From the NCBI GenBank assembly GCA_041659805.1, contig JBAZXP010000001.1:966841-1030840 (forward strand): DNA of 64,000 bases. Direction: 5' to 3'. Shown here piece after piece: positions 1-64,000 of the stretch. Source of the DNA: Microgenomates group bacterium. Its GTDB lineage: Bacteria > Patescibacteriota > Microgenomatia > Daviesbacterales > UBA10151. A program made the translations under genes and the position numbers. Positions within the stretch are counted from its first letter, which is position 1. Every line of letters starts with the position of its first letter. The notes beneath the pieces were generated by a model. That model did not search any database and was not told the origin of the DNA. It saw only the letters and a list, made by a program, of their open reading frames with translations.

Positions 1-47
1 TGCAAAATGCTTCGTTCTTCAAAGATACTGTTCTCAACGCCTTCAAG

Positions 48-572
48 TTGGTTGTTATACTTGAGTTTGTCATCAACTTTTACACCCTAAACTTCTGGCT
101 AGAGATGGTTTTGATACCAACTCTCGTAATTATAGGTGGAATGAGCGCTTTAACTGAAATACAGGCAGAATATAAAACGGTAAAGAGGTTTATAAATTCG
201 CTCTTGGCTATCATAGGATTCCTCATGGTTATTTATGCAACGGGTAATGTAGTCGCAAATTATCAAACTTTCGTAACACTAAAAAATCTCAACACTCTTG
301 TTTTACCTCCATTGTTAACCCTGTTCTATATTCCTTATCTCTACTTCTTCGCCCTAATCATGGCTTACGAAACTTTATTTGTGAGACTGGGTATCTTCGT
401 TAAAGACAAGCATCTGCTGGATTTCACTAAGCAAAGGGTTTTTCTTTTATGCAATCTAAATCTAGGAAAACTCAATCTATTCGCACGAACCTACACGAGG
501 GAATTTATGGAATTTAATAACAAAAGTGATGTTAAAAAATTGATTAGCAATTTTCAGCTAAAAAACAAGTAA
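48..572 (+). CDS. hypothetical polytopic membrane protein (may start left of window)
   Basis: 174-aa ORF with several hydrophobic helices and no diagnostic motif; an open frame continues to base 1. Confidence 0.4.
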   Translation: MVVILEFVINFYTLNFWLEMVLIPTLVIIGGMSALTEIQAEYKTVKRFINSLLAIIGFLMVIYATGNVVANYQTFVTLKNLNTLVLPPLLTLFYIPYLYFFALIMAYETLFVRLGIFVKDKHLLDFTKQRVFLLCNLNLGKLNLFARTYTREFMEFNNKSDVKKLISNFQLKNK

Positions 573-577
573 AAGTT

Positions 578-1195
578 ATGAACAATCTACTCCGCGTAAA
601 GGTAAATGGCAATCCGATAATGAAATTTTGCCTAAGTAAAGATAGGCAGGATTTTTATTGTTATTTCCCTCCAATTTCACAAGATAAGCACACAATAGAA
701 GTTCACTTTTCCTTCCACTCTAAAACTGGAAGAACGACATTCAAAACTACCAGCATCAAGACCGATCAAAAAGAGTTGTTACCTAGTATTCTCGATACGG
801 TGAAAAATCACCCTTTATACAAAAACGCAGTCACTAAAAACGACTTAGATCTTTATAAAGGTAAAATTATAACCTTCGATGAAAGACAAACTTTCTATCC
901 CTTGTTCACAATCGCTTTGAATATGCAGAATTCGGATGTAAGTAAGCAATTCGGTGAATCAAAAACAACCGATGCAAACTTTCAAAGCGTTTTTGATATA
1001 AAGATTGCTCCTCCGAGTAAGGAACAGATCACTATTAAAGGCTTTGTTGGTAAAAATATCAAAGGAATTCCCAACAAGAAGGATAAAGAATATGACCTAT
1101 CTTTTGCCGTAAACGAAACCAATTTTCTAAATGACAAATATACCTTTATCTTTTGTTTGAGCTACGACTTTCCTGATCTCAACAAGAAAGGATAA
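578..1195 (+). CDS. hypothetical protein
   Basis: 205-aa ORF 5 bp after the previous stop on the same strand; no recognisable motif. Confidence 0.35.
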   Translation: MNNLLRVKVNGNPIMKFCLSKDRQDFYCYFPPISQDKHTIEVHFSFHSKTGRTTFKTTSIKTDQKELLPSILDTVKNHPLYKNAVTKNDLDLYKGKIITFDERQTFYPLFTIALNMQNSDVSKQFGESKTTDANFQSVFDIKIAPPSKEQITIKGFVGKNIKGIPNKKDKEYDLSFAVNETNFLNDKYTFIFCLSYDFPDLNKKG

Positions 1196-1206
1196 AAAAC
1201 TGAACT

Positions 1207-2895
1207 ATGTCAGATTATCGATATTTAAAGGACGAATCTTGGTATATTGACCACTATGATCTCCTCACAATAAAGGAGTGCCTTAAAGTCATTAAAATGT
1301 TCCAAGATGTCTATGACAAATGCTTAACCAGCAAAGAGCTTCAGGGTATGTCTAAAAACGATAAATACATCGATACCACCAAACTGATGTATTGGCAGTT
1401 GTGGTTTGTCCAGGCTCAAGAATATAAAAACAAGAAACAGACAATTGAGAAATGGATGGAAGATGATCGTATAAAGCAGGAAAAATACGACAATGCCGTT
1501 GTGCTTCAAGATGTCCACTGTCCTTCCTGTAAGACCATAATGCAAGTGAGAGAATCCAGACACTTGGAAGACTACATGGATCAGCCAATTCGAGTGATGT
1601 TTCTTGTTCGCTGTCCAAAATGTAAAAAGCAAGAATGGGTTTATGAGAATGGTGAGATAAGGGTGTCAAAACCCGATCTTTGTCCTAAATGCGATAAAGA
1701 GATTGATGTAAAACATGCCAAGAAAGGTCAAGTTATCACCTGGACCCGCAGGTGCAAACATTGTGGGTATACCGAAACTGAGGCAGATGACTTCGAAAAG
1801 AGTCATCGGGAATACCTACAAAAAGAACAGGCAGAAATAGAGTTGTTGGAAAAATATCGCACTGCGTTTTGTTTAACGAACGAACAAGGAGAAAAGTTTT
1901 TATTTGAGCTTGAAGCAATGGAATTTGCCAATCAAATACGCAATGAAGCAAGGCAAAAGTATGATAACAGTGCCTATCAGCAAGTAAGCACATTGAAAAA
2001 ACTAACCATTGTTGAACTTGAAAAGCTCCTTACAGGGGTATTTGAAAAGGAAAACTACATGAAACTGTCCTTTGCTCCTCCTGAAATAAATCAGTTCATT
2101 TTTGCTCCATTTACATTACAGGATGCCGATACCACACGAAGAGAAAATATAAGCACCAGTTTGCTTGAAAAGCTAATAAAAAGCACTTTAGAAAAGACTA
2201 ACTGGCGACTCGTTGATGGTATAAGTTACCGACTCGGTTTTCTATCTGGCAGATTGAAAGGATACGAACGAGAGGAAGATTTGATGAAGCTTTATGAAAA
2301 GCAGAAAGAACCACAAAAACCAATAGATCCAGAAAAGAGAATGAAATATAGTATCAGCAACTGGGTTAGGTTTGCAGAAATGAGGGGCGAGCAGGAAGGG
2401 ATTGAGGCTGCTCGAAAGCGAAGACTTGAAAAAGAGCCAGAAGGCTTTCCTTTAGATAAAGAAGATCATTATAACTGTAGTATTTGTTACGGAGGCCACT
2501 ATGGAGATGAAATGTGGTGGAATTTAGATGGGATTCGCTGTGCTGACTGTTGGCGTAATATCAAGGAAGGCGTTATTCCACCGCTTAAAAAGCACCTTTT
2601 TGATAACGATGTTGAGTGGATTTCAAACTCACAACTAAAATCAGACTACAATGTTCCCACTCCTCTTGTAAGAAAGCTTCGTGAAGAAGGTTTACTTCAC
2701 GCAAGGGAATTAAAGAGCAAGAATGGCGGAACCTACTATACGGTTTACCTTGTTAGTGAAAACCAAGAATTTCTCAAAAAGTATCCTAAAAACAAGAAGG
2801 AAGTGAATAAATCGATACTAACACTAGATATTTCTGGTCATGTGGCGCAAATAGGCGAAGTTCCTGACGAAGAAAAGTCTAATCCAACTGCCTAA
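1207..2895 (+). CDS. hypothetical zinc-ribbon-rich protein
   Basis: 562 aa with at least five CxxC pairs (HCPSCK..CPKCKK, CPKCDK..CKHCGY, CSICYGG..CADCW) and a coiled-coil middle. Confidence 0.45.
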   Translation: MSDYRYLKDESWYIDHYDLLTIKECLKVIKMFQDVYDKCLTSKELQGMSKNDKYIDTTKLMYWQLWFVQAQEYKNKKQTIEKWMEDDRIKQEKYDNAVVLQDVHCPSCKTIMQVRESRHLEDYMDQPIRVMFLVRCPKCKKQEWVYENGEIRVSKPDLCPKCDKEIDVKHAKKGQVITWTRRCKHCGYTETEADDFEKSHREYLQKEQAEIELLEKYRTAFCLTNEQGEKFLFELEAMEFANQIRNEARQKYDNSAYQQVSTLKKLTIVELEKLLTGVFEKENYMKLSFAPPEINQFIFAPFTLQDADTTRRENISTSLLEKLIKSTLEKTNWRLVDGISYRLGFLSGRLKGYEREEDLMKLYEKQKEPQKPIDPEKRMKYSISNWVRFAEMRGEQEGIEAARKRRLEKEPEGFPLDKEDHYNCSICYGGHYGDEMWWNLDGIRCADCWRNIKEGVIPPLKKHLFDNDVEWISNSQLKSDYNVPTPLVRKLREEGLLHARELKSKNGGTYYTVYLVSENQEFLKKYPKNKKEVNKSILTLDISGHVAQIGEVPDEEKSNPTA

Positions 2896-3186
2896 TACCT
2901 TTATGGTAGATTTATGTTCTAGCTGTGTAGAAGGCCATAGGAAGGCTTAGAAGCTGCCTCAAGTATCATTTGTGGTGGAACTGATCTGATAATTCTTCCG
3001 AACTCGTCTCTCATGGCTATTATGCGTTCTTTTCTTGGCTCTGGAAGCTTGAAGTTAAACTTGAATTCTAAGGTTGGGACTGTATAGCATCGGTTCCAAC
3101 TTTCAAACTCATGAAGGAATTATATCAGAGAAAAATGGGTTTTAAGTAGTTTTTGTTTTTTATTCATAACATCTATAATATAGAAA

Positions 3187-3468
3187 ATGGCAATCATATA
3201 CACAGATCACCTAGAAATAAGACTCAAAATTAGAAAATTTCCTTATGATTACCCTAAAATCATATATAACAATCCGGACCAATGTTATTATGATGAAGAC
3301 CAACAAAGTTTTATCTCTATAAAAAAATTACTTTACAACGGAAAAAAGAGAAAAATTTGTATAGCCTACACATTTGATGGTTTAAATGTTAAAATAAAAA
3401 CAATTCATCCTGAAAAAGAGATCACTATTAAAAATAGGATTGCAAAAGGAAGGTGGGTTAAACAATGA
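3187..3468 (+). CDS. DUF4258-like small protein (putative toxin of a DUF4258/DUF2283 pair)
   Basis: 93 aa with N-terminal YTDHLEIRL..NPD pattern typical of DUF4258; 4-bp ATGA overlap with the next gene. Confidence 0.45.
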   Translation: MAIIYTDHLEIRLKIRKFPYDYPKIIYNNPDQCYYDEDQQSFISIKKLLYNGKKRKICIAYTFDGLNVKIKTIHPEKEITIKNRIAKGRWVKQ

Positions 3469-3734
3469 AAAAATTTTACGATCCAGAAACAGATAGCTTA
3501 ATGATAGTTTTTAAAGAAGGTGCTGAAGACTCCTATGAAGAAATTGCACCTGGAATTAACATGGAGTTTGATAAAGAAGGTGAAGTTATTGGAATAGAGG
3601 TATTAAATGTTAGCCTATATGATAAACAAGAATCTTCTGAATCTAAAAGCAATTTCAAAATTTCTCCTGTACTATTAAAAAATAGCGCACCGATGAACTC
3701 GGTTAGCACAAGGTTTTATACAATATCAGCATAA
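3465..3734 (+). CDS. DUF2283-like small protein (putative antitoxin)
   Basis: MKKFYDPETDSLMIVF...EEIAPGINMEFDKEGEVIGIEVLNVS closely matches the DUF2283 consensus (Y-D-x-E-x-D-x-L-x-I..E-I-A-P-G..D..G..I-G-I-E-I-L). Confidence 0.55.
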   Translation: MKKFYDPETDSLMIVFKEGAEDSYEEIAPGINMEFDKEGEVIGIEVLNVSLYDKQESSESKSNFKISPVLLKNSAPMNSVSTRFYTISA

Positions 3735-4196
3735 ATGATTAAGCATATTTGGTCAGTATTATGTCAAAAATCAAGTGTGGATCAATTATCTAATAATATT
3801 AGCTTATTTGATGTATTTGAGGCCTTAGAAGTTGATATTAAATCAGCCTCCAATGTTAAACCTACAACAGATTCTAGTTATAATGTTCCTGTCCAATATC
3901 AAGTAGTTACGTTGCTTTCCAAAGATACAGCGGATTCTAAAGATACTCAATATAGTATTCGCATCACGTTGGTAAATCCGGAAGAGAAAGAAAAGATCCT
4001 AGTTGATCAAAACCTAACTTTCCTAGCTAATAAAAAAAGGATGAGAAGTATTAACCAGATTCAAGGCCTTCCAGTAAATAAGAGCGGTGACTATCATTTT
4101 ATTGTCGAGCTAAAACATGAAGAAAAATTCCAAAAGGTTGCCGATCTTCCATTAGAAGTTAAATTAAATATCAATACATCTCCAAAACAAGCTTAA
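3735..4196 (+). CDS. hypothetical protein
   Basis: 153-aa ORF starting immediately after the previous stop; no motif. Confidence 0.35.
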   Translation: MIKHIWSVLCQKSSVDQLSNNISLFDVFEALEVDIKSASNVKPTTDSSYNVPVQYQVVTLLSKDTADSKDTQYSIRITLVNPEEKEKILVDQNLTFLANKKRMRSINQIQGLPVNKSGDYHFIVELKHEEKFQKVADLPLEVKLNINTSPKQA

Positions 4197-4209
4197 TTTT
4201 TTGGAAGAC

Positions 4210-4887
4210 TTAATCCAGTTTTGTTAAAAACTTTTCAATTTCTTTCATCACAATATTAGTTTCTTTTTCTGATTTCCGGAAATTATGCCCCATTTGAGGC
4301 TGTCTAATTACATAAGGATTATTTGCATTAGCCACTACCCTTTCAGTTTCACTGGGTGGAACATCTTTATCATCAAGCGCTATAAAAATCATAAGTGGTT
4401 TGTGAATATCTTTTACTTCTTCTACCGCCGAATATTGCATTCCATCAATGGCAAAAGTATCTGGGATGTCAAAAGATCTCAGTTTTTCAGGGCTTTCTGG
4501 CAAGTCTCTCTCTGAATGTCTCAATTTCTTACCCTGCCAATTTAAAGCAACACCTACCCTATCAGCTGCAGGACAAAGTGCCACTATCTTATTTACTTCT
4601 TTATTTCTATTTCCTACAATTATTGCAACATATGCACCTAAGCTATGACCAATTAATACAATTTCCTCGGGCTTTTTAATTGCATAAGATTCAACCAAAT
4701 CTGAAACTTGTTTAATATAATTTGTTATTGTGTAATTTTTAACATCTCCTGTCTTCCAAAGGGAACAAGGATCTATTCTTTCTGCTGTATACCCCAGCTC
4801 TTCAAGCCATTTTGCAAAAATCTTCATATGGAGATAATCAGGTGAATCTAAATAACCAGGTAATAATAAAGCTACTTTAAAAGACAT
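4210..4887 (-). CDS. alpha/beta-fold serine hydrolase (esterase/lipase-like)
   Basis: GHSLGA nucleophile-elbow motif (GxSxG) in a 225-aa protein. Confidence 0.6.
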   Translation of the reverse strand: MSFKVALLLPGYLDSPDYLHMKIFAKWLEELGYTAERIDPCSLWKTGDVKNYTITNYIKQVSDLVESYAIKKPEEIVLIGHSLGAYVAIIVGNRNKEVNKIVALCPAADRVGVALNWQGKKLRHSERDLPESPEKLRSFDIPDTFAIDGMQYSAVEEVKDIHKPLMIFIALDDKDVPPSETERVVANANNPYVIRQPQMGHNFRKSEKETNIVMKEIEKFLTKLD

Positions 4888-4898
4888 GAGGAAATTAT

Positions 4899-4924
4899 AG
4901 GATTTTTGGGGAATTTAATCCAGC
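4899..4924 (+). repeat. copy A of a ~26-bp intergenic repeat AGGATTTT(T)GGGGAATTTAATCCAGC with internal GGATT/AATCC inverted repeat
   Basis: The 18-bp core GGGAATTTAATCCAGC(A/G)C recurs at 4909-4926, 5093-5110 and 5757-5774, all in the same orientation. Confidence 0.6.
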
Positions 4925-4950
4925 GCATTCCTTTTTTAATTTAATCAATC

Positions 4951-5076
4951 CAATATCTAACCCCCGAGGTTAGATATTTATTTACTTTAATTTCTATTTC
5001 TATCCACCTCTCAGGTGGACAATGCGTACACCTTCCCGTCAAAGGATTTTTACCACACTTTTTCTAAAAAGTGTGA
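4951..5076 (+). other. three consecutive perfect hairpins: AATATCTAA-N9-TTAGATATT (4951-4978, followed by a T-rich run), TCCACCT-ctc-AGGTGGA (5011-5029), CACACTTTTT-ct-AAAAAGTGTG (5055-5076)
   Basis: Read directly from the sequence; the first hairpin plus a following U-rich tract looks like a plus-strand intrinsic terminator. Confidence 0.4.
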
Positions 5077-5083
5077 AATAAAA

Positions 5084-5108
5084 AGGATTTTGGGGAATTT
5101 AATCCAGC
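5084..5108 (+). repeat. copy B of the ~26-bp repeat
   Basis: AGGATTTTGGGGAATTTAATCCAGC; its 5' half AAAGGATTTT is also duplicated at 5041-5050, flanking the third hairpin. Confidence 0.6.
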
Positions 5109-5166
5109 ACTCTTAATCTTGTTAAATACTAGAATTATCTTTTTTGGTTTGCAATATTTTTCTCAA

Positions 5167-5703
5167 CTAACGTTCATCTAACATAGGCTGAAGAGGATTA
5201 ATAATTTTAAAAGCTTCACTTCTTGGAGCATCCCTAAAAATATTTACTGCGTATACACGCCTCATTATTCGGTGAAAATCTTTTGCACCATGTGTATTTC
5301 CTTCAAACATATAATAACGATGTGCTTCTACTAACCCCTTCCAGCCTTTACCTTCAACTTCAGCGTGGGCAAGTTCTGCAGCCAACTGGTATGTTTTAAT
5401 GGGATTCTTTTTAGCCTCACCCCGGATTTCAGACAGTATCTCCCAAGCCCTATTATCTCTATCCATAGCAGCCTCCCACGATATTTGCATCGGTGTCCTA
5501 TTATGCAATATTTGAACCCGGTCATAACGGGGACCATCTTTAGTGAAAATAATATGGCTATCAGAATAAGGACAAATCGTCCTTGCTTCTCGCCAGTATT
5601 TTCCCAACCCCTCCTTCTCCATGGTAAAGGGGGTCTTTAAAACCAGGCCCTCATCAGAGAGCACATATCCTATTTGTTTTGAATTAAGAGCTATTTTTTC
5701 CAT
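5167..5703 (-). CDS. hypothetical protein
   Basis: 178-aa ORF bracketed by repeat copies B and C; no confident family assignment. Confidence 0.4.
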   Translation of the reverse strand: MEKIALNSKQIGYVLSDEGLVLKTPFTMEKEGLGKYWREARTICPYSDSHIIFTKDGPRYDRVQILHNRTPMQISWEAAMDRDNRAWEILSEIRGEAKKNPIKTYQLAAELAHAEVEGKGWKGLVEAHRYYMFEGNTHGAKDFHRIMRRVYAVNIFRDAPRSEAFKIINPLQPMLDER

Positions 5704-5754
5704 TTGCGGAATTATATCTTATTTGAGGCTAAAATTCTATAACTAGTACTTTTT

Positions 5755-5774
5755 TAGGGAATTTAATCCAGCAC
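5755..5774 (+). repeat. copy C (3' core only) of the ~26-bp repeat
   Basis: TAGGGAATTTAATCCAGCAC lies in the divergent promoter region between the genes starting at 5703 (-) and 5838 (+). Confidence 0.55.
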
Positions 5775-5837
5775 AATTAATGTTACAAAAAATAGGACTT
5801 GAAAAGTAAAAAACTTATGTTATGCTAGCTATGTTTT

Positions 5838-6476
5838 ATGAATAAGAAACTTCCATTAATTATTGGTGTCATAGTTTTGCTTGGAGGATTGGCAGCATTC
5901 ATGCTTCTGTCTAAGGGTAAAAACGTTACTCCTCAATCCCAAAGCACACAAACAATACCAACAGAACAAGAACAGGAAACACCAAAACCAACTGTTCAAC
6001 CAAAATCATTAAAAGACTTGCTTGCTTTAGGCAAAACCCAAAGTTGTACTTTTACAGATGGCAGCAATAGCAAAACAAGCATTTTCTTTGCTAATAACAA
6101 AATGAGGGGTGATTTTGAGGCTACATCGGAAAAAAGTGTAATGAAAACCCATATTATAGTTGATGGTCAAACTTCATATATGTGGATAGATGGTCAAACA
6201 ATGGGCTACAAAATGTCTGTTGATAAAGCAACTGCAGAACAAACAAACACACAACAAAACCAAATTGATTTGAACAAACAAGCTGATTACAACTGCAAAG
6301 ACTGGACTGTCGATTCTTCAGTTTTCAACCTTCCTACAGGAATTAATTTTACAGACCTTAGTAAACTCATTGCTCCTACTGGTGCTGATGGTGGAAACTC
6401 TGCTCAGTGTGCAGCCTGTGATACTCTGCAGGGTGAGGCAAAAACACAGTGCAAAACCGCTTTAAAGTGTAGCTAA
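5838..6476 (+). CDS. secreted/membrane-anchored Cys-rich hypothetical protein
   Basis: N-terminal hydrophobic signal/anchor (LPLIIGVIVLLGGLAAFMLL) and a Cys-rich C-terminus (CAACDTLQGEAKTQCKTALKC); a TTGAAA-N17-TATGCT promoter-like element lies upstream at about 5799-5827. Confidence 0.4.
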   Translation: MNKKLPLIIGVIVLLGGLAAFMLLSKGKNVTPQSQSTQTIPTEQEQETPKPTVQPKSLKDLLALGKTQSCTFTDGSNSKTSIFFANNKMRGDFEATSEKSVMKTHIIVDGQTSYMWIDGQTMGYKMSVDKATAEQTNTQQNQIDLNKQADYNCKDWTVDSSVFNLPTGINFTDLSKLIAPTGADGGNSAQCAACDTLQGEAKTQCKTALKCS

Positions 6477-6489
6477 CAGGGCATCTTTT

Positions 6490-7719
6490 TTGCATTTGAC
6501 AACTTTTCTATTCCCACTTACAGTAAATATAGTGATAATTTCCTATTTTAATAAATTTTACCGCACTTTTAACAGAAAAGTTGTAACTGTAATCTTACTT
6601 TTGATTACCTTATCTGCCATAGGACTCGCAGCTTTTTATTATAAAAGTATTAGTGACCTGACTGCTATGGATTTAAGCCTGCAAAAAAAGCTTAGTGAAA
6701 CAAACAAAGAGTTAGCTGATCTAAAAAATGTTGATCAGGTTAAAATTAATCAAAACTTAAACGATGAAATTAAAAATATTAATTCAGGTTATAAAAACTC
6801 AATCTCTGCATATGAGAAAATTACTGATTTAAAAGCTCAAAAGCTGGATACCTCCAAATTAGATCCTAAATATGCCGATGTTGTCAGACTTTTAGCAGAC
6901 AAAAAGTATAGTTCTGCCTCTGCAAAACTGGCAGATTTAAATACAGAAATCGAAAAAGTTACACCAAAAATAGTTGCCAGTGCTGCTCCTCCTGCTGCAA
7001 ATGCCCCACAAAGCAATAATCCACCAGGATCAGGATTTTCCCGTCAGGTGGTTTCAGTAGATGGTCAAAATTATACAGTTGATATTGTTGCAGCTGACCT
7101 TAATTCAACAAGAGTTATTGTTGATACTGCCTCTGATTCTGATTGTAGAAACAATTGCCCGACATTACCTTTAGCCACTTATGTTTCACGCTCAGGAGCT
7201 TTTGCCGGAATTAACGGTTCCTTCTTTTGTCCTGCAGAATATCCAAGCTGTGCAGGCAAAACCAATTCTTTTGATACTTTAGTGATGAACAAAAACAAAC
7301 ATTATTTTAATTCTGACAATAACGTTTATTCCACCCTTCCCTTAGCTGTTTTTTCTGCAGGTTCTGCCAGATTTCTGGGTCAAACTTTAAGCTGGGGCAG
7401 AGATACTGGGGTTGACGGAGTAATTGCCAATTATCCTTTGCTTGTTTCCGGTAATAATATTGTTTTTACCGAAAGCCCAAATGAACCCAAATTTGGCGGT
7501 AAAGGACCAAGAAGTTTTATTGCTAACAAAGGAAATATGGTTTATATGGGTTATGTTTACAGTGCTTCTATGGGTGAATCTGCCAAAGTTATGCGAGCAA
7601 TGGGTTTTGAAAATGCTTTAAATATGGATGAAGGCGGGTCATCTGCTTTGTGGTATGGGGGTTATAAAATAGGCCCAGGCAGAAATATCCCCAACGCAGT
7701 ACTTTTTGTCAGGAGGTAG
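6490..7719 (+). CDS. membrane-anchored protein with C-terminal phosphodiester-glycosidase-like (DUF2233/NAGPA-like) domain
   Basis: N-terminal TM, coiled-coil, then a C-terminal domain with NMDEGGSSALW, resembling the LDGGGSS motif of the phosphodiester glycosidase family. Confidence 0.45.
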   Translation: MHLTTFLFPLTVNIVIISYFNKFYRTFNRKVVTVILLLITLSAIGLAAFYYKSISDLTAMDLSLQKKLSETNKELADLKNVDQVKINQNLNDEIKNINSGYKNSISAYEKITDLKAQKLDTSKLDPKYADVVRLLADKKYSSASAKLADLNTEIEKVTPKIVASAAPPAANAPQSNNPPGSGFSRQVVSVDGQNYTVDIVAADLNSTRVIVDTASDSDCRNNCPTLPLATYVSRSGAFAGINGSFFCPAEYPSCAGKTNSFDTLVMNKNKHYFNSDNNVYSTLPLAVFSAGSARFLGQTLSWGRDTGVDGVIANYPLLVSGNNIVFTESPNEPKFGGKGPRSFIANKGNMVYMGYVYSASMGESAKVMRAMGFENALNMDEGGSSALWYGGYKIGPGRNIPNAVLFVRR

Positions 7720-8272
7720 GAAACCAAAAATGAATGTGCCTTACTTGTTTGAATGTTCCTCTTACCAATTTTGTATCAATATTAATCGGTCTTTCAAATA
7801 AAATTACCTTATCAGGAGTTAGTCTTAAAACAGTCATCACTTTGGCTATAAATTCAGCCGCAATAATCCTTTCTGTTGCCGGACTTGCCAACCAGATTAA
7901 AGATTGATTTAAGTCATCTGGTAACCAATATGGAAATAAATTTGGAGCTGCAGCCATATCAGAAGGTCCCAAAAAATCTTTTACCTGTCTTTCCAAATCT
8001 TCTTTTTTTTGTGCGTGATACCTATTATATTCATCTTCTGTCTTTATAGGCAAAAGTTCCAAATGACGTATTTTATCTCTGTCTTTTAAAAGTGAGTTAA
8101 ACTTTGGATAAATTTTGGGATCAATAATTCCCGGTTTTTTAAATTCTCTTCCCAATAAAATCTCAGGTGGTGTCATAATTCCCAAAACATCATCAATTAA
8201 TTCTTTATCCACAGATATATCCTCCAAATCAGTTGTTCTTAAAATATTTGGAATAAATAAAAGTTCTTTCAT
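7709..8272 (-). CDS. hypothetical protein, C-terminal H-x-H-x-hydrophobic motif (possible HIT/GalT-like)
   Basis: 187 aa ending ...VRHIHFWFPTS; 4-bp overlap with the upstream PurA-like gene implies co-translation. Confidence 0.3.
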   Translation of the reverse strand: MKELLFIPNILRTTDLEDISVDKELIDDVLGIMTPPEILLGREFKKPGIIDPKIYPKFNSLLKDRDKIRHLELLPIKTEDEYNRYHAQKKEDLERQVKDFLGPSDMAAAPNLFPYWLPDDLNQSLIWLASPATERIIAAEFIAKVMTVLRLTPDKVILFERPINIDTKLVRGTFKQVRHIHFWFPTS

Positions 8273-9579
8273 ATTATATTTATTGTTTTATCCCCCGCTT
8301 TAGGCCCACTTGATGTTATAACTATAGGTACTTTAATTTGATCCTGAATAAATTGAACATATTCAGATGGAGGCAAAATATAATTTGGTGTGCATTTTTG
8401 TAACATTTCCCCCAATTTTTGCTGATAAATATTATCTGTTGGGTGCATAACTTCAATTTTTTGTAATATTTCCCCTGTCTCAGAGGTATAAGAATTACAT
8501 ATTTTCCATTCCGGCATGCTCTTTAATTTGTCCAAATGAGTTAAGGCAATCCCATCAACAGACCCCAAAACTTCAACAGCATACCTGAGGGTAACTAAAT
8601 CAAAAAACCCTACTCTAAAATTACCCTGCCAGGGATTAGTTAAATTACTGGTATCAGGCAAGAGCTTAGATAATGTTTTATCTTCTGTGGGAAAAGGGCC
8701 TGCTCCGTGACGCGTAGCATATGCCCTGATTACTCCCAATTTGTATACTTCCCCCTGATATCTACTACACCAAATAAGCTCATCAGCATTTCCAAATGTA
8801 GTATCCCCGTGGGTAATATATGGGTAAAATCCATATTCTTGATCTAGAAGCACACCTTGTGCTCCTTCAAAAATAGCAGTTCCTTTCTGATCTAATATCT
8901 TTTTTAAATAATGTCTGTCCACAATTTTAGCAACAGAAATAAATTCTTTATATAAATCCAAAGTGTAGTTTATAGCCTCAGGACTGTCTAAAATCTTCAA
9001 CTCTCTTTTTACTAAATCTGATTCAGGAAAGCTTCCTCTTAAATTCTTTATCTTTTTCAGTTGAACATCACGAAGAAATCGTAATTTCTTTTTTGCCGTT
9101 TTTGCGTCAAGTAAATCTTCCATCATCAAAGTTTCTCTGCCAAACTTTAAATAATCTGCCATAGCTTCACTGACCCCTCTGCCTGTACTGCTTGTTGTAT
9201 TTAAAGTCAGCAATCTGTTTGATGTCTGATGAAAAGGAGTGATCACAGGACATTCCCCTTCTATAGTAGTTTTTTGGAAAGCATCATTAATTCCCATTTC
9301 CTTTAAACCCCGTTCTTCTTTTAGCATGCTCAAAGGATCAACCAGCATAAATCTGGAAAGATGAGTCTTTGTGCCACCTAAAGTTCCACTGCCAAATTGG
9401 GAAAAAATATGCTGATGTCCTTCAGGACTGATTACATTATGCCCGGCCTGAGCACCTCCGTTATAACGGATCACAGTATGTGCATTAAATTCCCTGCACA
9501 AAAAATCAGTAAGGCTGCCTTTTCCGGCGTCGCCGAAACCTAAATCTGCTATTTGTATTACTTTTTGCATTTCTTTCAT
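8269..9579 (-). CDS. purA: adenylosuccinate synthetase family protein (divergent PurA)
   Basis: PurA hallmarks present: GDAGKGS P-loop (canonical GDEGKGK), GGAQAGHNV, TGRG, FEGAQGVLLDQEYGFYPYIT, AYATRHGAGPFPTE, THLD, ITSSGP; 436 aa. Confidence 0.65.
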   Translation of the reverse strand: MKEMQKVIQIADLGFGDAGKGSLTDFLCREFNAHTVIRYNGGAQAGHNVISPEGHQHIFSQFGSGTLGGTKTHLSRFMLVDPLSMLKEERGLKEMGINDAFQKTTIEGECPVITPFHQTSNRLLTLNTTSSTGRGVSEAMADYLKFGRETLMMEDLLDAKTAKKKLRFLRDVQLKKIKNLRGSFPESDLVKRELKILDSPEAINYTLDLYKEFISVAKIVDRHYLKKILDQKGTAIFEGAQGVLLDQEYGFYPYITHGDTTFGNADELIWCSRYQGEVYKLGVIRAYATRHGAGPFPTEDKTLSKLLPDTSNLTNPWQGNFRVGFFDLVTLRYAVEVLGSVDGIALTHLDKLKSMPEWKICNSYTSETGEILQKIEVMHPTDNIYQQKLGEMLQKCTPNYILPPSEYVQFIQDQIKVPIVITSSGPKAGDKTINII

Positions 9580-9601
9580 ATTTTTAAATATAATTACTTT
9601 C

Positions 9602-9632
9602 GGGGGAGAGCCCTTATGTTTGGGGCTCTCCC
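9602..9632 (-). terminator. GC-rich hairpin (GGGAGAGCCC-N9-GGGCTCTCCC) between the vWA stop and the PurA-like start; possible partial terminator/attenuator
   Basis: 10-bp G/C stem in an AT-rich genome, 24 nt before the PurA-like ATG; a moderately U-rich tract follows on the minus strand. Confidence 0.4.
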
Positions 9633-9638
9633 GCCTTG

Positions 9639-10631
9639 CTACAGAAGCCTATATTTAGGCTTATCTGTATCTATCGGACCTAAATTGGTCCCACTATCAC
9701 CTTTAACTAACCTGCCATGCACTGGCACTACTGCGTTCCTGACAGCCAAGATTGTACTCTTACTGACTCCAAACTCTGCCAGGTTTTTCGAACCTGCGTC
9801 AAGATCAGTTGTCCCTTCGGATAAACCGATTTGTAGAGCAATTGTCTCGCAAACAGCCTCAGGATCTTCAAGCTGCAGGACATTTTGTCCTAAAAGCTTT
9901 CTCCAGGAAGCTAAAACTTCCGGGTCTCTCCCATTGCTAGCTGCAGTAGGCAGAATGTAAAAGGTCTCGTATCGTTTTTTCACTTCTTCAAATATCTCAA
10001 CAGTTGAGATATTTTCCTGAAGTGTGTCACCGATCACGTCAGCAACCTCTCTGGCTTTAACATTCGGATAAACCATTTCATCGCCGATAATAAACAAATA
10101 ACCTTTGTGTCTTCGTATATTCCAGCAATCAATGTCCGTATGTCTGGCCATAAAGTAGGTAGCCAACTCATAGCTTTCTGTTTTTTGAGCACCTCCGCCA
10201 CCTTCCAAAAGAATTTTTTCCAAATTCTCATCCATCCTGTTATCAGATTCAAACTGACCAATCTGAAGCGGAACACTGTCGCAGGTTGCGTCCCCAATGG
10301 CACCGAACAAAAACTGTGGATGCTCAGCCCAACCTTTCCGTACTACCAACCCGTTTAATTCCCCCAACTTTTTCTGGAAAATTTGGGGCAGAGTTCTCAT
10401 AGAACCCGTCACATCAAACAGTGTTGCAATGGCTAAAGAATATGCATGTTCTGCACTATCCCGACTTTCACGGAACCTGATACCTTTTGGATCAAGATTC
10501 GGATGAGCTTTCCACTTATCGCGGGAATACCGCTTAGTGTAATCATCATAGTCAAAAACCTTTTTTCCACTGGCTACTCTGGCCTTCTCACGTTCAGAAA
10601 AAACGTCTGTTGTCCATTCACCACCTCCCAT
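9639..10631 (-). CDS. von Willebrand factor A (vWA) domain protein
   Basis: MIDAS motif DVTGSM (DxSGS), downstream GGGGAQ and FIIGDE; likely start is MGGGEW at 10631, preceded by AAGGAGGTGA; the 9639..10673 ORF may be over-extended. Confidence 0.6.
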   Translation of the reverse strand: MGGGEWTTDVFSEREKARVASGKKVFDYDDYTKRYSRDKWKAHPNLDPKGIRFRESRDSAEHAYSLAIATLFDVTGSMRTLPQIFQKKLGELNGLVVRKGWAEHPQFLFGAIGDATCDSVPLQIGQFESDNRMDENLEKILLEGGGGAQKTESYELATYFMARHTDIDCWNIRRHKGYLFIIGDEMVYPNVKAREVADVIGDTLQENISTVEIFEEVKKRYETFYILPTAASNGRDPEVLASWRKLLGQNVLQLEDPEAVCETIALQIGLSEGTTDLDAGSKNLAEFGVSKSTILAVRNAVVPVHGRLVKGDSGTNLGPIDTDKPKYRLL

Positions 10632-11757
10632 TTTTATCACCTCCTTTCGCATTTTTTGGCATACTAAATACATGAAATTTCTTAGGACCCCATAAATCTA
10701 CAATCATAGAATCAAATTCTTCGAGTAATCCCCAGGCATCTTTTGGTCTTTGTTTCGCGGGCAACAAACAACCTCTGAAAAAAGCCTTTATTTTGGGATG
10801 AATATCACTTGGCAATTCCCCTAATTGAGGGTTACCTCCCAAAAGGTAAATCATATTTTTAGCTCCCAGATAAATATCCAATCCGGGACTCACCGGTTCT
10901 TTTTTGAATACTTCAGGCGGATACCAACTCTCCCAGTCACCGGATAGCGCCTGTAACCGTCCGCCTGTTGGATCTTTTTCAATTACAGAATATGACCATT
11001 CATTTATAACCAGTCCGTGTTTTTCCGGTTGGACAAAAAGATTTTGCGGCAGGGCAGCCCCATGAATTAAATTATTTTGATGTGCAAATCCCAACCCTAC
11101 TAATACTCTTCTGAATATCCATGCCATATCTTTTTGATCAATTCCTTTCGGATAAGCGTTTTTTACATCAACAAAAGAAAAAAGCTCATCCGGCCTTTTA
11201 GAAAAAGCATTAATGTTTTTGCGGATATGGTTGCTGTCCTCAAAAATAAAAGAATCAATTAAACCGGGAAAATACGGACGGAAATTATCAAAATTATCTA
11301 CTTCAGCCAATTTGCGAAGCATTTTAGCCTCATTTTCTACAAATTCGTTATCAAGAGGACTTTTTGCAACTTTAAATATGGCTGGAATATTAGTGCCACC
11401 TTCTTTATAGGTAGCCCCATGAACATTGCAAAAATCTGTTTGTGAGAAGGAATCAAAAATTTCATATTCCCTGACTCTGGTTCTGATGGTTAGCAAAACA
11501 TCCGGTGGAATTTGACCATAAGTTCCCAATTTTATTTTTTCCTGAGCTCTTTCCCAAAGCCTGGTCAGATTAATAAAGGCATCTTGAGCCTCTACTCCAC
11601 CATTTAAATCCGGATGAGTGAGCTTGCTTAATTGTCTGTATGTGGAAAGTACAGTTTTCAGAGGGTCGGCTGCTTCGCCTAATCCACCAAAGACATCTTC
11701 AGGATGTTTGGCATTGATAATTTTTTGTGTTATTAAATCTGACTCATTTTCTTTCAT
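10618..11757 (-). CDS. J-domain (DnaJ-like, HPD) fused to a degenerate protein-kinase-like (pseudokinase) domain
   Basis: YRQLSKLTHPDLNGGVEAQDAFINLTRLWE is a J-domain helix II-III with HPD. A kinase-like fold follows: AIFKVAK (beta3 Lys), ENEAKMLRKL (alphaC Glu), LIHGAALPQNLFV replacing HRDLKPEN (no catalytic Asp), no DFG, WYPPE replacing APE. Likely start is the ATG at 11757 preceded by GGAGGA, rather than the GTG at 11775. Confidence 0.55.
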   Translation of the reverse strand: MKENESDLITQKIINAKHPEDVFGGLGEAADPLKTVLSTYRQLSKLTHPDLNGGVEAQDAFINLTRLWERAQEKIKLGTYGQIPPDVLLTIRTRVREYEIFDSFSQTDFCNVHGATYKEGGTNIPAIFKVAKSPLDNEFVENEAKMLRKLAEVDNFDNFRPYFPGLIDSFIFEDSNHIRKNINAFSKRPDELFSFVDVKNAYPKGIDQKDMAWIFRRVLVGLGFAHQNNLIHGAALPQNLFVQPEKHGLVINEWSYSVIEKDPTGGRLQALSGDWESWYPPEVFKKEPVSPGLDIYLGAKNMIYLLGGNPQLGELPSDIHPKIKAFFRGCLLPAKQRPKDAWGLLEEFDSMIVDLWGPKKFHVFSMPKNAKGGDKNGRW

Positions 11758-11763
11758 GTTGTA

Positions 11764-11826
11764 AGTGTCCTCCACACACTAACTATAGTGTAACTATTAC
11801 ACAAAGGTTAGTGTTTTGTCAACACC
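11764..11826. promoter_or_regulatory. three tandem palindromic operator-like sites AGTGT-N7-ACAC(T/A/C) at 11764, 11787 and 11810 (23-bp phasing), overlapping the RBS/start and a TTGACA -35 on the minus strand
   Basis: AGTGTcctccacACACT (perfect), AGTGTaactattACACa, AGTGTtttgtcaACACc; the third spacer is the reverse complement of TTGACA, followed by a TGTGTAATAG-like -10. Confidence 0.5.
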
Positions 11827-12124
11827 CTATTTTGATTCTTGACGATTTATTATTAGAGCCCTACAATACCAATCTAGAAGACTGCTCTTTAAAAAATGAG
11901 TAAAGTTGATTTAGATTATTATGATAGGTTAGAGGTTAGCCCCCGTGCCAGAGCCTCTGTGGTGAACTTTGCTTAAAAGGAGATTTACTGGCAACAGCTG
12001 TGAATGTTTTTCAGGCTTTTAAATCAGTTTATCCTGATCCAACAACCCGCGAAAAACAAAATCCCAATCTATTCAGGTTACCCCAGAAATTATTCCGTTC
12101 GATGTTTAAGTAATACCTGAAATT

Positions 12125-15100
12125 TTAACGTAGAATACTATCAATAGTGTGATCCACTAAAATCCTTTGTCTTCTATCCCCTATTTTGGGCAGAATAACT
12201 CTTTTGCAGACATCTTTTACATTTGCAGCATGATTCATACGAAGTGCAATATTGACCATTTCCCGAAGAGAGGTTGTAAAATCCATGGGTTCATTAGATT
12301 CACCAACTTGATATGCCTGATACATCCTTCGAAGGTCATTAGCTACCCTGATTGCATCATATAACCTTCTGACATCTTTTTCTAAATTTGCGTTGGCTTT
12401 AAGGAGCATATCTCCTCCATTGGTGGTATCTCTGTTTATAATATAATCCCAGGCTTGTTTAAATTCCTTTTGTTGTAAACTTTCTAAAACATGAACATAT
12501 GAAAACAACATTTCAGCCTCATCACTTCTATAATAAGTTCTTCCATTTCTTGGTTCTTCAAATGGAGGATAAGCAACCTCTATAATATCTCCTCTGGAAA
12601 GAATTGTTTCAGCTAATTTATCTACACCTGCATAGTCCTGAGGATTCATAGTACCTGCTAAAATAACTGTCGGATCAGCAATAACTTCATGCTGCACTCC
12701 ACCTTCATTAACAACCAACTTCCTTCTATAATCAAATAACGGATTTAACATTTTTACAATTCCCGGTTTGACTGTATTAATTTCATCAAACAGAATAATT
12801 GCCCCCGGCTTTTGTAATGCTTCTATTAAACGTGAAGGTAATTTATAAGTTCCTTTATCAGGATCATAATAAAATTCATAGGTTAAATCTTCTTTTGCTG
12901 TATTTTCATTACAAGCAATCGTCACAACTTCCCTATTGGAAAGATTAGCCAATACATCTATTAATACATTTTTCCCTGTTCCTGCTTCTCCTTCTAAAAT
13001 AGTAATCCCCATATGATTATCCATTTGGATATTCAGGCTCTCTGCTAACTCTTCCAGTTTTTTATTTTGATATTCAGATATTTTCCATCTGTCATTATAT
13101 TCAGGAACTTCCCTTTTTAAGCCTTTGAAATGATCTTCTGCCTCTTTTCTGTGTCTTTCGATCATACGAGCAGTATCTTCAAAGTTTAAATCAGGTATAA
13201 CCGGCGTCCTATGATCTGGACTTGGATGCCAAAGTCTACCTTGTTCATCCTGAAATGCTAAATCAGCATGCATGGCTCCGGCAATCGGAAGTAAAACAGG
13301 CCTCCATAAACGGGGCGGCTCTTTATAAACCGGAAAGCTAACTTGACCAAACTTTAATTCTCCTGTATCTCCAACAACACCCAACTCTTTTCTGTGTTCA
13401 ATATCCTTTTTGCGTGCACCCATCACTACTTCCAATTTTTTCTCTTCGATTTCACGAAGTTCAGGTGGTAAGGCAAAAATCTTGGCTCTCCAGGCAGTAA
13501 CCAAAGGATTTCTGTCAAACCTATCTAATTCTCTTGTATCTGAAAGCTCTGTAATTTGCTCCCTTAATGAAGCCAAATCTTCTTTGGCCTCTTCTACTAA
13601 CTGAGCCCATCTTAAACGTTGTTCCTCTTCCAGCTGCCTGCCTCTGGATTCAAGCTGAGATCTTTGTTCAGATTTGATAATATTTAGCTTGTCCCTAAGC
13701 TCTTTTCTTACCTGTGGGTCCCGGACATTTGCCAACATCATCTCAAATTGTTGTGCTTCAATTGTAGTTCCAAACATTGCCAACTCCTGAGAAGAACCAG
13801 TTTCTTTAATAAGCTGTTCTATATTAGGAAAGGCACCTTGGATTGCATCAGATAATTCTTGTTGGTATTGTCCAACAACCATTTCCTTTTTAGCTTGTAT
13901 CGATCTTAACCTCTGTTCTATATTTCTGCGGGTTGCAGGATCAGTAACATCTGTTTTTTGACGAAGCTCCAAAAGTCTGGCAAATTCTTCGTCCAAACCG
14001 ATCGTATCCCCCATACTTTTTACCTCCGTTATTGATTTTTCATATTCGGCAAGTTGATTATCAAATTCAGCTGTCCTAATCCCACTCAACTTTTCTCTGG
14101 CCTTACTAATAAATTCATCTACTACTTCACCATATGCCTGGTTTGCAGGATCTGCTTTAAGACCCTGAAGCCTATCCATAATCTCTTCAATTGCTTCCGG
14201 GTCGGTTGTTTGAACTAAGGGTTCATCGACTTGTCTGGCGATTGCTTCACGTAAGGTATTCGCAACATCCTCTTCAGAAATTCCATTACCTTTTTGTTTT
14301 TGAACTCTTTTAAGTTCCAAAGATGCAAACCTTTCCTGCATTTCACGAAGTTGTTCTTCTCTTTTTTCATGAGCTAACTCGCTACCACCTGTAGGAATAG
14401 CCTGAAAATTTGTTTGTATTTCTCTTAATTTATTTTCAGTATCAACATATAAAATATCTCCTTGTTTATCGACCAAAATTGGCCCTAAAACATTATTGAA
14501 TTCCTTAACTACCTCTCCAGATTCTTTATCAATGATTGATAGTTTTTGGCCAGATCTGACAATGAAAAAATTAACATTCGGATCAATCTCTATTTCTTCG
14601 GGATTCTCAACTCTTATTTGAGCTTCAAGCAAAGGCCGAGCACTTCTATCCGCTACCCCATTCAAATCCAGGCTATATATTCCTCCAGTATTAATAAAAT
14701 AGAGCTTACTTTGATCATTTGGGTCTAAAGTTGGCTTAGAACCACTAAAGCTAGCCAGCTCCTTTCCATCTGAACCATTTATTTTGAAAAAATGCGCTTC
14801 CTCTTTAAGTGTTAACTCTCCTATAAGTTTTGCTGACGGATCAATAAGTTGACTAAACACTTCATTAGTAACTGTCTTTTTAGTCGCAGGTTGTGTAGGA
14901 TTAATAAAAAAATAGTTTTCTTCGGTTTGAAAAATAAAGCCAGTCGTATTTTTTTCAGGAACCTTTCGAATCTTCATTTCCCATTTTCCGACAGGAATAA
15001 AAAATTCAGCGTTTTTTCTAACATCTGTCTTATCCATCATAAAGCCATATTCTGCTCCATAGCGTGTTCCTAACTGATTTTTAGCGATTTTACGCCAAGT

Positions 15101-15499
15101 AGTCTGAATTGTTTCCTGCGCTGCTTTTTTGGAAAAACCTATTTTTCTAAGCAAGTAACTAAAATCGTCTGAATAATCATTAGTTTTATCAACTGCTATG
15201 TAAGTTCTACTATTCGCATCAGCTATATCATAGGTTGTAGGGTCTAGATGAACTCTTGAGAGATTACCCAGACCATCAAACATTAAAGCTTCATAATGAT
15301 TTTCGATTTTAGACAAAATCCCGACTACTTCATCGATCTTTTTTATATCCTGTACTTCTCCTACTAATCGTTCCTTGAATCTTTCTTCAGGCAAAAGCTG
15401 AGTCTCTACTGTTTGAGCCAAAAGACTTCTTTGAACCAATATTTTTTCTTCTTCTTTCATATTATAGGGTATTTTACGCTTTTCATAATCAAATTTCAA
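12125..15499 (-). CDS. giant coiled-coil protein with C-terminal MoxR/AAA_5-type AAA+ ATPase domain
   Basis: 1124 aa. The N-terminal ~330 aa look like beta-rich repeats and ~450 aa are heptad-rich coiled coil. C-terminal AAA+ motifs: GEAGTGKNV Walker A (GKN variant), ILFDEINTVKPGIVKMLNPLFD (MoxR-like DEINRA Walker B region), AGTMNP sensor-1. Confidence 0.6.
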   Translation of the reverse strand: MKFDYEKRKIPYNMKEEEKILVQRSLLAQTVETQLLPEERFKERLVGEVQDIKKIDEVVGILSKIENHYEALMFDGLGNLSRVHLDPTTYDIADANSRTYIAVDKTNDYSDDFSYLLRKIGFSKKAAQETIQTTWRKIAKNQLGTRYGAEYGFMMDKTDVRKNAEFFIPVGKWEMKIRKVPEKNTTGFIFQTEENYFFINPTQPATKKTVTNEVFSQLIDPSAKLIGELTLKEEAHFFKINGSDGKELASFSGSKPTLDPNDQSKLYFINTGGIYSLDLNGVADRSARPLLEAQIRVENPEEIEIDPNVNFFIVRSGQKLSIIDKESGEVVKEFNNVLGPILVDKQGDILYVDTENKLREIQTNFQAIPTGGSELAHEKREEQLREMQERFASLELKRVQKQKGNGISEEDVANTLREAIARQVDEPLVQTTDPEAIEEIMDRLQGLKADPANQAYGEVVDEFISKAREKLSGIRTAEFDNQLAEYEKSITEVKSMGDTIGLDEEFARLLELRQKTDVTDPATRRNIEQRLRSIQAKKEMVVGQYQQELSDAIQGAFPNIEQLIKETGSSQELAMFGTTIEAQQFEMMLANVRDPQVRKELRDKLNIIKSEQRSQLESRGRQLEEEQRLRWAQLVEEAKEDLASLREQITELSDTRELDRFDRNPLVTAWRAKIFALPPELREIEEKKLEVVMGARKKDIEHRKELGVVGDTGELKFGQVSFPVYKEPPRLWRPVLLPIAGAMHADLAFQDEQGRLWHPSPDHRTPVIPDLNFEDTARMIERHRKEAEDHFKGLKREVPEYNDRWKISEYQNKKLEELAESLNIQMDNHMGITILEGEAGTGKNVLIDVLANLSNREVVTIACNENTAKEDLTYEFYYDPDKGTYKLPSRLIEALQKPGAIILFDEINTVKPGIVKMLNPLFDYRRKLVVNEGGVQHEVIADPTVILAGTMNPQDYAGVDKLAETILSRGDIIEVAYPPFEEPRNGRTYYRSDEAEMLFSYVHVLESLQQKEFKQAWDYIINRDTTNGGDMLLKANANLEKDVRRLYDAIRVANDLRRMYQAYQVGESNEPMDFTTSLREMVNIALRMNHAANVKDVCKRVILPKIGDRRQRILVDHTIDSILR

Positions 15500-15503
15500 A
15501 TAT

Positions 15504-17771
15504 TTACTGAAGGTATCGTTTAAATTGAATTAAGCAGGTTCTGAGTAATCTAAAGGCTTCATCAGGCAAATCCTCAAATTTTTCCGGATAAGCACAATTG
15601 CTTTCACCAAAATATAAGTTTAAATAATTTTGTATCTGTTGTCTTTCATTCGCATTTCCGGATAATCCAAAAGCTTTAAAGGTAAGTCTGCCTCTGTTTT
15701 CTTCAACATAGTCCCGCAAATCATCCCCTGTCAAACCTTGATTAGCTCCTCCGTCTGTGATTACCACAATTAATCCGTGCGAATCTGTGTATCTCCTTCT
15801 TCCCTCATTCATTCCTTCAATAACCAACTCAATTCCTGCATGAATGTCAGTGCTGTTATCTACAGCCTCTGTATAATCAATAATTGCAGGCTTAACCCGC
15901 TCAGAAGGGTTATCAAAATCCTGCTGAAAATCTTTAATTACAACCGCGTCTTCACCAAAGGCAACACCCATAAATGGTATCCCCATATCCTTACAAACTT
16001 CAGAAAAAAAGATCATGGTCTTACGGGCCTGCGCTTGTTTGCTTTTCATCGAATAACTTTTATCTGCTACCAGACCAATAAATAATCTTGGTGCTCCTGT
16101 TGGCCTTTCTATCTGCCTTAAATGAAATCTTTCATCATTCATGGGTGCCCGGCGGACGATCTCCCGTCTATCAAATTTCGGACCGCTAAAAAATTCGCCT
16201 TCATATCTGCCTTCACCTTTTCTGGGGATTACTTTTTCAATTGCCTGTCTGAAATTCCTGATATTGGAATACATACTATCTTCTAAAGTTTTATAAATTA
16301 AATACTTTTCCCGCTCATGTTCCGGATCAAAACCAGCCTGTTCCATATCTAATTTTTCACGCCTTAAACTTTCTGTTTGTTTACGCAAGTCTTCCTGTTG
16401 ACGGTATGTACTTTCTGTCGCTTCAGCTTCAGCTCTCTCCTCTGCCTCCACCTCATTCACAATTTTCTGATACTCACCGGCAGCGTTATTTTGTTGATTT
16501 TCATCTGCCAATTGAGGCTGTCTTTCATATTCTCCTGTATCATTATTCTTCTCCAATTTAGCAGTTTTATTTAAATCCTCCTCTAAGGCTTCTTTTTGTG
16601 CCTCATCGATAATTTCTCTTGACTTTTTCTCTAAAGCTTCTCTTTCTGCAGAGGGAAGTTGATCTATTGCTTCTTGCAGTTCCTTTAATTGTTCATCAGT
16701 AAATTGTGATAAATCAGTCCTTTCCTGTTTATTAACATTCTGGTTTTGTTGCGGTTTTTTTTCTCCGGTGAGAGCCTGTTTAATTCTGTCCATAAATCCT
16801 TGCATTCCGCCTTTTTTGCCTTCACTTTGCCCAGACTGACCTTGATTTTTACCGCCGGGAATACTTGGTACTGCCGCACCTTCTCCTTGTCCTTCTCCTG
16901 CTGATTGACCACCCCCGGACGACTGACCTTGCCCTTGCCCTTGCCCCTGTCCCTTCATGCCTTTTTGTTGTGCCATTTGACGCTTTTCCTCATCTTTTAT
17001 ATCTTTTTTTTCTAAAACCTTAGCAATATCCCAAATTTTATATTGTAAAAGTTTTCTTTCTTCAACATCCGTGTTATTAAAGTATTGATCCAAAAGAGGT
17101 GCTGCTACTTCCCCTAATTTACCCACTTCTGTATTCGCCAGCTCGGGAATTCCTGTTCCATGAAGTGCCCTATGGAAAGATTCATAAGCAAACTGCAACA
17201 TATATGGTCTGTCTTTTAAAGGAGTTTCTGTAATTCTTTCCTGAAGATCTTTACCTTGATTTTCCTTAATCATTTTGTCTATTGCAGGAGACTCTTCACC
17301 CTCAAGATTATTAATTCTGGGATCTTCTATCCCTTCCCAGGTTAACCAGAAACTTGTAGGCAAGTTTCCATCATCTGTTGCCTTCCTCTGTCCCTCATAC
17401 ATCAACCTGAAATCTGTGTATTTTGCATGACCTGCTTCATGATGAAGAATGGTATCAATTTCCTCCCAATTCATATCCTGAGCAGACTCAGCATCATAAA
17501 GAATTTGTTTTGCTCTAAAAGACTCAGGAGGCAGATCATCCAGAGTTTCTCTTTTGCCCTGAATATATTTTATGATTTCATTATTCACCTTAGGGTCTAA
17601 AGAGGTGGCCCAAACACCCTTGTTTCTGGAAGGAATAACTGCAATATCATATCTTCTGGCAAAAACTCTCCCCATATGAGCGATAAGTTTATTTTTTTCG
17701 AAGCGAAGATGCTCGGCTTTTTGTGCCGATTCTTCTGGGTCGCGCCGTAAAAAAAACTCTGCTTCTATCAT
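15504..17771 (-). CDS. HExxH (zincin-like) - low-complexity/coiled-coil - C-terminal vWA domain protein
   Basis: ILHHEAGHAKYTD (HExxH with a downstream Glu), (GQ)n tract, long coiled-coil, C-terminal MIDAS LVADKSYSM...VVITDGGAN; 4 bp upstream of the MoxR-type gene, as in a MoxR/vWA partner arrangement. Confidence 0.55.
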   Translation of the reverse strand: MIEAEFFLRRDPEESAQKAEHLRFEKNKLIAHMGRVFARRYDIAVIPSRNKGVWATSLDPKVNNEIIKYIQGKRETLDDLPPESFRAKQILYDAESAQDMNWEEIDTILHHEAGHAKYTDFRLMYEGQRKATDDGNLPTSFWLTWEGIEDPRINNLEGEESPAIDKMIKENQGKDLQERITETPLKDRPYMLQFAYESFHRALHGTGIPELANTEVGKLGEVAAPLLDQYFNNTDVEERKLLQYKIWDIAKVLEKKDIKDEEKRQMAQQKGMKGQGQGQGQGQSSGGGQSAGEGQGEGAAVPSIPGGKNQGQSGQSEGKKGGMQGFMDRIKQALTGEKKPQQNQNVNKQERTDLSQFTDEQLKELQEAIDQLPSAEREALEKKSREIIDEAQKEALEEDLNKTAKLEKNNDTGEYERQPQLADENQQNNAAGEYQKIVNEVEAEERAEAEATESTYRQQEDLRKQTESLRREKLDMEQAGFDPEHEREKYLIYKTLEDSMYSNIRNFRQAIEKVIPRKGEGRYEGEFFSGPKFDRREIVRRAPMNDERFHLRQIERPTGAPRLFIGLVADKSYSMKSKQAQARKTMIFFSEVCKDMGIPFMGVAFGEDAVVIKDFQQDFDNPSERVKPAIIDYTEAVDNSTDIHAGIELVIEGMNEGRRRYTDSHGLIVVITDGGANQGLTGDDLRDYVEENRGRLTFKAFGLSGNANERQQIQNYLNLYFGESNCAYPEKFEDLPDEAFRLLRTCLIQFKRYLQ

Positions 17772-17859
17772 AGTAATCTTTGAATTATACTATAAGCCAT
17801 ACATAAAAGACAACATGATTGACATGAAGGAAACTTACAGTGTATAAAATACTTATCAC

Positions 17860-18378
17860 ATGATTTCCTTAGATTCAGAAGTCCGACAAACCACTCTTCA
17901 TACCAAAGGTACCTCCCAAAGACATGTTGCAGAAACTCTGGCCAAAGTTGCAGGTTTCCCAAATGGTAGTGTAATCTTGCAGGCAATAGATATTGAAAGA
18001 TTTTTTCCTTTTGACCACAAAAAAGAAGAACTGGCTAAAAACAGTTTTTGTATTGTGGGATTTCATAAGAACAACCCTGGTAAACCCGGGAAATACACCA
18101 ATAGAACAGGGGCACCAGATTTCCAGGTAACAGAATTGGTGGGTCAAAAAGGTCTTCCCTCACCTACTTACTTGATAGAAATTAACTCCACCATTGATGA
18201 AAATGTACTAAGCAAATTGGAAGCAGAGATTATCGAATCAAGCCAAAAGAGACCCTTTCTTGCAAAATTATTTCGCCGTTTACCTAAAAACCCTGATTTT
18301 GTTTATAGTGGATACAGATCCAAAAGCCCGTTGGTTCTGGACTTGGACTACCCAATCGCTCCCGTACAAAGCAGATAA
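17860..18378 (+). CDS. hypothetical protein
   Basis: 172-aa ORF divergent from the HExxH-vWA gene; no motif. Confidence 0.35.
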   Translation: MISLDSEVRQTTLHTKGTSQRHVAETLAKVAGFPNGSVILQAIDIERFFPFDHKKEELAKNSFCIVGFHKNNPGKPGKYTNRTGAPDFQVTELVGQKGLPSPTYLIEINSTIDENVLSKLEAEIIESSQKRPFLAKLFRRLPKNPDFVYSGYRSKSPLVLDLDYPIAPVQSR

Positions 18379-18989
18379 TGTACTTACATTTCAGTGATTG
18401 GTCTCATTTAAAAAATAGTTTAGATGAAAAAGGAATTCCGCATGGGAATAAAATTATTAAAATATATGCAGGTGAAAACGATCCAAGAGTAATACTTAAA
18501 AGACAAAATCTTTTTACCATAGAATCTGATGGAAAGCCTTTTAGGCCGAATGAGATTTTCCACTATGAGAATCGGAAAAGTTATACAGGATCTGAGTTAG
18601 AAGAAAAATTAAATAGTTTAGGACTAGATGAAGTTGCAAAACCACGGCTCCGGGCTTTATTTCGTTTTAGCAATTTACCGGAGATTCAATCAACTCAGGA
18701 CATGATGGCAACAAAAAACCCTGACGGTAGTTGGAAATATAACGATCCTTTTGAAGATATCGATGGTATTGAATTAGCTCTTAGAGTACCACAAAGAAGG
18801 ACTACCCTTCATGCTGATATTTTTTACGAATCAACATTACAGAGACTTAAGGATTTTTTTGCAAAAAATAGTTTTAATATAGAAGACCCTGAAAGTTTTG
18901 TGTCTTATAACAAAGAACTAATAGGTTTGCTAAATAAGGAAAACAAAAAACCAATTGAAGGATCTCCCAATAAACCTGAAGGCAATTAA
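18378..18989 (+). CDS. hypothetical protein
   Basis: 203-aa ORF, TAATG overlap with the preceding gene; no motif. Confidence 0.35.
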   Translation: MYLHFSDWSHLKNSLDEKGIPHGNKIIKIYAGENDPRVILKRQNLFTIESDGKPFRPNEIFHYENRKSYTGSELEEKLNSLGLDEVAKPRLRALFRFSNLPEIQSTQDMMATKNPDGSWKYNDPFEDIDGIELALRVPQRRTTLHADIFYESTLQRLKDFFAKNSFNIEDPESFVSYNKELIGLLNKENKKPIEGSPNKPEGN

Positions 18990-19028
18990 TATTTGACTTT
19001 TTTGGGTTTTCAGCGTATCTTTGTGTGT

Positions 19029-19721
19029 ATGAGTGACACTATCAAACTTCCGGAAAAATATAATTTGAACGATTATCAGTGCCCTTCTGTAACTGTTGAT
19101 ATCCTTGTTTTTACAATCGAAGCTTCTGAACTAAAAGTATTACTCATCAAACGGGCAATCGAGCCTTTTAAAGACGAATGGGCTTTACCGGGAGGATTTA
19201 TAAAGATGGATGAATCCTTAGAAGCAGCAGCCTTAAGAGAATTAGTACAGGAAACAGGTGTAAAAAATGTTTATTTGGAACAACTTTATACTTTTGGGGA
19301 TACCAACAGAGATCCCAGAAGCAGAGTTATTACTGTTGCCTACTTCGCTCTTGTTCCAAGCGCTAAATTGGATTTGAAAGCATCAACAGACGCAGCTGAT
19401 GTGGCCTGGTTCCCTATAAAAAAACTTCCCAAATTAGCTTTTGATCACAAAAAAATTATTGATTATGCAATGAACAGACTAACAAGCAAGATTGAATATT
19501 CTAATATTGTATATGGATTACTTCCGATTAAATTCCGTCTAAGTGAGTTGCAAAAGGTATATGAAGTTATTTTAAGTAAAAAGATGGATAAAAGAAATTT
19601 CCGTAAATGGATACTTTCCTTAGGGTTACTTGAAGCCACGGGAGAAAAAGACACTGATGGCGCCCACAGACCTGCAGAACTTTTTAAATTTAAAAAAAGA
19701 GAACCAGTTCTATTTGACTAA
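19029..19721 (+). CDS. nrtR: Nudix-related transcriptional regulator (NrtR-like): N-terminal Nudix domain and C-terminal helical/winged-helix-like region
   Basis: Near-canonical Nudix box GGFIKMDESLEAAALRELVQETGV (one Glu to Gln change) followed by an ~80-aa C-terminal domain containing KRNFRKWI; sits next to a full NAD salvage operon. Start is the ATG at 19029; the ORF track uses TTG at 18993. Confidence 0.5.
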   Translation: MSDTIKLPEKYNLNDYQCPSVTVDILVFTIEASELKVLLIKRAIEPFKDEWALPGGFIKMDESLEAAALRELVQETGVKNVYLEQLYTFGDTNRDPRSRVITVAYFALVPSAKLDLKASTDAADVAWFPIKKLPKLAFDHKKIIDYAMNRLTSKIEYSNIVYGLLPIKFRLSELQKVYEVILSKKMDKRNFRKWILSLGLLEATGEKDTDGAHRPAELFKFKKREPVLFD

Positions 19722-19760
19722 AACGAATCCTGACCTTTTTTGTGATCAGGATTTATCGTT
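19722..19760. terminator. bidirectional intrinsic terminator between convergent nrtR-like (+) and pncA (-)
   Basis: AATCCTGAcC-tttttt-GtGATCAGGATT stem-loop flanked by T-runs on both strands. Confidence 0.6.
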
Positions 19761-19768
19761 TTAGTTTT

Positions 19769-20473
19769 TCATTGAGCCTTACCATAAATCTCAATGATTC
19801 TTGGAATTTCTCCAATGCTGATAATCTTAGCTCCAGCTTCTTCCATCTCTAATAAGGCCTGCTTTGCTCCTTCTGGAGTAATACCTGATATTGCATCTTC
19901 TACGATGTACGTCTGTATACCGCGCTTTTGCATCCCTACGACTGCAGCCAGATCACAATACTCAGTCGCAACATAATAAACAATAGCTGCTCTTACTCCT
20001 GCTTCTTTGAGAACAGTTTCAACAGCAGGGTTTGTAAAAACATCATAATGTTGTTTTTCAAAGATTATATCTTTGCCTGATCTTGCAATCTCTGCCAACT
20101 CATCTGGACTATAACGTCTGAAGTTGTCTCCCTCAGCAATCTTATTTTCAACAATTAAAGCTGAATCAGATGCTACTTCAGGAATAAAATCTATGCCAAA
20201 TGTTCCGTCTTCATTTAACTGATTGTATTTCCAATCCATGCAATGAAGCGGAAAAGGGCCTCCGTTATCGATAAGCTCAGGATCATCCATAAAATGTCTG
20301 TCCCTACTCTTAAATCTCCTGATACCTGCATCTTTTAGCATTTTTCCGACAGAAGCAGCATTTTCTCTGATTTCTTCAGCACCAGGAACGTATAATCTTC
20401 CGTCATTTTTTCTCATGAAATCATTCTGTGCATCAACTTCATAACCTATTAATTCTTTTGACATTTTTCTCAC
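19769..20473 (-). CDS. pncA: nicotinamidase/pyrazinamidase (isochorismatase-like cysteine hydrolase)
   Basis: LIGYEVDAQNDFM N-terminal signature and ~230-aa isochorismatase-family length, in an NAD salvage operon. Confidence 0.65.
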   Translation of the reverse strand: MRKMSKELIGYEVDAQNDFMRKNDGRLYVPGAEEIRENAASVGKMLKDAGIRRFKSRDRHFMDDPELIDNGGPFPLHCMDWKYNQLNEDGTFGIDFIPEVASDSALIVENKIAEGDNFRRYSPDELAEIARSGKDIIFEKQHYDVFTNPAVETVLKEAGVRAAIVYYVATEYCDLAAVVGMQKRGIQTYIVEDAISGITPEGAKQALLEMEEAGAKIISIGEIPRIIEIYGKAQ

Positions 20474-20479
20474 CTCCCT

Positions 20480-21385
20480 TCAAGGTAAAATTGCAACTCT
20501 AAGCGGGTGTTCGTGAGCTACAGAGATACTGACTTTACTTCCTTCTTCAAGGTTGAATGAAAAACTATCGTCACTTGGATCAGGATCAAAATCTATTTCT
20601 GTATCTTTCCCTAGAGAAAAAATTGTTAACTCCTCACCTAAATCCAAATCCCCAATTTCCAAAAATCCTGAATCAAGATCTTTTTCTCGGCAAACAAAAC
20701 GGGCATGAGGGGCAGTTCTGGGAAAATGAGAATATTTTTCCATAACTTCATCTTTCCAGTGTCCGACAATATTTCTGTACCAACCTGTAAGCCCTGAACC
20801 TGTGGCAATAACCAAACCGGAATTTTTTTGCTCGTCATTTATTCCGCGATAATTAATAATACTTCTGCTAATCCCTCTGTTTTTCAATTCACCGACAAAG
20901 ATTTCTGATAGAGCAAAAAACGGCAAAAGCTCTCCGTCTAAAACTGCCTGTAATCTTGTCCATTTTTCTGTTTCAAAGGAATTTTTATCCAGACAATCAC
21001 GGAGGTAGTCAATATGTTCAGGTTTAAAAGACAAAATCCCACCTTTAGAAGTTTCCGGATCAGAATTTATTCCAACAACCAGCTGGTCTCCGGTCACAAA
21101 ACGTGACACATATTGCAAATGATTATCTCCTCCGGGACTAAAAATAATGTTATATTTTTTAGCGACATCTACATTAAAATCATCGCGGTGGATTATTGGC
21201 ACGTTTAAAGCTTTGCCTAATTTTTCAATGTTCTCTATCTGTCTGTAATGACTGGCAATTTTTTTATCAGCATCTGCCCCCTGCTTTTTCCACAAATTAA
21301 TCTGATCCTGCATAGAAATATTGGAAGTTTTCATTTTCCATTCAACTACAGTGAGTTTTGGTACGATTACAGCCTCAACGCTCAT
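20480..21385 (-). CDS. nadK: NAD kinase-like (ATP-NAD kinase family, divergent GGDN motif)
   Basis: IIFSPGGDNHLQY (vs GGDGT), VVGINSDPETSKGGILSF (vs NxGxLGFL), ATGSGLTGWYRN (vs SGSTAY). Confidence 0.5.
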   Translation of the reverse strand: MSVEAVIVPKLTVVEWKMKTSNISMQDQINLWKKQGADADKKIASHYRQIENIEKLGKALNVPIIHRDDFNVDVAKKYNIIFSPGGDNHLQYVSRFVTGDQLVVGINSDPETSKGGILSFKPEHIDYLRDCLDKNSFETEKWTRLQAVLDGELLPFFALSEIFVGELKNRGISRSIINYRGINDEQKNSGLVIATGSGLTGWYRNIVGHWKDEVMEKYSHFPRTAPHARFVCREKDLDSGFLEIGDLDLGEELTIFSLGKDTEIDFDPDPSDDSFSFNLEEGSKVSISVAHEHPLRVAILP

Positions 21386-22320
21386 TTTATAAATCTCCTT
21401 TTCCCGATATAATCTTTAATGAATCGATTATGATCAAACGCTAGATTATCAGGTATTTGATCCCAAGGGAATACTTTAATATCAACGGCATCATCACCAG
21501 CTCTTAAGACTCCTCCATCAATCCTTTTTTCATAAACCATAGTGACGTAGTGACCTCTCGGATCTCTATCGGGATCTGAATATTGTCTGAATTGATCTTC
21601 TAAGGAAACTTCAATATCAAGATTTGTTTCTTCTTTTGCTTCCCTAACAGCAGCACCTTCAACAGTTTCCTTTCCATAATTAATATAACCTCCGGGGATT
21701 GCCCATTTTAAGGAATTCGGATCGCCTAATTTTTCTTTTCTCTGGATTAAAACAATACCCTCATCTCTATAATTAAGAATTACATCTGCTGTAACTGCAG
21801 GGTTTAGAAAACGCTCCCTACCGCTGATGCGCTGCTCTCCTTTGATCTTTTTTAGATGAGCAATCACTTCTTCTGGTACCAGGTCTTCCCACTCTCCACC
21901 GTTTTTAATCATTTCCCGAACATCTGTTGCGCAAATCGGTAAATCATGTATCGGCTTTCTGATTTCAATCCCGTATCCGTCAAATATTCTGCTTACCCAA
22001 TTATTTCCTGTGTAAACTATGCTGAATCTTTCAGGACTAAGGATATCGATTAGCTTTCTCCATTTTTCATCATTGTAAACATCGGGAATACCGAAAACTG
22101 CAAATGGTTTTTCCATTCTCTTTTCCAGAGTTGCTTTAATCATTTGCAAGCGTTCATTAAAACTGAAAGGGTTGTGCTCTGTATTGCCTTCCTGAGAAGA
22201 TCCAATTCCGATTAATATTTTTGCAACATCTGGTGCTCTTTCAATTTGTTTGACAACAGAAAGATGCCCCAAGTGAAATGGTTGAAATCTACCTACAACT
22301 AATGCATTTTCTTGTTTCAT
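21382..22320 (-). CDS. nadM: bifunctional NadM-type NMN/NaMN adenylyltransferase with C-terminal Nudix (ADP-ribose pyrophosphatase) domain
   Basis: ALVVGRFQPFHLGH (archaeal-type NMNAT HxGH) plus C-terminal Nudix box AIPGGYINYGKETVEGAAVREAKEETNL; likely start is MKQENAL at 22320. Confidence 0.75.
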   Translation of the reverse strand: MKQENALVVGRFQPFHLGHLSVVKQIERAPDVAKILIGIGSSQEGNTEHNPFSFNERLQMIKATLEKRMEKPFAVFGIPDVYNDEKWRKLIDILSPERFSIVYTGNNWVSRIFDGYGIEIRKPIHDLPICATDVREMIKNGGEWEDLVPEEVIAHLKKIKGEQRISGRERFLNPAVTADVILNYRDEGIVLIQRKEKLGDPNSLKWAIPGGYINYGKETVEGAAVREAKEETNLDIEVSLEDQFRQYSDPDRDPRGHYVTMVYEKRIDGGVLRAGDDAVDIKVFPWDQIPDNLAFDHNRFIKDYIGKRRFIK

Positions 22321-22324
22321 TTTT

Positions 22325-23953
22325 TTACCTCCTAAATTCATGACTAATCGGGATTCTTCTACCAATACCGAATGATTTCGGAGTAACTTTTATGCCGGGA
22401 GCAGCTTGTCTTCTTTTGTGTTCATTACGGATAATTAAATCCCAATATTTTTCGACCAACGGACGTGGGTATTCTTTTAAAACTTCTTCTATAGTTGCCC
22501 TATCCTCTATTAAACGATTTACAATTGGCACAATCAGGTCATAATCGGCTCCAAGGCTCCCTTCATCTGTTTGATTCTCACTAAGCTCTGCTGAAGGCTC
22601 TTTAATAATTGAATTTCGGGGAATCACTTTTCTATAAAGATTAGCCAACTCATAAACTTTTAATTTATCAACGTCAGATATAGCAGCCAGGCCTCCTGCC
22701 ATATCTCCATAAAGGGTACAGTAACCAAGCGCTGTTTCTGTTTTATTTCCTGTGCTGATTACTAAAGCATTTTCCTCATTTGCCTGTGCCATTAAAATCA
22801 TTCCCCTGATTCTTGCCTGAATATTTTGATTAGTTAAGTCTTTTGGATCTTTTTGCAAAACTTGTGATATTTCACCAACTAAAGTTTTTCGTGTTTCTTC
22901 GATCGGAATGATCTGAAAATTAATCCCTAAATTTTCAGATAGTTTTCTTGCGTCATCCACACTTCCGGAACTTGAAATTCTGGATGGCATTGTAATACCT
23001 GTTACGTTTTCTTTGCCCAAGGCTTGAGTTGCCAAAGCAGCTACTACTGCTGAATCGATCCCCCCAGAAAGTCCAATAAAAGCCTTATTAAAATTTGATC
23101 TTCTGAAGTATTCTTTAATCCCTAAAACCAAAGCCTTATTTAATTGATCAATTGAATCAGTATTCTGAGGTAATATTTCCTTTGGATTATCCAAATCTAC
23201 TTTAACGCTATCTTCCTCAAACGCCTTCCCCAGACCTAATAATTTTCCATCTGCCCCTAAAACTATACTTTGACCGTCAAAAACCAATTGTCCGTCATAA
23301 CCGTCCTGTGAGCCAACTAAATTGGTATAGATAAAAGGCTTTTTGTATGTGTTAACAACTCTTTCAATAAGATTTTTTCTGACATTAAATTTATCTAGAT
23401 AAAATGGAGAAGCAGAGATATTTATTAAAACATCTGCTCCTTTTTCAACCAACTCAGATGTAACATTTTTTTGATAACCATTACTCCAAAGGTCTTCACA
23501 AATTTCTATACCTAATTTCTTTCCACAAACTTCATATAATTTGTGTGACCTGTTGGCAGAAAAATATCTGGTTTCATAAAAAACATCATAGGTTGGCAGA
23601 AGTGTTTTATCTTCTATTCCCAAAATTTTTCCATTTTGTAAAATCGCTGCGCTATTAAATCTGATTGGTGTGCCATCAGGCCCAATGATATTTGGGTCTG
23701 AATCAACAAAACCCACAATTGCTGTAATTCCTTCTGTTGCGGCAACAATCCGAGATAAAGCTTCTTTATTTTGAGAAATATAATCAGAATAAAGCAACAA
23801 ATCCATAGACATATATCCTGGGATTGTCAGCTCTGGAAAAACTATCAAATCAGATTTGTTTAATTTTGCCTGCTCAATATAAGAAATTATTTTTTGGGTA
23901 TTTTTTTCTATACACCCAGGATCTGTATTAATTTGTGCAAGTTCTAATTTCAT
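22325..23953 (-). CDS. nadE: glutamine-dependent NAD+ synthetase (nitrilase domain + NAD synthetase domain)
   Basis: N-terminal CN-hydrolase domain (FPELTIPGY), C-terminal GLSGGIDSAVVAALA PP-loop; 542 aa. Confidence 0.8.
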   Translation of the reverse strand: MKLELAQINTDPGCIEKNTQKIISYIEQAKLNKSDLIVFPELTIPGYMSMDLLLYSDYISQNKEALSRIVAATEGITAIVGFVDSDPNIIGPDGTPIRFNSAAILQNGKILGIEDKTLLPTYDVFYETRYFSANRSHKLYEVCGKKLGIEICEDLWSNGYQKNVTSELVEKGADVLINISASPFYLDKFNVRKNLIERVVNTYKKPFIYTNLVGSQDGYDGQLVFDGQSIVLGADGKLLGLGKAFEEDSVKVDLDNPKEILPQNTDSIDQLNKALVLGIKEYFRRSNFNKAFIGLSGGIDSAVVAALATQALGKENVTGITMPSRISSSGSVDDARKLSENLGINFQIIPIEETRKTLVGEISQVLQKDPKDLTNQNIQARIRGMILMAQANEENALVISTGNKTETALGYCTLYGDMAGGLAAISDVDKLKVYELANLYRKVIPRNSIIKEPSAELSENQTDEGSLGADYDLIVPIVNRLIEDRATIEEVLKEYPRPLVEKYWDLIIRNEHKRRQAAPGIKVTPKSFGIGRRIPISHEFRR

Positions 23954-25125
23954 GCAGCTAACCCCAACCTTTCTAAAGTTTCCCTAACTATCGATTTGTC
24001 ACCGGAGATCTTTCCTAAATCGTCTGAAAGTTTTACTACAGCTATTTGATCCAAACTTTGTGGCTTGGTAATATGAAACATTTTAATTACCATATTTAAA
24101 GGAATTCGACCAACATCATTAGTGAAATTTGTACCAATTCCAAATAACGTATTAATTCTGCCTTCGTTATATTTGAGAATTTCCAAAGCCCGTGGAATAT
24201 CTAAAGCATCAGAGTATAGGGCTGTAAAATCCATTGGATTTAAGCCAAGTTTATTTTGAATATGATTAATAATTTTATCTGTCCAGGCTTCTGGATTACC
24301 GGAATCCTGTCTTAAGGTCTTGAAAATTGCTGCCTTCTCAGACGTGTAAGACTTTAGAAAATTGTCAGTTGTATAAGTATCTGTTAGAGCTGTTGCCAAA
24401 CTTCCATTAAATTCTTTTGCCCAAATTTCCATAGCCATCTGATTGGCTCTTTCTACTCCATATATTCCAGACAACCCTTGTACCCATTCATGAGCAAAAG
24501 TCCCTTTTGGAGATAAGTCATACTTCATCGCCAATTCAACGTTACTGGTTCCTAAAAGCGAAGCTCCTCCATCTCTTTTTAAAATCGATATGAGTTCGTC
24601 ATGCACAAAATAAGAAGCCCTTCGTCTAGTTCCAAATTCCAAATATCTGGCGCCATTAGCTAGAAATATTTGAGCTTTTTTTGAAGCCTTTTCTTGCCAA
24701 CCTTCTACTGGTGGTTGCCCTGTTTCTTGAAAATAAAGTTCAGAAATAGTTGCCATCAAAGGAACTTCCCAATAAATTGCTTTGTGCCAAGGTCCTTCTA
24801 TATCAACAGATAAATCTCCTCCGTCTTGTTTTATAGAAACTTCTTCCGGACTAAAACGGTATTTAGAAAACCAATTAAGATAATCAGCTGCAAGATATGG
24901 GCAGCCAACTTCTAAAAACTTTCTTTGTTGCTCAGTCAGAGATAAGTCTGCCATTAAATCTACCTGCTCTTGTAGTTTTTGACCGAATCCATTAGGAAAT
25001 TCTGTCTTTGCACGGTTAATAAACTTAAACCCTGCATCAATATCTGCAAAGTTATGAAAAACTGCCTGACCCATTGTCAGCTTGTATAAATCGTTATCTA
25101 ATAATGTATGTATAATTCTTTCCAT
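23950..25125 (-). CDS. pncB: nicotinate phosphoribosyltransferase
   Basis: N-terminal LLDNDLYKLTMGQAV matches the PncB signature (DxYKxTM); 391 aa. Confidence 0.75.
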   Translation of the reverse strand: MERIIHTLLDNDLYKLTMGQAVFHNFADIDAGFKFINRAKTEFPNGFGQKLQEQVDLMADLSLTEQQRKFLEVGCPYLAADYLNWFSKYRFSPEEVSIKQDGGDLSVDIEGPWHKAIYWEVPLMATISELYFQETGQPPVEGWQEKASKKAQIFLANGARYLEFGTRRRASYFVHDELISILKRDGGASLLGTSNVELAMKYDLSPKGTFAHEWVQGLSGIYGVERANQMAMEIWAKEFNGSLATALTDTYTTDNFLKSYTSEKAAIFKTLRQDSGNPEAWTDKIINHIQNKLGLNPMDFTALYSDALDIPRALEILKYNEGRINTLFGIGTNFTNDVGRIPLNMVIKMFHITKPQSLDQIAVVKLSDDLGKISGDKSIVRETLERLGLAA

Positions 25126-25166
25126 TTTTTATTTTTCCTTTCTTGTTTATGTATTTTTATAAATGT

Positions 25167-26156
25167 TTAAACAGTAAAGAAATATTTTGACTGTTTTAGC
25201 GATTCATCTATTAATTGAATAGCTGAATTTAAACGGGTTTTTTGAGAACCTTCCAAAACTACAAAATTCTTTTTTGACTTCTTAAGTTCTTCAATAAACC
25301 TCACATGCATTTGATGACGGATATGTTCCCCATCCCTTGTACCATCTTGAACAAACGGGATTTCATCCCCTGTTAAAAGATAAAGATCGTAACTATGTTT
25401 TTTAGAAACTGCTTTCACTTCCGGTGAAATTTTTCCGACATATCGTTCATTCCAAAGAGTAGTTGCAAAAGCATCTGTATCACAAATAAGTAGTCTGTTT
25501 GCTCTTCTGGCAAGAATATCCTCCAACCTGTTTTGCTCTTTTGCTATATGTACGAATTCTTTGTCTACCCACATATTCCCTTCAGGAGAAAACATCTTCG
25601 CCTCGTAATATATTCTTCCGTATTCGGGTACCCAACTCGTTTCATAATGTTTTGCTAAATCTTTTGCCAAGGTTGTGGTACCGGTAGATTCTGCTCCCAG
25701 AACACATATTTTTTTAACAAAATATGCCCTTACATTTGGTTCTAGATATTTCCAATATTTAAGAGGATTTTGTCTTATCATTGTTCCGGAACAAGGAACG
25801 TGCACTCTTTCTCTATCCACTAAAATATGTTTGGATCCCATGAATTTTGCATAAGGCTCACCATAATCCTCAGAAGTAAAAACTAAATCAGGGACGAAAC
25901 CCAACCATTCGATTGTTTTCTTAGCCCAGATTTTTGAATCATCTGGATCAAGATCGCTTTCATCGATTACCATAACTTTTACCTTTGGATGAATTTCTCT
26001 TATCCATTTTGCCCGTAATTTTGGTGAAATTGTTTGCGCTTTTTTCCCACAAACAATAACAGTTAGATGATCAACTTGAGAGCTTGCTGTATCTATCAAG
26101 TATTTATGACCCAAGTGTGGTGGATAAAATTTTCCGATTACCAATCCTTTTATCAT
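25167..26156 (-). CDS. nadR: NadR-type bifunctional NMN adenylyltransferase / ribosylnicotinamide kinase (no HTH domain)
   Basis: GKFYPPHLGHKYLI (HxGH nucleotidyltransferase) and a C-terminal P-loop kinase domain GAESTGTTTLAKDLA; start taken at MIKGLVIG (26156), which abuts the pnuC stop. Confidence 0.7.
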   Translation of the reverse strand: MIKGLVIGKFYPPHLGHKYLIDTASSQVDHLTVIVCGKKAQTISPKLRAKWIREIHPKVKVMVIDESDLDPDDSKIWAKKTIEWLGFVPDLVFTSEDYGEPYAKFMGSKHILVDRERVHVPCSGTMIRQNPLKYWKYLEPNVRAYFVKKICVLGAESTGTTTLAKDLAKHYETSWVPEYGRIYYEAKMFSPEGNMWVDKEFVHIAKEQNRLEDILARRANRLLICDTDAFATTLWNERYVGKISPEVKAVSKKHSYDLYLLTGDEIPFVQDGTRDGEHIRHQMHVRFIEELKKSKKNFVVLEGSQKTRLNSAIQLIDESLKQSKYFFTV

Positions 26157-26794
26157 TTTGTTCCTCCCATTAATGACTTGCGCCATTGCATAAGCCCTAC
26201 TATGCACATACAAAGGAATAGCGCATAAAGAACGCTTGTCAGGTACAAGCCCTTGTAGGCATATAGCCAAATGTAAATTACATCAGCAGAAATCCAAACA
26301 TACCAATTCTCAAGTATTTTTCGTGTTAATAAGTACTGCGCTACCAAGCTCATCACCGTGGTTAAAGCGTCCCAAAAAGGTGCTGAATCGTTGATTTGTC
26401 GCAGATATACAGTCATTCCGAATGTTGTAAGAATTGTTATCATTAGGAGTATTAACACGGTATTGATCCCTACGTGAGAAACTTTAAGTTCGGTTTTATT
26501 CTCCCCACCTTTTAGCCACCAGTACCAACCCAGGATTCCTAAAACTATATAGACAACCTGAAGTCCCATATCTGCAAAAAGCCTGGCTTGTAAAAATAAA
26601 ACAATAAAGAAAACATTGTTGGCGATCCCAATAGGCCAATTCCAAATATTTTGTTTTACAGTCAACCAAACACAAGCTGCACCAGTTATAAATCCAAGTA
26701 CTTCAGTTACCCCCATTGGTAAAATACTTTTCCAAGATGTATACAGCAAGGCTGCTGAAACTAAACTAAAAATTGTTAATTCTTTTTTGTTCAT
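26153..26794 (-). CDS. pnuC: nicotinamide riboside transporter PnuC
   Basis: 213-aa, 7-TM protein with WNWPIGIANNVFF; classical pnuC-nadR adjacency. Confidence 0.65.
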   Translation of the reverse strand: MNKKELTIFSLVSAALLYTSWKSILPMGVTEVLGFITGAACVWLTVKQNIWNWPIGIANNVFFIVLFLQARLFADMGLQVVYIVLGILGWYWWLKGGENKTELKVSHVGINTVLILLMITILTTFGMTVYLRQINDSAPFWDALTTVMSLVAQYLLTRKILENWYVWISADVIYIWLYAYKGLYLTSVLYALFLCMCIVGLMQWRKSLMGGTK

Positions 26795-26815
26795 ATAATT
26801 TATTTCTTTTGTATT

Positions 26816-26877
26816 AGTGTCTTTCTTACACTTACTTAGTGTATGATATACCCTTTAGTTAGTGTTGTCAATACACT
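26816..26877. promoter_or_regulatory. promoter of the pnuC-nadR-pncB-nadE-nadM-nadK-pncA operon with three tandem AGTGT-N7-AC(A/C)CT operator-like palindromes (22-23 bp phasing)
   Basis: AGTGTctttcttACACT (26816-26832), AGTGTatgatatACcCT (26838-26854), AGTGTtgtcaatACACT (26861-26877). The third spacer is TTGACA on the coding strand, a TATCAT -10 lies inside the second box and the first box sits at the presumed TSS. Confidence 0.5.
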
Positions 26878-26920
26878 ACTTTATAACAAAGGGATTTGTG
26901 TGGTTACTTTTAGAATTAAC

Positions 26921-28219
26921 TCAGGACTTTGGCTCTTGCAGCTTGTCCGATAAAGGAAAGACGGCTTTTTCTCCTATTACAGCAATAGTACCCAAGCCTA
27001 ATGCCATAAGTAGGGCATCTGTTAAGTGACGGGTATAGATTGTAGTGGACTTTGAACCTGCAAATTTTGTAATTTCTCTGGTTCCATATAAATTTCGGTT
27101 TGCTAAATCCATCGCTGGAGGAATTTGGTAATTACCTGATTCATATTGAAAAAAATCATCAAATAATTTCAATGTGGTATCTGCTTGAACATTTGTGTTC
27201 TCTACCGAAGATCTAACTTTATTCCAACGTGAATCTAAAAACCCGTTGTATCCGCTAAGCAATACTTGAGTCCGATCTTTAATTTCTAGCAGCTTGCTTC
27301 TAACACTTTGTACGTCATTTCCCATAACCCGCTTGAAATTTACATCAGGCGAGGCGTCTGTTTGAGAAACAACCTGGGCTGTATTTCCTTTAATCTCTTT
27401 CAACAAGTCTTTATTTTCACTGGCAAAAGCTCTTTGTAGATCTCTTATCTTAAAGGATAATAATCCTGCAGCAGCAAGTTTCAAAAAAGTTCGTCTCTTA
27501 ATATATTTTTTATCATCAATAAATGCATATCCGTATCCATCATCTGTCATGTGATGTAATGCTTCCTCATATGTACAAAAAGCACCCCCTACTATTCCAA
27601 AAGCCAAACCAGCCATCCAAAATTGACTAGTAGTATCAACAGCTTTTTCACTATAATATAAGGACGATCCATTATTGGATAAATCAAAAGCTTCTGGCGC
27701 CTGCTTTTGATTAGACTCTAGCTTACCAATAAGATCTCCCGTGTCATTTTCCCAGTTATATATTTGATTATGACCTAAACCTAACCTAGTCAACGTAGCA
27801 TCTTTCCATACATATTCGCATTCAGTTTTAGTTGTTATAGTTGAGTTTCCCTTACTATCATATGTAATTACCGGAACTGTTCTGCATTCATAATCTTCAT
27901 AAGCAGACGTCCATGCAGATTTTAAATTCTTAAGTTGAAAATACATAGGATTAATAACTGAAGCAAACCTTTCAAAAAAATCCATTATTTCAGGAAATTC
28001 GGAAAGATTTTTTAATCTGCTTTCTGACTTTACTTCATAGCTTACTAACTGATCCTGAGACCCTTTCCAGGCTAAATATAACATCCCCATTACGCTTAAG
28101 GCTTCTCCTCCATATTCAAGCAGTGTATCGGTGCTATTTACACCATCATCTTTAAAGTGATCGAAAGGAGCTGTTAAAATTTGTCTGCGGCTATATTTTT
28201 TAGGCTCTTTAAATTCCAT
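26921..28219 (-). CDS. hypothetical protein with an internal twin-arginine-like motif
   Basis: 432-aa ORF; KRRTFLKLAAAGLLSF (Tat-like RRxFLK plus hydrophobic run) lies at residue ~236, preceded by a Met at ~222, so the gene may be shorter or a fusion. Confidence 0.35.
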   Translation of the reverse strand: MEFKEPKKYSRRQILTAPFDHFKDDGVNSTDTLLEYGGEALSVMGMLYLAWKGSQDQLVSYEVKSESRLKNLSEFPEIMDFFERFASVINPMYFQLKNLKSAWTSAYEDYECRTVPVITYDSKGNSTITTKTECEYVWKDATLTRLGLGHNQIYNWENDTGDLIGKLESNQKQAPEAFDLSNNGSSLYYSEKAVDTTSQFWMAGLAFGIVGGAFCTYEEALHHMTDDGYGYAFIDDKKYIKRRTFLKLAAAGLLSFKIRDLQRAFASENKDLLKEIKGNTAQVVSQTDASPDVNFKRVMGNDVQSVRSKLLEIKDRTQVLLSGYNGFLDSRWNKVRSSVENTNVQADTTLKLFDDFFQYESGNYQIPPAMDLANRNLYGTREITKFAGSKSTTIYTRHLTDALLMALGLGTIAVIGEKAVFPLSDKLQEPKS

Positions 28220-28274
28220 AGATTGGAATTATACTGCAAACTCATACTATTTTCAAACTATGGGCCTTGAAAAG

Positions 28275-29258
28275 TTATTTATTAAAATATTCATAAACAG
28301 CTTTGGATATTAATGCAATCCTGTCTTGGGCACCTGCAGGTGAGTCACTTTTTGACATAACCACAATAATATAATCCCCTTTTTCTGTATAAACTATACC
28401 TGCATCGTGCTTAAACCAACCTATATCACCTGTTTTATTAGCCACAATAGTGGTTGGAGGTAAATATTTAGGTAACCCCCCATCAGATTGCTGCCCTTTT
28501 AGAATCTCCAGCATTTCTGTTGTATCTTCAGGATTTGCAAGCTCCCCTTTATATAATTTTTCAAAAAACAACATGATATCAAAAGCATTAGAACTTGGCG
28601 CTTCTACCCCTTCCCTTAGAGCAGACGATGAAAAAATGTTTGATTTCAAGAAAATTTCAACAGATGAAGATTTAACCTTATCAGTAAGCAACATTGCTGC
28701 ATAGTTATGCGATATTGTTATCATTTGTTTTATTGCTGACGCAACAGACATACTAAATGCACCGCTTGTCATTTCTGCGTCCGCTGGCCCGATATTAAAT
28801 TTTTGATTTAGATTTCTGACACTATCACTTAAAATCTCATCCTTAGTTAAAATTCCTTCCTGAATTTGTTGATAAGCTGTTGCCATCACCCACAGCTTAT
28901 ACAAACTACCGGTTTCATATATTTTTTTCTCATTCAAAAAATAAGATTCTCCTGTTTTTAGATTTTTGATTGCAACTGCATAATCACCTTTAGTGTCAAC
29001 CAAAGCATTTTTCACTGCTTTCTCTATTTGGTTCTCTGCTTCTGGAGGATTAACTCCATTCGGAGAATTTAGATTGGAACCGGACGAGACAAAGGGGTTA
29101 ACTAAGCCGCCAGACTTACCTGAAATACCCCTAAAAAACATAAAGACAAATCCTACTGCCACTACGGTAATGAGTATCAGAACAAAGGTTTGAATCAACC
29201 TTCTTCTTTTCCTTCTTTGTCTTTTAATAAAAAATTTTGTCGCAATTTGTTTTTCCAT
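28275..29258 (-). CDS. class A beta-lactamase-like / PBP-type serine hydrolase, membrane anchored
   Basis: N-terminal TM, then SxxK (TGSLYKLW), SxN (ISHNYAA) and KTG (ANKTGDIGW) motifs. Confidence 0.55.
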   Translation of the reverse strand: MEKQIATKFFIKRQRRKRRRLIQTFVLILITVVAVGFVFMFFRGISGKSGGLVNPFVSSGSNLNSPNGVNPPEAENQIEKAVKNALVDTKGDYAVAIKNLKTGESYFLNEKKIYETGSLYKLWVMATAYQQIQEGILTKDEILSDSVRNLNQKFNIGPADAEMTSGAFSMSVASAIKQMITISHNYAAMLLTDKVKSSSVEIFLKSNIFSSSALREGVEAPSSNAFDIMLFFEKLYKGELANPEDTTEMLEILKGQQSDGGLPKYLPPTTIVANKTGDIGWFKHDAGIVYTEKGDYIIVVMSKSDSPAGAQDRIALISKAVYEYFNK

Positions 29259-29351
29259 ATTAGATATATCAACTATTTATACCTAGGATTGAATCGCTGG
29301 TCAAGATTAAGAAATAAAAATTTAATAAAAGTGATAAAATTGCTAAAGGTT

Positions 29352-30224
29352 ATGATTAAATTTATTTTTCCTGAATATAAATATCTTGGTTCTGCTTTTA
29401 ATAATCTAGCTGATGGACGATTTTCAATTAACCGTTTCCCAAACCAGGAAATGTATGTGACATTAAAAACAAATGTTAAAAATGAAGATTGCCTGGTTGC
29501 AGGTTCTATCACTCCGCCTGATGAAAACTTAATTGCCATGTTATTTTTATCCCATACTTTAAAAAAAGAGGGAGCAGATAAAATTACTTTATTTTTACCC
29601 TACCTTGCTTACGCCAGACATGATAAACAAAAACCGGGAGAAAGTTTAGTAACAGAAGAAATAGGCAGATTGTTAAAAGTCTCGAATGTAAGCAGTATAG
29701 TAACTATTGAAGCACACAGTCAAAAACTGGAAGATTTTTATCATATACCTGTCACATCTCTTTCTACAACAAAATTATTTGCCAGTGTGATAAAAAAACT
29801 TAATCTGAATAATCCGGTTTTTGTTGCCCCTGATGAAGGTTCTTTAAAAAAAGCTCAGGACTTATTCGATGAATCAGGCAAAAAAGGATCTGTTACATAC
29901 TTTAAGAAGAAACGTTCTACAGGAGGTAAGATTACTTCAGTCTTACAAGCGCAAGTTTCCGGTGTTGCAATTATTATAGATGATATGCTGGATACCGGAG
30001 GAACTTTAGTTACTGCTTGTGAACATTTACAGACCAAAGGGGTTAAAGATATATATATTTTAGTGACACATGGATTATTTACCGGGGAAAAATGGCATAA
30101 ATTGTGGGATTTAGGTGTTAAAAAAATATATTGTACTGACTCAATTCCTAATCCTGATTTTGCAAAAAATCCAAATATTGAAGTACTCTCGATAAAACCT
30201 ATTATAGAAGAATATTTAAGATAG
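29352..30224 (+). CDS. prs: ribose-phosphate pyrophosphokinase (PRPP synthetase)
   Basis: PRPP-binding motif IIIDDMLDTGGTL and Prs-like length; start moved to the ATG at 29352 (AAAGG RBS) because the 29190 start would overlap the upstream gene. Confidence 0.8.
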   Translation: MIKFIFPEYKYLGSAFNNLADGRFSINRFPNQEMYVTLKTNVKNEDCLVAGSITPPDENLIAMLFLSHTLKKEGADKITLFLPYLAYARHDKQKPGESLVTEEIGRLLKVSNVSSIVTIEAHSQKLEDFYHIPVTSLSTTKLFASVIKKLNLNNPVFVAPDEGSLKKAQDLFDESGKKGSVTYFKKKRSTGGKITSVLQAQVSGVAIIIDDMLDTGGTLVTACEHLQTKGVKDIYILVTHGLFTGEKWHKLWDLGVKKIYCTDSIPNPDFAKNPNIEVLSIKPIIEEYLR

Positions 30225-30653
30225 TTTTTTTATTTTTTCTATTATTTTTTGAGTAGAAAAACCGTCAACTAATAGTGTAACAACTTTTACTTTTGCACTA
30301 ACTAATTTTGCAGTTCTTTCTTTAAATTTAATATTGGGATCGCCCGCTGTTGTGGCAATAATATCTGGATTTATTTGTTTAACCATCAAATCATAATCAC
30401 TATTTTTCATTTCAGTTGGTAATAAAACTACAACATCCACGTCCTCCAAAGAGGTTAAAACTTCTGCCCGGTCTTTTTGGATATTTACAGGTCTACCCTG
30501 CCCTTTCATCTCCTCTATCCTCTCATCACTTTCTAACAGCACAATTAATTTATCACCCAAAGATCTGGCTTTTTGTAAAAATCTGATATGACCAACGTGC
30601 AAAATATCAAAACACCCACCAACTAAAACTACTTTTTCATCCGAGGTTTTCAT
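30216..30653 (-). CDS. small HxGH cytidylyl/adenylyl-transferase (TagD / RibL FAD-synthase-like family)
   Basis: VVLVGGCFDILHVGHIRFLQKARSLGDKLIVLLESDE closely matches the GxFDxxHxGH...A+xLGDxL[IV]V...DE core of glycerol-3-phosphate cytidylyltransferase/RibL; 145 aa. Confidence 0.55.
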   Translation of the reverse strand: MKTSDEKVVLVGGCFDILHVGHIRFLQKARSLGDKLIVLLESDERIEEMKGQGRPVNIQKDRAEVLTSLEDVDVVVLLPTEMKNSDYDLMVKQINPDIIATTAGDPNIKFKERTAKLVSAKVKVVTLLVDGFSTQKIIEKIKKLS

Positions 30654-30937
30654 ATCTAAAATTATACTACACCAAAGCCCGTAATTTGCTTATTTTCCAA
30701 CTTTGTGCTATGATACACAAAGTTGATTTAAAATTCGAGCTATTCGAAGTATTACTTCCTTACTTACTGCCAGTTTTTTTATGCAGTTGCTATATGGTTA
30801 GCGGGACTTTAATTTTTGATAGTAGCTCCTAAGTCTCGTTAATAAATTTCAAGATTTATATTTTTTCTTCAATCAGAATTGTCCTGTGTCGTAATGTTTT
30901 TATACACAGAACACAGGATAACTCGCCAAATAAAAAT

Positions 30938-32161
30938 ATGTACCAAAACCGTTACAGTTCAAATAGATCAAATAACAGGCCATCTTATGGTGGTTCTTCT
31001 CGTTACCCCAGACGCCCAAACACACGTTTTAACGGTCCGAGAAAATCAGCACTCGAAAACAATGTTAGTCTTTTTATTAAGAGAGCAGAACCGCTCGCTG
31101 TAGAAATCGGAGAGAATGTAACTCATGCTAGTTTTAATGACTTTGATATTAACGACGCTTTAAAACAAAATATTTCAGCAAAGGGTTACACGTGTCCTAC
31201 CCCAATCCAGGACCAAGTAATTGAACCTATTTTAGCAGGCAGAGATTTAATAGGACTCGCTAATACAGGAACAGGTAAAACTGCTGCTTTTTTAATTCCT
31301 TTAATTAATAAAATTTACAAAGATAGAACTCAGGGCGCTTTAATTGTTGTACCAACCAGAGAATTGGCAGTCCAGATTTTGGAAGAATTCAGAAGCTTAA
31401 CTATGGATATGAAATTATCCTCAGCTCTGGCAATCGGCGGATCAAATTTAGACAGACAAATCAGAGATGTTAAACGTGTTCCTCATGTAGTCATTGGTAC
31501 TCCGGGGAGATTAAAAGATTTAATTGAAAGAAATGCTTTAGATTTATCTGATTATTCCACATTTATACTTGATGAAGTAGATTTGATGGTAGATATTGGC
31601 TTTATTGCTGATGTGAAATATTTTGTGTCACTTTTACCAGAAGTTCGTCAATCACTATTTTTCTCTGCCACAATTTCTCCAAAAATTCAGGAAATTATCA
31701 GAATTTTTGTTAACAACCCTGTAACTATTTCTGTTAAAACTACAGATACTTCAAAAAATATTGATCAGGATGTTATTTTAGTTGAAAATGGGCATAAAAA
31801 AATTGAACAATTACACGACTTATTAATAAAAGACGGATTCGATAAAGTATTAATCTTCGGCAGAACAAAAAGAGGTGTTGAAACTTTAAACAGAGAACTT
31901 GAAATCAGAGGTTTTAAAGTCGGAGCAATTCACGGTAATAAGACTCAGGGATATAGACAGAGAGTCTTACAAAGTTTTAAACAAGACGAAATTCAAATTC
32001 TTTTGGCAACAGACGTTGCTGCCAGGGGATTAGATATTCCAAACGTTTCTCATGTTATCAATTACGAATTACCGGAAACCTACGATGACTATATTCACAG
32101 AATCGGAAGAACAGGCAGAGCCGGAAAAGTAGGCACTGCTTTAACTTTTGTTAATGCTTAA
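30938..32161 (+). CDS. DEAD-box ATP-dependent RNA helicase with RG/S-rich N-terminus
   Basis: Q-motif region, GTGKTAAF (motif I), DEVD (motif II variant), SAT, HRIGRTGRAG (motif VI). Confidence 0.85.
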   Translation: MYQNRYSSNRSNNRPSYGGSSRYPRRPNTRFNGPRKSALENNVSLFIKRAEPLAVEIGENVTHASFNDFDINDALKQNISAKGYTCPTPIQDQVIEPILAGRDLIGLANTGTGKTAAFLIPLINKIYKDRTQGALIVVPTRELAVQILEEFRSLTMDMKLSSALAIGGSNLDRQIRDVKRVPHVVIGTPGRLKDLIERNALDLSDYSTFILDEVDLMVDIGFIADVKYFVSLLPEVRQSLFFSATISPKIQEIIRIFVNNPVTISVKTTDTSKNIDQDVILVENGHKKIEQLHDLLIKDGFDKVLIFGRTKRGVETLNRELEIRGFKVGAIHGNKTQGYRQRVLQSFKQDEIQILLATDVAARGLDIPNVSHVINYELPETYDDYIHRIGRTGRAGKVGTALTFVNA

Positions 32162-32190
32162 ATATTTCATCGGTAAAATATACACCACGT

Positions 32191-33429
32191 TCAAAGAACT
32201 TCAGAAATTCTAGAATCAATAAAATACGGATCATCTCCCCTCATATCTTTTTCTATAACGTCACACAACCAAGGTGCCAAATCTACCCATTCGGTTTTAC
32301 CATAAGGGTTTAAATCTCCTAAAGGTTGTCTGGAATTTGTGGCAAAAATATTAGATATAAAAGGATTGTTTATTCTTTGAGCCCACTTTAAACCTACTAA
32401 TTCTAAGTGTGCGGCTAAAACAATATACGCCTCAGCTCCCTTTTTATACTGCAAATCCTCTGCAATTTCATCGACGGTTGATACGCCAGTAATAACATCA
32501 TCAAAACCAACGCCAATCTTATTCTTTAATATAACTCCTTCGTTTTCCAGGTGATCTCCATTAATAGTCACGCTACTTTCAGTTTTACGGATCTTACTAT
32601 ATCCAAAACGGGGAATGCATAAATAATCACTGATTTTACCCGCAGCATGGTTTCTTCCATCATCAGGCCCGATAATCCGAGTGTTATCCACTGTTAACTT
32701 TACTCTAGATCCATCACAAATTCGTACGCCTTTGTTTTTGACTTCGTCTGCCATTACTTTCCATAAAGATAATGGCAAAAGAGGCATCCCTCTCTCTGCT
32801 GCGAACGCTTGAGTTGCACTTGAATGAGGCTCAACCACAATCATCCTGTCAACAACAGTACTAAGCATTTTAAGCATGGCTTTGTTGTTAATTGCCTGAT
32901 GTTCATATTTTCCTTCCTTGTTAACGTTTTTATCCTGTCTGGCGCCTGCCAAAAATGATACCACAAGAGTAAAGCACTCTACTCCCAATTCATCCTTACA
33001 CCTATCAGCAGTTGCAATAATACTAAATAGGTCCCTCTCATCAACAATTGATGCTATACCGTATATAGATTTAACTCCTGATTCAAGTCCAATGCTTTCA
33101 TTTTTCGGTTCATGATTATCAAATTCAAGAGAATGGTTAACCCGCACTATCGGGAGAGAAGATAACTTGCTCAACAAAGGTGATTGAAAAAGTGAATTAG
33201 TCACATCCTGAATTTTTTCAGGGTTTCGCTGGAAAATTATTATTTGGTGATTAAAAGGATCATCCAAACTACCGAGTAATTGATTTCTTTTTGAAGTGCC
33301 TTCTACCCACATATCATGAGCACTTTGACGTTCTAAACGGAGAGCATGCCTGTATATCCGTCCATGAATACTATCTTCTGGCAACGTTTCTTCTACAAAT
33401 ACTGGTTTAGTTTCTAAGTTTAGTGACAC
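32191..33429 (-). CDS. Prs-like phosphoribosyl pyrophosphokinase paralogue with ~60-aa N-terminal extension
   Basis: LAGARQDK (vs YARQDR), MIVVEPHSS (vs ALDLHA), IIGPDDG (vs VSPDHGG), GFDDVITGVSTV PRPP-binding loop (vs DDIIDTAGT). Confidence 0.5.
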   Translation of the reverse strand: MSLNLETKPVFVEETLPEDSIHGRIYRHALRLERQSAHDMWVEGTSKRNQLLGSLDDPFNHQIIIFQRNPEKIQDVTNSLFQSPLLSKLSSLPIVRVNHSLEFDNHEPKNESIGLESGVKSIYGIASIVDERDLFSIIATADRCKDELGVECFTLVVSFLAGARQDKNVNKEGKYEHQAINNKAMLKMLSTVVDRMIVVEPHSSATQAFAAERGMPLLPLSLWKVMADEVKNKGVRICDGSRVKLTVDNTRIIGPDDGRNHAAGKISDYLCIPRFGYSKIRKTESSVTINGDHLENEGVILKNKIGVGFDDVITGVSTVDEIAEDLQYKKGAEAYIVLAAHLELVGLKWAQRINNPFISNIFATNSRQPLGDLNPYGKTEWVDLAPWLCDVIEKDMRGDDPYFIDSRISEVL

Positions 33430-33462
33430 TTAAAAAATCTTTCTGGGCAGAATAAATTTTTG

Positions 33463-33954
33463 CTATCTTGTCACATTTATTGTAACACTTAATTCTGCTG
33501 ATGGCGCTGCTACTGTCACTCTATTATTCGTAGCACTTTTTACAACAGTATAACCGGTATCGTAAGTTGTGCAATCAGTATATGAACCTGTTAACGGATC
33601 AACCGGCAACTGTGCAATATAAGTCGGGACCAAAGAAGAACATATATCTGCTCCACCTGTATTTTTAATTGTAGCTGCTGTAGTTCCTATCCCTACAGGT
33701 AAGGCTCCTCTGTTGTCTGCAGCATATTGATTAATTGCATTTAAAATTGAATTAACGTTGCTTTGTCTTTGAGTATTATTGGATTGAGAAAATTGCCTGG
33801 AAGGATTAATTGCAACCAAAGTAATTGTTAGGAGAACTGCTAAAATTCCAATAACAACTAAAAGTTCAATAAGAGTAAAACCTGTGGAGATTAATTTGAA
33901 GTAAGGCAGTTTCATATACTTATCGTAAGCGAGTTTTAATAGACCGTCAAGCAT
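33463..33954 (-). CDS. type IV pilin / pseudopilin
   Basis: Prepilin leader and N-terminal helix STGFTLIELLVVIGILAVLL (G|FTLIEL cleavage/methylation motif). Confidence 0.6.
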   Translation of the reverse strand: MLDGLLKLAYDKYMKLPYFKLISTGFTLIELLVVIGILAVLLTITLVAINPSRQFSQSNNTQRQSNVNSILNAINQYAADNRGALPVGIGTTAATIKNTGGADICSSLVPTYIAQLPVDPLTGSYTDCTTYDTGYTVVKSATNNRVTVAAPSAELSVTINVTR

Positions 33955-33958
33955 TAAT

Positions 33959-34504
33959 TTAGCTTCTTAAAAAGTTAGCTGTAGTTATTATTTTACTATC
34001 ATTAACTTTTTGCCAAATATCTTTTTGGTTTAAAGGTGTGTCCTGTGTAACATTACCTAAAACTGAAGCTGGTACTACTGTTTCAACAGTAAAACCAATC
34101 TTTTCTAATATTCTTTTCACAGGCAAATATAGATTTTTAGTAATAGCCACAACAGCAAGGTCTTTTTCATTAGCAATCTTTTTTATTTCTAGTTGGGTTG
34201 GGTCAAAAGGAATTTTTTCCAAAAAATTTTGTATTTGTCGCTGTTCTTCTGCCGGATTATGGGGAAAGACTTTCTGAAAAACCATATCACTACTTAAAAC
34301 TAGAGTAATTTTTTGACCTCCCCGATTACCTTGAGGAAAAATTCCAAAAATAAATTTTTCAAAGGCATCCACATCCATTATCTCTAAATGCCGAACTGCT
34401 CCAAAAGGATATGTAACATCAGCAGTTTTTTCACTTCCCTTATATACTTCCAAAGAATTTCTTTTTAAATATATAATAAGCTTAGGTTTATTAAAAAATA
34501 ACAT
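33959..34504 (-). CDS. hypothetical pilus-operon protein (paralogue of the N-terminal domain of the 35018..36037 product)
   Basis: Shares ...FL(E/N)xIPF...KI...VE(T/A)VVP... with the N-terminal 180 aa of the 339-aa protein two genes downstream. Confidence 0.3.
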   Translation of the reverse strand: MLFFNKPKLIIYLKRNSLEVYKGSEKTADVTYPFGAVRHLEIMDVDAFEKFIFGIFPQGNRGGQKITLVLSSDMVFQKVFPHNPAEEQRQIQNFLEKIPFDPTQLEIKKIANEKDLAVVAITKNLYLPVKRILEKIGFTVETVVPASVLGNVTQDTPLNQKDIWQKVNDSKIITTANFLRS

Positions 34505-34528
34505 TCTAGATTTATTGTAGCAGGAAAT

Positions 34529-34978
34529 TTAACGGCTGACAGTAACTGTTGCACTCTCAGCCGAAGGTGCACTCACAGTAACCCTATTATTAGTCGCACT
34601 TTTGGCAATTGTATAACCTGTATTATAGTTTGTGCAATCAGTATATGAGCCAGACGATGGATCAGCAGGCAAAGCTGCAACAAATTCTGTAACAAGAAGC
34701 GAGCAAATATCCAATCCTCCGGAGCTTCTAACGATTTGTGCGGAAGTAGTTATGCCTGCAGGGAGAGAACCATATTTTACTAGATACTGACCTACTGCAT
34801 TTAATATTACATTCACATCACTGTGTCTCTGGGTATTTCTAGCAGCAGCAAGTTGTGCACCCGGATTAATGGCAATTAAAACCATTGCTAAAAGAAATGT
34901 AAGCACTCCTGTTACAATAAGCAATTCTACAAGGGTGAAACCGAAATCTGAAAACTTAAATTTGAATCTGGGCAGCAT
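34529..34978 (-). CDS. type IV pilin / pseudopilin
   Basis: FGFTLVELLIVTGVLTFLLA N-terminus. Confidence 0.6.
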   Translation of the reverse strand: MLPRFKFKFSDFGFTLVELLIVTGVLTFLLAMVLIAINPGAQLAAARNTQRHSDVNVILNAVGQYLVKYGSLPAGITTSAQIVRSSGGLDICSLLVTEFVAALPADPSSGSYTDCTNYNTGYTIAKSATNNRVTVSAPSAESATVTVSR

Positions 34979-35017
34979 ATATTTATGATCTGATATTTGT
35001 AATAGTTTGTCAACGAA

Positions 35018-36037
35018 CTACTTATCCGTTCCTGTAGTTATTATTACTTCAAAATTTGCGGGGACATATTTTATTGTAGCTACATCTGAAAAATCAGTTT
35101 TAAGCATTTTGGTAATCTCGTCCTGCACATCAGATGAAACTTTATCAGAAAAAGAAACTGTTGTTTGTGCACTTGCAGTCCCCTCATAGTTTCCTGTTTC
35201 AATTATAGAATATCCTAACTTTAGAAGCTGATTTCTTATTTCAGAAGCCTGACCTGCAACCCCTGAACCATTTAGAATCTCAATTGTTAATTTATCTTTT
35301 GAGATACTGATCTCGCCTGACGAACTGGATTGTTGCATGGGGCTAGGACTAATATTAAATGTCAGATTAGGTGAAGAATTTGAACTATTTTTAGATTGCT
35401 CAGCTGACTTTAAGAAAAATTCTGCTAAAAAAATTAAAACAACCAACAAAAAACCTACAAATATAGCTATAAAATATTTTTTATTATTTCTCTTGGCACC
35501 ATACCCGGAAGACACTATTAAAAAATTATCTGGTTCTGAGGAATTAATTTTTTCAACAAGCGGAGGAATAACTTTCCAGCTTACCGCTCCTTTATCAATT
35601 TCCCCAAGTTTTTTAAATGGCACCACAGCTTCAACCTGCAATTTCATTAAAACACATGTATCTAGCAAAAAAGAATAAAGGTCTTTATTCGTACCTATCA
35701 ATTTTTCAGTCTCTGCTTTTGGAATTTTTACAAGAGCAATTTTTTTATTTTCAAAAGGTATGGTGTTTAAAAACTCCATAATTTCTTTTTCTTCTTCCTC
35801 TGGTGACTTAAAAGAAATATCTTTTTCATAAATAATCTCCTGAGACAATAAAATAACTGCTGATTCATCACGAAGATTATTTTCGTTAAAGAAATTTGTT
35901 ACCAGTCCTGTGTATTTTCTGCTATCTAAAATCTCCTGATTTTGTATAGTATCAGCTGGAAATTCCAACTTTTTGCTTTTATCAGAAACTATCAATTCTA
36001 TTGATTTATTATTCACTAAAATTGCTATTTTGCTCAT
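35018..36037 (-). CDS. bitopic pilus-assembly-associated protein: cytoplasmic N-domain, TM, periplasmic LytR_C-like domain
   Basis: TM helix FIAIFVGFLLVVLIFLAEFF at ~190. The C-terminal LTIEILNGSGVAGQASEIRNQLLKLGYSIIETGN resembles the LytR/CpsA/Psr C-terminal domain consensus (V-x-V-L-N-G-T-G-x-x-G-L-A). Confidence 0.4.
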   Translation of the reverse strand: MSKIAILVNNKSIELIVSDKSKKLEFPADTIQNQEILDSRKYTGLVTNFFNENNLRDESAVILLSQEIIYEKDISFKSPEEEEKEIMEFLNTIPFENKKIALVKIPKAETEKLIGTNKDLYSFLLDTCVLMKLQVEAVVPFKKLGEIDKGAVSWKVIPPLVEKINSSEPDNFLIVSSGYGAKRNNKKYFIAIFVGFLLVVLIFLAEFFLKSAEQSKNSSNSSPNLTFNISPSPMQQSSSSGEISISKDKLTIEILNGSGVAGQASEIRNQLLKLGYSIIETGNYEGTASAQTTVSFSDKVSSDVQDEITKMLKTDFSDVATIKYVPANFEVIITTGTDK

Positions 36038-36039
36038 AA

Positions 36040-36447
36040 TTAATTAATCTCGTTCCAACTGGATACTGTAAAAACATGCCCGGAAAAAGTACCAACAACC
36101 TGAATTTTCCGCCTAAAATTACCCATTACACCTTCTGAAACAATGGTTTTTGTTGTTGTACCGCTAACTGTAATTGTAACAGTTCCAGACCCTACACTAA
36201 AAGTCTCACCTGTGTAGTTGGGGTTTCGGAGCAGCCTTAAAACTGCATTGTCAGCACCTGTTTGGGCAAGTAAATAAGAATTTTCACCAATCTCAACTTT
36301 ACTGGTAGCTTCTGAATTAATTATTGTCACAGCCACAGCCCCCGTAACCACGGTTATGGCAATTACCATAAAAACTAACAAAGTAATCAAAGTCTGACCC
36401 TTTTCCTTGACTCTTAATTCTGTATTTTTAAATCTTAAATCTTTCAT
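36040..36447 (-). CDS. pseudopilin-like protein (atypical leader)
   Basis: KGQTLITLLVFMVIAITVV N-terminal hydrophobic helix but no Glu at +5. Confidence 0.4.
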   Translation of the reverse strand: MKDLRFKNTELRVKEKGQTLITLLVFMVIAITVVTGAVAVTIINSEATSKVEIGENSYLLAQTGADNAVLRLLRNPNYTGETFSVGSGTVTITVSGTTTKTIVSEGVMGNFRRKIQVVGTFSGHVFTVSSWNEIN

Positions 36448-36932
36448 TATCTTCTCCCCACAGTTGTTGTAAAAGTTCTAACTTCGCTCCCTGCAACTCT
36501 GGTAGTTGCACTGGTTAAAGTGTATGTTACTTTTATTGTATCTTTACCTCCCGTATTTCCCAATCTTTGAAATGTCAGACCTGAAACCTGAGATTCTGAA
36601 CTATTTAGATTATTTGTTCCAAGGTTATTTACTAACTGTAAATTTGTGCCATTCAGAGAATACGTATAGGTATTTCCCCCTACAACCATTGTTAAAGTAC
36701 CGCCTGAGGCACCAAGAGTTGCCGGTTGGGATATCGATGTCGCCAACGCGACATCGTAAGCTAACCTGGCTGTAATAAACCTACCATCAGTCTGCACAGA
36801 TGAAGTAGCTGCTGATTCTGCTTTAACATCCAAAATAGCCACCAAAACATCAGTTAAAACCAGCAGGAATCCTGCCATCAAACCCATATAAATTAACATT
36901 TCTACTAATGTGAAGCCTTTTTGTTTTTTCAT
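36447..36932 (-). CDS. type IV pilin / pseudopilin
   Basis: MKKQKGFTLVEMLIYMGL N-terminus. Confidence 0.6.
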   Translation of the reverse strand: MKKQKGFTLVEMLIYMGLMAGFLLVLTDVLVAILDVKAESAATSSVQTDGRFITARLAYDVALATSISQPATLGASGGTLTMVVGGNTYTYSLNGTNLQLVNNLGTNNLNSSESQVSGLTFQRLGNTGGKDTIKVTYTLTSATTRVAGSEVRTFTTTVGRR

Positions 36933-38767
36933 GGACTATAATTTACTGATAAATCTGTGACATACGGAATGTCAGTGTTTGTACTGGTAAAGTATATTTT
37001 ATACCTTAAGTACCTGCCTGAAACATTTACCAGATTAATTGCTCCATATCCACCTGTAAAATATGTGCCAGAAGTTCCATCTGGACCCACGAAACTCCAT
37101 GTAGCATTATCAGAGTTTGTGGCTATTTGTAGTCTGGTAGTTGTATTTGCTGTATTGACTTCTGTCCAATTTATATTATTAAAACCGGCATTTGCGCCTG
37201 CATCCATAGTCGCAGATATAAAATCACCTGAATTGGGAAATGCAGACCCGTTATAACCAATTTGTATTTTATCTAATCGCACAAATTGAGCACCGTTACT
37301 AATTAAAAATGCCCGGACTTTTATCTGACCTGAAGCAGCAGAAAAAGCAGGTATAAACTGATTCACAGTAGCAGCTGAATTATAGTGTGTCGGTAAAGTC
37401 GCTGTTTGCCAACCTCCGCTCCAATATTTCCATGTTACTCCATTATCATCAGAAAGTTGGTACATAATTGACCCGCCATTTGTTATTTCTGTCGCTGTAA
37501 ATGAACTCCAGGAAAATACATTACTTGGAACAAATGAAGCTATGGGGTAAATTGTCGGGCTGGTGGTATCATAACTTACAATATTGCCTGTCCAGGAAAG
37601 TAAAGCATTATCATACCCAATTGTAAAAGGTCCACCGTTTAATACCGTATCATAATCAACGAAGGCTCCGATTTTTAAATAATATGTACCGGCAGTTACC
37701 ATTTGGGGGCTGACATCAACCGTCACTGTACCTGACCAGGGCATAACTGAAATAATATTGCCTGAATCCCAAACCTGAGTAGTAGGAACACCTGTGGCAA
37801 TAGTATCCAACCACGCATAAAGATGAAGAGAAGTTACAGTTGGATTAAAAACTAAAACCTGCCAATTAAAAGTTAGTGTGCCTGTTACATTCGGAACTGT
37901 TGTGGTAGTAGGCTGACGATAATAGAGCCCACCCGCTTTATTGTGATTTTTGTTTGTAACTTCTCTTAACCAAGCACCGGGAATTCCACCTGTAGCTATT
38001 CTTGCACCTGCCTGACCTACACCATCACCATAATTAACACGGACCCAAGGATTAGCGGTAGTATCAAAACCAGGATTTGTAGTAGCACCTGAAACAGGAG
38101 TATTAATTGGTTTTAGTTCTGCAAAACCATTTAAAACCTCAATTTTATTTGAATCATAAGTATAGCTAACAGGAGATGTGTAATCATCAACAAAACTGTA
38201 TGAACTGGATCCAACATTGGAAAGCCTAACCGATCCTCCACCAGTTGTATCACTTTCAGTATTATTAAATGTTCCCCCGTTAAAATCTGCTTGGGTGGTA
38301 TGAACTAAAGTTGTGTTCCCCAAATACCTTTGTAAATATTCTGTGGTGGTAACTGAACCTGGGTTGGGAGTTGTCCAGGAAACAGTATAAACAGCCAACT
38401 TAGTGGAAGGGTCTATTACTCCACCGCTCAATACAATATTTCCACTTGAATCTCTTTGAACTGAAGATATAGCAACTTGCCTGGTAAAATTACTGTTGAT
38501 TGTTTCTGAACCTGTTGCTAAACTCCAGGAAGTTGCACCTTGTACAGGATGATAGGTATTATTAGAAGCAATATTACTCCATCCTGCTTCCCTAACAGAT
38601 CTGACAGCTTCTTCCTCCTCTTTTAAATAAGTTAAAGCCTGCAACCGTTGCCCCTCTTGCGCCTTTCCTTCGCGGGATGCGATTAAGCCGCTCAAAATTC
38701 CCGGAATAATTACGGCAGCCAAAGCTATTGCGATAAGTAATTCAATTAAAGATTGTCCTTTTTGCAT
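36929..38767 (-). CDS. large pilin-like protein with N-terminal pilin helix and ~580-aa Thr/Ser/Gly-rich beta-rich domain (candidate tip adhesin / PilY1-like function)
   Basis: MQKGQSLIELLIAIALAAVII prepilin-type N-terminus followed by a large low-complexity beta-rich region. Confidence 0.5.
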   Translation of the reverse strand: MQKGQSLIELLIAIALAAVIIPGILSGLIASREGKAQEGQRLQALTYLKEEEEAVRSVREAGWSNIASNNTYHPVQGATSWSLATGSETINSNFTRQVAISSVQRDSSGNIVLSGGVIDPSTKLAVYTVSWTTPNPGSVTTTEYLQRYLGNTTLVHTTQADFNGGTFNNTESDTTGGGSVRLSNVGSSSYSFVDDYTSPVSYTYDSNKIEVLNGFAELKPINTPVSGATTNPGFDTTANPWVRVNYGDGVGQAGARIATGGIPGAWLREVTNKNHNKAGGLYYRQPTTTTVPNVTGTLTFNWQVLVFNPTVTSLHLYAWLDTIATGVPTTQVWDSGNIISVMPWSGTVTVDVSPQMVTAGTYYLKIGAFVDYDTVLNGGPFTIGYDNALLSWTGNIVSYDTTSPTIYPIASFVPSNVFSWSSFTATEITNGGSIMYQLSDDNGVTWKYWSGGWQTATLPTHYNSAATVNQFIPAFSAASGQIKVRAFLISNGAQFVRLDKIQIGYNGSAFPNSGDFISATMDAGANAGFNNINWTEVNTANTTTRLQIATNSDNATWSFVGPDGTSGTYFTGGYGAINLVNVSGRYLRYKIYFTSTNTDIPYVTDLSVNYSP

Positions 38768-39240
38768 TAATTCACAGATATAACACCTAAATTATTTACG
38801 GTAATTGTTTTTGAATTTCCCCCATTATCAGAAATGGTTATGGTGTTTGAACCATTCACAAAACTTACAACTTCACCACTTCTCCTTTCGAATACAACCA
38901 GATGCCCTGAAAAAGTATCTACTAAATTTTCCGAGGTATCCAGATTTATAATAAAATTACTGGTGTCTCCTGAATTATAAGTAGTACCTCTAAAAATAGT
39001 GTAACTATTGGAGGTAAAAAAAATTCCATAACTCTGAGCAGTTGTTTGTCCCTCACTATCCCCGATCATTGATTTTAACTGAGCTTCTTTTAAATCAGCA
39101 GCCAACGTGTTGATGGAAGCTTCAACCGATGCTTTTGTTTGAGGACGGATTAAATTAATAGTAATAAACGAGGCTAAAATTGCAAACAAACCCATTACCA
39201 AAAGTATCTCTACCAAGGTAAACCCGAATGATTTTTTCAT
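38767..39240 (-). CDS. type IV pilin / pseudopilin
   Basis: MKKSFGFTLVEILLVMGLFAIL N-terminus. Confidence 0.6.
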   Translation of the reverse strand: MKKSFGFTLVEILLVMGLFAILASFITINLIRPQTKASVEASINTLAADLKEAQLKSMIGDSEGQTTAQSYGIFFTSNSYTIFRGTTYNSGDTSNFIINLDTSENLVDTFSGHLVVFERRSGEVVSFVNGSNTITISDNGGNSKTITVNNLGVISVN

Positions 39241-39243
39241 AAC

Positions 39244-40290
39244 TTACCTTCCCTTTATCTGACCGATGAGCTGATAAATAGGAGACACAATTGAAAGCAT
39301 TAAGCCTCCTACAAAAATTCCTATTATTACCAGTAATATTGGTTCAAGTAAAGTTGTAAAATTCTTTAGCGCATTTGCCACCCTTGTTTCAAAATAATCA
39401 GATAATTCCTGCATTGATTTTTCCAAAGTTCCGCTTTTTTCTCCTGCCTCAGTTATCCTCATCATTGTTTCTGGAATCAGGTGTTTTTTATCTTCTGCAA
39501 ATCCGTCTGACAATTTCTTACCTGCATCAACCGCAACCTTACAATTTTTAATTAAAGTCTCAACGTCACGTCTATTAACCACAAACCGGCAAAGCTCTAA
39601 GGATTCTGTAATCGGAATTCCTGCACCCAGAAGGAGAGACAGGCTGTGTGTAAAACGGGCAAAATCAATTTCTAAGGCTAGGCCTGAAAGAAGTGGGAAT
39701 GAATAGAAAAAATTAATTAATTCCTTTCTTCTTGTGTTATAAAGATAAACCGCCAATATAATAACTAGAATAGCTGCTCCTGCAACATAGATTGTGTATT
39801 GTAGTAACAGGTTGGAAAAGAAAATCAAAACTTGAGTAGGCAGGGGCAGAGAAACATTTAACCTGCTAAACACTACTGCAATTCTGGGAATAACATATCC
39901 TAAAACCAAAAGTAACACACCCAAAAAGACCACCACTACTAAACCGGGGTAAGCCAACGCAGCCTTTACTTTATCTGAAAATTCCATTTCTTTTTTAAAG
40001 CTAATTACCAAATCCTTTAAGGTGGTGTCCAAAGTTCCTGATTCTTCAGCAGCTTTAATAAGACTGACGGTAATTGGATCAAAAGCGTCAGGAGAATTCT
40101 CGAAAGATTCTGCAATTGTTTTACCTTCTTTTAAATCTTCTCTTAATTTTTCCAGGATTTTTTTAGGGTTTCCTTTTGCTTCCTTTAAAGCTGAATCAAC
40201 AGCATCCAAAATAGGAATGCCTGCTCCCAACATTGTTCCTAAATTACTTATAAGATTAAGCCTTTCTTGGCTGGACAGATTTAGACTCAT
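39244..40290 (-). CDS. pilC: type IV pilus / T2SS platform protein (GspF/PilC family)
   Basis: 348-aa polytopic membrane protein with duplicated GspF-like cytoplasmic segments, adjacent to the PilB ATPase. Confidence 0.7.
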   Translation of the reverse strand: MSLNLSSQERLNLISNLGTMLGAGIPILDAVDSALKEAKGNPKKILEKLREDLKEGKTIAESFENSPDAFDPITVSLIKAAEESGTLDTTLKDLVISFKKEMEFSDKVKAALAYPGLVVVVFLGVLLLVLGYVIPRIAVVFSRLNVSLPLPTQVLIFFSNLLLQYTIYVAGAAILVIILAVYLYNTRRKELINFFYSFPLLSGLALEIDFARFTHSLSLLLGAGIPITESLELCRFVVNRRDVETLIKNCKVAVDAGKKLSDGFAEDKKHLIPETMMRITEAGEKSGTLEKSMQELSDYFETRVANALKNFTTLLEPILLVIIGIFVGGLMLSIVSPIYQLIGQIKGR

Positions 40291-40298
40291 ATAAAAAT

Positions 40299-41984
40299 TT
40301 ATTCCTTTGTTGCTCTAACAACCTCCTCTATGCTGGTAACTCCTGTGATAGCTTTCTCAATCCCGTCATCCATCATGGTAGTCATTCCTTCACTCTCAGC
40401 TTTTTTTGAAATTACATCAGAATCAGCTTTTGCCACAATTAATTCCTTAACGCTATCTGTCACCTCTAATACTTCAAAAATTCCTACCCGGCCTACATAA
40501 CCGGTATTATGACAGACAGGACAGCCTTTACTCATATAAAGTCTTACTTCTGTCTTTTTATCAAAATGTTTAGCGAACATTACATCACCAATCTCTTTTT
40601 GAAGTTTTAGAGCATCAGCTGAAACTGAGTACCTACATTTCTCACAAAGCCTTCTGACTAGTCTTTGGGCAATAATAACATTTACGGTGCTGGATACTAA
40701 AAACGGTTCAACTCCCATTTCTATAAAACGGGGCAGGGAGGTTGCAGCATCATTGGTATGTAACGTCGACAAAACCAAATGTCCGGTCATAGCAGAATTT
40801 ATAGCAATCCCAGCTGTCTCATCATCACGGATTTCTCCGACGAACATGATATCAGGATCCTGTCTCATAATAGACTTCAAACCTTCTGCAAAAGTCAAGT
40901 TAGTCTTGGGATTTACCTGAATTTGGTTAATTCCCTCAATTTCATATTCCACAGGATCTTCAATTGTGGCTATATTTTTTTCTCTACTATTAATAATTTT
41001 TAAAACTGCATAAATCGTTGTGGTTTTACCACAACCAGTAGGACCGGTTGATAAAACCATTCCAAATGGCTTCATAAAACCATTTTTTACTTTTGCTACA
41101 TCTTTATCATTCATACCCAAATCCAACAGCCCAAATTGTCTTGACTTCGAGGACAAAAGACGCATAACAGTCTTCTCCCCATTCACTGTCGGCACTATTG
41201 AAACGCGGATATCCAACGTCTCATCCGGCATTTTTTTCTGCATTTTGCCGTCTTGAGCACTTAAATGTTCATCAATTCTCAGTTTACTTAATACTTTGAT
41301 ACGGGAAACGATTTTATCATGCAAAGTTAAAGGCAAATTTAAAACGTCGTGCAAAACACCATCCACCCTAAACCGGACAACACTTCCTTCTTCTTTAGGC
41401 TCAATATGTACGTCCGAAGCGCGCTGTGAATAAGCGTGATCAATAAGAGTATCAATAATCTTGGCAATTGGTGTTTCCGCTGCCTGGGAGGTAGTGGCAA
41501 TTTTTGCTTCACTGATGCTTTCTGCAATCATTGAATCAAAATCTTTTTGGAGGCTTTTTCTATACAACTCAAGAGCTTTATCTAAATCACGGTCTGTTGC
41601 AAAATATGGGTGAACAGACACCCCTGCTTTTTGAGAAACAGTTTGAATGATATCTTCATTCGAAGGATCAGCCATAGCCAGCTTTAGACCTGTTTTATCA
41701 GTTTCAAAAGCGATAATCCTTTGTTTCAAAGCCATATTCTCAGGAATAATTTGTAGAATTTCCGGGGGGATCGCCCTTTCAGATAGCTTCACAAAAGGCA
41801 CTTTAATCATATCTGCAATTACTTTTCCGAGATTTTCATCACTAATTAAATCCCTATCAACCAAAAGTTTTACTAAGGGAATTTTTTTATTTAAAGAGGC
41901 ATTGCGCACCTCATCTAATTGCTTCTGATCAATTACACCCAACTCTGCAAGCATTTTATACAAGGAATCATCAGAATAAAGCAT
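40299..41984 (-). CDS. pilB: type IV pilus assembly ATPase (GspE/PilB family)
   Basis: Walker A GPTGCGKTTT, Asp box, Walker B/His box, C-terminal tetracysteine (CEKC...CPVC). Confidence 0.85.
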   Translation of the reverse strand: MLYSDDSLYKMLAELGVIDQKQLDEVRNASLNKKIPLVKLLVDRDLISDENLGKVIADMIKVPFVKLSERAIPPEILQIIPENMALKQRIIAFETDKTGLKLAMADPSNEDIIQTVSQKAGVSVHPYFATDRDLDKALELYRKSLQKDFDSMIAESISEAKIATTSQAAETPIAKIIDTLIDHAYSQRASDVHIEPKEEGSVVRFRVDGVLHDVLNLPLTLHDKIVSRIKVLSKLRIDEHLSAQDGKMQKKMPDETLDIRVSIVPTVNGEKTVMRLLSSKSRQFGLLDLGMNDKDVAKVKNGFMKPFGMVLSTGPTGCGKTTTIYAVLKIINSREKNIATIEDPVEYEIEGINQIQVNPKTNLTFAEGLKSIMRQDPDIMFVGEIRDDETAGIAINSAMTGHLVLSTLHTNDAATSLPRFIEMGVEPFLVSSTVNVIIAQRLVRRLCEKCRYSVSADALKLQKEIGDVMFAKHFDKKTEVRLYMSKGCPVCHNTGYVGRVGIFEVLEVTDSVKELIVAKADSDVISKKAESEGMTTMMDDGIEKAITGVTSIEEVVRATKE

Positions 41985-42030
41985 ACTAAAATAGTGCTAG
42001 CAGATTACGGGTAAAATGAAAAGAATTTAA

Positions 42031-42408
42031 CTAAAGGTGCTTAAATATATTTTTTATCTTTTCCATCATTTCTACAAGAGAAATATCTGATTTAACAAAA
42101 TAGCCCAATACCCCCATTTTATTCGCTTTTTTTACATCTTCCTCTTGTCCGAGATTTGATAGAACAATCACTTTTAAGTCTTTAAGATTTGCATCAGCTC
42201 TTAACTCTTCTAATACCTCAAAACCATCCTTAATGGGCATGACTAAATCTAAAAGCAGTAAGTCCGGTTTTTTCTGTCTCACGGCAACCAAAGCTGTTTC
42301 ACCATTCCCAACTATTAAAGTTTCATAGCCTCCTTTTAGCAGCTTAATTTTAAAAAGGTTGGCATAATATTTATCATCCTCTGCCACAATAATATATTTT
42401 TTATCCAT
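42031..42408 (-). CDS. stand-alone response-regulator receiver (CheY-like)
   Basis: IIVAEDD...DLLLLDLVMPIKDGFEVL receiver signature; 125 aa. Confidence 0.7.
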   Translation of the reverse strand: MDKKYIIVAEDDKYYANLFKIKLLKGGYETLIVGNGETALVAVRQKKPDLLLLDLVMPIKDGFEVLEELRADANLKDLKVIVLSNLGQEEDVKKANKMGVLGYFVKSDISLVEMMEKIKNIFKHL

Positions 42409-42410
42409 TT

Positions 42411-44780
42411 TTATTTTAAGTTATTTGGCTTGAGCGGAAGTTCAACAAAAAACGTTGTGCCCTGATTGTCTCCCAATGACGGACTTTTTACCCAAACTTT
42501 TCCACCCCATGACTCCACATAAAATTTTACCACAAAAAGACCCAGACCCGTGCCATAAGCTTCGCTTTTAACGGCGTCTCGGCCACGGAAAAATTTGGTA
42601 AATAACCGGTGTTGCTCATCAGTAGGAATACTTTTTCCTGTATTTGTAATACTTATTTTTATTGAATTTGCTAATTTTTCAAAAAATATATCAACTTTCC
42701 CGTGAGCAACATTATATTTAATGGCATTGGAAACAAGATTACTAATTGCCTGTTGGAGGTGCAAAGGATCAAGCATTAATTGCGGCACTTTTTCTTTCTT
42801 TTCAAGAAGATTTATTGTTACTTCTTTATTATTTGCGTCAATTTGCATCTGATCAATCACTGATTTAACCACATCAGAAATATTTGTTGGTTTCGGATTA
42901 TTTGAAATTCTACCCTGTTCAATTCTCGACACATCGAGCAAATCGTTTACCAAGCTAATCATCCCCTGGTTGCTTTCATATATTGTGGATAACATCTTTT
43001 TAATATCTTTTGGAAGCTCGCCAAAATCCCCATTTAAAAGCATTTCAAAACTCCAGCGCATACTGCCCAGTGGAGTTCTTAACTGATGGGCAGCAATAGA
43101 CAAAAATTCAGATTTTTCCCGGTCGATTTCTTTTTCACGGGTTATATCACGGAATATTTCAACTACACCAACAACTTTATGATTTAAAAGAATAGGAGCG
43201 GCAATTAGAGCTACAGGAAATGTGGTCTGATCTTTTCTGACAAAATAATTTGCTTTGACAATAGAACATGATGAAGCTTTGTAACTGTTTATAACTATTT
43301 TACATGGTCTTTTATCACCTGTAACTAACTCACCTTTCTCATCTTCTAATGTAACTACCTTTTCCAATTCTTTCCCAAGAAGATCTTTGACCTCCCAACC
43401 CAACATTAAAGCTGCTGCTTTGTTAATTAATGTGATCTTACCATTCAGGTCAGTAACCACCAGACCCTCACCGATATTCTCGAGTATAGCATCATCCTTT
43501 ATCTTCGCATTTTCAACTTCTAATTTTGCAACTTTTAAGTCCTCCAAAAGATTTAAAACAGCAATTTTGGTTTTTTCAAGCTCAACAGCATGCTTTGCCA
43601 ATTCCCGTTCCGCCATTTTTTGAGCCGTTATATCTTCTATTGTCGATTGGATCAATTCTTTCCCATCAGCATAAAATTTAGTAACCGAAAGAAGACCATC
43701 AACCACCTTACCATCTTTGCGCTTTAAGCGAACTTGCTGACCTACTATTTTATTCGTCTTTTGTAAAATTTCCATAATTTTTTTTCTGTCTTCAGGATTT
43801 TCATAAGTATCTGCTAAATTAATATTTTTTAATTCTTCTTTTGAATAACCTACAAACTTTTGTATTGCAATATTGCTGGAAATCACATTTCCTTTTATAT
43901 CTGCCAAACCAATTCCGATAGGAGCATTATCAAAAAGTAGATGATAATAGCTCTCTGCCTTTTGCAGATCTTTTGTCCTTTGTATTACTTTTTCCTCCAG
44001 GTGCAAATAATATTCCTGTAGCCTTGAAGCCATAGTATTAAAAGCAAACCCAAGCCTGCCTATTTCATCATAGGATTCAATCTGCACCCTTGAAGACAAA
44101 TCCCCTGTTTCAAATTGCTTTGTGGCTTTAATCAGTTTATCCAATGGTTTATTGATAATTAATTTAAACAACACATAAAATAGTATAAAAGCTGCTAAAA
44201 CAAATACTGTTGTTGAAATTATTTGAACTACTCCGATTTGTGCTAAAATACTTTCTTCTAATGCTACATTTTCATAAATTTCTATTACCCCTGACGGTGA
44301 TTTTAACCCATTAAAAGTAATCGGAACATACACCTCCATCGCTTCCCAGTAAACTTCTTCATACACAGCCTTTGATTTTTGCGGTGTTGCGTCTTTTGTG
44401 ACTATATTTCCCTGCAACGATTGTTGATATTCTTTATCTTCCGAAAAAGTTTTTCCGATAATTGTTTCATCATTAGAAAAAATAACCCTACCACTCGTAT
44501 CCCAAACCTTAATTCGGATTATATCCGGATTTTTTATATGCTCATAAAATTTAGTGAAAGTTGCTTTAGTTTGCTGAGGATCATCAAATGAAAAGTCATC
44601 CGGAGTTAGATTCTCTATGTGTTGAATAATAAGATTACCTGTAGTTTTTTTTGTATGGGTCATAAATGAATTCTCAATGACCCATCTGAGCGCTAATGTT
44701 AAACATAGAGCTAAGAAGATAACCACCAAAGCAGCGGAAATAAAAAACTTAGTGAAGGTGGAGATCCTCATTTTACTCAT
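42411..44780 (-). CDS. membrane sensor histidine kinase with extracytoplasmic domain, HAMP, two PAS domains, HisKA and HATPase_c
   Basis: HisKA H-box SIAAHQLRTPL; G-boxes GTGLGLFVVK; PAS-like repeats; two TM segments. Confidence 0.8.
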   Translation of the reverse strand: MSKMRISTFTKFFISAALVVIFLALCLTLALRWVIENSFMTHTKKTTGNLIIQHIENLTPDDFSFDDPQQTKATFTKFYEHIKNPDIIRIKVWDTSGRVIFSNDETIIGKTFSEDKEYQQSLQGNIVTKDATPQKSKAVYEEVYWEAMEVYVPITFNGLKSPSGVIEIYENVALEESILAQIGVVQIISTTVFVLAAFILFYVLFKLIINKPLDKLIKATKQFETGDLSSRVQIESYDEIGRLGFAFNTMASRLQEYYLHLEEKVIQRTKDLQKAESYYHLLFDNAPIGIGLADIKGNVISSNIAIQKFVGYSKEELKNINLADTYENPEDRKKIMEILQKTNKIVGQQVRLKRKDGKVVDGLLSVTKFYADGKELIQSTIEDITAQKMAERELAKHAVELEKTKIAVLNLLEDLKVAKLEVENAKIKDDAILENIGEGLVVTDLNGKITLINKAAALMLGWEVKDLLGKELEKVVTLEDEKGELVTGDKRPCKIVINSYKASSCSIVKANYFVRKDQTTFPVALIAAPILLNHKVVGVVEIFRDITREKEIDREKSEFLSIAAHQLRTPLGSMRWSFEMLLNGDFGELPKDIKKMLSTIYESNQGMISLVNDLLDVSRIEQGRISNNPKPTNISDVVKSVIDQMQIDANNKEVTINLLEKKEKVPQLMLDPLHLQQAISNLVSNAIKYNVAHGKVDIFFEKLANSIKISITNTGKSIPTDEQHRLFTKFFRGRDAVKSEAYGTGLGLFVVKFYVESWGGKVWVKSPSLGDNQGTTFFVELPLKPNNLK

Positions 44781-45351
44781 TAGACTCCTTAAGCTTTTTA
44801 TTTTCTTGTTTTAACTCAGCCATTTTTACTTCACGGTTGACCATAAAACTATTCATTTTCTCTGTATCTTTCATTTGGGAATGAATTTCTTTAGTCCTTT
44901 CAGTCACTTTCTCCTCAAGATTTTGAGTATATTGTTTGAGTTTATTCTCCAATTCTTTTTTTTCTGTAATATCTTCAATTACCAACACAATAAGCTGTAA
45001 TGAGTCTATCTGCCTGGCATTAAGCAACATTGTTTTCTGTCCGATCTCCGGAAAATTATGTTCAACCTCATAATCATTCACAAGTTTCTGTTCGGGTAAA
45101 ATTTCTTCCAATAATTTTCTAAGTCTCGGAATATCCCATTGTTTATTTCCTAAATCATAGAGAAATTTATTTACCGTTTCTTCAATTGTTACTTTAAAAG
45201 TCTTATAGAAAAAGGGGGTTGCTTCAAGAACTTTAAGATCAGAATCCAAGATCAAAAACGATTCTCTGGCTATCTCTACTACAGGCACAATATAATGAAG
45301 TGCTAATTTTCTTTCTTCCTCAAGAGTATTGTTTTTATCCACAACTATCAC
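44773..45351 (-). CDS. PAS-fragment / coiled-coil hypothetical protein
   Basis: 192 aa; 8-bp overlap with the downstream HK; C-terminal heptad-rich region. Confidence 0.35.
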   Translation of the reverse strand: MIVVDKNNTLEEERKLALHYIVPVVEIARESFLILDSDLKVLEATPFFYKTFKVTIEETVNKFLYDLGNKQWDIPRLRKLLEEILPEQKLVNDYEVEHNFPEIGQKTMLLNARQIDSLQLIVLVIEDITEKKELENKLKQYTQNLEEKVTERTKEIHSQMKDTEKMNSFMVNREVKMAELKQENKKLKESNE

Positions 45352-45410
45352 CCCCTTTTGAGATATGCATTTATCGTATCATAAAAAAAATGAGAATTCA
45401 GTAAGAATAA

Positions 45411-45971
45411 TTACTCTGTTTTGCCTGTCAGAAGAGCATCAATTACATCATGAGGTAATGCTGCAGCATTCAAAAGCGCTTTTCTAGCTAAAGTTCCGGT
45501 TTCAGACCCGATTTCATCAGCTGCTTTCAAAACACCGATAACTGCATCTTTAGCCAAATTGCCTGAATCTTCACCTATTTCACCTGCAGCCTTAATTGCT
45601 CCGTCAACTGTTGCCACTGCAGTTTCCCCAACATCCCCACCTACTTCCTTTGTTCCCTTAATAGCTCCTTCAGCTGCAGCTATTGTAGCTTCTTCCAAAT
45701 TCAATCCTGCTTCCTTTACCCCTTCAATAACTCCGGAAACAAGTCCTGTCACTGATTGCACTAGTGATACACCGGTATCAGAAGTTGCTTTAACTCCTTC
45801 AGATACTACATCTGCAATAGTTTCTTCAGTAGTGGTAACAACTTCTCCTCCGGCTTTTAAAGTAGTCACTACAGTTTCTTTTGCAACATCGCGGACGGTT
45901 CCATAAACATCACCAACACCGGATACTACAGAGGAAAGTGCATTTTTTAAATCTGTTGCAATATTGGACAT
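45411..45971 (-). CDS. hypothetical Gly/Ala/Val/Glu-rich repeat protein
   Basis: Imperfect ~17-19-aa repeats, e.g. GAIKGTKEVGGDVGETAVATVD / GAIKAAGEIGEDSGNLAKDAVIG / VLKAADEIGSETG; no family recognised. Confidence 0.35.
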   Translation of the reverse strand: MSNIATDLKNALSSVVSGVGDVYGTVRDVAKETVVTTLKAGGEVVTTTEETIADVVSEGVKATSDTGVSLVQSVTGLVSGVIEGVKEAGLNLEEATIAAAEGAIKGTKEVGGDVGETAVATVDGAIKAAGEIGEDSGNLAKDAVIGVLKAADEIGSETGTLARKALLNAAALPHDVIDALLTGKTE

Positions 45972-46003
45972 TAATTAATGATAAACACAAAATAAATAAT
46001 CTG

Positions 46004-46375
46004 TCAAGTTTCCTTAATCAGACTATTTATTTTATTCACTAAATCGTCCAAAGTCATGTCACTTTTAACAATATAATCTGTTGCCCCCAAACTTTTACCG
46101 CGATCGATATCTTCTTTCTGCCCCAAATTTGATGCTATTAAAACAGGAATGCTTTTGAGTTTTTCATTAGCCCTGATTTCTTTTAATACTTCAAAACCAT
46201 CTTTTTTAGGTAATACCAAATCCAGTAAGATTACGTCGGGAATATCCTTAGCTAAAACGCTTAATGCTTCCTCTCCATCAGCAGCAACAATGATTTCAAA
46301 ACCCGCCTTTGCTAGCTTGACACGGTAAGCACTGGTTAAAAATTGATCATCTTCCACAACTAGAACTTTGGCCAT
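46004..46375 (-). CDS. stand-alone response-regulator receiver
   Basis: KVLVVEDD...DVILLDLVLPKKDGFEVL; start set at MAKVLVV (46375) because the longer ORF overlaps the upstream receiver gene. Confidence 0.65.
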   Translation of the reverse strand: MAKVLVVEDDQFLTSAYRVKLAKAGFEIIVAADGEEALSVLAKDIPDVILLDLVLPKKDGFEVLKEIRANEKLKSIPVLIASNLGQKEDIDRGKSLGATDYIVKSDMTLDDLVNKINSLIKET

Positions 46376-46376
46376 T

Positions 46377-46742
46377 TTAAGGGATTTTTTTCCTGACAGC
46401 TTCCACAAGATCTTCCAAGCTGTAATTTGCTTTAATAAGATAATCTGATTGACCTGCAATAACAACCTGAAGAATTTTATCGTCATCCTGCAAGTTAGTT
46501 AAAACAATAACAGGAATATTTTTAGTTTCCTCTGATTCTTTTAATCTTTTTAAGACACTCATTCCATCTAAAACAGGCATGATTATATCCAAAAGAACTA
46601 AATCAAACTTTTCCTTGGCAATTTTATCCAAAGCTTCTTGACCATCGTATGCAACCCCAACTTCATAACCTTCACTGATCAATTTTTTGGTTAGAACTTC
46701 TACAACAGATCTTTCATCATCAACAACAAGAATCTTTTTCAT
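46377..46742 (-). CDS. stand-alone response-regulator receiver
   Basis: KILVVDDE...DLVLLDIIMPVLDGMSVL. Confidence 0.7.
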   Translation of the reverse strand: MKKILVVDDERSVVEVLTKKLISEGYEVGVAYDGQEALDKIAKEKFDLVLLDIIMPVLDGMSVLKRLKESEETKNIPVIVLTNLQDDDKILQVVIAGQSDYLIKANYSLEDLVEAVRKKIP

Positions 46743-46769
46743 AGCATCTTTATTCTGTACATATTTAGC

Positions 46770-49118
46770 TTAGCTGTCAAGTGAGACTTCACCTTTTTTT
46801 GGTTTTGATCCTGAAAGTGGTAAGGAAAAGAAGAAACTCGTTCCTTGCCCAACTTTACTTTCAAACCACATCTTTCCTCCGGAAGATTCGACTATTGCGA
46901 TAGCTAAATAAAGACCTAAACCATTACCGTTAGGTTCAATCTTAACTGCATCGGCACTTCTGTAAAATTTAGTAAATACTTTATTTTTATCTTCTTCAGG
47001 AATTCCTATCCCTGTATCAGTGATTTGTGATATTACATCTGTATCTTTTACAAAGATCTTAACCGAAATCTTTCCTTTAACAGGAGTGTACTTAATCGCA
47101 TTTGTTAAAAGATTCATATAAACCTGTCTGATCAGAGCAGGATCAATATTGATTTTGGATAAATTTTCTGCAATATCGGTATTTAAGACCTGCTTCCTTT
47201 CATCTATTTTCTGTTGAAGTTCTTTTATCATTCCTTTTAATAGATCTCCTATATTTGTGGGTGTTGGTGCAATAACAATTCTTCCTGATTCAATGCGGGA
47301 AACATTAAGCAATGCATTTACAAGTTCTATCATTCTTTCAGTAGACATGGCAATATTTTTACTGAAATCTTTTTGTTCTGCGTCAAGCTTTGTATCCCCT
47401 AATAATTCCACAAACCATTTAATTGCAGAGAGTGGAGTCCGGAGCTGATGGGAAGCAAGCGAGATAAACTCAGTCTTCATCCGATCTATTTGTCTTTCTT
47501 TTGATACATCCCGAAAAACAACTACACAACCTACAACTACCCCATTTTTATCTTTTAGGGGTGCTGCCGAATCGGCAACAGCAATTTTCCTACCCTCGCT
47601 ACACTCCAACATTGTGTGATTTGCCATTTCCTGTACCTTTCCGGTAGCCATCGCATCTTTAATAAATTTATCATTGATGGTATCCGGTTTTGCCTCATAT
47701 ACAAACCTTAAAACCTCATTGTAATTTTTACCCACAGCGTCTTTGATTTCATGACCACACATTTTTAACGCTACATCGTTAATCAGAATAATAGACAGAT
47801 TCTTATCTACCACAAATACCCCATCTCCAATACTATGCAAAATCGCATCCATCCTATCTCTTTCTACAGCAGTTTTATTTTTTTCATCTTCCACATCTTC
47901 TAAAATATTTAAAATTGCTGCTCTTTGTTCTTCCATAGCACGGCTTCTTTCGACTAGTTCTTTTGTTTGTTCTTCAACCCGTTTATCAACTTCTATCCTA
48001 GATTGTTTAATAGAGGCCACCATTACATCAAATGATCTTGATAATTGCCCCACCTCATCCCGGGTATCTGTACCAACCTTATAATCTAAATTTCCTTTTT
48101 CAATAACTTCTGTACCTTCATGCAGCTCTTCAAGCGGTTTAGTAATACTACGAGATACCAAAAAGGCAACAATAATAAAAATTAGTCCTCCGATAATATT
48201 GGCTGCAACATGAAAAATTATTTGCTGTCTCACAGGATCAGAAACTTCAGATTGGTCAATTTTAGCAATCAAGCACCAACCTGATTCCTGAATATAACTG
48301 TGAGTCCCATAAATGTTTACACCCCGGTAGTCAACATATTGTTTAAGTTGAGGCATATTCAAATGATTTCCAATAGGCGCATCTTTATATTTGGCTATTT
48401 CTTCAGGATTAAAACAATCCTTAGCATTTTGTGTTTCCACTTTTTCCTTTAAAATAACATCACTGCCTTTAAAAAGTGACGGAGTCAAAAACATCCTGTC
48501 TTTATTAATTAAAAACGTTTCGCCGGTTTGTCCTAATCCTGACCTATCTTCCAATAAATTAAAAAGCCCATCTGGCTTAACCCTTGCAACAACCACACCT
48601 AATGTTTTCCCTGTTTTACTATCAATAATCGGAGCTGATAATGCATATCCAATCTTATTAGTTGTTGATGATAAGTAAATATCCTTAATATAAGGGCCTT
48701 TTAAACCATTAACAAAGTAAGGATCGTTATTTTTATCTTCGCCTACCTGTGTTTTATCAGTAGACAAAACAACCTTACCTTTATTATCTAATAAAAAAAT
48801 TTCATTAAAAATACTATCCTCCTTCAAATAAGCACCGAGTAATTGTTGAGCACTTGTTGCATATTCAGACCTTATTTGACCTGACTGTAGAAATTCCTGA
48901 AAACCATCCTCCTGGCTAATAATTATAATTATAGTCTTTTGATCTTGAATAAATCTTCTTATCTCATCATCACGCATTTCAGAAACACCTTGAATATTAT
49001 TTAAATAAGTAGCCCTAATAGCTCTTGTATTTAACTCAACAGTAACCAAAGTAACAATAGTCACGATAATCACAAAAACCACTAAAAAATTAATTAATAT
49101 CCTTGTCCTGATTTTCAT
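46770..49118 (-). CDS. membrane sensor histidine kinase with Cache-like periplasmic domain, HAMP, PAS, HisKA and HATPase_c
   Basis: Two TMs bracketing a ~270-aa extracytoplasmic domain; H-box SLASHQLRTPLSAI; G-box GNGLGLYLAIAIV. Confidence 0.8.
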   Translation of the reverse strand: MKIRTRILINFLVVFVIIVTIVTLVTVELNTRAIRATYLNNIQGVSEMRDDEIRRFIQDQKTIIIIISQEDGFQEFLQSGQIRSEYATSAQQLLGAYLKEDSIFNEIFLLDNKGKVVLSTDKTQVGEDKNNDPYFVNGLKGPYIKDIYLSSTTNKIGYALSAPIIDSKTGKTLGVVVARVKPDGLFNLLEDRSGLGQTGETFLINKDRMFLTPSLFKGSDVILKEKVETQNAKDCFNPEEIAKYKDAPIGNHLNMPQLKQYVDYRGVNIYGTHSYIQESGWCLIAKIDQSEVSDPVRQQIIFHVAANIIGGLIFIIVAFLVSRSITKPLEELHEGTEVIEKGNLDYKVGTDTRDEVGQLSRSFDVMVASIKQSRIEVDKRVEEQTKELVERSRAMEEQRAAILNILEDVEDEKNKTAVERDRMDAILHSIGDGVFVVDKNLSIILINDVALKMCGHEIKDAVGKNYNEVLRFVYEAKPDTINDKFIKDAMATGKVQEMANHTMLECSEGRKIAVADSAAPLKDKNGVVVGCVVVFRDVSKERQIDRMKTEFISLASHQLRTPLSAIKWFVELLGDTKLDAEQKDFSKNIAMSTERMIELVNALLNVSRIESGRIVIAPTPTNIGDLLKGMIKELQQKIDERKQVLNTDIAENLSKINIDPALIRQVYMNLLTNAIKYTPVKGKISVKIFVKDTDVISQITDTGIGIPEEDKNKVFTKFYRSADAVKIEPNGNGLGLYLAIAIVESSGGKMWFESKVGQGTSFFFSLPLSGSKPKKGEVSLDS

Positions 49119-50059
49119 TTTTTACTCTCCATTTCCATAATCTTCTTTTTCAGCTCAATCATTTTAAGCTCCCTACCAACCATATAGTTATTTGTTTTTT
49201 CCAGCTCTTTAGTTCTATTTATAACTCTACTTTCAATATTTTCTTTTGCACTTTGAAGTTGAGTTGACATTTCATTAAAGTTTTTTGCTAATTCTCCGAT
49301 TTCATCGTTTGATTTTATATTTACTTTTACTTGTAAATTACCTGCAATAATTTGCTTAGTTGCCTCGCTTAAGCTATCAACAGGTCTAACGATTAAACGT
49401 GCAATAATAATGGCTAAAATCACGGCTATCAAAACAGTAATAATTACCGCAATGCTTGTATAAAATATCCCCATGTCTAAAGCATGCTGAATATATAGAA
49501 AATTATTATTTAGATTATCTGTTGAAACAATTAAAACATCATCATAATGTCTACCCTGTTTTTCAATATAACTGGTTAAACCATTCTTATAAATTTCCTT
49601 TTGTGTTGAATATTCTTCTCCATCTAAAATTTTAACAGCCTCTGTTTTTTTACCATTATCAACCAAATCTATGGCTTTAGTTTCCATATTAACCAGCGCC
49701 AGATTCGCTAAGTCAATTGATGCAAACATTCTTTTATCTTCGTTATCTCCAAGTTCTAATGCTTGTTGAATTTGATTATCTAATTCAGGAGATATCTGTA
49801 AATATCTATCCTTCCATTTTTTATCCCCGGTAAAAGCATAATTCCTGGCAGATTGAGTTAAAACTTCATCATAATATCTAGTGAACTGGGCTATACTATT
49901 TAGACTGACAGTATTACTCAGGTTTTGTATATTCTGTGTGCTTTCTGCACTAACCCGCTTATCCATTGCATCTAAAGCAATAATTGAGGCAATCCCAATA
50001 ATAAGTACCGGGATTATTCCTAAAAAAACAGCTAGAAATATTTTTGTTCTAATTTTCAT
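49115..50059 (-). CDS. membrane protein with periplasmic 4-helix-like domain, HAMP domain and coiled-coil but no output domain
   Basis: Two TMs; HAMP-like IVRPVDSLSEATKQIIAGNLQVKVNIKSNDEIGELAKNFNEM. Confidence 0.5.
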   Translation of the reverse strand: MKIRTKIFLAVFLGIIPVLIIGIASIIALDAMDKRVSAESTQNIQNLSNTVSLNSIAQFTRYYDEVLTQSARNYAFTGDKKWKDRYLQISPELDNQIQQALELGDNEDKRMFASIDLANLALVNMETKAIDLVDNGKKTEAVKILDGEEYSTQKEIYKNGLTSYIEKQGRHYDDVLIVSTDNLNNNFLYIQHALDMGIFYTSIAVIITVLIAVILAIIIARLIVRPVDSLSEATKQIIAGNLQVKVNIKSNDEIGELAKNFNEMSTQLQSAKENIESRVINRTKELEKTNNYMVGRELKMIELKKKIMEMESKK

Positions 50060-50249
50060 TGATTATAAGCTCTTTTAATTTTTGGACTATCTCCATATGT
50101 CTAATTTCATCATCCCTAATTGAAGCCAAAATTTCCGCCTCCTCTGGATTATCTAAAGTTTCTAAAAATTCATCATATAAATCTCTCGCTTCTTTTTCCA
50201 AACCATACAAATCTTCAAACATTTTGATTAAAATATCTTTATTATCCAT
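50049..50249 (-). CDS. small hypothetical acidic protein
   Basis: 66-aa ORF in an operon-like position between the HAMP and PAS genes. Confidence 0.25.
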   Translation of the reverse strand: MDNKDILIKMFEDLYGLEKEARDLYDEFLETLDNPEEAEILASIRDDEIRHMEIVQKLKELIINEN

Positions 50250-51360
50250 TTGTCTGTTCCTTCTCCATTTGCTTTAAAAAAGCCAAATGACGCGTGCTAT
50301 CATCAATTAATACTTGTAGTAATTTTTTACATTCTTCTTTTATTTCGTCCGCTAATTTTGATTGGTTAATTTGATCAAAATACAGTCCTTTAATCTTTGT
50401 CACAAAAATTTCTTCAATATTCTCCCCTTCTCTAAACTTATCTTTCCATGAAAGATTTTCTATTTTATTTTTTAAATTCATACCTCCTTCTAATTCTTTT
50501 ACCCTTTCCTTTAATTCAATCATTTTGAGCTCACGTCCTACCATTAATTTATTCATTTTTTCCTGAGCATCAAAGGCTTCCTTAGCTTGCTCTTCCGCTT
50601 TTTTCCGTTCAGTTATATCAGTATGAACTGCAACTAAAACTTTTCCATATTCCGAATGATCAAAAACTGAAACATTGGCATAACACCAAAAAGGAGTTCC
50701 GTCTTTTTTAACATTGTTTACTTCTCCGTGCCATTCACCCGTTTTTGCCAAAATTCCCATAATCTCTTTGGCGGTTTCTTCCGGTTTTTTATCAGTCGGC
50801 GCATTAACAATCGAGGCAGGTTTTCCGATCATTTCGCCTGAATTGAAACCAAACATTTTCTCAAATTTCGGATTGGTATAAACGATAGTTCCGTCAGAGG
50901 CTCTAATCAAATAAATTCCTTCAGCCAAATTCTTTATTATTTCATCACGGAATAGCAATTCCAACCCAGTTTTTTTGCGCTCAGTTATATCCCAAAATAT
51001 TCCCAATATACCTATCGTTTGTCCTTTTTCTTTAATCGGCACTTTAACAGTCTGCACCCAATATTTTTGACCCTCAACTTCATATGCTTCTTCAACCTCC
51101 TTCTTTTCACCGGATTTTAAAACTAGCTTATCATCAGCCCTATATTTTTCTGCCAATTCTTTCGGGTAAAAATCAAAATCAGATTTTCCGGAAATTTCTG
51201 AGGCTTTAATTTTTAAATCTTTGGCATAATTTTCATTACAGAGGACATAATTTAAATCTTTATCTTTATAAAAAATTTTTTGAGGAAGATTATTAAACAA
51301 ATTAATAGCAACAATATTCTGAGTTGCGAGAGATTCTACGGCAGACTTGTTATTGGGCAT
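50242..51360 (-). CDS. cytoplasmic tandem-PAS domain protein with C-terminal coiled-coil (no kinase domain)
   Basis: Two PAS-like segments (FYKDKDLNYVLCNENYAKDL...; IIKNLAEGIYLIRASDGTIVYTNPKFEKMFG...). Confidence 0.5.
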   Translation of the reverse strand: MPNNKSAVESLATQNIVAINLFNNLPQKIFYKDKDLNYVLCNENYAKDLKIKASEISGKSDFDFYPKELAEKYRADDKLVLKSGEKKEVEEAYEVEGQKYWVQTVKVPIKEKGQTIGILGIFWDITERKKTGLELLFRDEIIKNLAEGIYLIRASDGTIVYTNPKFEKMFGFNSGEMIGKPASIVNAPTDKKPEETAKEIMGILAKTGEWHGEVNNVKKDGTPFWCYANVSVFDHSEYGKVLVAVHTDITERKKAEEQAKEAFDAQEKMNKLMVGRELKMIELKERVKELEGGMNLKNKIENLSWKDKFREGENIEEIFVTKIKGLYFDQINQSKLADEIKEECKKLLQVLIDDSTRHLAFLKQMEKEQTNG

Positions 51361-51422
51361 GATTAATATAATCCTTCTTTACATCATGCTAAATTTTGAG
51401 TAAAAAGGCAACTGGGGATAAG

Positions 51423-51782
51423 TTACTGAGGCTGACTAATTTTTCGCTCTAAAATATCTAGTGAAGATAGTACTTTTTGGGAAATAGCAATTAAATCCAG
51501 AAAATATTTTTGGACCATGGCTTCATCTTTTGCATCATTAAATTTTATAATCATTGCTCCAGTTGCATGTAAATCATCATGTGCTTTTTCCAGTTCCTGC
51601 ATCTCTACCAAACCGCTATATTTCATTTTCCCTTCAGTATCAAGCCACTTACCTAAATCACAACTATGAGGAGAAATTATTTGGTCTTCTGTTAAACCAT
51701 CTTTTCCATCTAAATAAGATTGGAGCTTGGTTAGCCAAATAAGGTGTGTTGTTTTTGCTTGGGCAAAATCCAAAGCGATCAT
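51423..51782 (-). CDS. CZB (chemoreceptor zinc-binding) domain protein
   Basis: HLIWLTKL...SPHSCDLGKWLD...HDDLH matches the CZB H-x3-C-x-G-x-W core with flanking His. Confidence 0.45.
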   Translation of the reverse strand: MIALDFAQAKTTHLIWLTKLQSYLDGKDGLTEDQIISPHSCDLGKWLDTEGKMKYSGLVEMQELEKAHDDLHATGAMIIKFNDAKDEAMVQKYFLDLIAISQKVLSSLDILERKISQPQ

Positions 51783-51809
51783 AAATCTATTCTTACACCG
51801 GACGTGAGA

Positions 51810-52142
51810 TTATTCAATACCCATTAACTCTACTTCAAAAATCAATGTGGCATTGGGAGGAATAATTGCCCCTGCACCTGCTTCACCATAAGCTAACTCA
51901 GACGGAATAGTAAGTTTTCTCTTTCCACCTTTTTTCATACCAATTACTCCCATATCCCAACCTTCTATAACTTGTCCTACCCCAATCCTGGTTTGAAAGG
52001 GAGCGCCTCTATCATAAGAACTATCAAATTTAGTTCCATCTTCCAAGGTTCCCAGATAATGAATGGAAATATAATCCCCACCTTTTACTTCCTCACCTTT
52101 ACCTATCTTAATATCTTCTATTTTTAATTTATTTGTACTCAT
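51810..52142 (-). CDS. FKBP-type peptidyl-prolyl cis-trans isomerase
   Basis: GDYISIHYLGTLEDGTKFDSSYDRGAPFQTRIGVGQVIEGWDMGVIGMKKGGKRKLTIPSELAYG. Confidence 0.8.
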   Translation of the reverse strand: MSTNKLKIEDIKIGKGEEVKGGDYISIHYLGTLEDGTKFDSSYDRGAPFQTRIGVGQVIEGWDMGVIGMKKGGKRKLTIPSELAYGEAGAGAIIPPNATLIFEVELMGIE

Positions 52143-52144
52143 TT

Positions 52145-53143
52145 TTAATCACCTCCACCGCCACCCATATCACCACCGCCACCCATATCACCACCGTCGT
52201 ATCCGCCACCATCATAACCACTGTCATTACTACTAAAATTGTTGTCTGAACCAACACCAATATCTAAGCTAGTATTAGGTCCAAAATCTTCTCTTCCCAA
52301 TTCTATATCCAATACAGGTGCTTCTATATCTAATCCTTTGGAGGCCGCATGCTCCATTACGGAATTAACCTGATTTTCATTTAATACATTCCTATCGTCA
52401 AAAAATCCTAGTGCCACCATTCCACCTAAGATGAATGGCCAATAAATCAAAGAGTCATCCTCTGACCATCTGTCAGGCAACCTTTCCGACCGTGCCATTC
52501 TTTCGCGGCTTCTATAACCCAATTTTTTGAATGCCTCAGCATATTCGTCAATTGCTTTTAAATGACCAAGTTGCAGAGTAATTTTTCGATCTTTATAAGG
52601 TCCTTCGTCTATATTGGCGTGTAAATCAGGACTCGCATTATAAACCCTGGGGTTTATACCTTCTTCTATAGTTACTTTAGTCCACCTGGCATTTGTTGTC
52701 ACAAAAGAGACATTCCGTCTTCCTTGTTTTTTTTCTACTCTCCACCCCTCCTGTTTGAGTAAATCCTGGTTAATCCCTTCCTTTGAATCCCCAATGTTTG
52801 CCAAAAAACTATGACCGACAGTTGGATGCAGAATAATTTCTTTTTCAAGTTCTGCAAATTCAGCATCTTCTTCATCAGTCCCTTTAACCCAACCGTAATC
52901 AGTTTGCCTACCGATCAGTGAACCCCAAAAAGTTCTACCGGAAAAATTGATATCTTCTCTTGTGTAAAGTTGTTTCTTGATTCCATTCCACTCATCTATT
53001 TTAACCTCAACAACATTAGGGGTAAGAATTTTTATTTTTGTGGGATCATCTGTATGAGTAACTTTAGTCTCAAATCCAGGTTCAAGCACAGATGTTTCAA
53101 CTTCTGCAAAAAAATATGGTTTATATCTTTTTTCTATAGTCAT
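52145..53143 (-). CDS. hypothetical protein with Gly-rich C-terminal tail
   Basis: 332 aa ending (GGYDGGDMGGGGDMGGGGGD); the tail is encoded by an 18-bp tandem DNA repeat. Confidence 0.35.
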   Translation of the reverse strand: MTIEKRYKPYFFAEVETSVLEPGFETKVTHTDDPTKIKILTPNVVEVKIDEWNGIKKQLYTREDINFSGRTFWGSLIGRQTDYGWVKGTDEEDAEFAELEKEIILHPTVGHSFLANIGDSKEGINQDLLKQEGWRVEKKQGRRNVSFVTTNARWTKVTIEEGINPRVYNASPDLHANIDEGPYKDRKITLQLGHLKAIDEYAEAFKKLGYRSRERMARSERLPDRWSEDDSLIYWPFILGGMVALGFFDDRNVLNENQVNSVMEHAASKGLDIEAPVLDIELGREDFGPNTSLDIGVGSDNNFSSNDSGYDGGGYDGGDMGGGGDMGGGGGD

Positions 53144-53189
53144 CAGGTAGAATTATATATGTGACTATGGGTTAAATCAAGACAGAAAA

Positions 53190-54689
53190 TTAATCTATCA
53201 AGTCAGGTTGATCTTTTGCTTGGGCTTGCCCATATTCGGTATCCAATTCCTGACCAATTTTTTCAAGTAATGGTTCTTCTTTGTGGGATACTCTAAGCGG
53301 AATTTCTTTTAGGAAAAGCGAAGCAATAAAGCCAACTCCCACAAAACTAGCTGCAGTTAGAAAAACTGGTGAAAGGGAATTAGCAAAAGCTATATTTTTT
53401 GGCATTGAAGTTAAATCTTTAGCTAACCCAGAATTAAATAAGCTTCCTAAAATTGCGATTCCAATAGTCCCTCCTATACTTCTGAAAAGTTGTATTGATG
53501 AGGTAACCACCCCTAATTTACTGTGTTCAAAAGCATTCTGGACTATAACAGTAAAAACAGGCATGGCTGCACCCATTCCCATCCCTAAGAAAATCATTCT
53601 GAAGGTAAGATCAAATTGAGAGGTTGCAGTACTCATTTGTGAGAGCAAAAACATCCCGATAGTGGCAACAGCAAGGCCTGAAACAGTCACAATTTTATAC
53701 TTGCCAGTACCTGAAACAATCCTTCCTCCGATAATATTTGTGAGCACCTGCATAATCACCATTGGTGTCATCAAAGATCCTGAGTTTGTGGCAGTTATAC
53801 CCATTGCCCCCTGTGCAAACAAAGGGATATATAAAGCTGCGCCGAACATTCCCGCTCCGAAAAAAAATGAGGAAATAATAGAAACCGAAAAAATTGAATT
53901 TTTAAAAAGATGCATGGGAATAATCGGTTCTTTTGCCGACTTTTCGATAAAACAGAAACTTAATAACAAGATTAACGCGGATATTAAAAGACCTATGATT
54001 TGCACGGATTGCCAAGGATATTCTGTGCCTCCCCAAACCACTCCCAATAAAAGAGTAATTAAACCTAGAGCCAAAGTTATGGCACCTAAAAAATCAATTG
54101 AACATTCTCTAATCGAAAGGGTAATTTTAGGAATAAATAAACCAATTGCCAAAAGAGCCAAGATACCCACAGGAATATTAATATAAAAATTCCATCTCCA
54201 GGAAAAACTATCAGTAATTATTCCTCCCAAAATCGGCCCAACAATTGAAGCAAGCCCAAAAGTTGCTCCCAATACCCCTTGCCATTTTCCGCGCTCGCGT
54301 GGTGTAAAAATATCACCAACTATGGCAAAAGCATTAGCCATAATTGCTCCACCACCTATCCCTTGCAAACTTCTGAAAATTATCAGCTGAATCATATCCT
54401 GTGACAAACCGGAAAGAACAGAACCGATCATAAAAATTATGATTCCGGAAAAGAAAAACCATTTTCTGCCATAAATATCGGAGAGTTTTCCATAAATTGG
54501 AACTGTTACAGTAGAAGCCAACATATAGGCAGTAAATACCCAGGAAATGTGATTCAGGCCACCCAGTTCTTTAGCAATGGTGGGCATGGCAGTTCCCACA
54601 ATGGTTCCATCCAAAGCTGCCAAAAAAATGGCTAAAAGCACCCCAAGCATTACTAATGTTTTTTGTTTTGTAGAAATTTCAGCTAACAT
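53190..54689 (-). CDS. MFS transporter, 14-TM drug:H+ antiporter (DHA2/EmrB-QacA-like)
   Basis: ~14 hydrophobic helices and MFS signature motifs (GKLSDIYGRK-like motif A region). Confidence 0.75.
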   Translation of the reverse strand: MLAEISTKQKTLVMLGVLLAIFLAALDGTIVGTAMPTIAKELGGLNHISWVFTAYMLASTVTVPIYGKLSDIYGRKWFFFSGIIIFMIGSVLSGLSQDMIQLIIFRSLQGIGGGAIMANAFAIVGDIFTPRERGKWQGVLGATFGLASIVGPILGGIITDSFSWRWNFYINIPVGILALLAIGLFIPKITLSIRECSIDFLGAITLALGLITLLLGVVWGGTEYPWQSVQIIGLLISALILLLSFCFIEKSAKEPIIPMHLFKNSIFSVSIISSFFFGAGMFGAALYIPLFAQGAMGITATNSGSLMTPMVIMQVLTNIIGGRIVSGTGKYKIVTVSGLAVATIGMFLLSQMSTATSQFDLTFRMIFLGMGMGAAMPVFTVIVQNAFEHSKLGVVTSSIQLFRSIGGTIGIAILGSLFNSGLAKDLTSMPKNIAFANSLSPVFLTAASFVGVGFIASLFLKEIPLRVSHKEEPLLEKIGQELDTEYGQAQAKDQPDLID

Positions 54690-54748
54690 ATTTGTTTTGC
54701 AAAAATTTATTGTAACTTAATTTTATATCTTTGTAAAAAGGAAAAGAA

Positions 54749-55690
54749 TTATTCCTGATAGTTATCAGGATCGCAAAACTCATAAGACAATTTTAAACCG
54801 GTATGCTTTCCTATATCTACCCATTTTGGTACAAAATTCGGAGCCAACATTTCAAATTGTGTAGGACGGTCAAACATACATTCTATAATGGGTTTCATAT
54901 CCAATTTTTTGGGAGCTGTCAGGGTTTTTACGATTTTGTCTTCTAATGAATGCTGGGATAAAGAAAGCTCGTTACCTTTATATGTATATTTAGCCAAAAA
55001 TAATCTATTATCTAAACAGTCACTTAAGTCTAGTGGAGCTAAGATCATGCCTGCAGGAGCAAAAATATCAAGCCTTCTATATTTTCCCTGCGGATAATAG
55101 TTAAGGTTTCTTAAATCCAGTATTTTGAACTGATCATCAGGTAACCAGCCATTATGATACCAGGCCGCACCAATTGAAGGAGCAAATATCTGACCATCGG
55201 TTGTTTTTGCACTGAAACAACGCCCTAATTCCAAACCACATATTAATTCATTCTGATAATCTACCAATGCCGAAATCCCGCTTGTATCGATTAAATCATC
55301 CGGTACAGGTACGTCTACATTAACACTTTCACCCCCGCTCTCACTTTCAATACATATATCAAAATTTCCTTCAACCCTTAATGCATATTTTGATGACGGA
55401 TAATCCATATTTCCATAAAATGTATAAGTTGTTTTTAAATCACCTGCTTTAACAACACTTTTTAATCCTGTATGATCCAAGATGGCGAAGGGTTTACCGG
55501 AGCTGCTAAATAAATACTCTGCATATTGTTCTTCTATAATATAGCATCCTTCTTTGTGCGCAGGTACAAGAACAGAAAGGAAACCGTTTTGGGCGTTCAC
55601 TGCCAGAACCCAACCATCTTTGAATTTTTCAGGAATTTCCCAATGATCGGGAACGTCCTCAAAAGTAAACCGTGGCAAAAAATCTGACAT
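54749..55690 (-). CDS. hypothetical protein
   Basis: 313-aa ORF; no motif. Confidence 0.35.
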   Translation of the reverse strand: MSDFLPRFTFEDVPDHWEIPEKFKDGWVLAVNAQNGFLSVLVPAHKEGCYIIEEQYAEYLFSSSGKPFAILDHTGLKSVVKAGDLKTTYTFYGNMDYPSSKYALRVEGNFDICIESESGGESVNVDVPVPDDLIDTSGISALVDYQNELICGLELGRCFSAKTTDGQIFAPSIGAAWYHNGWLPDDQFKILDLRNLNYYPQGKYRRLDIFAPAGMILAPLDLSDCLDNRLFLAKYTYKGNELSLSQHSLEDKIVKTLTAPKKLDMKPIIECMFDRPTQFEMLAPNFVPKWVDIGKHTGLKLSYEFCDPDNYQE

Positions 55691-55742
55691 ATGCAGGGAA
55701 TTATATAAGAAATTGGCCTAAAATAAAAGCTATAGGATTAAT

Positions 55743-57064
55743 TTAATAAGTCCAGGTATGACCACGCCACTCAATTTTAGGATCTGGAAGTATTTCTCCA
55801 ACCTGGGCAATTTCTACTCCGTATTTAGAACCTATCACCGTTAATCTGTCTGCGTCTTCGTTATTTTCAACGACAGCCACGAACCCCAATCCTCTGTTCC
55901 ATTGCTCACAAGCCCTCCTTTGATCAATCATTTTTTTAGATTGTTCTTCCGGCAAATGTTTTTCAGCCAGTTCCATTAACATACTTACAGCTTTTGGATC
56001 TTCAAATACCGGTTCTATATGTGCCCCCAACTTTTTTACTTCAAGCATTCTTTTAACTTTTTCAGGAATACCTCCACCACTAATATGAGCTGCACTGATA
56101 ATATTAACTTCCTTCTCACCATCAATTCCACCCAAAGCATCATACATAACTCTTCCATAAAGATTAGATGGTCTTAACACCTCCTCCACAATCTTAGAAT
56201 CCAATTCATGCCATGGCACCAATACCTGTTCTAAAAAATTATGTCCCATCAATTCGTTTAAAAACGGAATTGTCTTTCCGTCTCTAAAGTCACTCATCAA
56301 ATCTCTGTTTATACTACTTGAAATCATTCCCTTTTCTTTTAAATGATCGGCCAAGTGTTCCAGGAAATAAGCCTCTTTTGAAGGATAACCTTGATTAAAT
56401 AAATATGCAGCTTCTAAAATTCCCCTGGCTTTAGATAACCCATTAGATCTGATAGATTTTTCTCTCCAGCCCATTATTTTTTGGCCCGGTTTTAACCCTG
56501 TACCCAAAATTAGCTTTGCTTCATTAATCAAATATAAACCCGTTGCATTCCAGTTAACCCGGGATGGACCAAACCCTGAAGTTCTGTAACTCAGTTCTGC
56601 TGTTTCACCATTTAACAAAGCAAAGCCCCCCCCTCGTTACAGGCGGCTGCCGCGCCTCTTGCAAGCGCTGAAATCATTCCTTCTGTTGCTGTATTGGTAT
56701 CCACTACATTTGCGAAACCTAACAGAAAATGCCCAAATCTATCAGTATCCCCTTTAATCATAGAGGCAACATCAAAAGCCAAAGTGTCAAAATAATCATA
56801 ATTGGCATCTCCTTCTTTAAAAGTAGGCCTGTTTAATTGAGATAATCTTTCTGCAAGTTCAGGTTTTGTACCAATACCGTCTGCAGTTACCCAAACTGAA
56901 AAAGGAGCAGGATTGATACCATATAAATGATATTGAGGTGTATCTAAATATGTAATCGGTCTGTATCTTGGATCAGGAAAATTATTTCTGGTTGAAACTA
57001 TAACATCACCTAAGGTATAGGATGCTTTTCCTTTTTCATCCTGAGTTAATTCAATACTACTCAT
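55743..57064 (-). pseudogene. purM: phosphoribosylformylglycinamidine cyclo-ligase (AIR synthetase, PurM) interrupted by a -1 frameshift in a G8 homopolymer
   Basis: N-part carries DGIGTK; C-part begins LNGETAELSY. The two ORFs (56612..57064, 55743..56618) meet at the run CCCCCCCC 56626-56633; adding one G gives continuous ...ACNEGGGFALLNGETAEL... Confidence 0.6.
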
Positions 57065-58385
57065 ATATCACTCCTAAACACTTGATTATCTCCTTCTATG
57101 CTAATTTCATGCACCCCAGCATATGCATTTTTTCTGGCGCTTTGCAGAGTCTTTCCTTCTCCCATCACATGAATTACCCTGCCACCTGCAACTCTATAAT
57201 CCTTACCATCATCCATCATCCCTGCTCCATATAAACTTACTCCCGGCTTAGCCGCTGCATTATATATTCCTGTTATCTTTTTACCCATTACCCTGGAATA
57301 ATCTCCCGGATAACCATTTGCTGCAATAGCTACCACAACCCTTCTTAAATTATCCCTTTTAATTTTTAATCCTTTTAAAGATCCTCCTTCTGCCAGATGC
57401 ATTCCTACCTCGAACCAATCATTTTTGATCCCTGGTAAAACAAGTTGGGCTTCTGGATCACCCCACCTGGCATTAAACTCCACATTCATAATCATAGGCT
57501 CACCATTTCTGATAATTTTCATGCAAGAAGCATACAGCACCCCTATATAAGGAGCTTTCAATTGAGCAAAAGCATCAAGCATTGGGACAATCATGTTTTT
57601 TCTACTTCTTTCCTGACTTCCTTATTCACAATTTCGGGATTATTATTTCCACCCATGCCACCTGTATTAGGTCCTGTATCACCGTCTCCGATTGGTTTAT
57701 GATCATTGGCACTCCCTAAATAGGTAAATTCCTGACCATTACATAAAACAAAGTAGGAAAATTCTTCCCCAGGCGTTCCGTCATCATTCATTAAGTTTTC
57801 TTCTATCAAAAATCTCTTACCTGCTTCACCGAATTGATCCAAAGAACGGATCCGATCATAAGCCTCTTCCTTTGTTTTAGCCCTCATCGCGCCCTTACCT
57901 TTAGCTAAACCTGAAGCCTTAATCCAACGAGTTCGTTCTTCCCAGGTTTTAATACATCCAATTGCAAATTCAGGATCATCAAATTCCATAAAATCAGGCT
58001 GGTTTATTCCTACCACTCTTCCAATAAACCTGGTAAGTGCTTTGTCTGATTCAATTTTTCCTGCAGCTCTACTTGGACCAATTGTCAAAAACCCAGCGTT
58101 TCTGGATTCATCTGCAACCCCTGCTGCTATTGCATCATCTTGTGCAACATCAACCAACTCAACATTATAATGATCAAAAAGTTGGACTAATGATTTACTA
58201 TCAGTGGTTTTAACTTTACGAAATTTAGGATTATCAATTAGTTTTCCTCTGGTTACCAGTTTTATTCCATCATTACCAGGGACAACCAGAACTCCATCTA
58301 CCAGATCGCTTTCAGCATATTTTTCCGCCTCAGCTGCTTCTCTTCCTCCACCTCCAACTATTGCTACTATATTTTCTTTATGCAT
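57061..58385 (-). pseudogene. purD: phosphoribosylamine--glycine ligase (PurD) split into two ORFs by a 1-base frame change at an A5/T5 run
   Basis: N-part (57591..58385) VAIVGGGGRE...GPNTGGMG; C-part (57061..57594) GVLYASCM...VEFNARWGDPEAQ; ATGA overlap at 57591-57594. Inserting one A in the AAAAA run restores ...EVEKNMIVPMLDAF... Confidence 0.6.
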
Positions 58386-58458
58386 GAATTATTTTTTGAA
58401 AAAACGTTTTGTCTGTATAGATAGTAGAAAAGTGAGTTTTAAAAAACAAGACCCCAAA

Positions 58459-58935
58459 TTATGGGTTAAGCAAAACAATACTTAAATTTAATATAGTTGC
58501 AAAAGAAACCCAAGCCAAGTACGGATATAAAAGGTTGGCTGCTGTTTTATCAACCAAATTTATGCGCCTGATTGTTTCCAAAATCGCGATCCATAAAATA
58601 ATAATTATTAAAAATCCTGCTAAAAGGTTATGTAATCCAAAAAATACCAGCGACCAGATAACATTTAATATAAGCTGAACAAAAAATGCCACATAAGCAT
58701 TATTTCTTATACCCTTGTCTGTTTTTTTCTTGGTCCAAAGTAAATATAAAGTTAAACCCATCAAAAAATATAAAATGGTCCAAACTGGTCCAAAAAGATA
58801 ATTTGGCGGATTAAAAGGGGGTTTATTTAAATAAATATACCAAGATGAGATAGCAGGAAAAGTAAAAACTGAACCCAAAATACCTGCTCCTTCACAAAGT
58901 AATATGGCAGAAATTAGCTTGAGCAGTTTGGGCAT
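58459..58935 (-). CDS. tspO: TspO/MBR tryptophan-rich sensory protein
   Basis: 5-TM, 158 aa, Trp/Pro-rich loops (FNPPNYLFGPVWTILYFLMG). Confidence 0.7.
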   Translation of the reverse strand: MPKLLKLISAILLCEGAGILGSVFTFPAISSWYIYLNKPPFNPPNYLFGPVWTILYFLMGLTLYLLWTKKKTDKGIRNNAYVAFFVQLILNVIWSLVFFGLHNLLAGFLIIIILWIAILETIRRINLVDKTAANLLYPYLAWVSFATILNLSIVLLNP

Positions 58936-58944
58936 AACTTAATA

Positions 58945-60027
58945 TTAAACTATAATTTTAGATTTTGCACCAATAAAGAAACTTGTTGTCTTTTTTTCTT
59001 TTTCACCATCTATAAGCTCACTTTCAGGACCAATTAAGCTGGAATCAATTAGACCCGGAAATTTTTTGATTTTAACTTTTTCCATAATTTCGCTATTTTC
59101 AACCTCAGATCCTTCTATTTCGCATCCGTCTGAAATTGCCGAATATGGTCCGATAAATGAATCCCGGATAATAACATTATCACCAATAATGACAGGGCCT
59201 TTGATTTTTGATCTTTCGATAGTACAACCCCGCCCAACTTTGATATTGCCATCAACTGAAACATCTGACCCATATTCACTTTCTATCTCATTGTCTTTGA
59301 CCAGATATTCCACCATGTATTGATTTGTCTCAATCCAATCATCAAATTTACCTGGATCCAACCATTTACCTTCATATTCCAAAACGTCAACTTGATATTT
59401 ATGGTCAATTAACCACTGAAATGGTGCACTAATTTCCAACTCTCCTCTTGGGGAAGGCTTGATTTGATCTTCACCTTTAAAGCATTTAAAAACATTATTA
59501 TCAAAAAAATATAATCCTGGAATAGCAAAATCATGAGGAGGGTTTTCTGGCTTTTCTACATACTGAATTAGTCTTCCGTTTTTATCAAAAAAAGGAACTC
59601 CTAAACGTCTGTTCTCTTCATGATGGACCATAGGGACCAAAGCATTAGGTTTATTTTTTTCAAAGTGCGTTACAAACTTCTTTATACCATCAACAAAAAT
59701 GTTATCTCCTAAATGCAAGAAAAACGATTCTCCGTCTAAATATTCCTCACAAATTTGAAAAATATTTGCCAGTCCCAAAGGTTTTTCCTGCAGCACATAT
59801 GTGAATTTTAACCCCCAACGGGAACCGTCACCCAAAACTGATTTTGCCTGATCCAAATATGCTGCATCATAAGTAATTGCAACTTCTTTAATCCCTGCTT
59901 CAGCCACAGTTTCAATAGGGAAAAAAATTAGAGGCTTATTGGCAATCGGAAGAAAATGTTTGTTGGAAGAAAATGTCAGGGGCTGCATTCTTGTGCCCCT
60001 ACCACCTGTTGGAATAATTGCTTTCAT
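58945..60027 (-). CDS. sugar-1-phosphate nucleotidyltransferase (RmlA/GlmU-like N-domain with C-terminal left-handed beta-helix)
   Basis: MKAIIPTGGRGTRMQPLT...NKHFLPIANKPLI signature; C-terminal hexapeptide repeats. Confidence 0.65.
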   Translation of the reverse strand: MKAIIPTGGRGTRMQPLTFSSNKHFLPIANKPLIFFPIETVAEAGIKEVAITYDAAYLDQAKSVLGDGSRWGLKFTYVLQEKPLGLANIFQICEEYLDGESFFLHLGDNIFVDGIKKFVTHFEKNKPNALVPMVHHEENRRLGVPFFDKNGRLIQYVEKPENPPHDFAIPGLYFFDNNVFKCFKGEDQIKPSPRGELEISAPFQWLIDHKYQVDVLEYEGKWLDPGKFDDWIETNQYMVEYLVKDNEIESEYGSDVSVDGNIKVGRGCTIERSKIKGPVIIGDNVIIRDSFIGPYSAISDGCEIEGSEVENSEIMEKVKIKKFPGLIDSSLIGPESELIDGEKEKKTTSFFIGAKSKIIV

Positions 60028-60062
60028 AGACTTAAAAGATTATATAACATTCTCTTTTATAA

Positions 60063-61733
60063 TTACCAGCTGCCTCCTCCACCTCCACCTCCACCTCCAC
60101 CAGAAGATCCTCCACTTGAAAATCCGGAGGATGAGGACGGAGCATGAGTTGTAAAAGTGCTGGACATAGAGCTGTTCATACTATCAATTGCAGAATAAAA
60201 AGCTATATTTCCTGAATACCAGGTTGGATGATAGTTTGGATAAATTACTTTTAACTGATCCATAAATTCTTTGATATAACCCAAAGCAATTGCATAAGGA
60301 ATATATTTTTCAACAGTGATTAAATTTTTGGCATACCAAGTATGTTCTCTGCTCATATTTTTTAAGAAAATCTTTAATCCATCGATCTTAAAGTCTATTT
60401 CATCTCCCTTGGCAGTTCTGCCATTTAATTTAAAGAAGAATAAGAGCAAAACGCCAAACAATAAAACTCCTCCAAAAAACATAGAAAATATTGCTCCTGT
60501 TAAAAATAAAGCTTTTTGAGTTTTAGGATTTTTTGTATAAAAACCTCTTTCAATAAGCGAATCAAAAACATCTTTTTCAAAACTTTGAAAAGTTAAATAA
60601 AAATCTTTTTTCAGTGAACTGATTTTAATTTTATCTTCTTTTCTAAAAAAAGACTGCAAAAGACCCCATTCAAAAGCCGTCGTTCCCTCATTGTAATTGT
60701 TCAATTTAATCATAAGAAAATCATCTCCTCCTCCAAACATTCCTAAAACTTTTTCCTGTTTTATTTGTTCTATTTTTATATATTTTCTGATTGCCAAATC
60801 AAAGATTGTGGCAATAACATCATTTTGATCAACAAAATAAGCATCAATACTACCAGCTTCTGCAGGAGCTACTCGCTTTCCTTTATCATCTATGGGAAAG
60901 TCAAAATTAACAGAAGGCGCACCAAACCTGGCTTTTCTTTTGTTTTTAAAATACCAAATTAAGAGTCCTGGAGCTAAAATCAGATTGAAAAAAATAGGAA
61001 CGGCAAATATTCCTAAAATTAACCAGAGGCTTATTTCAGTATCAGTTTTTTCCGGTGATTCTTTTTGTAAAACGCTAGGAGGAAAAGTGTCCTTTGGAAA
61101 ACCCCAAACCCCGGTTAAACCTTCATAAGCACTTAATTCTTTAGTTGATACAATTAAGTTTTTTTGGTTTAACAAGCAGTCTTTGTTTGTAGATCCTTCA
61201 GGTCCTGTAAAACAAGTATCTTTATTAAAATCAACTCCAAAATCTGTGGATAACGAAGCAGAGGCTTTAAGAATCGGTATCTGCCAATTGTTACCGGTAA
61301 TATTCCAATAAATTTCATCATGATCTTCATAATTGCTGCCAATTCCATTCCTAACAAGATAAGAAATAGTATAGGTATGAGGACCAGTTATGGTGACATC
61401 AGCCTTTCCGATTTTTACCGACGCTGTTTTGGAATCACTTTGCAAAGAATAATTTTCTTCTTTCCCATCTCTTAAAATATTTTTAAAATCTACTTCAATA
61501 ACTCTATATAAATTACCTACACTTGATACAAGAGGAATATCTCTGTAGATTCCATGCAGATAAACATCGCCAAAATCATAAACAATTGTTTCTGTAATAT
61601 CCATTGTGCCATCCTGGTGTGCAATAATCTCGGTATCGAAAGAGGTGATTTCCTCAGCTTGCACACCAGAATAGATTGCTCCCCAAAAAACAAACAGAAA
61701 TAAAAAGAGGAAGCTTTTCAAAATATTTTTCAT
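60063..61733 (-). CDS. DUF2207-family membrane protein with Gly/Ser-rich C-terminal tail
   Basis: Signal peptide, ~230-aa extracytoplasmic domain, TM segments, C-terminal GFSSGGSSGGGGGGGGGGSW tail characteristic of DUF2207. Confidence 0.5.
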   Translation of the reverse strand: MKNILKSFLFLFLFVFWGAIYSGVQAEEITSFDTEIIAHQDGTMDITETIVYDFGDVYLHGIYRDIPLVSSVGNLYRVIEVDFKNILRDGKEENYSLQSDSKTASVKIGKADVTITGPHTYTISYLVRNGIGSNYEDHDEIYWNITGNNWQIPILKASASLSTDFGVDFNKDTCFTGPEGSTNKDCLLNQKNLIVSTKELSAYEGLTGVWGFPKDTFPPSVLQKESPEKTDTEISLWLILGIFAVPIFFNLILAPGLLIWYFKNKRKARFGAPSVNFDFPIDDKGKRVAPAEAGSIDAYFVDQNDVIATIFDLAIRKYIKIEQIKQEKVLGMFGGGDDFLMIKLNNYNEGTTAFEWGLLQSFFRKEDKIKISSLKKDFYLTFQSFEKDVFDSLIERGFYTKNPKTQKALFLTGAIFSMFFGGVLLFGVLLLFFFKLNGRTAKGDEIDFKIDGLKIFLKNMSREHTWYAKNLITVEKYIPYAIALGYIKEFMDQLKVIYPNYHPTWYSGNIAFYSAIDSMNSSMSSTFTTHAPSSSSGFSSGGSSGGGGGGGGGGSW

Positions 61734-61780
61734 TATTTTTAGATTATGCCATAAATATATTAATTTGCTATACTAGCTAA

Positions 61781-62146
61781 ATGAGTCCAAAAAAATTAGG
61801 CCGATCTTTTCTATATGCCTTTCAGGGTTTTTATTCAGCAATTAGAACAGAAACCAACTGGGTAATCGGGATTATAGAGGCTATCTTTGTTATACTTGCA
61901 GGAATTTACTTCAATATCACATCGACTGAGTGGGTCCTGGTAATTTTGATTATTGGGATAGTACTCTCTTCTGAACTTTGTAATAGCGCAATCGAAGCAA
62001 TTGTTGATTCATTTGTAGCAACCGAGCATCCGAAAGCAAAGATTGCCAAAGACTTTGCTGCAGGGCAATCAGTTATTGTGGTGCTGGCAGCAGCAATAAG
62101 TGGCACTATTATTTTCTGGCCATATATTCAAAATTTATTGAGGTAA
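61781..62146 (+). CDS. dgkA: prokaryotic diacylglycerol kinase
   Basis: 121 aa, 3 TMs, ELCNSAIEAIVD (DgkA E-x2-N-[ST]-A-[IV]-E-x2-[IV]-D motif). Confidence 0.6.
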   Translation: MSPKKLGRSFLYAFQGFYSAIRTETNWVIGIIEAIFVILAGIYFNITSTEWVLVILIIGIVLSSELCNSAIEAIVDSFVATEHPKAKIAKDFAAGQSVIVVLAAAISGTIIFWPYIQNLLR

Positions 62147-62149
62147 AAA

Positions 62150-62665
62150 TTGCCGAGCAACTCTGAACTTTTTTTAACCATTTATAGTTTAGGAAATCAG
62201 AACTATCTTCTTGATAGGTTTTTTATTTTCGGAGCAAATGAATTAATTTTCATTACATTTTTTATAAGTTTAGTTTTAATTCTTTTGGGAGGATTAAAAG
62301 AAAGAAAGGCTTTTTTATTCTTATTAATTGGATTATTAATTGCAGAGATCTTGATCAAAATCACCCATATTTTTTATTTTGAACCCCGTCCTTATGTTAC
62401 TTTGAATTTAGTTCCCTTAATTAAGCATGTTCCTGATGCGGCTTTTCCTTCAGAACATACCACAATGGCGGCGGCTGTTGCCTTTGCATCTTTTTTTGCC
62501 AAATCAAAATATGCTTTATTGTTTATTATTCTTATGCTTTGGGTAGGGTTTTCCAGAATCTTTGTGGGAGTCCATTATCCTTTAGATATTTTGGGAGGAA
62601 TCCTTTATGGCTTTATTTCTATCTTTATTTCTTCAAAAATCCTAAACAAATTCTTAGACATTTAG
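62150..62665 (+). CDS. PAP2-family phosphatase (undecaprenyl-diphosphatase-like)
   Basis: FPSEHT (PSGH box) and SRIFVGVHYPLDILGG (SRxxxxxHxxxD box). Confidence 0.7.
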   Translation: MPSNSELFLTIYSLGNQNYLLDRFFIFGANELIFITFFISLVLILLGGLKERKAFLFLLIGLLIAEILIKITHIFYFEPRPYVTLNLVPLIKHVPDAAFPSEHTTMAAAVAFASFFAKSKYALLFIILMLWVGFSRIFVGVHYPLDILGGILYGFISIFISSKILNKFLDI

Positions 62666-62695
62666 CCTCGCAAGGGGACGTCTTGAGAGGCTAAA

Positions 62696-63346
62696 CTAAA
62701 ATCTTCCGCCAAATGTAATGCACTTCAATTTAGTCTCATCAATAACTTGTGAAAGATTGGGTATGGTTAGAACTTCTCCAAGATTTTTAGCTAAATATTC
62801 ACACTCTTTTCCAGCAGCCTTTATCCACCTATGATACCTAGCTTCTGGTGGCTCTTCCAATAAACCCCATGTATACCCACACAAAGCTACTCTTCCTTCT
62901 CCAATATCAATCTGAGTATGCGACATTACAGAATAATATTGTATGCTTGAGTTTTTTACTGGAATATCCAATAAACCAAATAACGGCTCTTTCTTTTGGG
63001 TTACCTCACGAAGATCCTGCAAAACTTCTTTTTCCAACTCAAAATCTAACCAAAAGCTATACCATAAATCTCTCTTTGTTTTATTCATGTATTCCCAACG
63101 AGCTCGAGATTCCGTTGGATCTAAAGCTTTGCCTAAATCTCTAGCCGGATAAGCTAAAAATGAATGTACATCGTAAGGATACAAACTTAAGCAACCTTTG
63201 CAGCCAATTTCATCAATATAGAAGTCCTTCTGAGTAATTTGGCGATCTGCACCTTCACTATCCATCCTTGTTCTGTATCTTGTAGGAAGTTGTGACAATT
63301 TCACAGATTCTCCTAAACCAACTGGTCTTCTAATTATTTGTTCCAT
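62696..63346 (-). CDS. hypothetical protein
   Basis: 216-aa ORF; no motif. Confidence 0.35.
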   Translation of the reverse strand: MEQIIRRPVGLGESVKLSQLPTRYRTRMDSEGADRQITQKDFYIDEIGCKGCLSLYPYDVHSFLAYPARDLGKALDPTESRARWEYMNKTKRDLWYSFWLDFELEKEVLQDLREVTQKKEPLFGLLDIPVKNSSIQYYSVMSHTQIDIGEGRVALCGYTWGLLEEPPEARYHRWIKAAGKECEYLAKNLGEVLTIPNLSQVIDETKLKCITFGGRF

Positions 63347-63397
63347 AAATTGTTATATATAAAATAATTTGTGAAATTATACCAGAAAAATATAAAT

Positions 63398-64000
63398 TTA
63401 GTGAGGTTTTGAGGTTAAGCGTTTAAGGGCAATAATATAAGCTGCTGTTCTAAGATCTACTTTTTCTGATTTATGTGTTGCCCAAACATCATCGAAAGCT
63501 TTAACCATTTTTTCTTTTAATTTAGTTCTGACTTTTTCTAAAGCCCATTTTTCTTTATGAATATTTTGATACCATTCAAAATAAGAAACCGTCACTCCTC
63601 CTGCATTAGCTAAAACATCTGGCACCACAATTATTCCTTTTTTATTTAATATTTCATCAGCTTCTGCTGTTGTAGGACCATTTGCCATTTCAAAAATTAT
63701 TTTGGCATTGATTTTTTTGGCATTTTTACCTGTTATGACTCCTTCAAGCGCTGCAGGAATTAAAATATCTACAGGTAACTCTAAAAGTTCTTCATTGGAA
63801 ATAAAACAGCCTTTTTTGGCAATTTCACAAACATCTCCCTGACAGTAACAATTTCGCAAAGATCCTGTGTCTTTTTTACATTTTTTGACACTTTCAACAT
63901 TAAATCCTAAATTGTTTGGTTCATAAATTCCACCTTTTGAATCTGAAAGTGCTATAACGTTATATCCATTTTGGAAACAAAGGTCTGCTAAAAATGAACC
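63398..64000 (-). CDS. gdhA: Glu/Leu/Phe/Val dehydrogenase family (glutamate dehydrogenase), C-terminal part; 5' end beyond window
   Basis: NAD(P)-binding domain ...YNVIALSDSKGGIYEPNNLGF...DILIPAALEG...NGPTTAEADEIL...ANAGGVTVSYFEW; the in-frame ORF continues to the window edge. Confidence 0.7.
   Translation of the reverse strand, partial: GSFLADLCFQNGYNVIALSDSKGGIYEPNNLGFNVESVKKCKKDTGSLRNCYCQGDVCEIAKKGCFISNEELLELPVDILIPAALEGVITGKNAKKINAKIIFEMANGPTTAEADEILNKKGIIVVPDVLANAGGVTVSYFEWYQNIHKEKWALEKVRTKLKEKMVKAFDDVWATHKSEKVDLRTAAYIIALKRLTSKPH

What the first reader, a model, noticed from the sequence alone, without database searches (positions are those of the whole stretch)
4888..5780. Thrice-repeated 26-bp motif plus three perfect hairpins in the spacers around ORF 5167-5703; candidate sRNA or mobile mini-element
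AGGATTTT(T)GGGGAATTTAATCCAGC (itself a GGATT-N11-AATCC palindrome) occurs at 4899 and 5084, and its 3' core occurs again at 5755, all in one orientation, so the 178-aa ORF is bracketed by direct copies. Between copies A and B lie three perfect stem-loops; the first (9-bp stem) is followed by a U-rich run on the plus strand, giving a plausible ~90-nt plus-strand sRNA (about 4899-4995) antisense to the hydrolase gene's 5' end. Copy A abuts the hydrolase start codon and a TATAAT.
Basis: seen in the sequence. Interest (0 to 1): 0.5.

Follow-up and report, generated by a model that had tools for sequence, protein, structure and literature searches.

The report
Gene-cassette array with 21-bp junction repeat
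The repeated motif marks the boundaries of a small array of swappable gene cassettes in an uncultured Microgenomates (candidate phyla radiation, CPR) bacterium; it resembles an integron array but has a different junction site, no nearby integrase, and a promoter on each cassette.

Summary
On the window's minus strand the motif reads CTGGATTAAATTCCCCAAAAG ("M"). It has three strong copies (4903-4923, 5087-5107, 5751-5771) and a decayed fourth (4199-4218). All four are co-oriented, and there are no others in the 64 kb.

M separates three cassettes: an alpha/beta-hydrolase gene, a 160-nt ORF-less hairpin module ("H"), and a 178-aa gene with no detectable homologue.

The same motif forms co-oriented arrays of 3-9 copies in other Daviesbacteria/Microgenomates contigs. 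Related lineages carry variant junction repeats. Homologous cassettes sit in different arrays, and the similarity stops at M. Upstream ORFs end a median of 6.5 nt before M, and the next ORF starts a median of 40 nt after it, behind its own promoter-like -10 box. H recurs as a cassette of its own.

M is not an attC hairpin, and I found no recombinase gene nearby. The most likely reading is a recombination junction of an integron-like cassette platform, with the enzyme unknown; homologous exchange at M, as at T4-phage PeSL motifs, is the alternative. The proposed plus-strand sRNA has no support. I found no description of such arrays in the literature held here.

The parts
4199..4218 (-). M_0: decayed junction repeat (sense CTGGATTAAGTCTTCCAAAA, 16/20). 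It closes the array, its CTG GAT TAA supplies the hydrolase stop codon, and it lies 2 nt from the stop of the convergent DUF6941 gene.
   Evidence: the L008 counterpart sits at the same place after the homologous hydrolase gene
4210..4887 (-). Cassette 3: alpha/beta-hydrolase (esterase/lipase-like) gene, 225 aa.
   Evidence: Pfam Peptidase_S9/Hydrolase_4/Abhydrolase_6; 88% identical DNA copy in another array, L008 2926-3639; a 71% identical homologue is bracketed by a different junction repeat in L046
4894..4899 (-). TATAAT -10 box 6 nt before the hydrolase ATG, implying a leaderless or near-leaderless mRNA (inferred).
   Evidence: sequence; identical in L008; the same layout occurs in several other cassettes
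4903..4923 (-). M_A: junction repeat CTGGATTAAATTCCCCAAAAA.
   Evidence: E 1.3e-9
4925..5083 (-). Cassette 2 ('H'): ORF-less module with three hairpins, a TAAAAT-like box plus AGGTGT (5028-5052), and a decayed extra M (4931-4955).
   Evidence: homologous modules between M copies in L009 (two), L013, L016, L028, L037, and partial ones in L015 and L019
4952..4978 (+). Hairpin 3 (11 pairs) followed by a T-rich tail on the + strand. It is terminator-like for transcription running antisense to the array.
   Evidence: an equivalent hairpin plus T-run occurs in the L009 modules, next to the DUF6941 stop
5003..5019 (.). Hairpin 2: the palindrome TCCACC-N3-GGTGGA conserved across the family. The stem sequence is invariant and the loop varies.
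5054..5075 (.). Hairpin 1 (10 pairs, CACACTTTTT/AAAAAGTGTG).
   Evidence: the same hairpin with one compensatory pair occurs in L013
5087..5107 (-). M_B: junction repeat CTGGATTAAATTCCCCAAAAT.
   Evidence: E 1.1e-8
5167..5703 (-). Cassette 1: 178-aa gene with no detectable homologue (ORFan).
   Evidence: found only itself in 5.8 billion proteins and in an exhaustive HMMER search of 1.84 billion representatives; no Pfam, NCBIfam, PADLOC or PHROG hit
5711..5716 (-). TATAAT -10 box 7 nt before the ORF178 ATG. It is part of a promoter-like block (TAGAATTTTAG...AAGATATAAT) shared with cassettes in L023 and L015.
5751..5771 (-). M_C: junction repeat CTGGATTAAATTCCCTAAAAA, which opens the array.
   Evidence: E 2.8e-7

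Best explanation
The motif is the junction repeat ('M') of a gene-cassette array. On the array's sense strand, which is the window's minus strand, it reads CTGGATTAAATTCCCCAAAAG.

The array lies between the convergent DUF6941 gene (3735-4196) and the divergent 212-aa gene (5838-6476). In sense order it reads: M_C, ORF178, M_B, hairpin module H, M_A, hydrolase, M_0.

Each cassette is a self-contained unit. A promoter-like -10 box sits just before the ATG, then comes one ORF (or, for H, none), and M follows within a few bases of the stop codon.

M most likely works as the recombination site at which cassettes are inserted, lost and exchanged, so that a circularised cassette would carry one M. 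Two mechanisms fit:
- A sequence-specific recombinase encoded elsewhere in the genome. I favour this.
- Homologous exchange between the 21-bp repeats.

H is a recurrent non-coding cassette. Its plus-strand hairpin with a T-run probably terminates transcription coming from the DUF6941 operon. Its conserved TCCACC...GGTGGA palindrome probably binds a protein.

What is shown: the array architecture, its recurrence in related genomes, cassette exchange with breakpoints at M, and lineage-specific junction variants. What is inferred: the recombination mechanism, the enzyme, promoter activity, and the roles of H.
For: 1. M is a sharply bounded 21-nt block. It carries 1.1-2.3 bits per position, while the flanks are mostly at or below 0.5 bit apart from a weak TAAAxTT box at +24..+31. 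It has 3 strong copies and 1 decayed copy, all on one strand within 1.6 kb, and none elsewhere in 64 kb.

2. The same motif forms co-oriented arrays in other Microgenomates DNA: L023 has 9 copies in 5.2 kb of a 192-kb chromosomal contig, L019 has 5, L008 and L009 have 4 each, and L015 has 3.

3. Related lineages carry variant junction repeats in the same architecture. L032-34 have CTGGTAATTTCTCCCCAAAAGTCCTAAAATTTGC in 5 copies. L046/47 have AAATTGCAGGGr-CTrGTAAACTTTGTyAGGAAC in 7 co-oriented copies. This is the pattern of species-specific attC families in chromosomal integrons.

4. Homologous cassettes occur in different arrays with different neighbours, and the similarity ends at M. Examples are the hydrolase (window 4210-4923 = L008 2926-3639, 88%), L008 5402-5932 against L009 2578-3109, and L015 against L028.

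5. M is tied to the end of the upstream ORF. The median gap from stop codon to M is 6.5 nt, 13 of 22 gaps are 10 nt or less, and 6 stops lie inside M. The next ORF starts a median of 40 nt later.

6. M is present where no downstream gene exists, as at M_0 and L009 3252, both facing the 3' end of a convergent gene. It is also present in front of cassettes whose genes point the other way, such as Fic/antitoxin and L023 2692-3291. It is therefore not simply a promoter.

7. There are partial and tandem M copies that look like recombination scars (L023 6137-6181, window 4931-4955).

8. Cassette contents resemble those of sedentary integron arrays: genes without homologues, small hydrolases, NYN, DCD, Schlafen/AlbA_2, and the toxin-antitoxin pairs Fic-MazE, HicAB and HigA-like.
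Against: - No recombinase was found. phmmer with XerD and gamma-delta resolvase found nothing at E<=10 in 414 kb of window plus loci. Pfam annotation of the array flanks shows none.
- M has no obvious dyad symmetry of the kind simple tyrosine-recombinase sites have.
- No excised circle, empty site at nucleotide resolution, or within-population cassette polymorphism was demonstrated.
- The crossover point could not be fixed. The hydrolase 5' junction suggests it lies between CCCC and AAAA, but the two 3' copies of M after the hydrolase share only 11 of 16 positions.
- In about half of the copies a TAAAAT box follows M at a fixed 3-4 nt. M may therefore also, or instead, have a role in transcription.
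- Most loci were found by searching for the motif, so array statistics are ascertained.
Confidence: 0.55

Rival explanations
1. M is primarily a regulatory element, such as a portable promoter, an UP-like element or an operator, shared by a set of accessory genes. Cassette shuffling is then only a by-product of homologous recombination between these conserved regulatory repeats, as with the PeSL promoter/stem-loop motifs of T4-type phages.
For: A TAAAAT/TATAAT box follows M after 3-4 nt in roughly half of the copies, and in several cassettes it is the only promoter-like element, placed 6-10 nt before the ATG (window hydrolase, L008 5956, L015 890, L019 4231). Hairpins that look like terminators accompany the motif. 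PeSLs show the same association with genes lacking homologues and with modular exchange (PMC2839356; PMC4122927).
Against: - The -35 position within M (TGGATT) is a poor match, whereas neighbouring cassettes use canonical TTGACA-17-TAnAAT promoters placed 2-13 nt further downstream at variable distance.
- All 21 positions are about equally conserved, unlike a bipartite promoter.
- M occurs where there is nothing to transcribe (M_0, L009 3252) and before inverted cassettes.
- M is coupled to the upstream stop codon, not to the downstream start.
- The junction sequence differs between lineages.
Confidence: 0.25
2. The spacer 4899-5108 encodes a small RNA, and the repeats are incidental. The RNA would be either the plus-strand ~90-nt RNA proposed by the first reader or a minus-strand RNA starting after the TAAAAT-like box of H.
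For: The spacer is strongly structured (z about -3.4 on both strands). H recurs in at least six other loci with a conserved TAAAAT box followed by AGGTGT and a hairpin. The plus strand has a hairpin with a T-run.
Against: - There is no Rfam match.
- The conserved hairpin keeps its stem sequence and varies only in the loop, so there is no covariation.
- Extra GGTGGAA direct repeats in L028 and L037 look like protein-binding sites.
- The first and third hairpins differ in sequence and position between lineages.
- No plus-strand promoter stands out above chance.
- This reading does not explain the array of M copies.
Confidence: 0.1
3. It is an ordinary integron cassette array without a neighbouring integrase (a CALIN), and M is part of an attC site.
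For: The arrays hold co-oriented, mostly single-ORF cassettes with toxin-antitoxin, hydrolase and homologue-less content. The junction repeats are lineage-specific. ORFs run into the repeat.
Against: - M is a 21-nt non-palindromic block without RYYYAAC or GTTRRRY boxes.
- The 100-nt junction regions are not more structured than shuffles (mean z -0.5).
- Cassettes carry their own promoter-like boxes.
- No tyrosine recombinase was found in 414 kb.
Confidence: 0.03
4. M is a dif-like Xer site at the replication terminus, and the array consists of Xer-dependent integrated elements (IMEX). Alternatively, M is a genome-wide REP/MITE-type repeat.
For: Genes converge at about 4200, and the GC skew changes sign there within the window. 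The copies are direct repeats in one orientation, as in IMEX arrays.
Against: - Ten kb further left the skew is negative again, so the sign change only follows local gene orientation.
- M lacks the 11-6-11 dyad of dif sites.
- Arrays in other genomes lie next to ychF and rpsF-ssb-rpsR, or 9 kb from DUF6941, so the position is not conserved as a terminus would be.
- As for REP/MITE: M is not palindromic, is absent from the other 62 kb, and gave one stretch per genome in the GTDB scan.
Confidence: 0.05

Closest known systems
Sedentary chromosomal integron cassette arrays and CALINs (IntegronFinder paper PMC4889954, listed but not opened; the comparison rests on established knowledge of integrons)
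   Same: Co-oriented arrays of mostly single-ORF cassettes. The repeat lies at the 3' end of each ORF and sometimes supplies the stop codon. The repeat families are lineage-specific and highly similar within an array. The cargo includes genes without homologues, toxin-antitoxin pairs and small enzymes. The same cassette appears in different arrays, and ORF-less cassettes exist.
   Different: The junction is a 21-nt non-palindromic block, not a 55-140-nt folded attC with R''/R' boxes. No intI, attI or common Pc promoter is present. Every cassette carries its own promoter-like -10 box placed for leaderless translation. The host is a CPR bacterium.
PeSL (promoter-early stem-loop) motifs of T4-type phages (PMC2839356, PMC4122927)
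   Same: Short conserved intergenic motifs combined with stem-loops flank genes without homologues in hyperplastic regions. Exchange between the motifs swaps, deletes or inserts single genes.
   Different: PeSLs are consensus sigma-70 promoters and are conserved for that reason. M is not a consensus promoter, sits at variable distance from the real promoter-like boxes, and hugs the upstream stop codon. PeSLs are in phage genomes; these arrays are in bacterial chromosomes and were not found as arrays in viral contigs.
Tandem accretion of integrase-less elements at one att site (CIMEs, IMEX arrays at dif, tandem islands at tRNA genes; from general knowledge)
   Same: Direct repeats of an att-core-sized sequence (about 20 nt) separate successive modules at one chromosomal locus. 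The modules lack their own recombinase.
   Different: The modules here are single genes of 0.2-1.1 kb rather than multi-kb islands. The site is not a tRNA gene or a dif site. The arrays reach at least 9 units.

Membership tests
Integron / CALIN | attC sites: imperfect palindromes of about 55-140 nt with RYYYAAC...GTTRRRY boxes that fold as single strands | tested here: not met
   M is a 21-nt asymmetric block with neither box. The 100-nt junction windows fold no better than shuffles (mean z -0.5). No attC covariance model was available to run.
Integron / CALIN | intI tyrosine recombinase with attI and Pc adjacent to the array (required for a complete integron, not for a CALIN) | tested here: not met
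   No XerD-like ORF at E<=10 in the window or any locus. Pfam annotation of the flanks of five arrays shows no integrase.
Integron / CALIN | Arrays of co-oriented, mostly promoterless single-ORF cassettes | tested here: inconclusive
   Co-oriented single-ORF arrays: met. Promoterless: not met, because cassettes have TATAAT/TAAAAT boxes 6-10 nt before the ATG and some have full TTGACA-17-TAnAAT. Promoter activity was not measured.
PeSL-type mobile regulatory cassettes | The repeated motif is itself a strong consensus sigma-70 promoter joined to a terminator stem-loop | tested here: not met
   M has no TTGACA. The promoter-like boxes lie at variable distance downstream. Most junctions lack a stem-loop. 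Only the H module carries hairpins.
PeSL-type mobile regulatory cassettes | Indels and replacements between related genomes have their end points in the motif | tested here: met
REP/BIME or MITE repeat family | Many dispersed intergenic copies per genome, palindromic (REP) or with terminal inverted repeats and target duplications (MITE) | tested here: not met
   Copies lie in one 1.6-kb locus of a 64-kb window. The GTDB scan gave one stretch per Daviesbacteria genome. M is not palindromic. The whole genome of this organism could not be scanned.
dif / Xer-dependent integrated elements (IMEX) | A 28-31-bp site with two inverted 11-bp arms, located at the replication terminus | tested here: not met
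   There is no dyad in the conserved block. The skew change is local only. Arrays sit in different chromosomal contexts.
Known RNA families (Rfam 15) | A match to a curated covariance model | tested here: not met
   No hit at gathering score in the window. In 4100-5900 at E<=10 only six weak matches to unrelated families appeared, mostly eukaryotic snoRNA/lncRNA and all far below gathering score.

The most novel reading that the evidence does not exclude
Microgenomates (CPR) bacteria possess an integron-independent cassette-capture system. It would have a 21-bp, lineage-specific core site that is recombined by an unrecognised enzyme encoded in trans. It would accumulate self-expressing (leaderless-promoter) accessory, toxin-antitoxin and defence cassettes at a chromosomal hotspot. 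The ORF-less H module, with its TCCACC...GGTGGA palindrome and GGTGGAA iterons, would serve as the accessory protein-binding platform or regulator of the system.
Probability: 0.3. Interest if true: 0.85.

Novelty: new variant of a known kind. Interest (0 to 1): 0.62.

Why it matters
CPR/Patescibacteria have tiny genomes, and how they acquire and turn over accessory genes is poorly understood. I know of no integron-type platform described for them, and five full-text searches found none.

If these arrays are a working cassette platform, three things follow:
- They would be a second, independently built solution to the task that integrons perform.
- They would offer a defined 21-bp site with which to look for a new recombinase.
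- They would be a ready source of compact, self-expressed genes of unknown function, such as the 178-aa gene here.

Even under the more conservative reading, where exchange is homologous and occurs at conserved junction motifs, this extends PeSL-like modular shuffling from phage genomes to bacterial chromosomes.

Tried and rejected
- **tRNA or tmRNA att site.** ARAGORN finds none in the window.
- **Known RNA family.** Rfam gives nothing.
- **Phage-type promoter array or prophage.** Only two single chance hits in 2.9 million viral contigs. blastn of 4880-5790 against phage and plasmid records finds nothing.
- **Gammaproteobacterial hits L007 and L010** (28 nt, one mismatch). They lie inside a homologous protein-coding gene and read WIKFPKIPG when translated by eye, so they are coincidental.
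- **Replication terminus or dif.** Rejected after fetching 10 kb to the left of the window.
- **The 562-aa zinc-ribbon ORF (1207-2895) as the recombinase.** It has no homology to the 536-aa ORF flanking the L032 array and no informative family hit.
- **Function of ORF178.** No homologue at all. The AlphaFold model has pLDDT 46.6, so no fold search was run.
- **attC-like folding of the junctions.** Rejected.
- **Covariation support for an H RNA.** None.
- **Locating an 'empty site'.** Several DUF6941 loci have no array next to that gene (L035, L036, L039-L042, L045). L035 does carry degenerate M copies about 9 kb away. All are too diverged (69-83% protein identity) to define an insertion point at nucleotide level.
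- **Pfam scan of all 65 window ORFs as concatenated pseudo-proteins.** Prepared but not run. The two-query phmmer screen was used instead and is less sensitive.
Full report
**What is in the sequence**

The motif occurs exactly as described. The 16-mer GGGAATTTAATCCAGC is at 4909, 5093 and 5757 on the + strand. Allowing up to 3 mismatches, the window holds 5 matches, and 0 of 100 shuffles reached 5. The longer 25-mer is at 4900 and 5084. A fourth, decayed copy (4199-4218, 16/20) overlaps the stop codon of the hydrolase gene. There are no other copies in the 64 kb, whether searched by pattern or with a sequence-only covariance model built from 29 family members, which finds three hits at E 1e-9 to 3e-7, all on one strand.

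The three hairpins are real. The spacer folds better than all shuffles on either strand. Contigs from two further samples, one ENA assembly and two Logan assemblies, are 100% identical over the region.

**Orientation and anatomy**

Both genes in the region are on the minus strand, so I read the array on that strand. There the motif ('M') is CTGGATTAAATTCCCCAAAAG. The order is:
- M_C (5771-5751)
- a TATAAT box 7 nt before the ATG of ORF178 (5703-5167)
- M_B (5107-5087)
- a 160-nt ORF-less hairpin module 'H'
- M_A (4923-4903)
- a TATAAT box 6 nt before the ATG of the alpha/beta-hydrolase gene (4887-4210)
- M_0, whose CTG GAT TAA is the hydrolase stop codon

M_0 lies 2 nt from the stop of the convergent DUF6941 gene.

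**Source and relatives**

The window comes from an NCBI MAG named 'Microgenomates group bacterium' (1.13-Mb contig).

A scan of one genome per GTDB species with a 21-nt pattern gave four hits. Two are Daviesbacteria MAGs. The other two are gammaproteobacterial and lie inside a homologous coding gene, so they are chance. Each Daviesbacteria locus has four co-oriented M copies between small ORFs.

A metagenome scan gave 19 stretches. They include arrays of 9 copies in 5.2 kb (L023, on a 192-kb contig beside ychF and rpsF-ssb-rpsR), 5 copies (L019) and 3 copies (L015). Viral contigs gave only two single chance hits.

Aligned on M, conservation starts abruptly at the first C and stops after 21 nt. 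It runs at 1.1-2.3 bits per position inside the block. The flanks are mostly at or below 0.5 bit, apart from a weak TAAAxTT box 3-4 nt downstream.

**Evidence that M marks exchangeable cassettes**

- The hydrolase cassette recurs at 88% identity in L008 between different neighbours. The alignment breaks at the first base of M on one side and within the next M on the other. Two further cassettes behave the same way: L008 against L009, and L015 against L028.
- A 71% identical hydrolase homologue in another lineage (L046/L047) is bracketed by a different repeat, AAATTGCAGGGr-CTrGTAAACTTTGTyAGGAAC. That repeat occurs seven times, co-oriented, between seven successive gene units. A third variant, CTGGTAATTTCTCCCCAAAAGTCCTAAAATTTGC, forms a five-copy array next to a DUF6941 orthologue. 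In L048 the homologue has no repeat.
- Lineage-specific junction repeats that are homogeneous within an array are what sedentary chromosomal integrons show for attC.
- Across 32 M sites, sense ORFs end a median of 6.5 nt before M. Thirteen of 22 end within 10 nt, and six stops lie inside M. The next ORF starts a median of 40 nt after M.
- The interval after M holds promoter-like boxes. Some are full TTGACA-17-TAnAAT promoters, and most have the -10 box 6-10 nt from the ATG, which implies leaderless mRNAs. This is inferred, not measured.
- M also occurs where nothing lies downstream (M_0, L009 3252) and in front of cassettes whose genes are inverted (Fic-antitoxin in L009 and L032, L023 2692-3291).
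- Partial or tandem copies look like scars (L023 6137-6181; window 4931-4955).
- The cargo is accessory: small hydrolases, NYN, DCD, Schlafen/AlbA_2, Fic-MazE, HicAB, a HigA-like protein, and genes with no homologue. ORF178 itself has no homologue among 1.84 billion representative proteins.

**What M is not**

- It is not an attC. It has no R''/R' boxes and no dyad, and the junction regions are no more structured than shuffles.
- It does not flank a recombinase. None was found in 414 kb with XerD and resolvase queries, and none appears in the Pfam annotation of the flanks.
- It is not a dif site at the terminus. The apparent skew switch at about 4200 disappears once 10 kb of left flank is added.
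- It is not a dispersed REP-like family.
- It is not simply a promoter. Its distance to the promoter-like boxes varies from overlapping to 13 nt or more upstream. However, in about half of the copies a TAAAAT box follows M at a fixed 3-4 nt, so an additional transcriptional role cannot be excluded.

**The hairpin module H**

H is a recurrent cassette in its own right. Homologues lie between M copies in L009 (two), L013, L016, L028 and L037, with fragments at the ends of L015 and L019.

Its conserved core reads on the minus strand: TAAAATCCTTAGGTGT, then 9 nt, then TCCACC-loop-GGTGGA. The stem sequence is invariant and only the loop varies, so there is no covariation to support an RNA structure. 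L028 and L037 add direct GGTGGAA repeats, which suggests a protein-binding motif. One H core lies outside any array, upstream of an acetyltransferase gene (L037 560-691).

The first and third hairpins differ in sequence between lineages. In L009 H lies directly after the DUF6941 stop, and there the third hairpin, read on the DUF6941 strand, is followed by a T-run. In L037 H is also adjacent to DUF6941, but no clear terminator is seen. In this window the same kind of hairpin (4952-4978) scores as a plus-strand terminator. One reading is that H carries the old terminator of the DUF6941 operon and that the hydrolase cassette was later inserted between them. This is inference.

**Mechanism and confidence**

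I am confident (about 0.85) that the finding is the junction repeat of a cassette array that is shared and shuffled among Microgenomates genomes.

How exchange happens is open. I favour site-specific recombination at M by an enzyme encoded elsewhere, for three reasons: the 21-nt block is sharply bounded, it varies by lineage, and it is tightly coupled to the upstream stop codon.

The hydrolase 5' junction hints at a crossover between CCCC and AAAA. Positions 13-16 differ between the window and L008, while the next 27 nt are identical. That would make M mostly the 3' end of each cassette, as with attC. The 3' junctions do not confirm this.

Homologous exchange between 21-bp repeats, as shown for PeSL motifs in T4-type phages (PMC2839356, PMC4122927), explains the same comparative pattern and is the main rival.

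Five full-text searches found no description of such arrays in CPR bacteria. That shows absence from the held library only.

Noticed in passing
window 5167-5703 (minus strand): The 178-aa ORF has no homologue at E<=0.001 among 1.84 billion representative proteins. It has no family hit in Pfam, NCBIfam, PADLOC or PHROGs. It does have a well-placed TATAAT box and recurs 100% identical in the contigs fetched from three samples (ERZ27249449, SRR18595301, SRR6484324).
   Followed up: yes
window about 1576-1708, inside the 562-aa zinc-ribbon ORF 1207-2895: Contigs from two samples end or begin here: ENA k141_102226 and k141_1494326 (same sample) and JGI Ga0172379_10007076. This suggests a structural polymorphism or strain-variable boundary. 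The 10 kb to the left (L043) holds an N6_N4 methyltransferase, a 954-aa AAA_23 protein, an HTH_17 (excisionase-like) protein and a 582-aa Peptidase_S26 protein, which looks like an island.
   Followed up: partly
L046 7100-15800 (and L047): This is a second family of cassette arrays with a different junction repeat (AAATTGCAGGGr-CTrGTAAACTTTGTyAGGAAC, 7 co-oriented copies). It brackets Peptidase_S51, hydrolase, NUDIX, PNPOx, 2'-5' RNA ligase-like and other small genes.
   Followed up: partly
L017 2740-2775; L035 11500-11560; L037 3695-3730; L023 1035-1075: A conserved promoter-like block, ATTGCACTGAGC-N6-CGAAGTG-TAAAAT-TTGC (-35 TTGCAC, 17-nt spacer, -10 TAAAAT), recurs in front of unrelated cassettes in four loci. 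A second block, TAGAATTTTAA-N6-GCAAGATATAAT, is shared by window 5711-5742, L023 and L015. These may be portable promoters.
   Followed up: no
L037 560-691: Outside any array, upstream of an acetyltransferase gene, there is an H-type core. It is followed by two tandem TCCACCCCTAGGGTGGA palindromes and a run of GGTGGAAAA direct repeats, an iteron-like arrangement.
   Followed up: no
L007 30-57 and L010 5085-5113 (Gammaproteobacteria MAGs): These loci match the motif plus its flank over 28 nt with one mismatch, inside a homologous protein-coding gene. The matched stretch reads WIKFPKIPG when translated by eye. I judged the match coincidental, but it is longer than the search pattern required.
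   Followed up: partly
window about 33400-44800 (minus strand): The ORF translations listed show several proteins with type IV pilin-like N-termini (for example FTLVEMLI). Beside them are ORFs that, read by eye, resemble a secretion-ATPase (Walker-A motif) and a multi-pass membrane protein, then response-regulator-like and sensor-kinase-like ORFs. This would fit a pilus or competence cluster. None of it was checked against family libraries.
   Followed up: no
L013 1103-1122; L003/L006 at window 5004-5032; L019 start; L015 start: Several metagenome contigs end exactly at the first base of M or inside the H hairpins. Ends within palindromes are expected assembly behaviour. The end exactly at the M boundary (L013) could reflect population heterogeneity in the upstream cassette.
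   Followed up: no

Follow-up and report, generated by a model that had tools for sequence, protein, structure and literature searches.

Gene content of the locus

The window, the 64,000-nucleotide stretch of Microgenomates group DNA that was analysed, carries six adjacent minus-strand genes (p1–p6, Table 1). All six open reading frames of a preliminary description of this DNA were present, and nearly all of its domain calls were borne out. It had described the genes as separated by 4 bp overlaps or short gaps, which holds for p5 and p6 but not for p2 and p3, which lie 367 nt apart (11758–12124).

Table 1. Genes and regulatory features of the locus, in window coordinates
Feature	Position	Strand	Description	Basis
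p6	7709..8272	-	Clade-specific accessory protein, DUF3605/HTC1-like HIT-fold; overlaps the PurA-like gene by 4 bp	ORF list
p5	8269..9579	-	PurA-like, predicted GTP-type ligase; catalytic core kept, IMP 5'-phosphate and L-aspartate contacts lost	ORF list, PF00709
p4	9639..10631	-	vWA fold with invariant MIDAS (DxTxS...D) and invariant N-terminus	ORF list, AF2/Foldseek, phrog_2971 match
p3	10618..11757	-	J-domain (HPD) fused to a catalytically dead protein-kinase-like domain	ORF list, alignment, Pfam, phrog_3043
Module B (trio p3–p4–p5)	8269-11757	-	J-domain pseudokinase, vWA and PurA-like proteins; with p6 (7709-8272) in this CPR clade
Triple NrtR-type operator array	11763..11827		Three TAGTGT-N7-ACACTA palindromes ~23 bp apart	Motif scan
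Sigma-70-like promoter, p3 operon	11793..11822	-	TTGACA, 18 nt, TG-AATAGT; 10/12 matches, TG-extended
p2 (1124 aa)	12125..15499	-	Uncharacterised N-terminal ~370 aa, long charged helical middle, C-terminal AAA_5 (MoxR/dynein-type, aa ~830-970)	ORF list
p1 (755 aa)	15504..17771	-	N-terminal HExxH zincin-like region, (GQ)n low-complexity tract, charged helical region, C-terminal vWA with MIDAS	ORF list
Module A (p1–p2)	12125-17771	-	HExxH-vWA and giant AAA_5/MoxR proteins
NrtR regulator	18993..19721	+	Nudix and NrtR winged-helix domains	NrtR_WHD 6.7e-25, NUDIX 4e-22
Single NrtR-type operator	19023..19041		Over the nrtR start codon	Motif scan
NAD-salvage operon	19769..26794	-	PnuC, NadR-like (NMNAT+AAA_28), PncB, NadE, NadM-Nudix, conserved 301-aa unknown, PncA	Pfam
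Second triple NrtR-type array	26815..26878		Precedes the NAD-salvage operon, which starts with pnuC

The HExxH motif (LHHEAGHAKY), the (GQ)n tract and the C-terminal vWA residues (DxSxS...T...D) reported for p1 are present and conserved in relatives, HExxH and DxSxS/T/D being kept in three loci elsewhere (L091–L093), while the Pfam VWA_2 match of p1 (aa 567–674, E = 1e-4) falls below threshold (23 versus 27 bits). Pfam places a MoxR/AAA_5-type ATPase at the C-terminus of p2 (AAA_5, aa 834–969, E = 3.3e-20), which also matches a GvpN-type profile weakly (25 bits against a cut-off of 267). The middle third of p2 is rich in charge and poor in Pro and Gly, with a heptad periodicity that a crude test found patchy.

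Two independent units

Gene neighbourhoods were compared across 87 loci, each retrieved via a homolog of the p3 J-domain kinase-like protein. This showed that the six genes, proposed earlier to form a single system, are not conserved as a set. The PurA-like gene was present in 85 loci and p4 in 84, while p1, p2 and p6 were found in only three, all of them same-species copies of the window's own locus; the near-identical L001–L003 keep all six genes adjacent and co-oriented. None of these three genes was found in CPR relatives that are 64–69% identical in the other genes (L088–L090). Relatives of p2 (62–70% identity) occur only beside p1 and in otherwise unrelated contexts, and in all of L091–L093 the pair stands between unrelated flanks without any other of the genes. 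The MoxR protein is therefore not a partner of the pseudokinase, vWA and PurA-like genes, and the presence of MoxR and its vWA partner beside them is a neighbourhood accident of the present lineage. With its promoter and triple operator, the spacer between p2 and p3 marks a transcription-unit boundary. No intrinsic terminator was detected 3' of p2, so read-through from p1–p2 into the trio is possible. An operator scan of the window found no NrtR-type operator upstream of p1.

The region is two independent units: the p1–p2 cassette, and an operon of the NrtR regulon comprising p3, p4 and p5, with p6 in this CPR clade. The former looks like an autonomous cassette that was inserted between nrtR and the p3 operon in the present lineage, its exact position varying; it would be a self-contained pairing of a HExxH-containing vWA protein with a MoxR-type AAA+ ATPase, of the general MoxR/vWA chaperone kind. 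For the latter we found no published description, and the literature, Pfam, NCBIfam and PADLOC hold no entry combining a J-domain pseudokinase, a vWA protein and a PurA-like enzyme, in agreement with the preliminary description.

Predicted NrtR control and NAD-salvage context

The published NrtR operator has a GT-N7-AC core, and ADP-ribose acts as the anti-repressor of NrtR (PMC2330246). Motifs of this type match eight times in the window, against 1.85 expected, and none of 100 shuffles reached eight. The array upstream of p3 overlaps the -35, -10 and Shine-Dalgarno sequences of its operon, and the same array type precedes the NAD-salvage operon 15 kb away. Like arrays lie 5' of the J-kinase gene in L004, L056 and L088–L090. 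Of 15 Ktedonobacteria loci, at least 11 have one too, and the motif is also seen in Ktedonobacteria with no adjacent nrtR; TTGACA is kept at the equivalent place in relatives of the operon. The true start of nrtR is probably the ATG at 19029, and the gene would be autoregulated through the putative operator over its start codon, which is likewise placed in L089 (7592–7610) and L090 (3847–3865).

In related CPR genomes the trio lies inside the NAD operon, with L089 and L090 carrying it and the NAD-salvage genes as one co-directional cluster. Rhizobium phage TM30 has PRTase-like and NMNAT/Nudix genes at a distance of ~3 kb from its p4-like and PurA-like pair. An NrtR-like regulator gene adjoins the trio in 65 of the 87 loci. 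The nrtR-like operons of actinomycetes have a different inverted repeat upstream, outside the GT-N7-AC class; gene adjacency and the conservation of this repeat suggest NrtR-like control there too.

Proteins of the trio operon

The family alignment confirmed that p3 joins a J-domain, with invariant H48 and P49 and near-invariant D50, to a kinase-like domain without the catalytic Asp and DFG. Kinase fold landmarks are retained, but the HRD position reads HG[A/C/S], the catalytic Asn varies and the DFG position is [D/E/N]W[S/C]. Pfam detected Pkinase in 17 and DnaJ in 8 of 23 family members, p3 matches phrog_3043 with an E-value of 2e-35, and 504 relatives were found in reference genomes.

The identification of p4 as a second vWA protein also stands: Pfam gave no match, but in Foldseek its AF2 model (pLDDT 80.5) reached a probability of 1.0 against integrin beta-I, alpha-M I-domain and NorD vWA folds. 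The MIDAS residues (D73-x-T75-x-S77 and D184) are invariant, as is the N-terminus, MG[SG][GS]xW[ST]T, across phyla and phages. Identity remains ~58% from CPR to Chloroflexi, and the family exceeds 5,267 clusters, every one annotated 'hypothetical'.

p5 had been described as an adenylosuccinate synthetase homologue with an altered P-loop. The homology is clear (PF00709, 1.6e-68, over the full length), but the changes extend well past the P-loop. With 189 bits against a cut-off of 402, p5 scores below every purA equivalog threshold, and it also falls short of the PurZ equivalog cut-off. In a residue census of 84 sequences aligned to E. coli PurA, H41, Q224 and D333 were kept in all and D13 and K16 in 81, while N38Q (84/84) and T129C (80/84) had changed. 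In the Asp loop, T300W and T301Q occurred in 83 sequences and R305F in 82, and R303 was deleted in every one. Because the IMP-phosphate and L-aspartate contacts are invariantly lost, the PurA-like enzyme is no normal adenylosuccinate synthetase. The window's own p5 is atypical of the family in that its IMP-phosphate loop, SSTGRG, resembles the canonical GTTGRG; given this loop, the enzyme of the present CPR lineage might keep some canonical activity. No purB was linked to the trio in any locus examined. The C-terminal HIHFW of p6 is conserved.

Distribution in bacteria and phages

The trio occurs in four phyla (Actinomycetota, Chloroflexota, CPR and Proteobacteria), with enrichment among filamentous members of the first two. 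It is also found on megaplasmids and on Rhodococcus and Allorhizobium plasmids. p4-like genes are present in 221 phage genomes. Around 200 lytic mycobacteriophages carry the trio; in the large lytic Bixzunavirus mycobacteriophages the kinase, p4-like and PurA-like proteins show all family signatures. Vibrio and Rhizobium phages have only p4-like and PurA-like genes, and the computed distribution identifies the vWA protein and the PurA-like enzyme as the universal core. Since these two phage groups lack the J-pseudokinase and the Allorhizobium J-domain motif is HTD rather than HPD, Hsp70 recruitment is not essential to the core. The preliminary description had missed this wide distribution, as well as the NrtR regulator, the operators and the NAD-salvage context, all of which proved decisive.

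Proposed role and alternative explanations

The best explanation, which we consider probable, is that of two units, with the trio acting as an NrtR-regulon operon in NAD/ADP-ribose homeostasis. The trio most likely encodes an NAD-linked nucleotide ligase that is induced by ADP-ribose, together with its vWA partner and a recruiter of DnaK, in keeping with the earlier suggestion of a function centred on nucleotides. The NrtR repressor, released by the NAD+ breakdown product ADP-ribose, would hold the operon off until NAD is consumed. The enzyme's substrate, nucleophile and nucleotide specificity are predicted from residue conservation. On this basis, it would still phosphorylate the lactam oxygen of a purine-type nucleotide by means of a guanine nucleotide and the Asp/His/Gln machinery of PurA, and the product would then be joined to an amine. 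Replacement of the 5'-phosphate contacts predicts a nucleotide other than free IMP, and replacement or deletion of the Asp loop an amine other than L-aspartate. p4 would be an obligatory partner through MIDAS-mediated binding, possibly donating the amine via its invariant N-terminal glycine, and the J-domain pseudokinase would recruit DnaK/Hsp70 to the complex in most lineages. Physiologically, the trio may serve to recycle or repair a purine nucleotide derived from NAD, and phages plausibly captured the module to cope with host NAD+ depletion.

An anti-phage or abortive-infection role is unlikely. NrtR would then sense ADP-ribose from infection or NADase activity, the PurA-like protein would be a toxic effector, acting either by depletion of GTP or purine nucleotides or by synthesis of a poisonous nucleotide, and the vWA protein and J-pseudokinase would serve as sensor and regulator. 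The enrichment in filamentous bacteria, the megaplasmids, the resemblance to predicted immune systems (below) and weak PADLOC/NCBIfam similarity of the kinase domain to MkoA, MAD6, PglW and PD-T4-6 kinases fit such a role. However, conflict systems are usually fast-evolving with variable modules, whereas the trio is very highly conserved with a fixed architecture and, in the reduced genomes of CPR bacteria, sits within the core operon for NAD salvage; its carriage by lytic mycobacteriophages argues for a replication-favouring function, and neither p4 nor p5 has a PADLOC hit.

Equally doubtful is that the trio acts on nucleotide-modified (e.g. ADP-ribosylated) proteins instead of small molecules, with vWA and J-domain/DnaK binding damaged or modified clients that the PurA-like enzyme processes or marks. 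To our knowledge, no PurA-family enzyme acts on proteins, the conserved core has no ADP-ribosylglycohydrolase, macro or NADAR gene, and some lineages can dispense with the J-domain. The HPD motif is nevertheless kept in most lineages, a peptide amine could fit where the Asp loop is lost, and the p4 N-terminus is invariant; moreover, vWA proteins in NrtR-like/ARG systems have been described as Mg2+-dependent peptide-binding chaperones (PMC9503650).

Still less probable is a divergent housekeeping adenylosuccinate synthetase supplying AMP for NAD synthesis beside unrelated conserved kinase-like and vWA genes. The full-length PF00709 match, the retained catalytic residues, the canonical-looking STGRG of the window protein and the general divergence of CPR proteins would suit this reading. 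The sub-cut-off score, the altered N38 and Asp-binding loop, the strict linkage to p4 across phyla and the missing purB speak against it, as does the same subfamily on plasmids and phages of hosts such as Rhodococcus and M. smegmatis, which should have their own purA.

A single MoxR/vWA-driven conflict or signalling system of all six genes, with the MoxR giant and its vWA protein working with the trio and the HIT-like protein, is highly improbable and largely refuted by synteny. The trio's own promoter and operator also speak against it, despite the shared orientation, the undetected terminator and an unrelated AAA ATPase and DUF5682/DUF4132 block abutting the Allorhizobium trio, which could hint at recurrent AAA+ association but whose AAA protein has no detectable similarity to p2.

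Comparison with known systems

The analogy drawn previously with TerY-type and other NTP-dependent conflict systems is not supported: a phosphatase is missing, the kinase is catalytically dead, conservation of the proteins is very strong and the CPR copies lie within a housekeeping operon for NAD. With the predicted ARG-centred immune systems (Iyer et al. 2022), the trio shares the combination of a Nudix-HTH repressor, an enzyme and a vWA chaperone.

Three of the six genes form a widespread module

The six minus-strand ORFs p1–p6 of this Microgenomates-group CPR bacterium lie where the preliminary description had placed them, and its account of their domain anatomy was largely right, with most calls upheld by profile and structure tests. 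Its central proposal, that the six genes constitute one system with short gaps throughout, did not hold: a spacer of 367 nt separates p2 from p3, and the six-gene neighbourhood is not conserved in CPR relatives at 64–69% identity, which lack p1 and p2. When all six proteins were searched against the six-frame ORFs of 87 loci, all retrieved via the J-domain pseudokinase p3 (80 reference-genome loci of 504 relatives found, plus metagenomic relatives), p1, p2 and p6 were present in only three, which are copies of the window's own locus. The PurA-like gene p5 is present in 85 of the 87 loci and the vWA gene p4 in 84, and an NrtR-like gene encoding Nudix and winged-helix domains adjoins the p3–p5 trio in 65.

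Positions of the features discussed in the window
Feature	Position	Strand	Remark
p6, HIT-fold protein	7709-8272	-	
p5, PurA-like protein	8269-9579	-	
ORF >100 aa	9553-9960	+	antisense to p4/p5
p4, vWA protein	9639-10631	-	
p3, J-domain pseudokinase	10618-11757	-	
Triple palindrome array, TAGTGT-N7-ACACTA, ~23 bp apart	11763-11827		overlaps J-pseudokinase operon promoter
p2, giant AAA_5/MoxR protein	12125-15499	-	
p1, HExxH-vWA protein	15504-17771	-	
ORF >100 aa	15777-16085	+	antisense to p1
Two co-directional genes (172 and 203 aa)	17860-18989	+	directly upstream of nrtR
nrtR, Nudix + winged-helix regulator	18993-19721	+	
NAD-salvage operon, including operator	19769-26878	-	PnuC, NadR-like (NMNAT+AAA_28), PncB, NadE, NadM-Nudix, 301-aa protein, PncA
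301-aa protein	20480-21385	-	
Identical triple palindrome array	26815-26878		precedes pnuC, first gene of the NAD-salvage operon
Operator-like match, 2 mismatches	37874-37892		inside 612-aa gene (36929-38767)

A word-indexed protein search returning 27 clusters had suggested that the J-pseudokinase is a CPR-only family; this was rejected when a reference-genome scan, with a profile built on nine sequences, gave the 504 relatives. Plasmids of the Agrobacterium group and megaplasmids of Rhodococcus and Tsukamurella carry the trio, and p4-like genes were found in 221 phage genomes, 202 of them Bixzunavirus (cluster C1) mycobacteriophages. In QBert, the sole Bixzunavirus genome examined, the genes for a "kinase", a hypothetical protein and an "adenylosuccinate synthetase" keep the order of the trio and show every family signature; papers on C1 phages list a "serine/threonine kinase" and a "PurA-like adenylosuccinate synthetase", nothing further. 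In PHROGs, the J-pseudokinase corresponds to phrog_3043 ("kinase"), p4 to phrog_2971 (unknown) and the PurA-like protein to phrog_1211. Vibrio and Rhizobium phages carry p4-like and PurA-like genes only, and profiles for the J-pseudokinase, vWA protein and p6 found neither J-pseudokinase nor p6 in their loci. The universal core is therefore the vWA protein plus the PurA-like protein, to which the J-pseudokinase is often added as a third component, with p6 an accessory of the CPR clade. In Rhizobium phage TM30, PRTase-like and NMNAT/Nudix genes are found ~3 kb away from the pair.

Vibrio phage pv27 (L095, 6207-6920) and TM30 (L096, 5777-6568) share a conserved protein with an extremely Met/Gly/Gln-rich C-terminal tail, encoded just upstream of the p4-like and PurA-like pair, which may be a phage-specific third partner replacing the J-pseudokinase. 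Actinomycete amino-acid permease, GGT, AlaDH and MpaB-like genes are clade-restricted neighbours and were judged to reflect ordinary synteny. A block encoding an AAA family ATPase, DUF5682 and DUF4132 lies directly downstream of the trio on Allorhizobium ampelinum pAtS4e (L098, 8381-12804), so that here, as in the window, the trio borders on an AAA+ machine; this ATPase has no detectable similarity to p2 and was rejected as its relative.

The PurA-like protein departs from PurA at its substrate contacts

The earlier assignment of p5 as an adenylosuccinate synthetase homologue was borne out by a full-length PF00709 match (E = 1.6e-68; 231.8 bits against a threshold of 27). Its scores fall far below the cut-offs for the PurA equivalogs (188.8 versus 402 bits for NF002223 and 176.9 versus 395.55 bits for TIGR00184) and for PurZ (NF038379, 54.8 versus 300 bits). 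A residue census of 84 PurA-like sequences in E. coli PurA numbering showed a retained catalytic core alongside changes at the positions that contact IMP and aspartate. The L-Asp loop of p5 itself reads "TNPWQG-NFRVGF", and its "SSTGRG" ("STGRG") loop is canonical-looking and atypical for the PurA-like family.

Residue census of 84 PurA-like sequences (E. coli PurA numbering)
Position	Role in PurA	State
D13, K16	catalytic core	kept, 81/84 each
H41, Q224, D333	catalytic core (D333 guanine-specifying)	kept, 84/84 each
T239 (IMP 5'-phosphate contact, also counted with the catalytic core)		kept, 81/84
N38	IMP 5'-phosphate	Q, 84/84
T129	IMP 5'-phosphate	C, 80/84; T in the window
R143	IMP 5'-phosphate	variable: H 42, Y 13, R 7
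T300	L-Asp loop	W, 83/84
T301	L-Asp loop	Q, 83/84
R303	L-Asp loop	deleted, 84/84
R305	L-Asp loop	F, 82/84
K331	guanine motif	H, 72/84

Judged from sequence, retention of the core suggests a conserved chemistry, in which a guanine nucleotide would drive phosphoryl transfer to a purine-type lactam followed by attack of an amine, and the altered IMP 5'-phosphate and L-Asp contacts suggest that the substrates must differ from IMP and aspartate. By these defining features p5 would be classed as neither PurA nor PurZ. The near-invariant Cys at position 129, replaced by Thr in the window's clade, could be catalytic or redox-sensitive. PurA (EC 6.3.4.4) and phage PurZ share the PF00709 fold and family and the core residues D13, K16, H41, Q224 and D333 with the PurA-like proteins, but the latter are paired with a vWA gene and never with a linked purB, which was absent from every trio locus. 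Public records label the protein adenylosuccinate synthetase or "2-aminooxy adenylosuccinate synthetase", a routine mis-annotation that affects CPR metabolic reconstructions, where it is read as making AMP from IMP.

The vWA protein, J-pseudokinase and p6

Neither a Pfam search nor a PDB sequence search gave a hit for p4, and its identification as a second vWA protein was confirmed by an AlphaFold model (pLDDT 80.5) with a vWA/integrin I-like fold, which matched integrin beta-I, the alpha-M I-domain and NorD with a Foldseek probability of 1.0. The MIDAS residues D73, T75, S77 and D184 (DxTxS...D) are invariant. The family comprises more than 5,267 clusters, all annotated "hypothetical", and is strongly conserved, with CPR and Chloroflexi members ~58% identical. 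From the start codon onwards, the N-terminus MG[SG][GS]xW[ST]T is invariant across bacteria and phages despite being predicted to be disordered, and the N-terminal Gly is therefore a candidate nucleophile or active-site plug, which we regard as a lead.

The description of p3 as a J-domain fused to a kinase-like domain without the catalytic Asp and DFG was supported by an alignment of 23 family members. The His and Pro of the HPD motif (H48 and P49) never vary, and its Asp (D50) shows a conservation of at least 90%. Pfam DnaJ scores the window protein at 17.7 bits, below the gathering score of 27.8, and matches eight of the 23 at E <= 0.01 (best 5.9e-8); Pfam Pkinase matches 17. HPD is present in the QBert homologue and is replaced by HTD in Allorhizobium, so the J-domain is not universal, given also the two phage groups that lack the protein. 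In the kinase domain, HRD has become HG[A/C/S] (H232 invariant, Asp replaced), the catalytic Asn position is N, H or Y, and DFG has become [D/E/N]W[S/C]. Fold landmarks are kept (alpha-C E143, YPxEV, D294 and RPxDAW), and p3 was concluded to be a pseudokinase. PADLOC and NCBIfam models gave weak similarity of this domain to MkoA (2.6e-6), MAD6, PglW and PD-T4-6.

A fold search placed p6 in the HIT alpha+beta fold, in agreement with the earlier HIT-like call; Pfam HIT and PDB sequence searches were empty. Where a histidine triad reads HxHxHxx, or HxHxQ in the GalT branch, the "RHIHFW" motif of p6 has the invariant H179 and H181 followed by an equally invariant W183 in third place. The family has eight close clusters and 121 representatives overall, and DUF3605 matches weakly in two relatives. 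One member (P0173, 594 aa) is a fusion with a small-molecule kinase domain of the APH type, and a Nudix-APH fusion lies beside PncA/PncB in a Saccharimonadaceae NAD cluster (L004, 5394-7016); a role of APH-like kinases in the NAD/nucleotide salvage of CPR is possible.

NrtR-type operators link the trio to NAD salvage

NrtR operators have been described as 21-bp palindromes with a GT-N7-AC core, with ADP-ribose as anti-repressor; other NrtR proteins have been demonstrated to bind the operator and to be released by ADP-ribose (Rodionov et al. 2008, PMC2330246). The p2–p3 spacer ends in a TTGACA/TG-extended promoter, and the NrtR-type palindromes that form a putative operator in the trio promoter region are common to the NAD genes, since an identical triple array precedes pnuC. 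One more operator-like site lies over the start codon of nrtR. The window has eight matches of the TAGTGT-N7-ACACTA type altogether, against 1.85 expected, and no shuffle reached eight; no NrtR-type operator was found upstream of p1. The match inside the 612-aa gene is probably due to chance, because about two are expected. Rfam gave no credible RNA over 7000-27500, and the spacer therefore contains no riboswitch.

The same operators lie upstream of the J-pseudokinase gene in every CPR locus that has the region and, among the Ktedonobacteria, in at least 11 of 15 loci without an adjacent nrtR. In two CPR relatives (L089 and L090), nrtR, pncA, pncB, nadM-Nudix and a conserved gene of ~300 aa run in the same direction as the trio and p6 and make up one cluster with them. 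Actinomycete operons open with an nrtR-like gene, upstream of which no strict GT-N7-AC palindrome was found; a k-mer approach instead revealed a conserved nested inverted repeat, TT[GC]TTCTCA-N-GAGA...TCTC-N-TGAGAA, ~30–60 bp upstream of the start codon (L026–L087), which is presumably the operator of that NrtR-like paralogue.

Within the NAD-salvage operon, the 301-aa protein has no Pfam hit and a "GGD"-type motif, seen by eye, that is reminiscent of NAD kinases. Its gene is kept between NadM-Nudix and PncA, or before the J-pseudokinase gene, in the three CPR relatives L088–L090, and it may be an unannotated NAD-pathway enzyme.

p1–p2 appears to be an autonomous vWA and MoxR cassette

The domain claims made for p1 (HExxH, a (GQ)n tract and a C-terminal vWA domain, with the DxSxS/T/D MIDAS kept in relatives) and for the C-terminal AAA_5/MoxR-type ATPase of p2 (E = 3.3e-20) were confirmed. 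The regions described as coiled coil are charge-rich and Pro/Gly-poor; a crude heptad analysis gave only patchy periodicity and did not confirm coiled coils. Relatives of p2 (62–70% identity) invariably adjoin a p1 relative, the pair being retained in three other loci (L091–L093) whose flanks share nothing with the window. The pair p1–p2 occurs elsewhere without the trio and the trio occurs in relatives without p1 and p2; p1–p2 therefore appears to be an autonomous vWA+MoxR cassette, of a generally known type, that adjoins the trio as a separate unit in this lineage. In L088, eight small genes unrelated to it occupy its place, so the spot between nrtR and the J-pseudokinase operon is variable. 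A terminator scan found no intrinsic terminator between p2 and p3, and transcription may read through from p2 into the trio.

The two genes directly upstream of nrtR, which occur in the window's own species only and have no Pfam or PHROG match, fill this variable spot together with p1–p2. The two antisense ORFs look like non-coding shadow ORFs; the one opposite p1 is "conserved" in L091–L093 merely as a shadow of the p1 frame.

Like RavA-ViaA, CbbQ-CbbO, NorQ-NorD and GvpN systems, p1–p2 is a conserved unit of an AAA_5-type ATPase gene beside a vWA gene with an intact MIDAS. It differs in the giant size of p1 and p2 (755 and 1124 aa), in the HExxH region, (GQ)n tract and long charged helical segments, in having the vWA gene first and in lacking an evident client gene. 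Among the characterised subfamilies (RavA, CbbQ, NorQ and GvpN) no curated cut-off was reached, the best being GvpN (25.2 versus 266.8 bits).

A possible role for the trio

The function of the trio as a whole is entirely a matter of inference, for which NrtR control and the NAD-salvage context provide a concrete clue. A rise in ADP-ribose would cause NrtR to derepress the trio operon; the PurA-like enzyme, with p4 as its obligatory partner, would then ligate a purine nucleotide other than IMP, NAD-derived or not, to an amine other than aspartate, and the J-pseudokinase would recruit DnaK. With a J-domain protein as partner in place of a MoxR ATPase, the vWA protein would be an Hsp70-driven counterpart to the MoxR/vWA activases and possibly a new kind of adaptor.

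A more specific and, in our estimation, unlikely proposal is that the trio constitutes an unrecognised ADP-ribose-induced NAD/purine-nucleotide branch that phages have captured as a fourth counter-measure to NAD+-depleting immunity. Here, the PurA-like enzyme would use GTP to activate an NAD-derived 6-oxopurine nucleotide, such as deamino-NAD or IDP-ribose, which would be coupled to an amine other than aspartate. The invariant glycine at the N-terminus of p4 could serve as this amine, in which case the product would be a new type of protein–nucleotide conjugation, via purine C6.

The presence of the trio in cluster C1 mycobacteriophages and on Rhodococcus and Agrobacterium-group plasmids brings it into the field of phage–host NAD+ depletion and reconstitution. 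Genetic work is feasible both in Rhodococcus and in Mycobacterium smegmatis infected by Bxz1-type phages.

Comparison with known systems

As the preliminary description had anticipated, no described system with this composition was found in the literature for the trio combination, and PADLOC and NCBIfam gave no known defence system for p4, p5 or p6. The suggested likeness to TerY-type and other NTP-dependent conflict systems was not borne out, and the trio is none of the described vWA/kinase systems of this sort. The TerY-P/vWA and kinase systems (Kaur et al. 2020, PMC7159879) also have vWA and kinase-fold genes side by side and are frequent in filamentous bacteria, but the trio kinase lacks the catalytic Asp and is inactive, its conserved neighbours include no PP2C or other phosphatase and no STAND or other effector module, and "Adenylosuccinate" is absent from that paper.

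Phage NAD+ reconstitution comprises NARP1 (Adps+Namat), NARP2 (NadV+NMNAT) and NARP3 (PnuC+NadR-like). These pathways are likewise phage-borne and tied to NAD/ADPR metabolism, their host versions are NrtR-regulated, and the NARP3 pair also occurs in the window's own NAD operon. The trio was rejected as a form of any of them, as no trio protein belongs to their families and the papers name no PurA, vWA or kinase protein; the pathways include no PurA-like, vWA or J-pseudokinase protein.

The locus resembles the published NrtR regulon (PMC2330246) in its Nudix and winged-helix regulator, its GT-N7-AC core palindromes and the co-regulation of pnuC, nadR, pncA, pncB, nadE and nadM, but a J-pseudokinase/vWA/PurA-like operon is not among the known targets. 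The same study lists "nrtX-nrtY" as unexplained NrtR targets in Streptomyces, Frankia, Kineococcus, Proteus and Hahella. We found no later papers on nrtX/nrtY, and the trio may relate to these orphan targets, unexplained since 2008.

The closest published concept is that of the predicted ADPr-countering systems, in which a Nudix- or WYL-HTH repressor accompanies an ADP-ribosylglycohydrolase (ARG) and a vWA or other chaperone (Iyer, Burroughs, Anantharaman and Aravind 2022, PMC9503650, section 3.8). The predicted logic is alike: a Nudix-HTH repressor that senses ADPr keeps the system off by default until ADPr induces it, and an enzyme is combined with a vWA "peptide-binding chaperone". The trio differs in that its enzyme is PurA-like rather than an ARG, it lacks a phosphatase, it shows strong conservation instead of fast evolution, and it lies inside CPR NAD salvage and also on lytic phages. 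The trio is a real module of wide distribution, apparently undescribed, with an NrtR/ADP-ribose regulatory handle.

What the first reader, a model, noticed from the sequence alone, without database searches (positions are those of the whole stretch)
10618..11757. J-domain fused to a catalytically dead protein-kinase-like domain
The N-terminus carries a bona fide J-domain helix II/III with HPD (LSKLTHPDLNGG...AFINLTRLWE). The remaining ~300 aa keep the kinase beta3 Lys (AIFKVAK), alphaC Glu and a WYPPE (APE-like) segment. The catalytic loop is LIHGAALPQN instead of HRDLKPEN, and no DFG is present. This predicts a scaffold that recruits and activates DnaK/Hsp70 rather than phosphorylating. Its stop overlaps the start of a vWA gene by 14 nt (translationally coupled).
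Basis: seen in the sequence. Interest (0 to 1): 0.65.

Follow-up and report, generated by a model that had tools for sequence, protein, structure and literature searches.

The report
J-domain pseudokinase of an NAD-linked operon
The gene really encodes a chaperone-recruiting J domain fused to a protein-kinase fold that has lost its catalytic residue, and it belongs to a large, unstudied family sitting in a conserved four-gene operon tied to NAD metabolism in bacteria and in mycobacteriophages.

Summary
The minus-strand ORF 10618-11757 (379 aa) has an N-terminal J domain with intact HPD and a eukaryotic-like kinase fold (AF2 pLDDT 92; kinase hits E~1e-10). The beta3 Lys, alphaC Glu, APE Glu and alphaF Asp are kept. 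HRD is H-G-A; the catalytic Asp is absent in 175/175 relatives.

One correction: a degenerate DFG exists, E-W-S here and D-W-S/C in most relatives.

The downstream gene is a true vWA/MIDAS protein, and the 14-nt overlap is real.

This is not an oddity of the candidate phyla radiation (CPR), the group of small-genome uncultured bacteria this window comes from.
- The family has about 1,500 clusters at 50% identity.
- The operon nrtR - J-pseudokinase - vWA - PurA-like was complete in 64 of 75 species loci (Actinomycetota, Chloroflexota, Acidobacteriota).
- The last three genes also occur in about 200 cluster C mycobacteriophages, where the protein is annotated "serine/threonine kinase".
- In the window, the cassette's promoter carries the same NrtR-type operators as the neighbouring NAD-salvage operon.
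- The upstream MoxR/vWA pair is unrelated.

Most likely it is a non-phosphorylating adaptor that couples the vWA/PurA-like pair to DnaK. That step is inferred, not shown. I found no published description.

The parts
10618..11757 (-). CDS of the J-domain pseudokinase (379 aa)
   Evidence: ORF list and sequence. Identical protein P0001 from a Microgenomates MAG. AF2 pLDDT 92.
11512..11757 (-). J domain, residues ~1-82 (helices at 5-15, 19-23, 32-47, 49-52, 55-77)
11608..11616 (-). HPD tripeptide (H48 P49 D50), CAT CCG GAT on the minus strand
   Evidence: Sequence. In 175 relatives: H 161, P 150, D 162.
10678..11502 (-). Eukaryotic-like protein kinase fold without a catalytic Asp (pseudokinase), residues ~86-360
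11041..11064 (-). Degenerate catalytic loop H232-G-A-A-L-P-Q-N239, in place of HRDLKPEN
   Evidence: Alignment to CaMK1G. Family frequencies.
9639..10631 (-). Translationally coupled vWA/MIDAS protein (330 aa). Its start overlaps the J-pseudokinase stop by 14 nt.
8269..9579 (-). Divergent PurA-like (adenylosuccinate-synthetase family) enzyme, 436 aa
   Evidence: Pfam Adenylsucc_synt 1.6e-68. NCBIfam purA models score 177-189 bits against cut-offs of about 400. Altered Asp-binding loop.
7709..8272 (-). 187-aa ORF overlapping the PurA-like stop by 4 nt. It matches no known family and is conserved in the close relative L094.
   Evidence: The same-position 195-aa gene in L095 was not compared.
11788..11825 (-). 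The cassette's own promoter with two NrtR-type operators: GTGTAACTATTACAC (11788-11802) and GTGTTTTGTCAACAC (11811-11825). They overlap the -10 (11793-11798) and the -35 TTGACA (11817-11822).
   Evidence: GT-N7-AC core from PMC2330246.
18993..19721 (+). nrtR (NUDIX + NrtR winged helix), the presumed repressor of the cassette
   Evidence: Pfam NrtR_WHD 6.7e-25, NUDIX 4.2e-22.
26817..26876 (-). Matching triple operator and promoter of the NAD-salvage operon pnuC-nadR-pncB-nadE-nadM/Nudix-301 aa-pncA (19769-26794)

Best explanation
The gene encodes a class-C (type III) J-domain protein whose client-binding part is a eukaryotic-like protein kinase domain that can no longer transfer phosphate.

It is the accessory third subunit of a conserved module. 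The obligate core of that module is a MIDAS-bearing vWA protein plus a divergent PurA-like GTP-dependent ligase. The module is transcribed from an NrtR-repressed promoter together with NAD-salvage genes, so it should be induced when ADP-ribose accumulates.

Proposed mechanism: the pseudokinase lobe docks the translationally coupled vWA protein, possibly through its disordered C-terminal ...R-L tail, and/or the PurA-like enzyme. The HPD J domain then triggers ATP hydrolysis in DnaK, so that Hsp70 assembles, remodels or activates the vWA/PurA-like complex. This would be analogous to vWA adaptors coupling MoxR AAA+ ATPases to enzymes in CbbQO and NorQD, with Hsp70 taking the place of MoxR.

Shown: the domain architecture, the loss of catalytic residues, operon conservation across phyla and in phages, and operator sharing with NAD genes.

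Inferred: DnaK recruitment, the physical J-pseudokinase-vWA contact, and the remodelling role.
For: Fold and motifs are given.

Translational coupling:
- 14-nt overlap in the window.
- Median gap of about 20 nt in 66 loci.

Operon conservation:
- nrtR + jpk + vwa + purA-like in 64 of 75 GTDB species loci; 9 of 75 lack only jpk.
- Same triad in CPR and Chloroflexi loci.
- Same triad on Rhodococcus and Tsukamurella plasmids and a Variovorax plasmid.
- Same triad in Bixzunavirus phages, gp257-259 of phage Bread.

Regulation:
- The palindrome GTGTW-N5-WACAC (NrtR core GT-N7-AC, PMC2330246) has exact matches in the window at only two promoters, the cassette's and the NAD operon's. There are 12 hits at up to 1 mismatch against 4.4 expected; 0 of 100 shuffles reach 12.
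- The same motif sits upstream of the cassette, nrtR and pncA in other loci.
- In the close relatives L094 and L095 the cassette is inside the pncA-pncB-nadM operon.

Tail association: the vWA C-terminus ends in R[LIV] in 71 of 84 loci with jpk but in 5 of 13 without. Fisher p=9e-4, not corrected for phylogeny.
Against: - No experiment or structure shows binding to DnaK or to the vWA protein.
- 23% of diverse family representatives lack an exact HPD, and a few carry a zinc ribbon instead of the J domain. Hsp70 activation therefore cannot be the universal function.
- 12% of operons, and the Vibrio and Rhizobium phages, do without the protein altogether.
- Conserved Lys129, Glu143 and Asp/Glu253 hint at ligand binding rather than pure scaffolding.
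- No dnaK is in the window or the fetched loci. This is uninformative, since only 64 kb of a 1.13 Mb contig was seen.
- The biochemical role of the PurA-like and vWA core is unknown.
Confidence: 0.45

Rival explanations
1. The kinase-like domain is a nucleotide or metabolite sensor (ATP, GTP, ADP-ribose or NAD). It would work as an allosteric switch on the vWA/PurA-like pair, as in ATP-binding pseudokinases such as JAK JH2, HER3 or STRADalpha, with the J domain secondary. This overlaps partly with the best explanation.
For: Conserved in 175 relatives:
- beta3 Lys in 152, plus Arg in 10
- alphaC Glu in 171
- an acidic or amide residue at the DFG position (D 121, E 19, N 18)
- His 126 / Asn 39 at the catalytic-loop Asn position

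The module is regulated by an ADP-ribose-responsive repressor family.
Against: The Gly-rich loop is reduced to a single Gly (none in this protein) and carries a conserved Asp that would clash with phosphates.
Confidence: 0.2
2. It is an atypical but active enzyme: a protein or small-molecule kinase, or another transferase, that uses relocated catalytic residues, as happened with WNK, SelO and CASK.
For: - Lys-Glu-Asp/Glu are retained.
- Some relatives hit the APH (7 of 27) and Kdo/WaaP (2 of 27) small-molecule kinase models.
- Invariant H232 and H247 lie near the active-site region.
- Databases call relatives 'serine/threonine kinase'.
Against: - The HRD Asp is never present in 175 sequences.
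- The catalytic-loop Lys is hydrophobic.
- The G-loop is degenerate.
- H232 and H226 correspond to structural His residues of ordinary kinases (my own knowledge of kinase structure).
- The database names are automated.
Confidence: 0.12
3. The N-terminal helical domain is a J-like fold used only as a structural or interaction module and does not engage Hsp70.
For: HPD is degenerate in 34 of 148 representatives (HED, HAD, HSD, YPD and others). The domain is replaced by a zinc ribbon in P0255, P0288 and Variovorax.
Against: This protein and most relatives keep H, P and D (161, 150 and 162 of 175) and basic helix-II residues. Such conservation is the hallmark of functional J domains.
Confidence: 0.13
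4. The gene belongs to a vWA-MoxR system together with the two large upstream genes (755-aa vWA, 1124-aa AAA_5 ATPase).
For: The genes lie on the same strand and are adjacent in the window.
Against: - The MoxR/vWA pair is absent from every other locus examined, including the 64-69%-identical relatives L005 and L094.
- A 367-bp spacer separates the pair from the cassette.
- That spacer holds a separate operator-bearing promoter.
Confidence: 0.03

Closest known systems
Class C (type III) J-domain proteins, e.g. E. coli DjlA, CbpA, HscB
   Same: A J domain with HPD is fused to a specialised, non-DnaJ client or targeting domain. The expected action is local recruitment of Hsp70.
   Different: The partner domain is a protein-kinase fold, which is not known for bacterial J proteins. 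A quarter of the family has a degenerate HPD.
Eukaryotic GAK / auxilin-2 (kinase + J domain)
   Same: It is the best-known protein combining a kinase domain and a J domain, and it recruits Hsc70 to a defined assembly (from my own knowledge).
   Different: The GAK kinase is active and N-terminal, its J domain is C-terminal, and it has PTEN-like and clathrin-binding regions. No homology beyond the two generic domains was seen.
Pseudokinases lacking the HRD Asp (JAK JH2 'HGN', ILK, HER3, VRK3, BubR1)
   Same: A bilobal ePK fold with Lys/Glu kept and the catalytic base lost. VRK3 and BubR1 appear among the structural hits.
   Different: It is bacterial or phage in origin, has a single domain plus a J domain, and sits in a metabolic operon. 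The G-loop is more degenerate.
Bixzunavirus (cluster C1 mycobacteriophage) 'serine/threonine kinase', PHROG 3043
   Same: It is a true homologue with the same architecture (HPD, HGA, DWC) and the same vWA and PurA-like neighbours.
   Different: It is annotated as an active kinase, and no function has been tested. About 29% identity to the window protein.
vWA adaptor + chaperone-ATPase enzyme activases (CbbQO, NorQD, Mg-chelatase BchI/BchD)
   Different: No AAA+ protein belongs to the conserved module. The proposed ATPase is Hsp70, recruited in trans. This is an analogy, not homology.
TerY-P triad (vWA + Ser/Thr kinase + PP2C phosphatase)
   Same: A vWA gene lies next to a kinase-family gene.
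   Different: There is no phosphatase, the kinase is inactive, and a PurA-like enzyme and NrtR are present instead.

Membership tests
J-domain protein (DnaJ/Hsp40 co-chaperone superfamily) | Helix II - HPD - helix III hairpin, with basic helix II and the conserved Phe/Leu of helix III | tested here: met
   Residues 32-77 are predicted as two long helices flanking H48-P49-D50. hhalign to the E. coli DnaJ J domain: probability 86%, E 4.9e-6. DNAJC3 E 4.7e-6.
J-domain protein (DnaJ/Hsp40 co-chaperone superfamily) | Passes the curated Pfam DnaJ threshold | tested here: not met
   17.7 bits against a cut-off of 27.8 for this protein. 10 of 27 relatives match at E<=0.01, best 5.9e-8.
J-domain protein (DnaJ/Hsp40 co-chaperone superfamily) | HPD-dependent stimulation of Hsp70 ATPase | not testable with these tools
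   Needs biochemistry. No dnaK lies in the 64-kb window.
Eukaryotic-like protein kinase (ePK) fold | Bilobal fold with beta3 Lys, alphaC Glu, catalytic loop, activation segment, APE motif and alphaF Asp | tested here: met
   Foldseek target-normalised TM about 0.7 for most top kinase hits, E 1e-10. K129, E143, E282 and D294 are conserved.
Active protein kinase | Catalytic Asp of HRD, catalytic-loop Lys/Asn, DFG Asp, GxGxxG loop | tested here: not met
   HRD is H-G-A, with Asp in 0 of 175. Lys is replaced by Leu. DFG is E-W-S. The G-loop is T-D-F-C-N.
Pseudokinase (lacks at least one of VAIK Lys, HRD Asp, DFG Asp) | Kinase fold with a missing catalytic residue, conserved as such across the family | tested here: met
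nrtR / J-pseudokinase / vWA / PurA-like module (defined here) | Adjacent, co-directional vWA (MG.G.W N-terminus, DxTxS MIDAS) and PurA-like genes | tested here: met
   Window genes 9639-10631 and 8269-9579. HMM scores 516 and 660 bits.
nrtR / J-pseudokinase / vWA / PurA-like module (defined here) | NrtR gene and NrtR-type operators at the promoter | tested here: met
   nrtR lies 7 kb away, at 18993-19721. Two exact palindromes overlap the -35 and -10. Binding itself was not tested.
vWA-MoxR systems | Conserved linkage of the gene to a MoxR AAA+ ATPase | tested here: not met
   The MoxR pair is present only in the window and absent in all relatives.
TerY-P triad | vWA + active Ser/Thr kinase + PP2C phosphatase | tested here: not met
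   No phosphatase is in the gene tables of the 13 loci inspected; the 80 genome loci were only searched for the four module proteins. The kinase is inactive.

The most novel reading that the evidence does not exclude
The nrtR / J-pseudokinase / vWA / PurA-like cassette is an undescribed NAD+/ADP-ribose-linked pathway.

In this reading, a PurA paralogue with a rebuilt substrate loop, working with a MIDAS protein, uses GTP to rebuild or repair an adenine dinucleotide, for example from ADP-ribose or deamino-NAD. Bacteria would switch it on through NrtR when ADP-ribose rises. Large phages (about 200 cluster C mycobacteriophages, plus Rhizobium and Vibrio phages) would carry it to counter NAD-depleting immunity. 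The J-pseudokinase would be the subunit that harnesses host DnaK for it.
Probability: 0.2. Interest if true: 0.85.

Novelty: new variant of a known kind. Interest (0 to 1): 0.68.

Why it matters
J-domain proteins and pseudokinases are each well known. A bacterial and phage family that fuses the two has not been described in the literature I could search, and neither has its fixed partnership with a vWA protein and a PurA paralogue under NAD-regulon control.

The family is large: about 1,500 clusters at 50% identity, and at least 594 species carry the partner gene. It occurs in tractable organisms (Streptomyces, Rhodococcus, M. smegmatis phages). Databases name it inconsistently as 'molecular chaperone DnaJ', 'serine/threonine kinase' or 'hypothetical'.

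Working it out could reveal three things:
- a new way of targeting Hsp70 to a metabolic enzyme;
- a new reaction of the adenylosuccinate-synthetase fold;
- possibly a new player in the phage-host contest over NAD+.

Tried and rejected
1. Link to the upstream MoxR (AAA_5, 1124 aa) and vWA (755 aa) genes. Rejected: the pair is absent from all related loci, and a separate promoter intervenes.
2. Known defence systems. PADLOC gave only weak generic kinase matches (MkoA 2.5e-6, Mad6, PD-T4-6) and nothing for the partners.
3. PurZ (2-aminoadenine pathway). The PurA-like protein scores 55 bits against a cut-off of 300 for PurZ.
4. Sequence searches of the vWA partner against the PDB found nothing. 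Only structure prediction identified it.
5. The 187-aa downstream ORF has no Pfam, NCBIfam, PADLOC, PHROG or PDB match. It has no similarity to the same-position gene of the Rhizobium phage.
6. A dnaK search in the window and loci found nothing. This is uninformative. ORFs 35018-40290, suspected to be dnaK/grpE/dnaJ, turned out to be type IV pilus genes.
7. The search for related loci with the J-pseudokinase alignment failed because it had no conserved stretch. The vWA alignment was used instead.
8. The afdb50 fold library was unavailable.
9. Ten literature searches found no description of the module.
   - Only phage genome announcements mention the 'serine/threonine kinase' and 'PurA-like' phams.
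   - Rodionov 2008 lists unknown NrtR targets, nrtX-nrtY, in Streptomyces and Frankia. Whether these are the same genes could not be established.
Full report
**1. What is there**

The finding's coordinates hold a minus-strand ORF, 10618-11757 (ATG start, 379 aa).
- HPD at residues 48-50
- AIFKVAK, with K129
- NEAKMLR, with E143
- LIHGAALPQN at residues 230-239
- WYPPE at residues 278-282

An identical protein is on record from a 'Microgenomates group bacterium' MAG, on a 1.13-Mb contig.

**2. The J domain is real**

The protein alone scores below Pfam's DnaJ cut-off (E=0.004). The other evidence is consistent:
- PDB phmmer hits the J domains of a DnaJ and of CbpA (3lz8, E=2.7e-4).
- The family profile hits DNAJC3 (E=4.7e-6).
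- hhalign aligns helix II-HPD-helix III to E. coli DnaJ with 86% probability, E=4.9e-6.
- 10 of 27 close relatives match Pfam DnaJ, best 5.9e-8.
- AlphaFold2 (pLDDT 92.1, pTM 0.79) predicts helices 32-47 and 55-77 flanking the HPD.

**3. The kinase fold is real and lacks its catalytic base**

Evidence for the fold:
- phmmer against the PDB gives CaMK1G, E=1.7e-6.
- The family profile gives SRPK2, E=8.5e-9, from the Gly-rich loop to the catalytic loop.
- Foldseek returns about 2,000 protein kinases (GRK2, PLK1, PKR and MerTK lead; Aurora A, PknA, VRK3 and BubR1 follow), with target-normalised TM about 0.7 for most.

I aligned 175 sequences, made up of close relatives and the best 148 representatives from an exhaustive search.

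| Position | State in 175 sequences |
|---|---|
| beta3 Lys | K 152, R 10 |
| alphaC Glu | 171 |
| APE Glu | 153 |
| alphaF Asp | 175 |
| HRD | H 173, G 167, A 157; never Asp |
| Catalytic-loop Lys | Leu/Ile/Val |
| Catalytic-loop Asn | His 126, Asn 39 |
| Gly-rich loop | x-G-D-(I/L)-(C/A)-(D/N); T-D-F-C-N in this protein |

The aligned triplet is E-W-S here, and D-W-(S/C/T) in 121 of 175. The protein meets the definition of a pseudokinase, but it keeps the Lys-Glu pair and an acidic DFG position.

**4. The downstream gene**

No Pfam, NCBIfam or PDB sequence search recognises it. An AF2 model (pLDDT 87, pTM 0.86) is an unambiguous vWA fold:
- Foldseek hits integrin and vWF A domains, E 1e-5 to 1e-6.

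It has an invariant D73-x-T75-x-S77 MIDAS. The conserved N-terminus MG(S/G)GxW and a GGAGGTGA Shine-Dalgarno sequence fix its start at 10631.

**5. Context: a conserved module**

The word-indexed search found only 27 relatives. An exhaustive HMM search found 4,224 clusters at 50% identity with E<=1e-3 and 1,537 with E<=1e-30. Most of the top 150 are full-length; a few are truncated or lack the J domain.

The vWA partner has more than 7,110 relatives.

I called ORFs in the 80 best species loci and searched them with HMMs for the four proteins. Of the 75 loci with enough flank:
- 64 carry nrtR - J-pseudokinase - vWA - PurA-like, co-directional, with a median J-pseudokinase-to-vWA gap of about 20 nt.
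- 9 carry nrtR - vWA - PurA-like without the J-pseudokinase.

The hosts are mainly Actinomycetota (Streptomyces, Kitasatospora, Actinoplanes, Micromonospora, Frankia). Chloroflexota and a Terriglobales genome are also among these loci. The CPR examples come from separate look-ups.

The triad also occurs elsewhere:
- on Rhodococcus and Tsukamurella plasmids, and on a Variovorax plasmid;
- in 202 Mycobacterium phage records (Bixzunavirus, cluster C).
  - Phage Bread gp257 is annotated 'serine/threonine kinase' and has HPD, V-H-G-A and D-W-C.
  - gp258 is the vWA protein and gp259 the 'PurA-like adenylosuccinate synthetase'.
  - A genome announcement lists the gp257 and gp259 phams among those conserved in all C1 phages.

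Vibrio and Rhizobium phages of about 200 kb carry only the vWA + PurA-like pair. In the Rhizobium phage the pair sits near a phosphoribosyltransferase-like gene and an NMN adenylyltransferase/NUDIX gene.

The vWA/PurA-like pair is therefore the core, and the J-pseudokinase is a frequent third component.

**6. Regulation**

The 367-bp spacer upstream of the gene holds the best promoter-like site of the region: TTGACA-18-AATAGT with a TG extension. Two exact palindromes, GTGTAACTATTACAC and GTGTTTTGTCAACAC, overlap it.

The same architecture precedes the window's NAD-salvage operon. That operon is pnuC, nadR, pncB, nadE, nadM/Nudix, a 301-aa NAD-kinase-like gene and pncA (19769-26794). In the window the exact matches occur only at these two promoters. 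There are 12 hits at up to one mismatch against 4.4 expected, and 0 of 100 shuffles reach 12.

The motif contains the GT-N7-AC core reported for NrtR operators (PMC2330246). It recurs upstream of the cassette, of nrtR and of pncA in other loci, including Chloroflexi.

In the close relative L094 the order is nrtR - jpk - vwa - purA-like - 193 aa - pncA - pncB - nadM. In L095 the cassette follows pncA - pncB - nadM in one operon.

The upstream MoxR-type ATPase and 755-aa vWA gene of the window are absent from all of these loci. They are unrelated neighbours.

**7. The PurA-like enzyme**

It matches Pfam Adenylsucc_synt at 1.6e-68. It scores 177-189 bits against purA equivalog cut-offs of about 400, and 55 against 300 for PurZ.

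Aligned to E. coli PurA, it keeps GD.GKG, the catalytic His, Q224 and the guanine-specifying Asp. The L-aspartate loop TTGRRRR is replaced by a family-conserved xxW(Q/M)xxFR. Residues I recall as binding the IMP phosphate (N38, T129, R143) also differ (residue roles are from my own knowledge). Its substrates may not be IMP and aspartate.

**8. Mechanism**

The best-supported reading (confidence 0.45) is a non-phosphorylating adaptor. The pseudokinase lobe binds the co-translated vWA protein and/or the PurA-like enzyme. The J domain recruits DnaK to assemble or remodel the complex, as vWA adaptors do for MoxR ATPases in CbbQO and NorQD.

One suggestive correlation exists. The vWA protein's disordered C-terminal tail ends in R[LIV] in 71 of 84 loci that have the J-pseudokinase, against 5 of 13 that lack it. 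Fisher p=9e-4, not corrected for phylogeny.

Caveats:
- 34 of 148 diverse representatives have a degenerate HPD, and HED recurs.
- A few members have a zinc ribbon instead of the J domain.
- The retained Lys/Glu/Asp may mean nucleotide sensing (rival, 0.2) or an atypical activity (rival, 0.12).

**9. Novelty**

Automated annotation calls relatives by several names:
- 'molecular chaperone DnaJ'
- 'J domain-containing protein'
- 'serine/threonine-protein kinase'
- 'InaA family kinase'
- 'hypothetical'

PHROG 3043 says 'kinase'. Ten full-text searches found no study of the protein or of the module. The library lacks many subscription papers, so this absence is not proof.

I class the protein as a new variant of known kinds (class-C J protein; pseudokinase scaffold). 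It sits inside a module whose chemistry is unknown and could be new.

Noticed in passing
window 12125-17771 (-): A 755-aa vWA protein and a 1124-aa protein with a C-terminal AAA_5 (MoxR/dynein-type) ATPase lie between nrtR and the cassette. Their long N-terminal regions match no family, and the vWA protein has a Gly/Gln-rich low-complexity stretch. The pair is absent at this position in relatives, so it is probably an inserted vWA-MoxR system.
   Followed up: partly
window 19769-26794 (-), operators 26817-26876: A complete NAD-salvage operon: PnuC, NadR-like NMNAT/RNK, PncB, NadE, NadM-Nudix, a 301-aa weak NAD-kinase-like protein and PncA. It lies behind a triple NrtR-type operator. The 301-aa gene is conserved in the NAD operons of relatives (37% identity to the L095 gene).
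   Followed up: partly
window 7709-8272 (-): A 187-aa ORF overlaps the PurA-like stop by 4 nt. It is 72% identical to the same-position gene in L094 and ends ...RHIHFWF, which resembles a HIT motif. No family or PDB match. It may be a lineage-specific fifth component.
   Followed up: partly
window 8269-9579 (-) and alignment A5: The PurA-like enzyme keeps the GTP and catalytic residues. Its L-aspartate loop (TTGRRRR in E. coli) is replaced by a conserved aromatic xxW(Q/M)xxFR, and residues that bind the IMP phosphate differ. This suggests different substrates.
   Followed up: partly
window 9639-10631 (-) and proteins P0028-P0147: The vWA partner is unusually conserved, about 55-60% identical between this CPR window and Actinomycetota loci. 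It has an invariant N-terminus MG(S/G)GxW, an acidic GQFESDNRxDE loop, a GGGG loop, and a disordered tail ending in R-L/I. That is more than expected for a passive adaptor.
   Followed up: partly
phage records (e.g. CharlieB NC_054717.1 151512-153092; Yassified OR613471.1): In many cluster C1 mycobacteriophages the vWA gene matches in two pieces spanning about 1.6 kb. An 'HNH endonuclease' is annotated under the match, suggesting an intein or homing-endonuclease insertion in this gene.
   Followed up: no
window 17860-18989 (+): Two ORFs (172 and 203 aa) lie immediately upstream of nrtR on the same strand. They have no Pfam or NCBIfam match.
   Followed up: no
window 36447-40290 (-): A type IV pilus cluster: three proteins with N-terminal methylation (pilin) motifs and a T2SSF/PilC platform protein.
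   Followed up: no
L009 10556-11596; L004 13297-13815; L091 8407-9039; L096 9373-10020: Other ADP-ribose-related genes sit next to the cassette in relatives: an ADP-ribosylglycohydrolase, a NADAR-domain protein, and stand-alone NUDIX hydrolases directly after the PurA-like gene.
   Followed up: no
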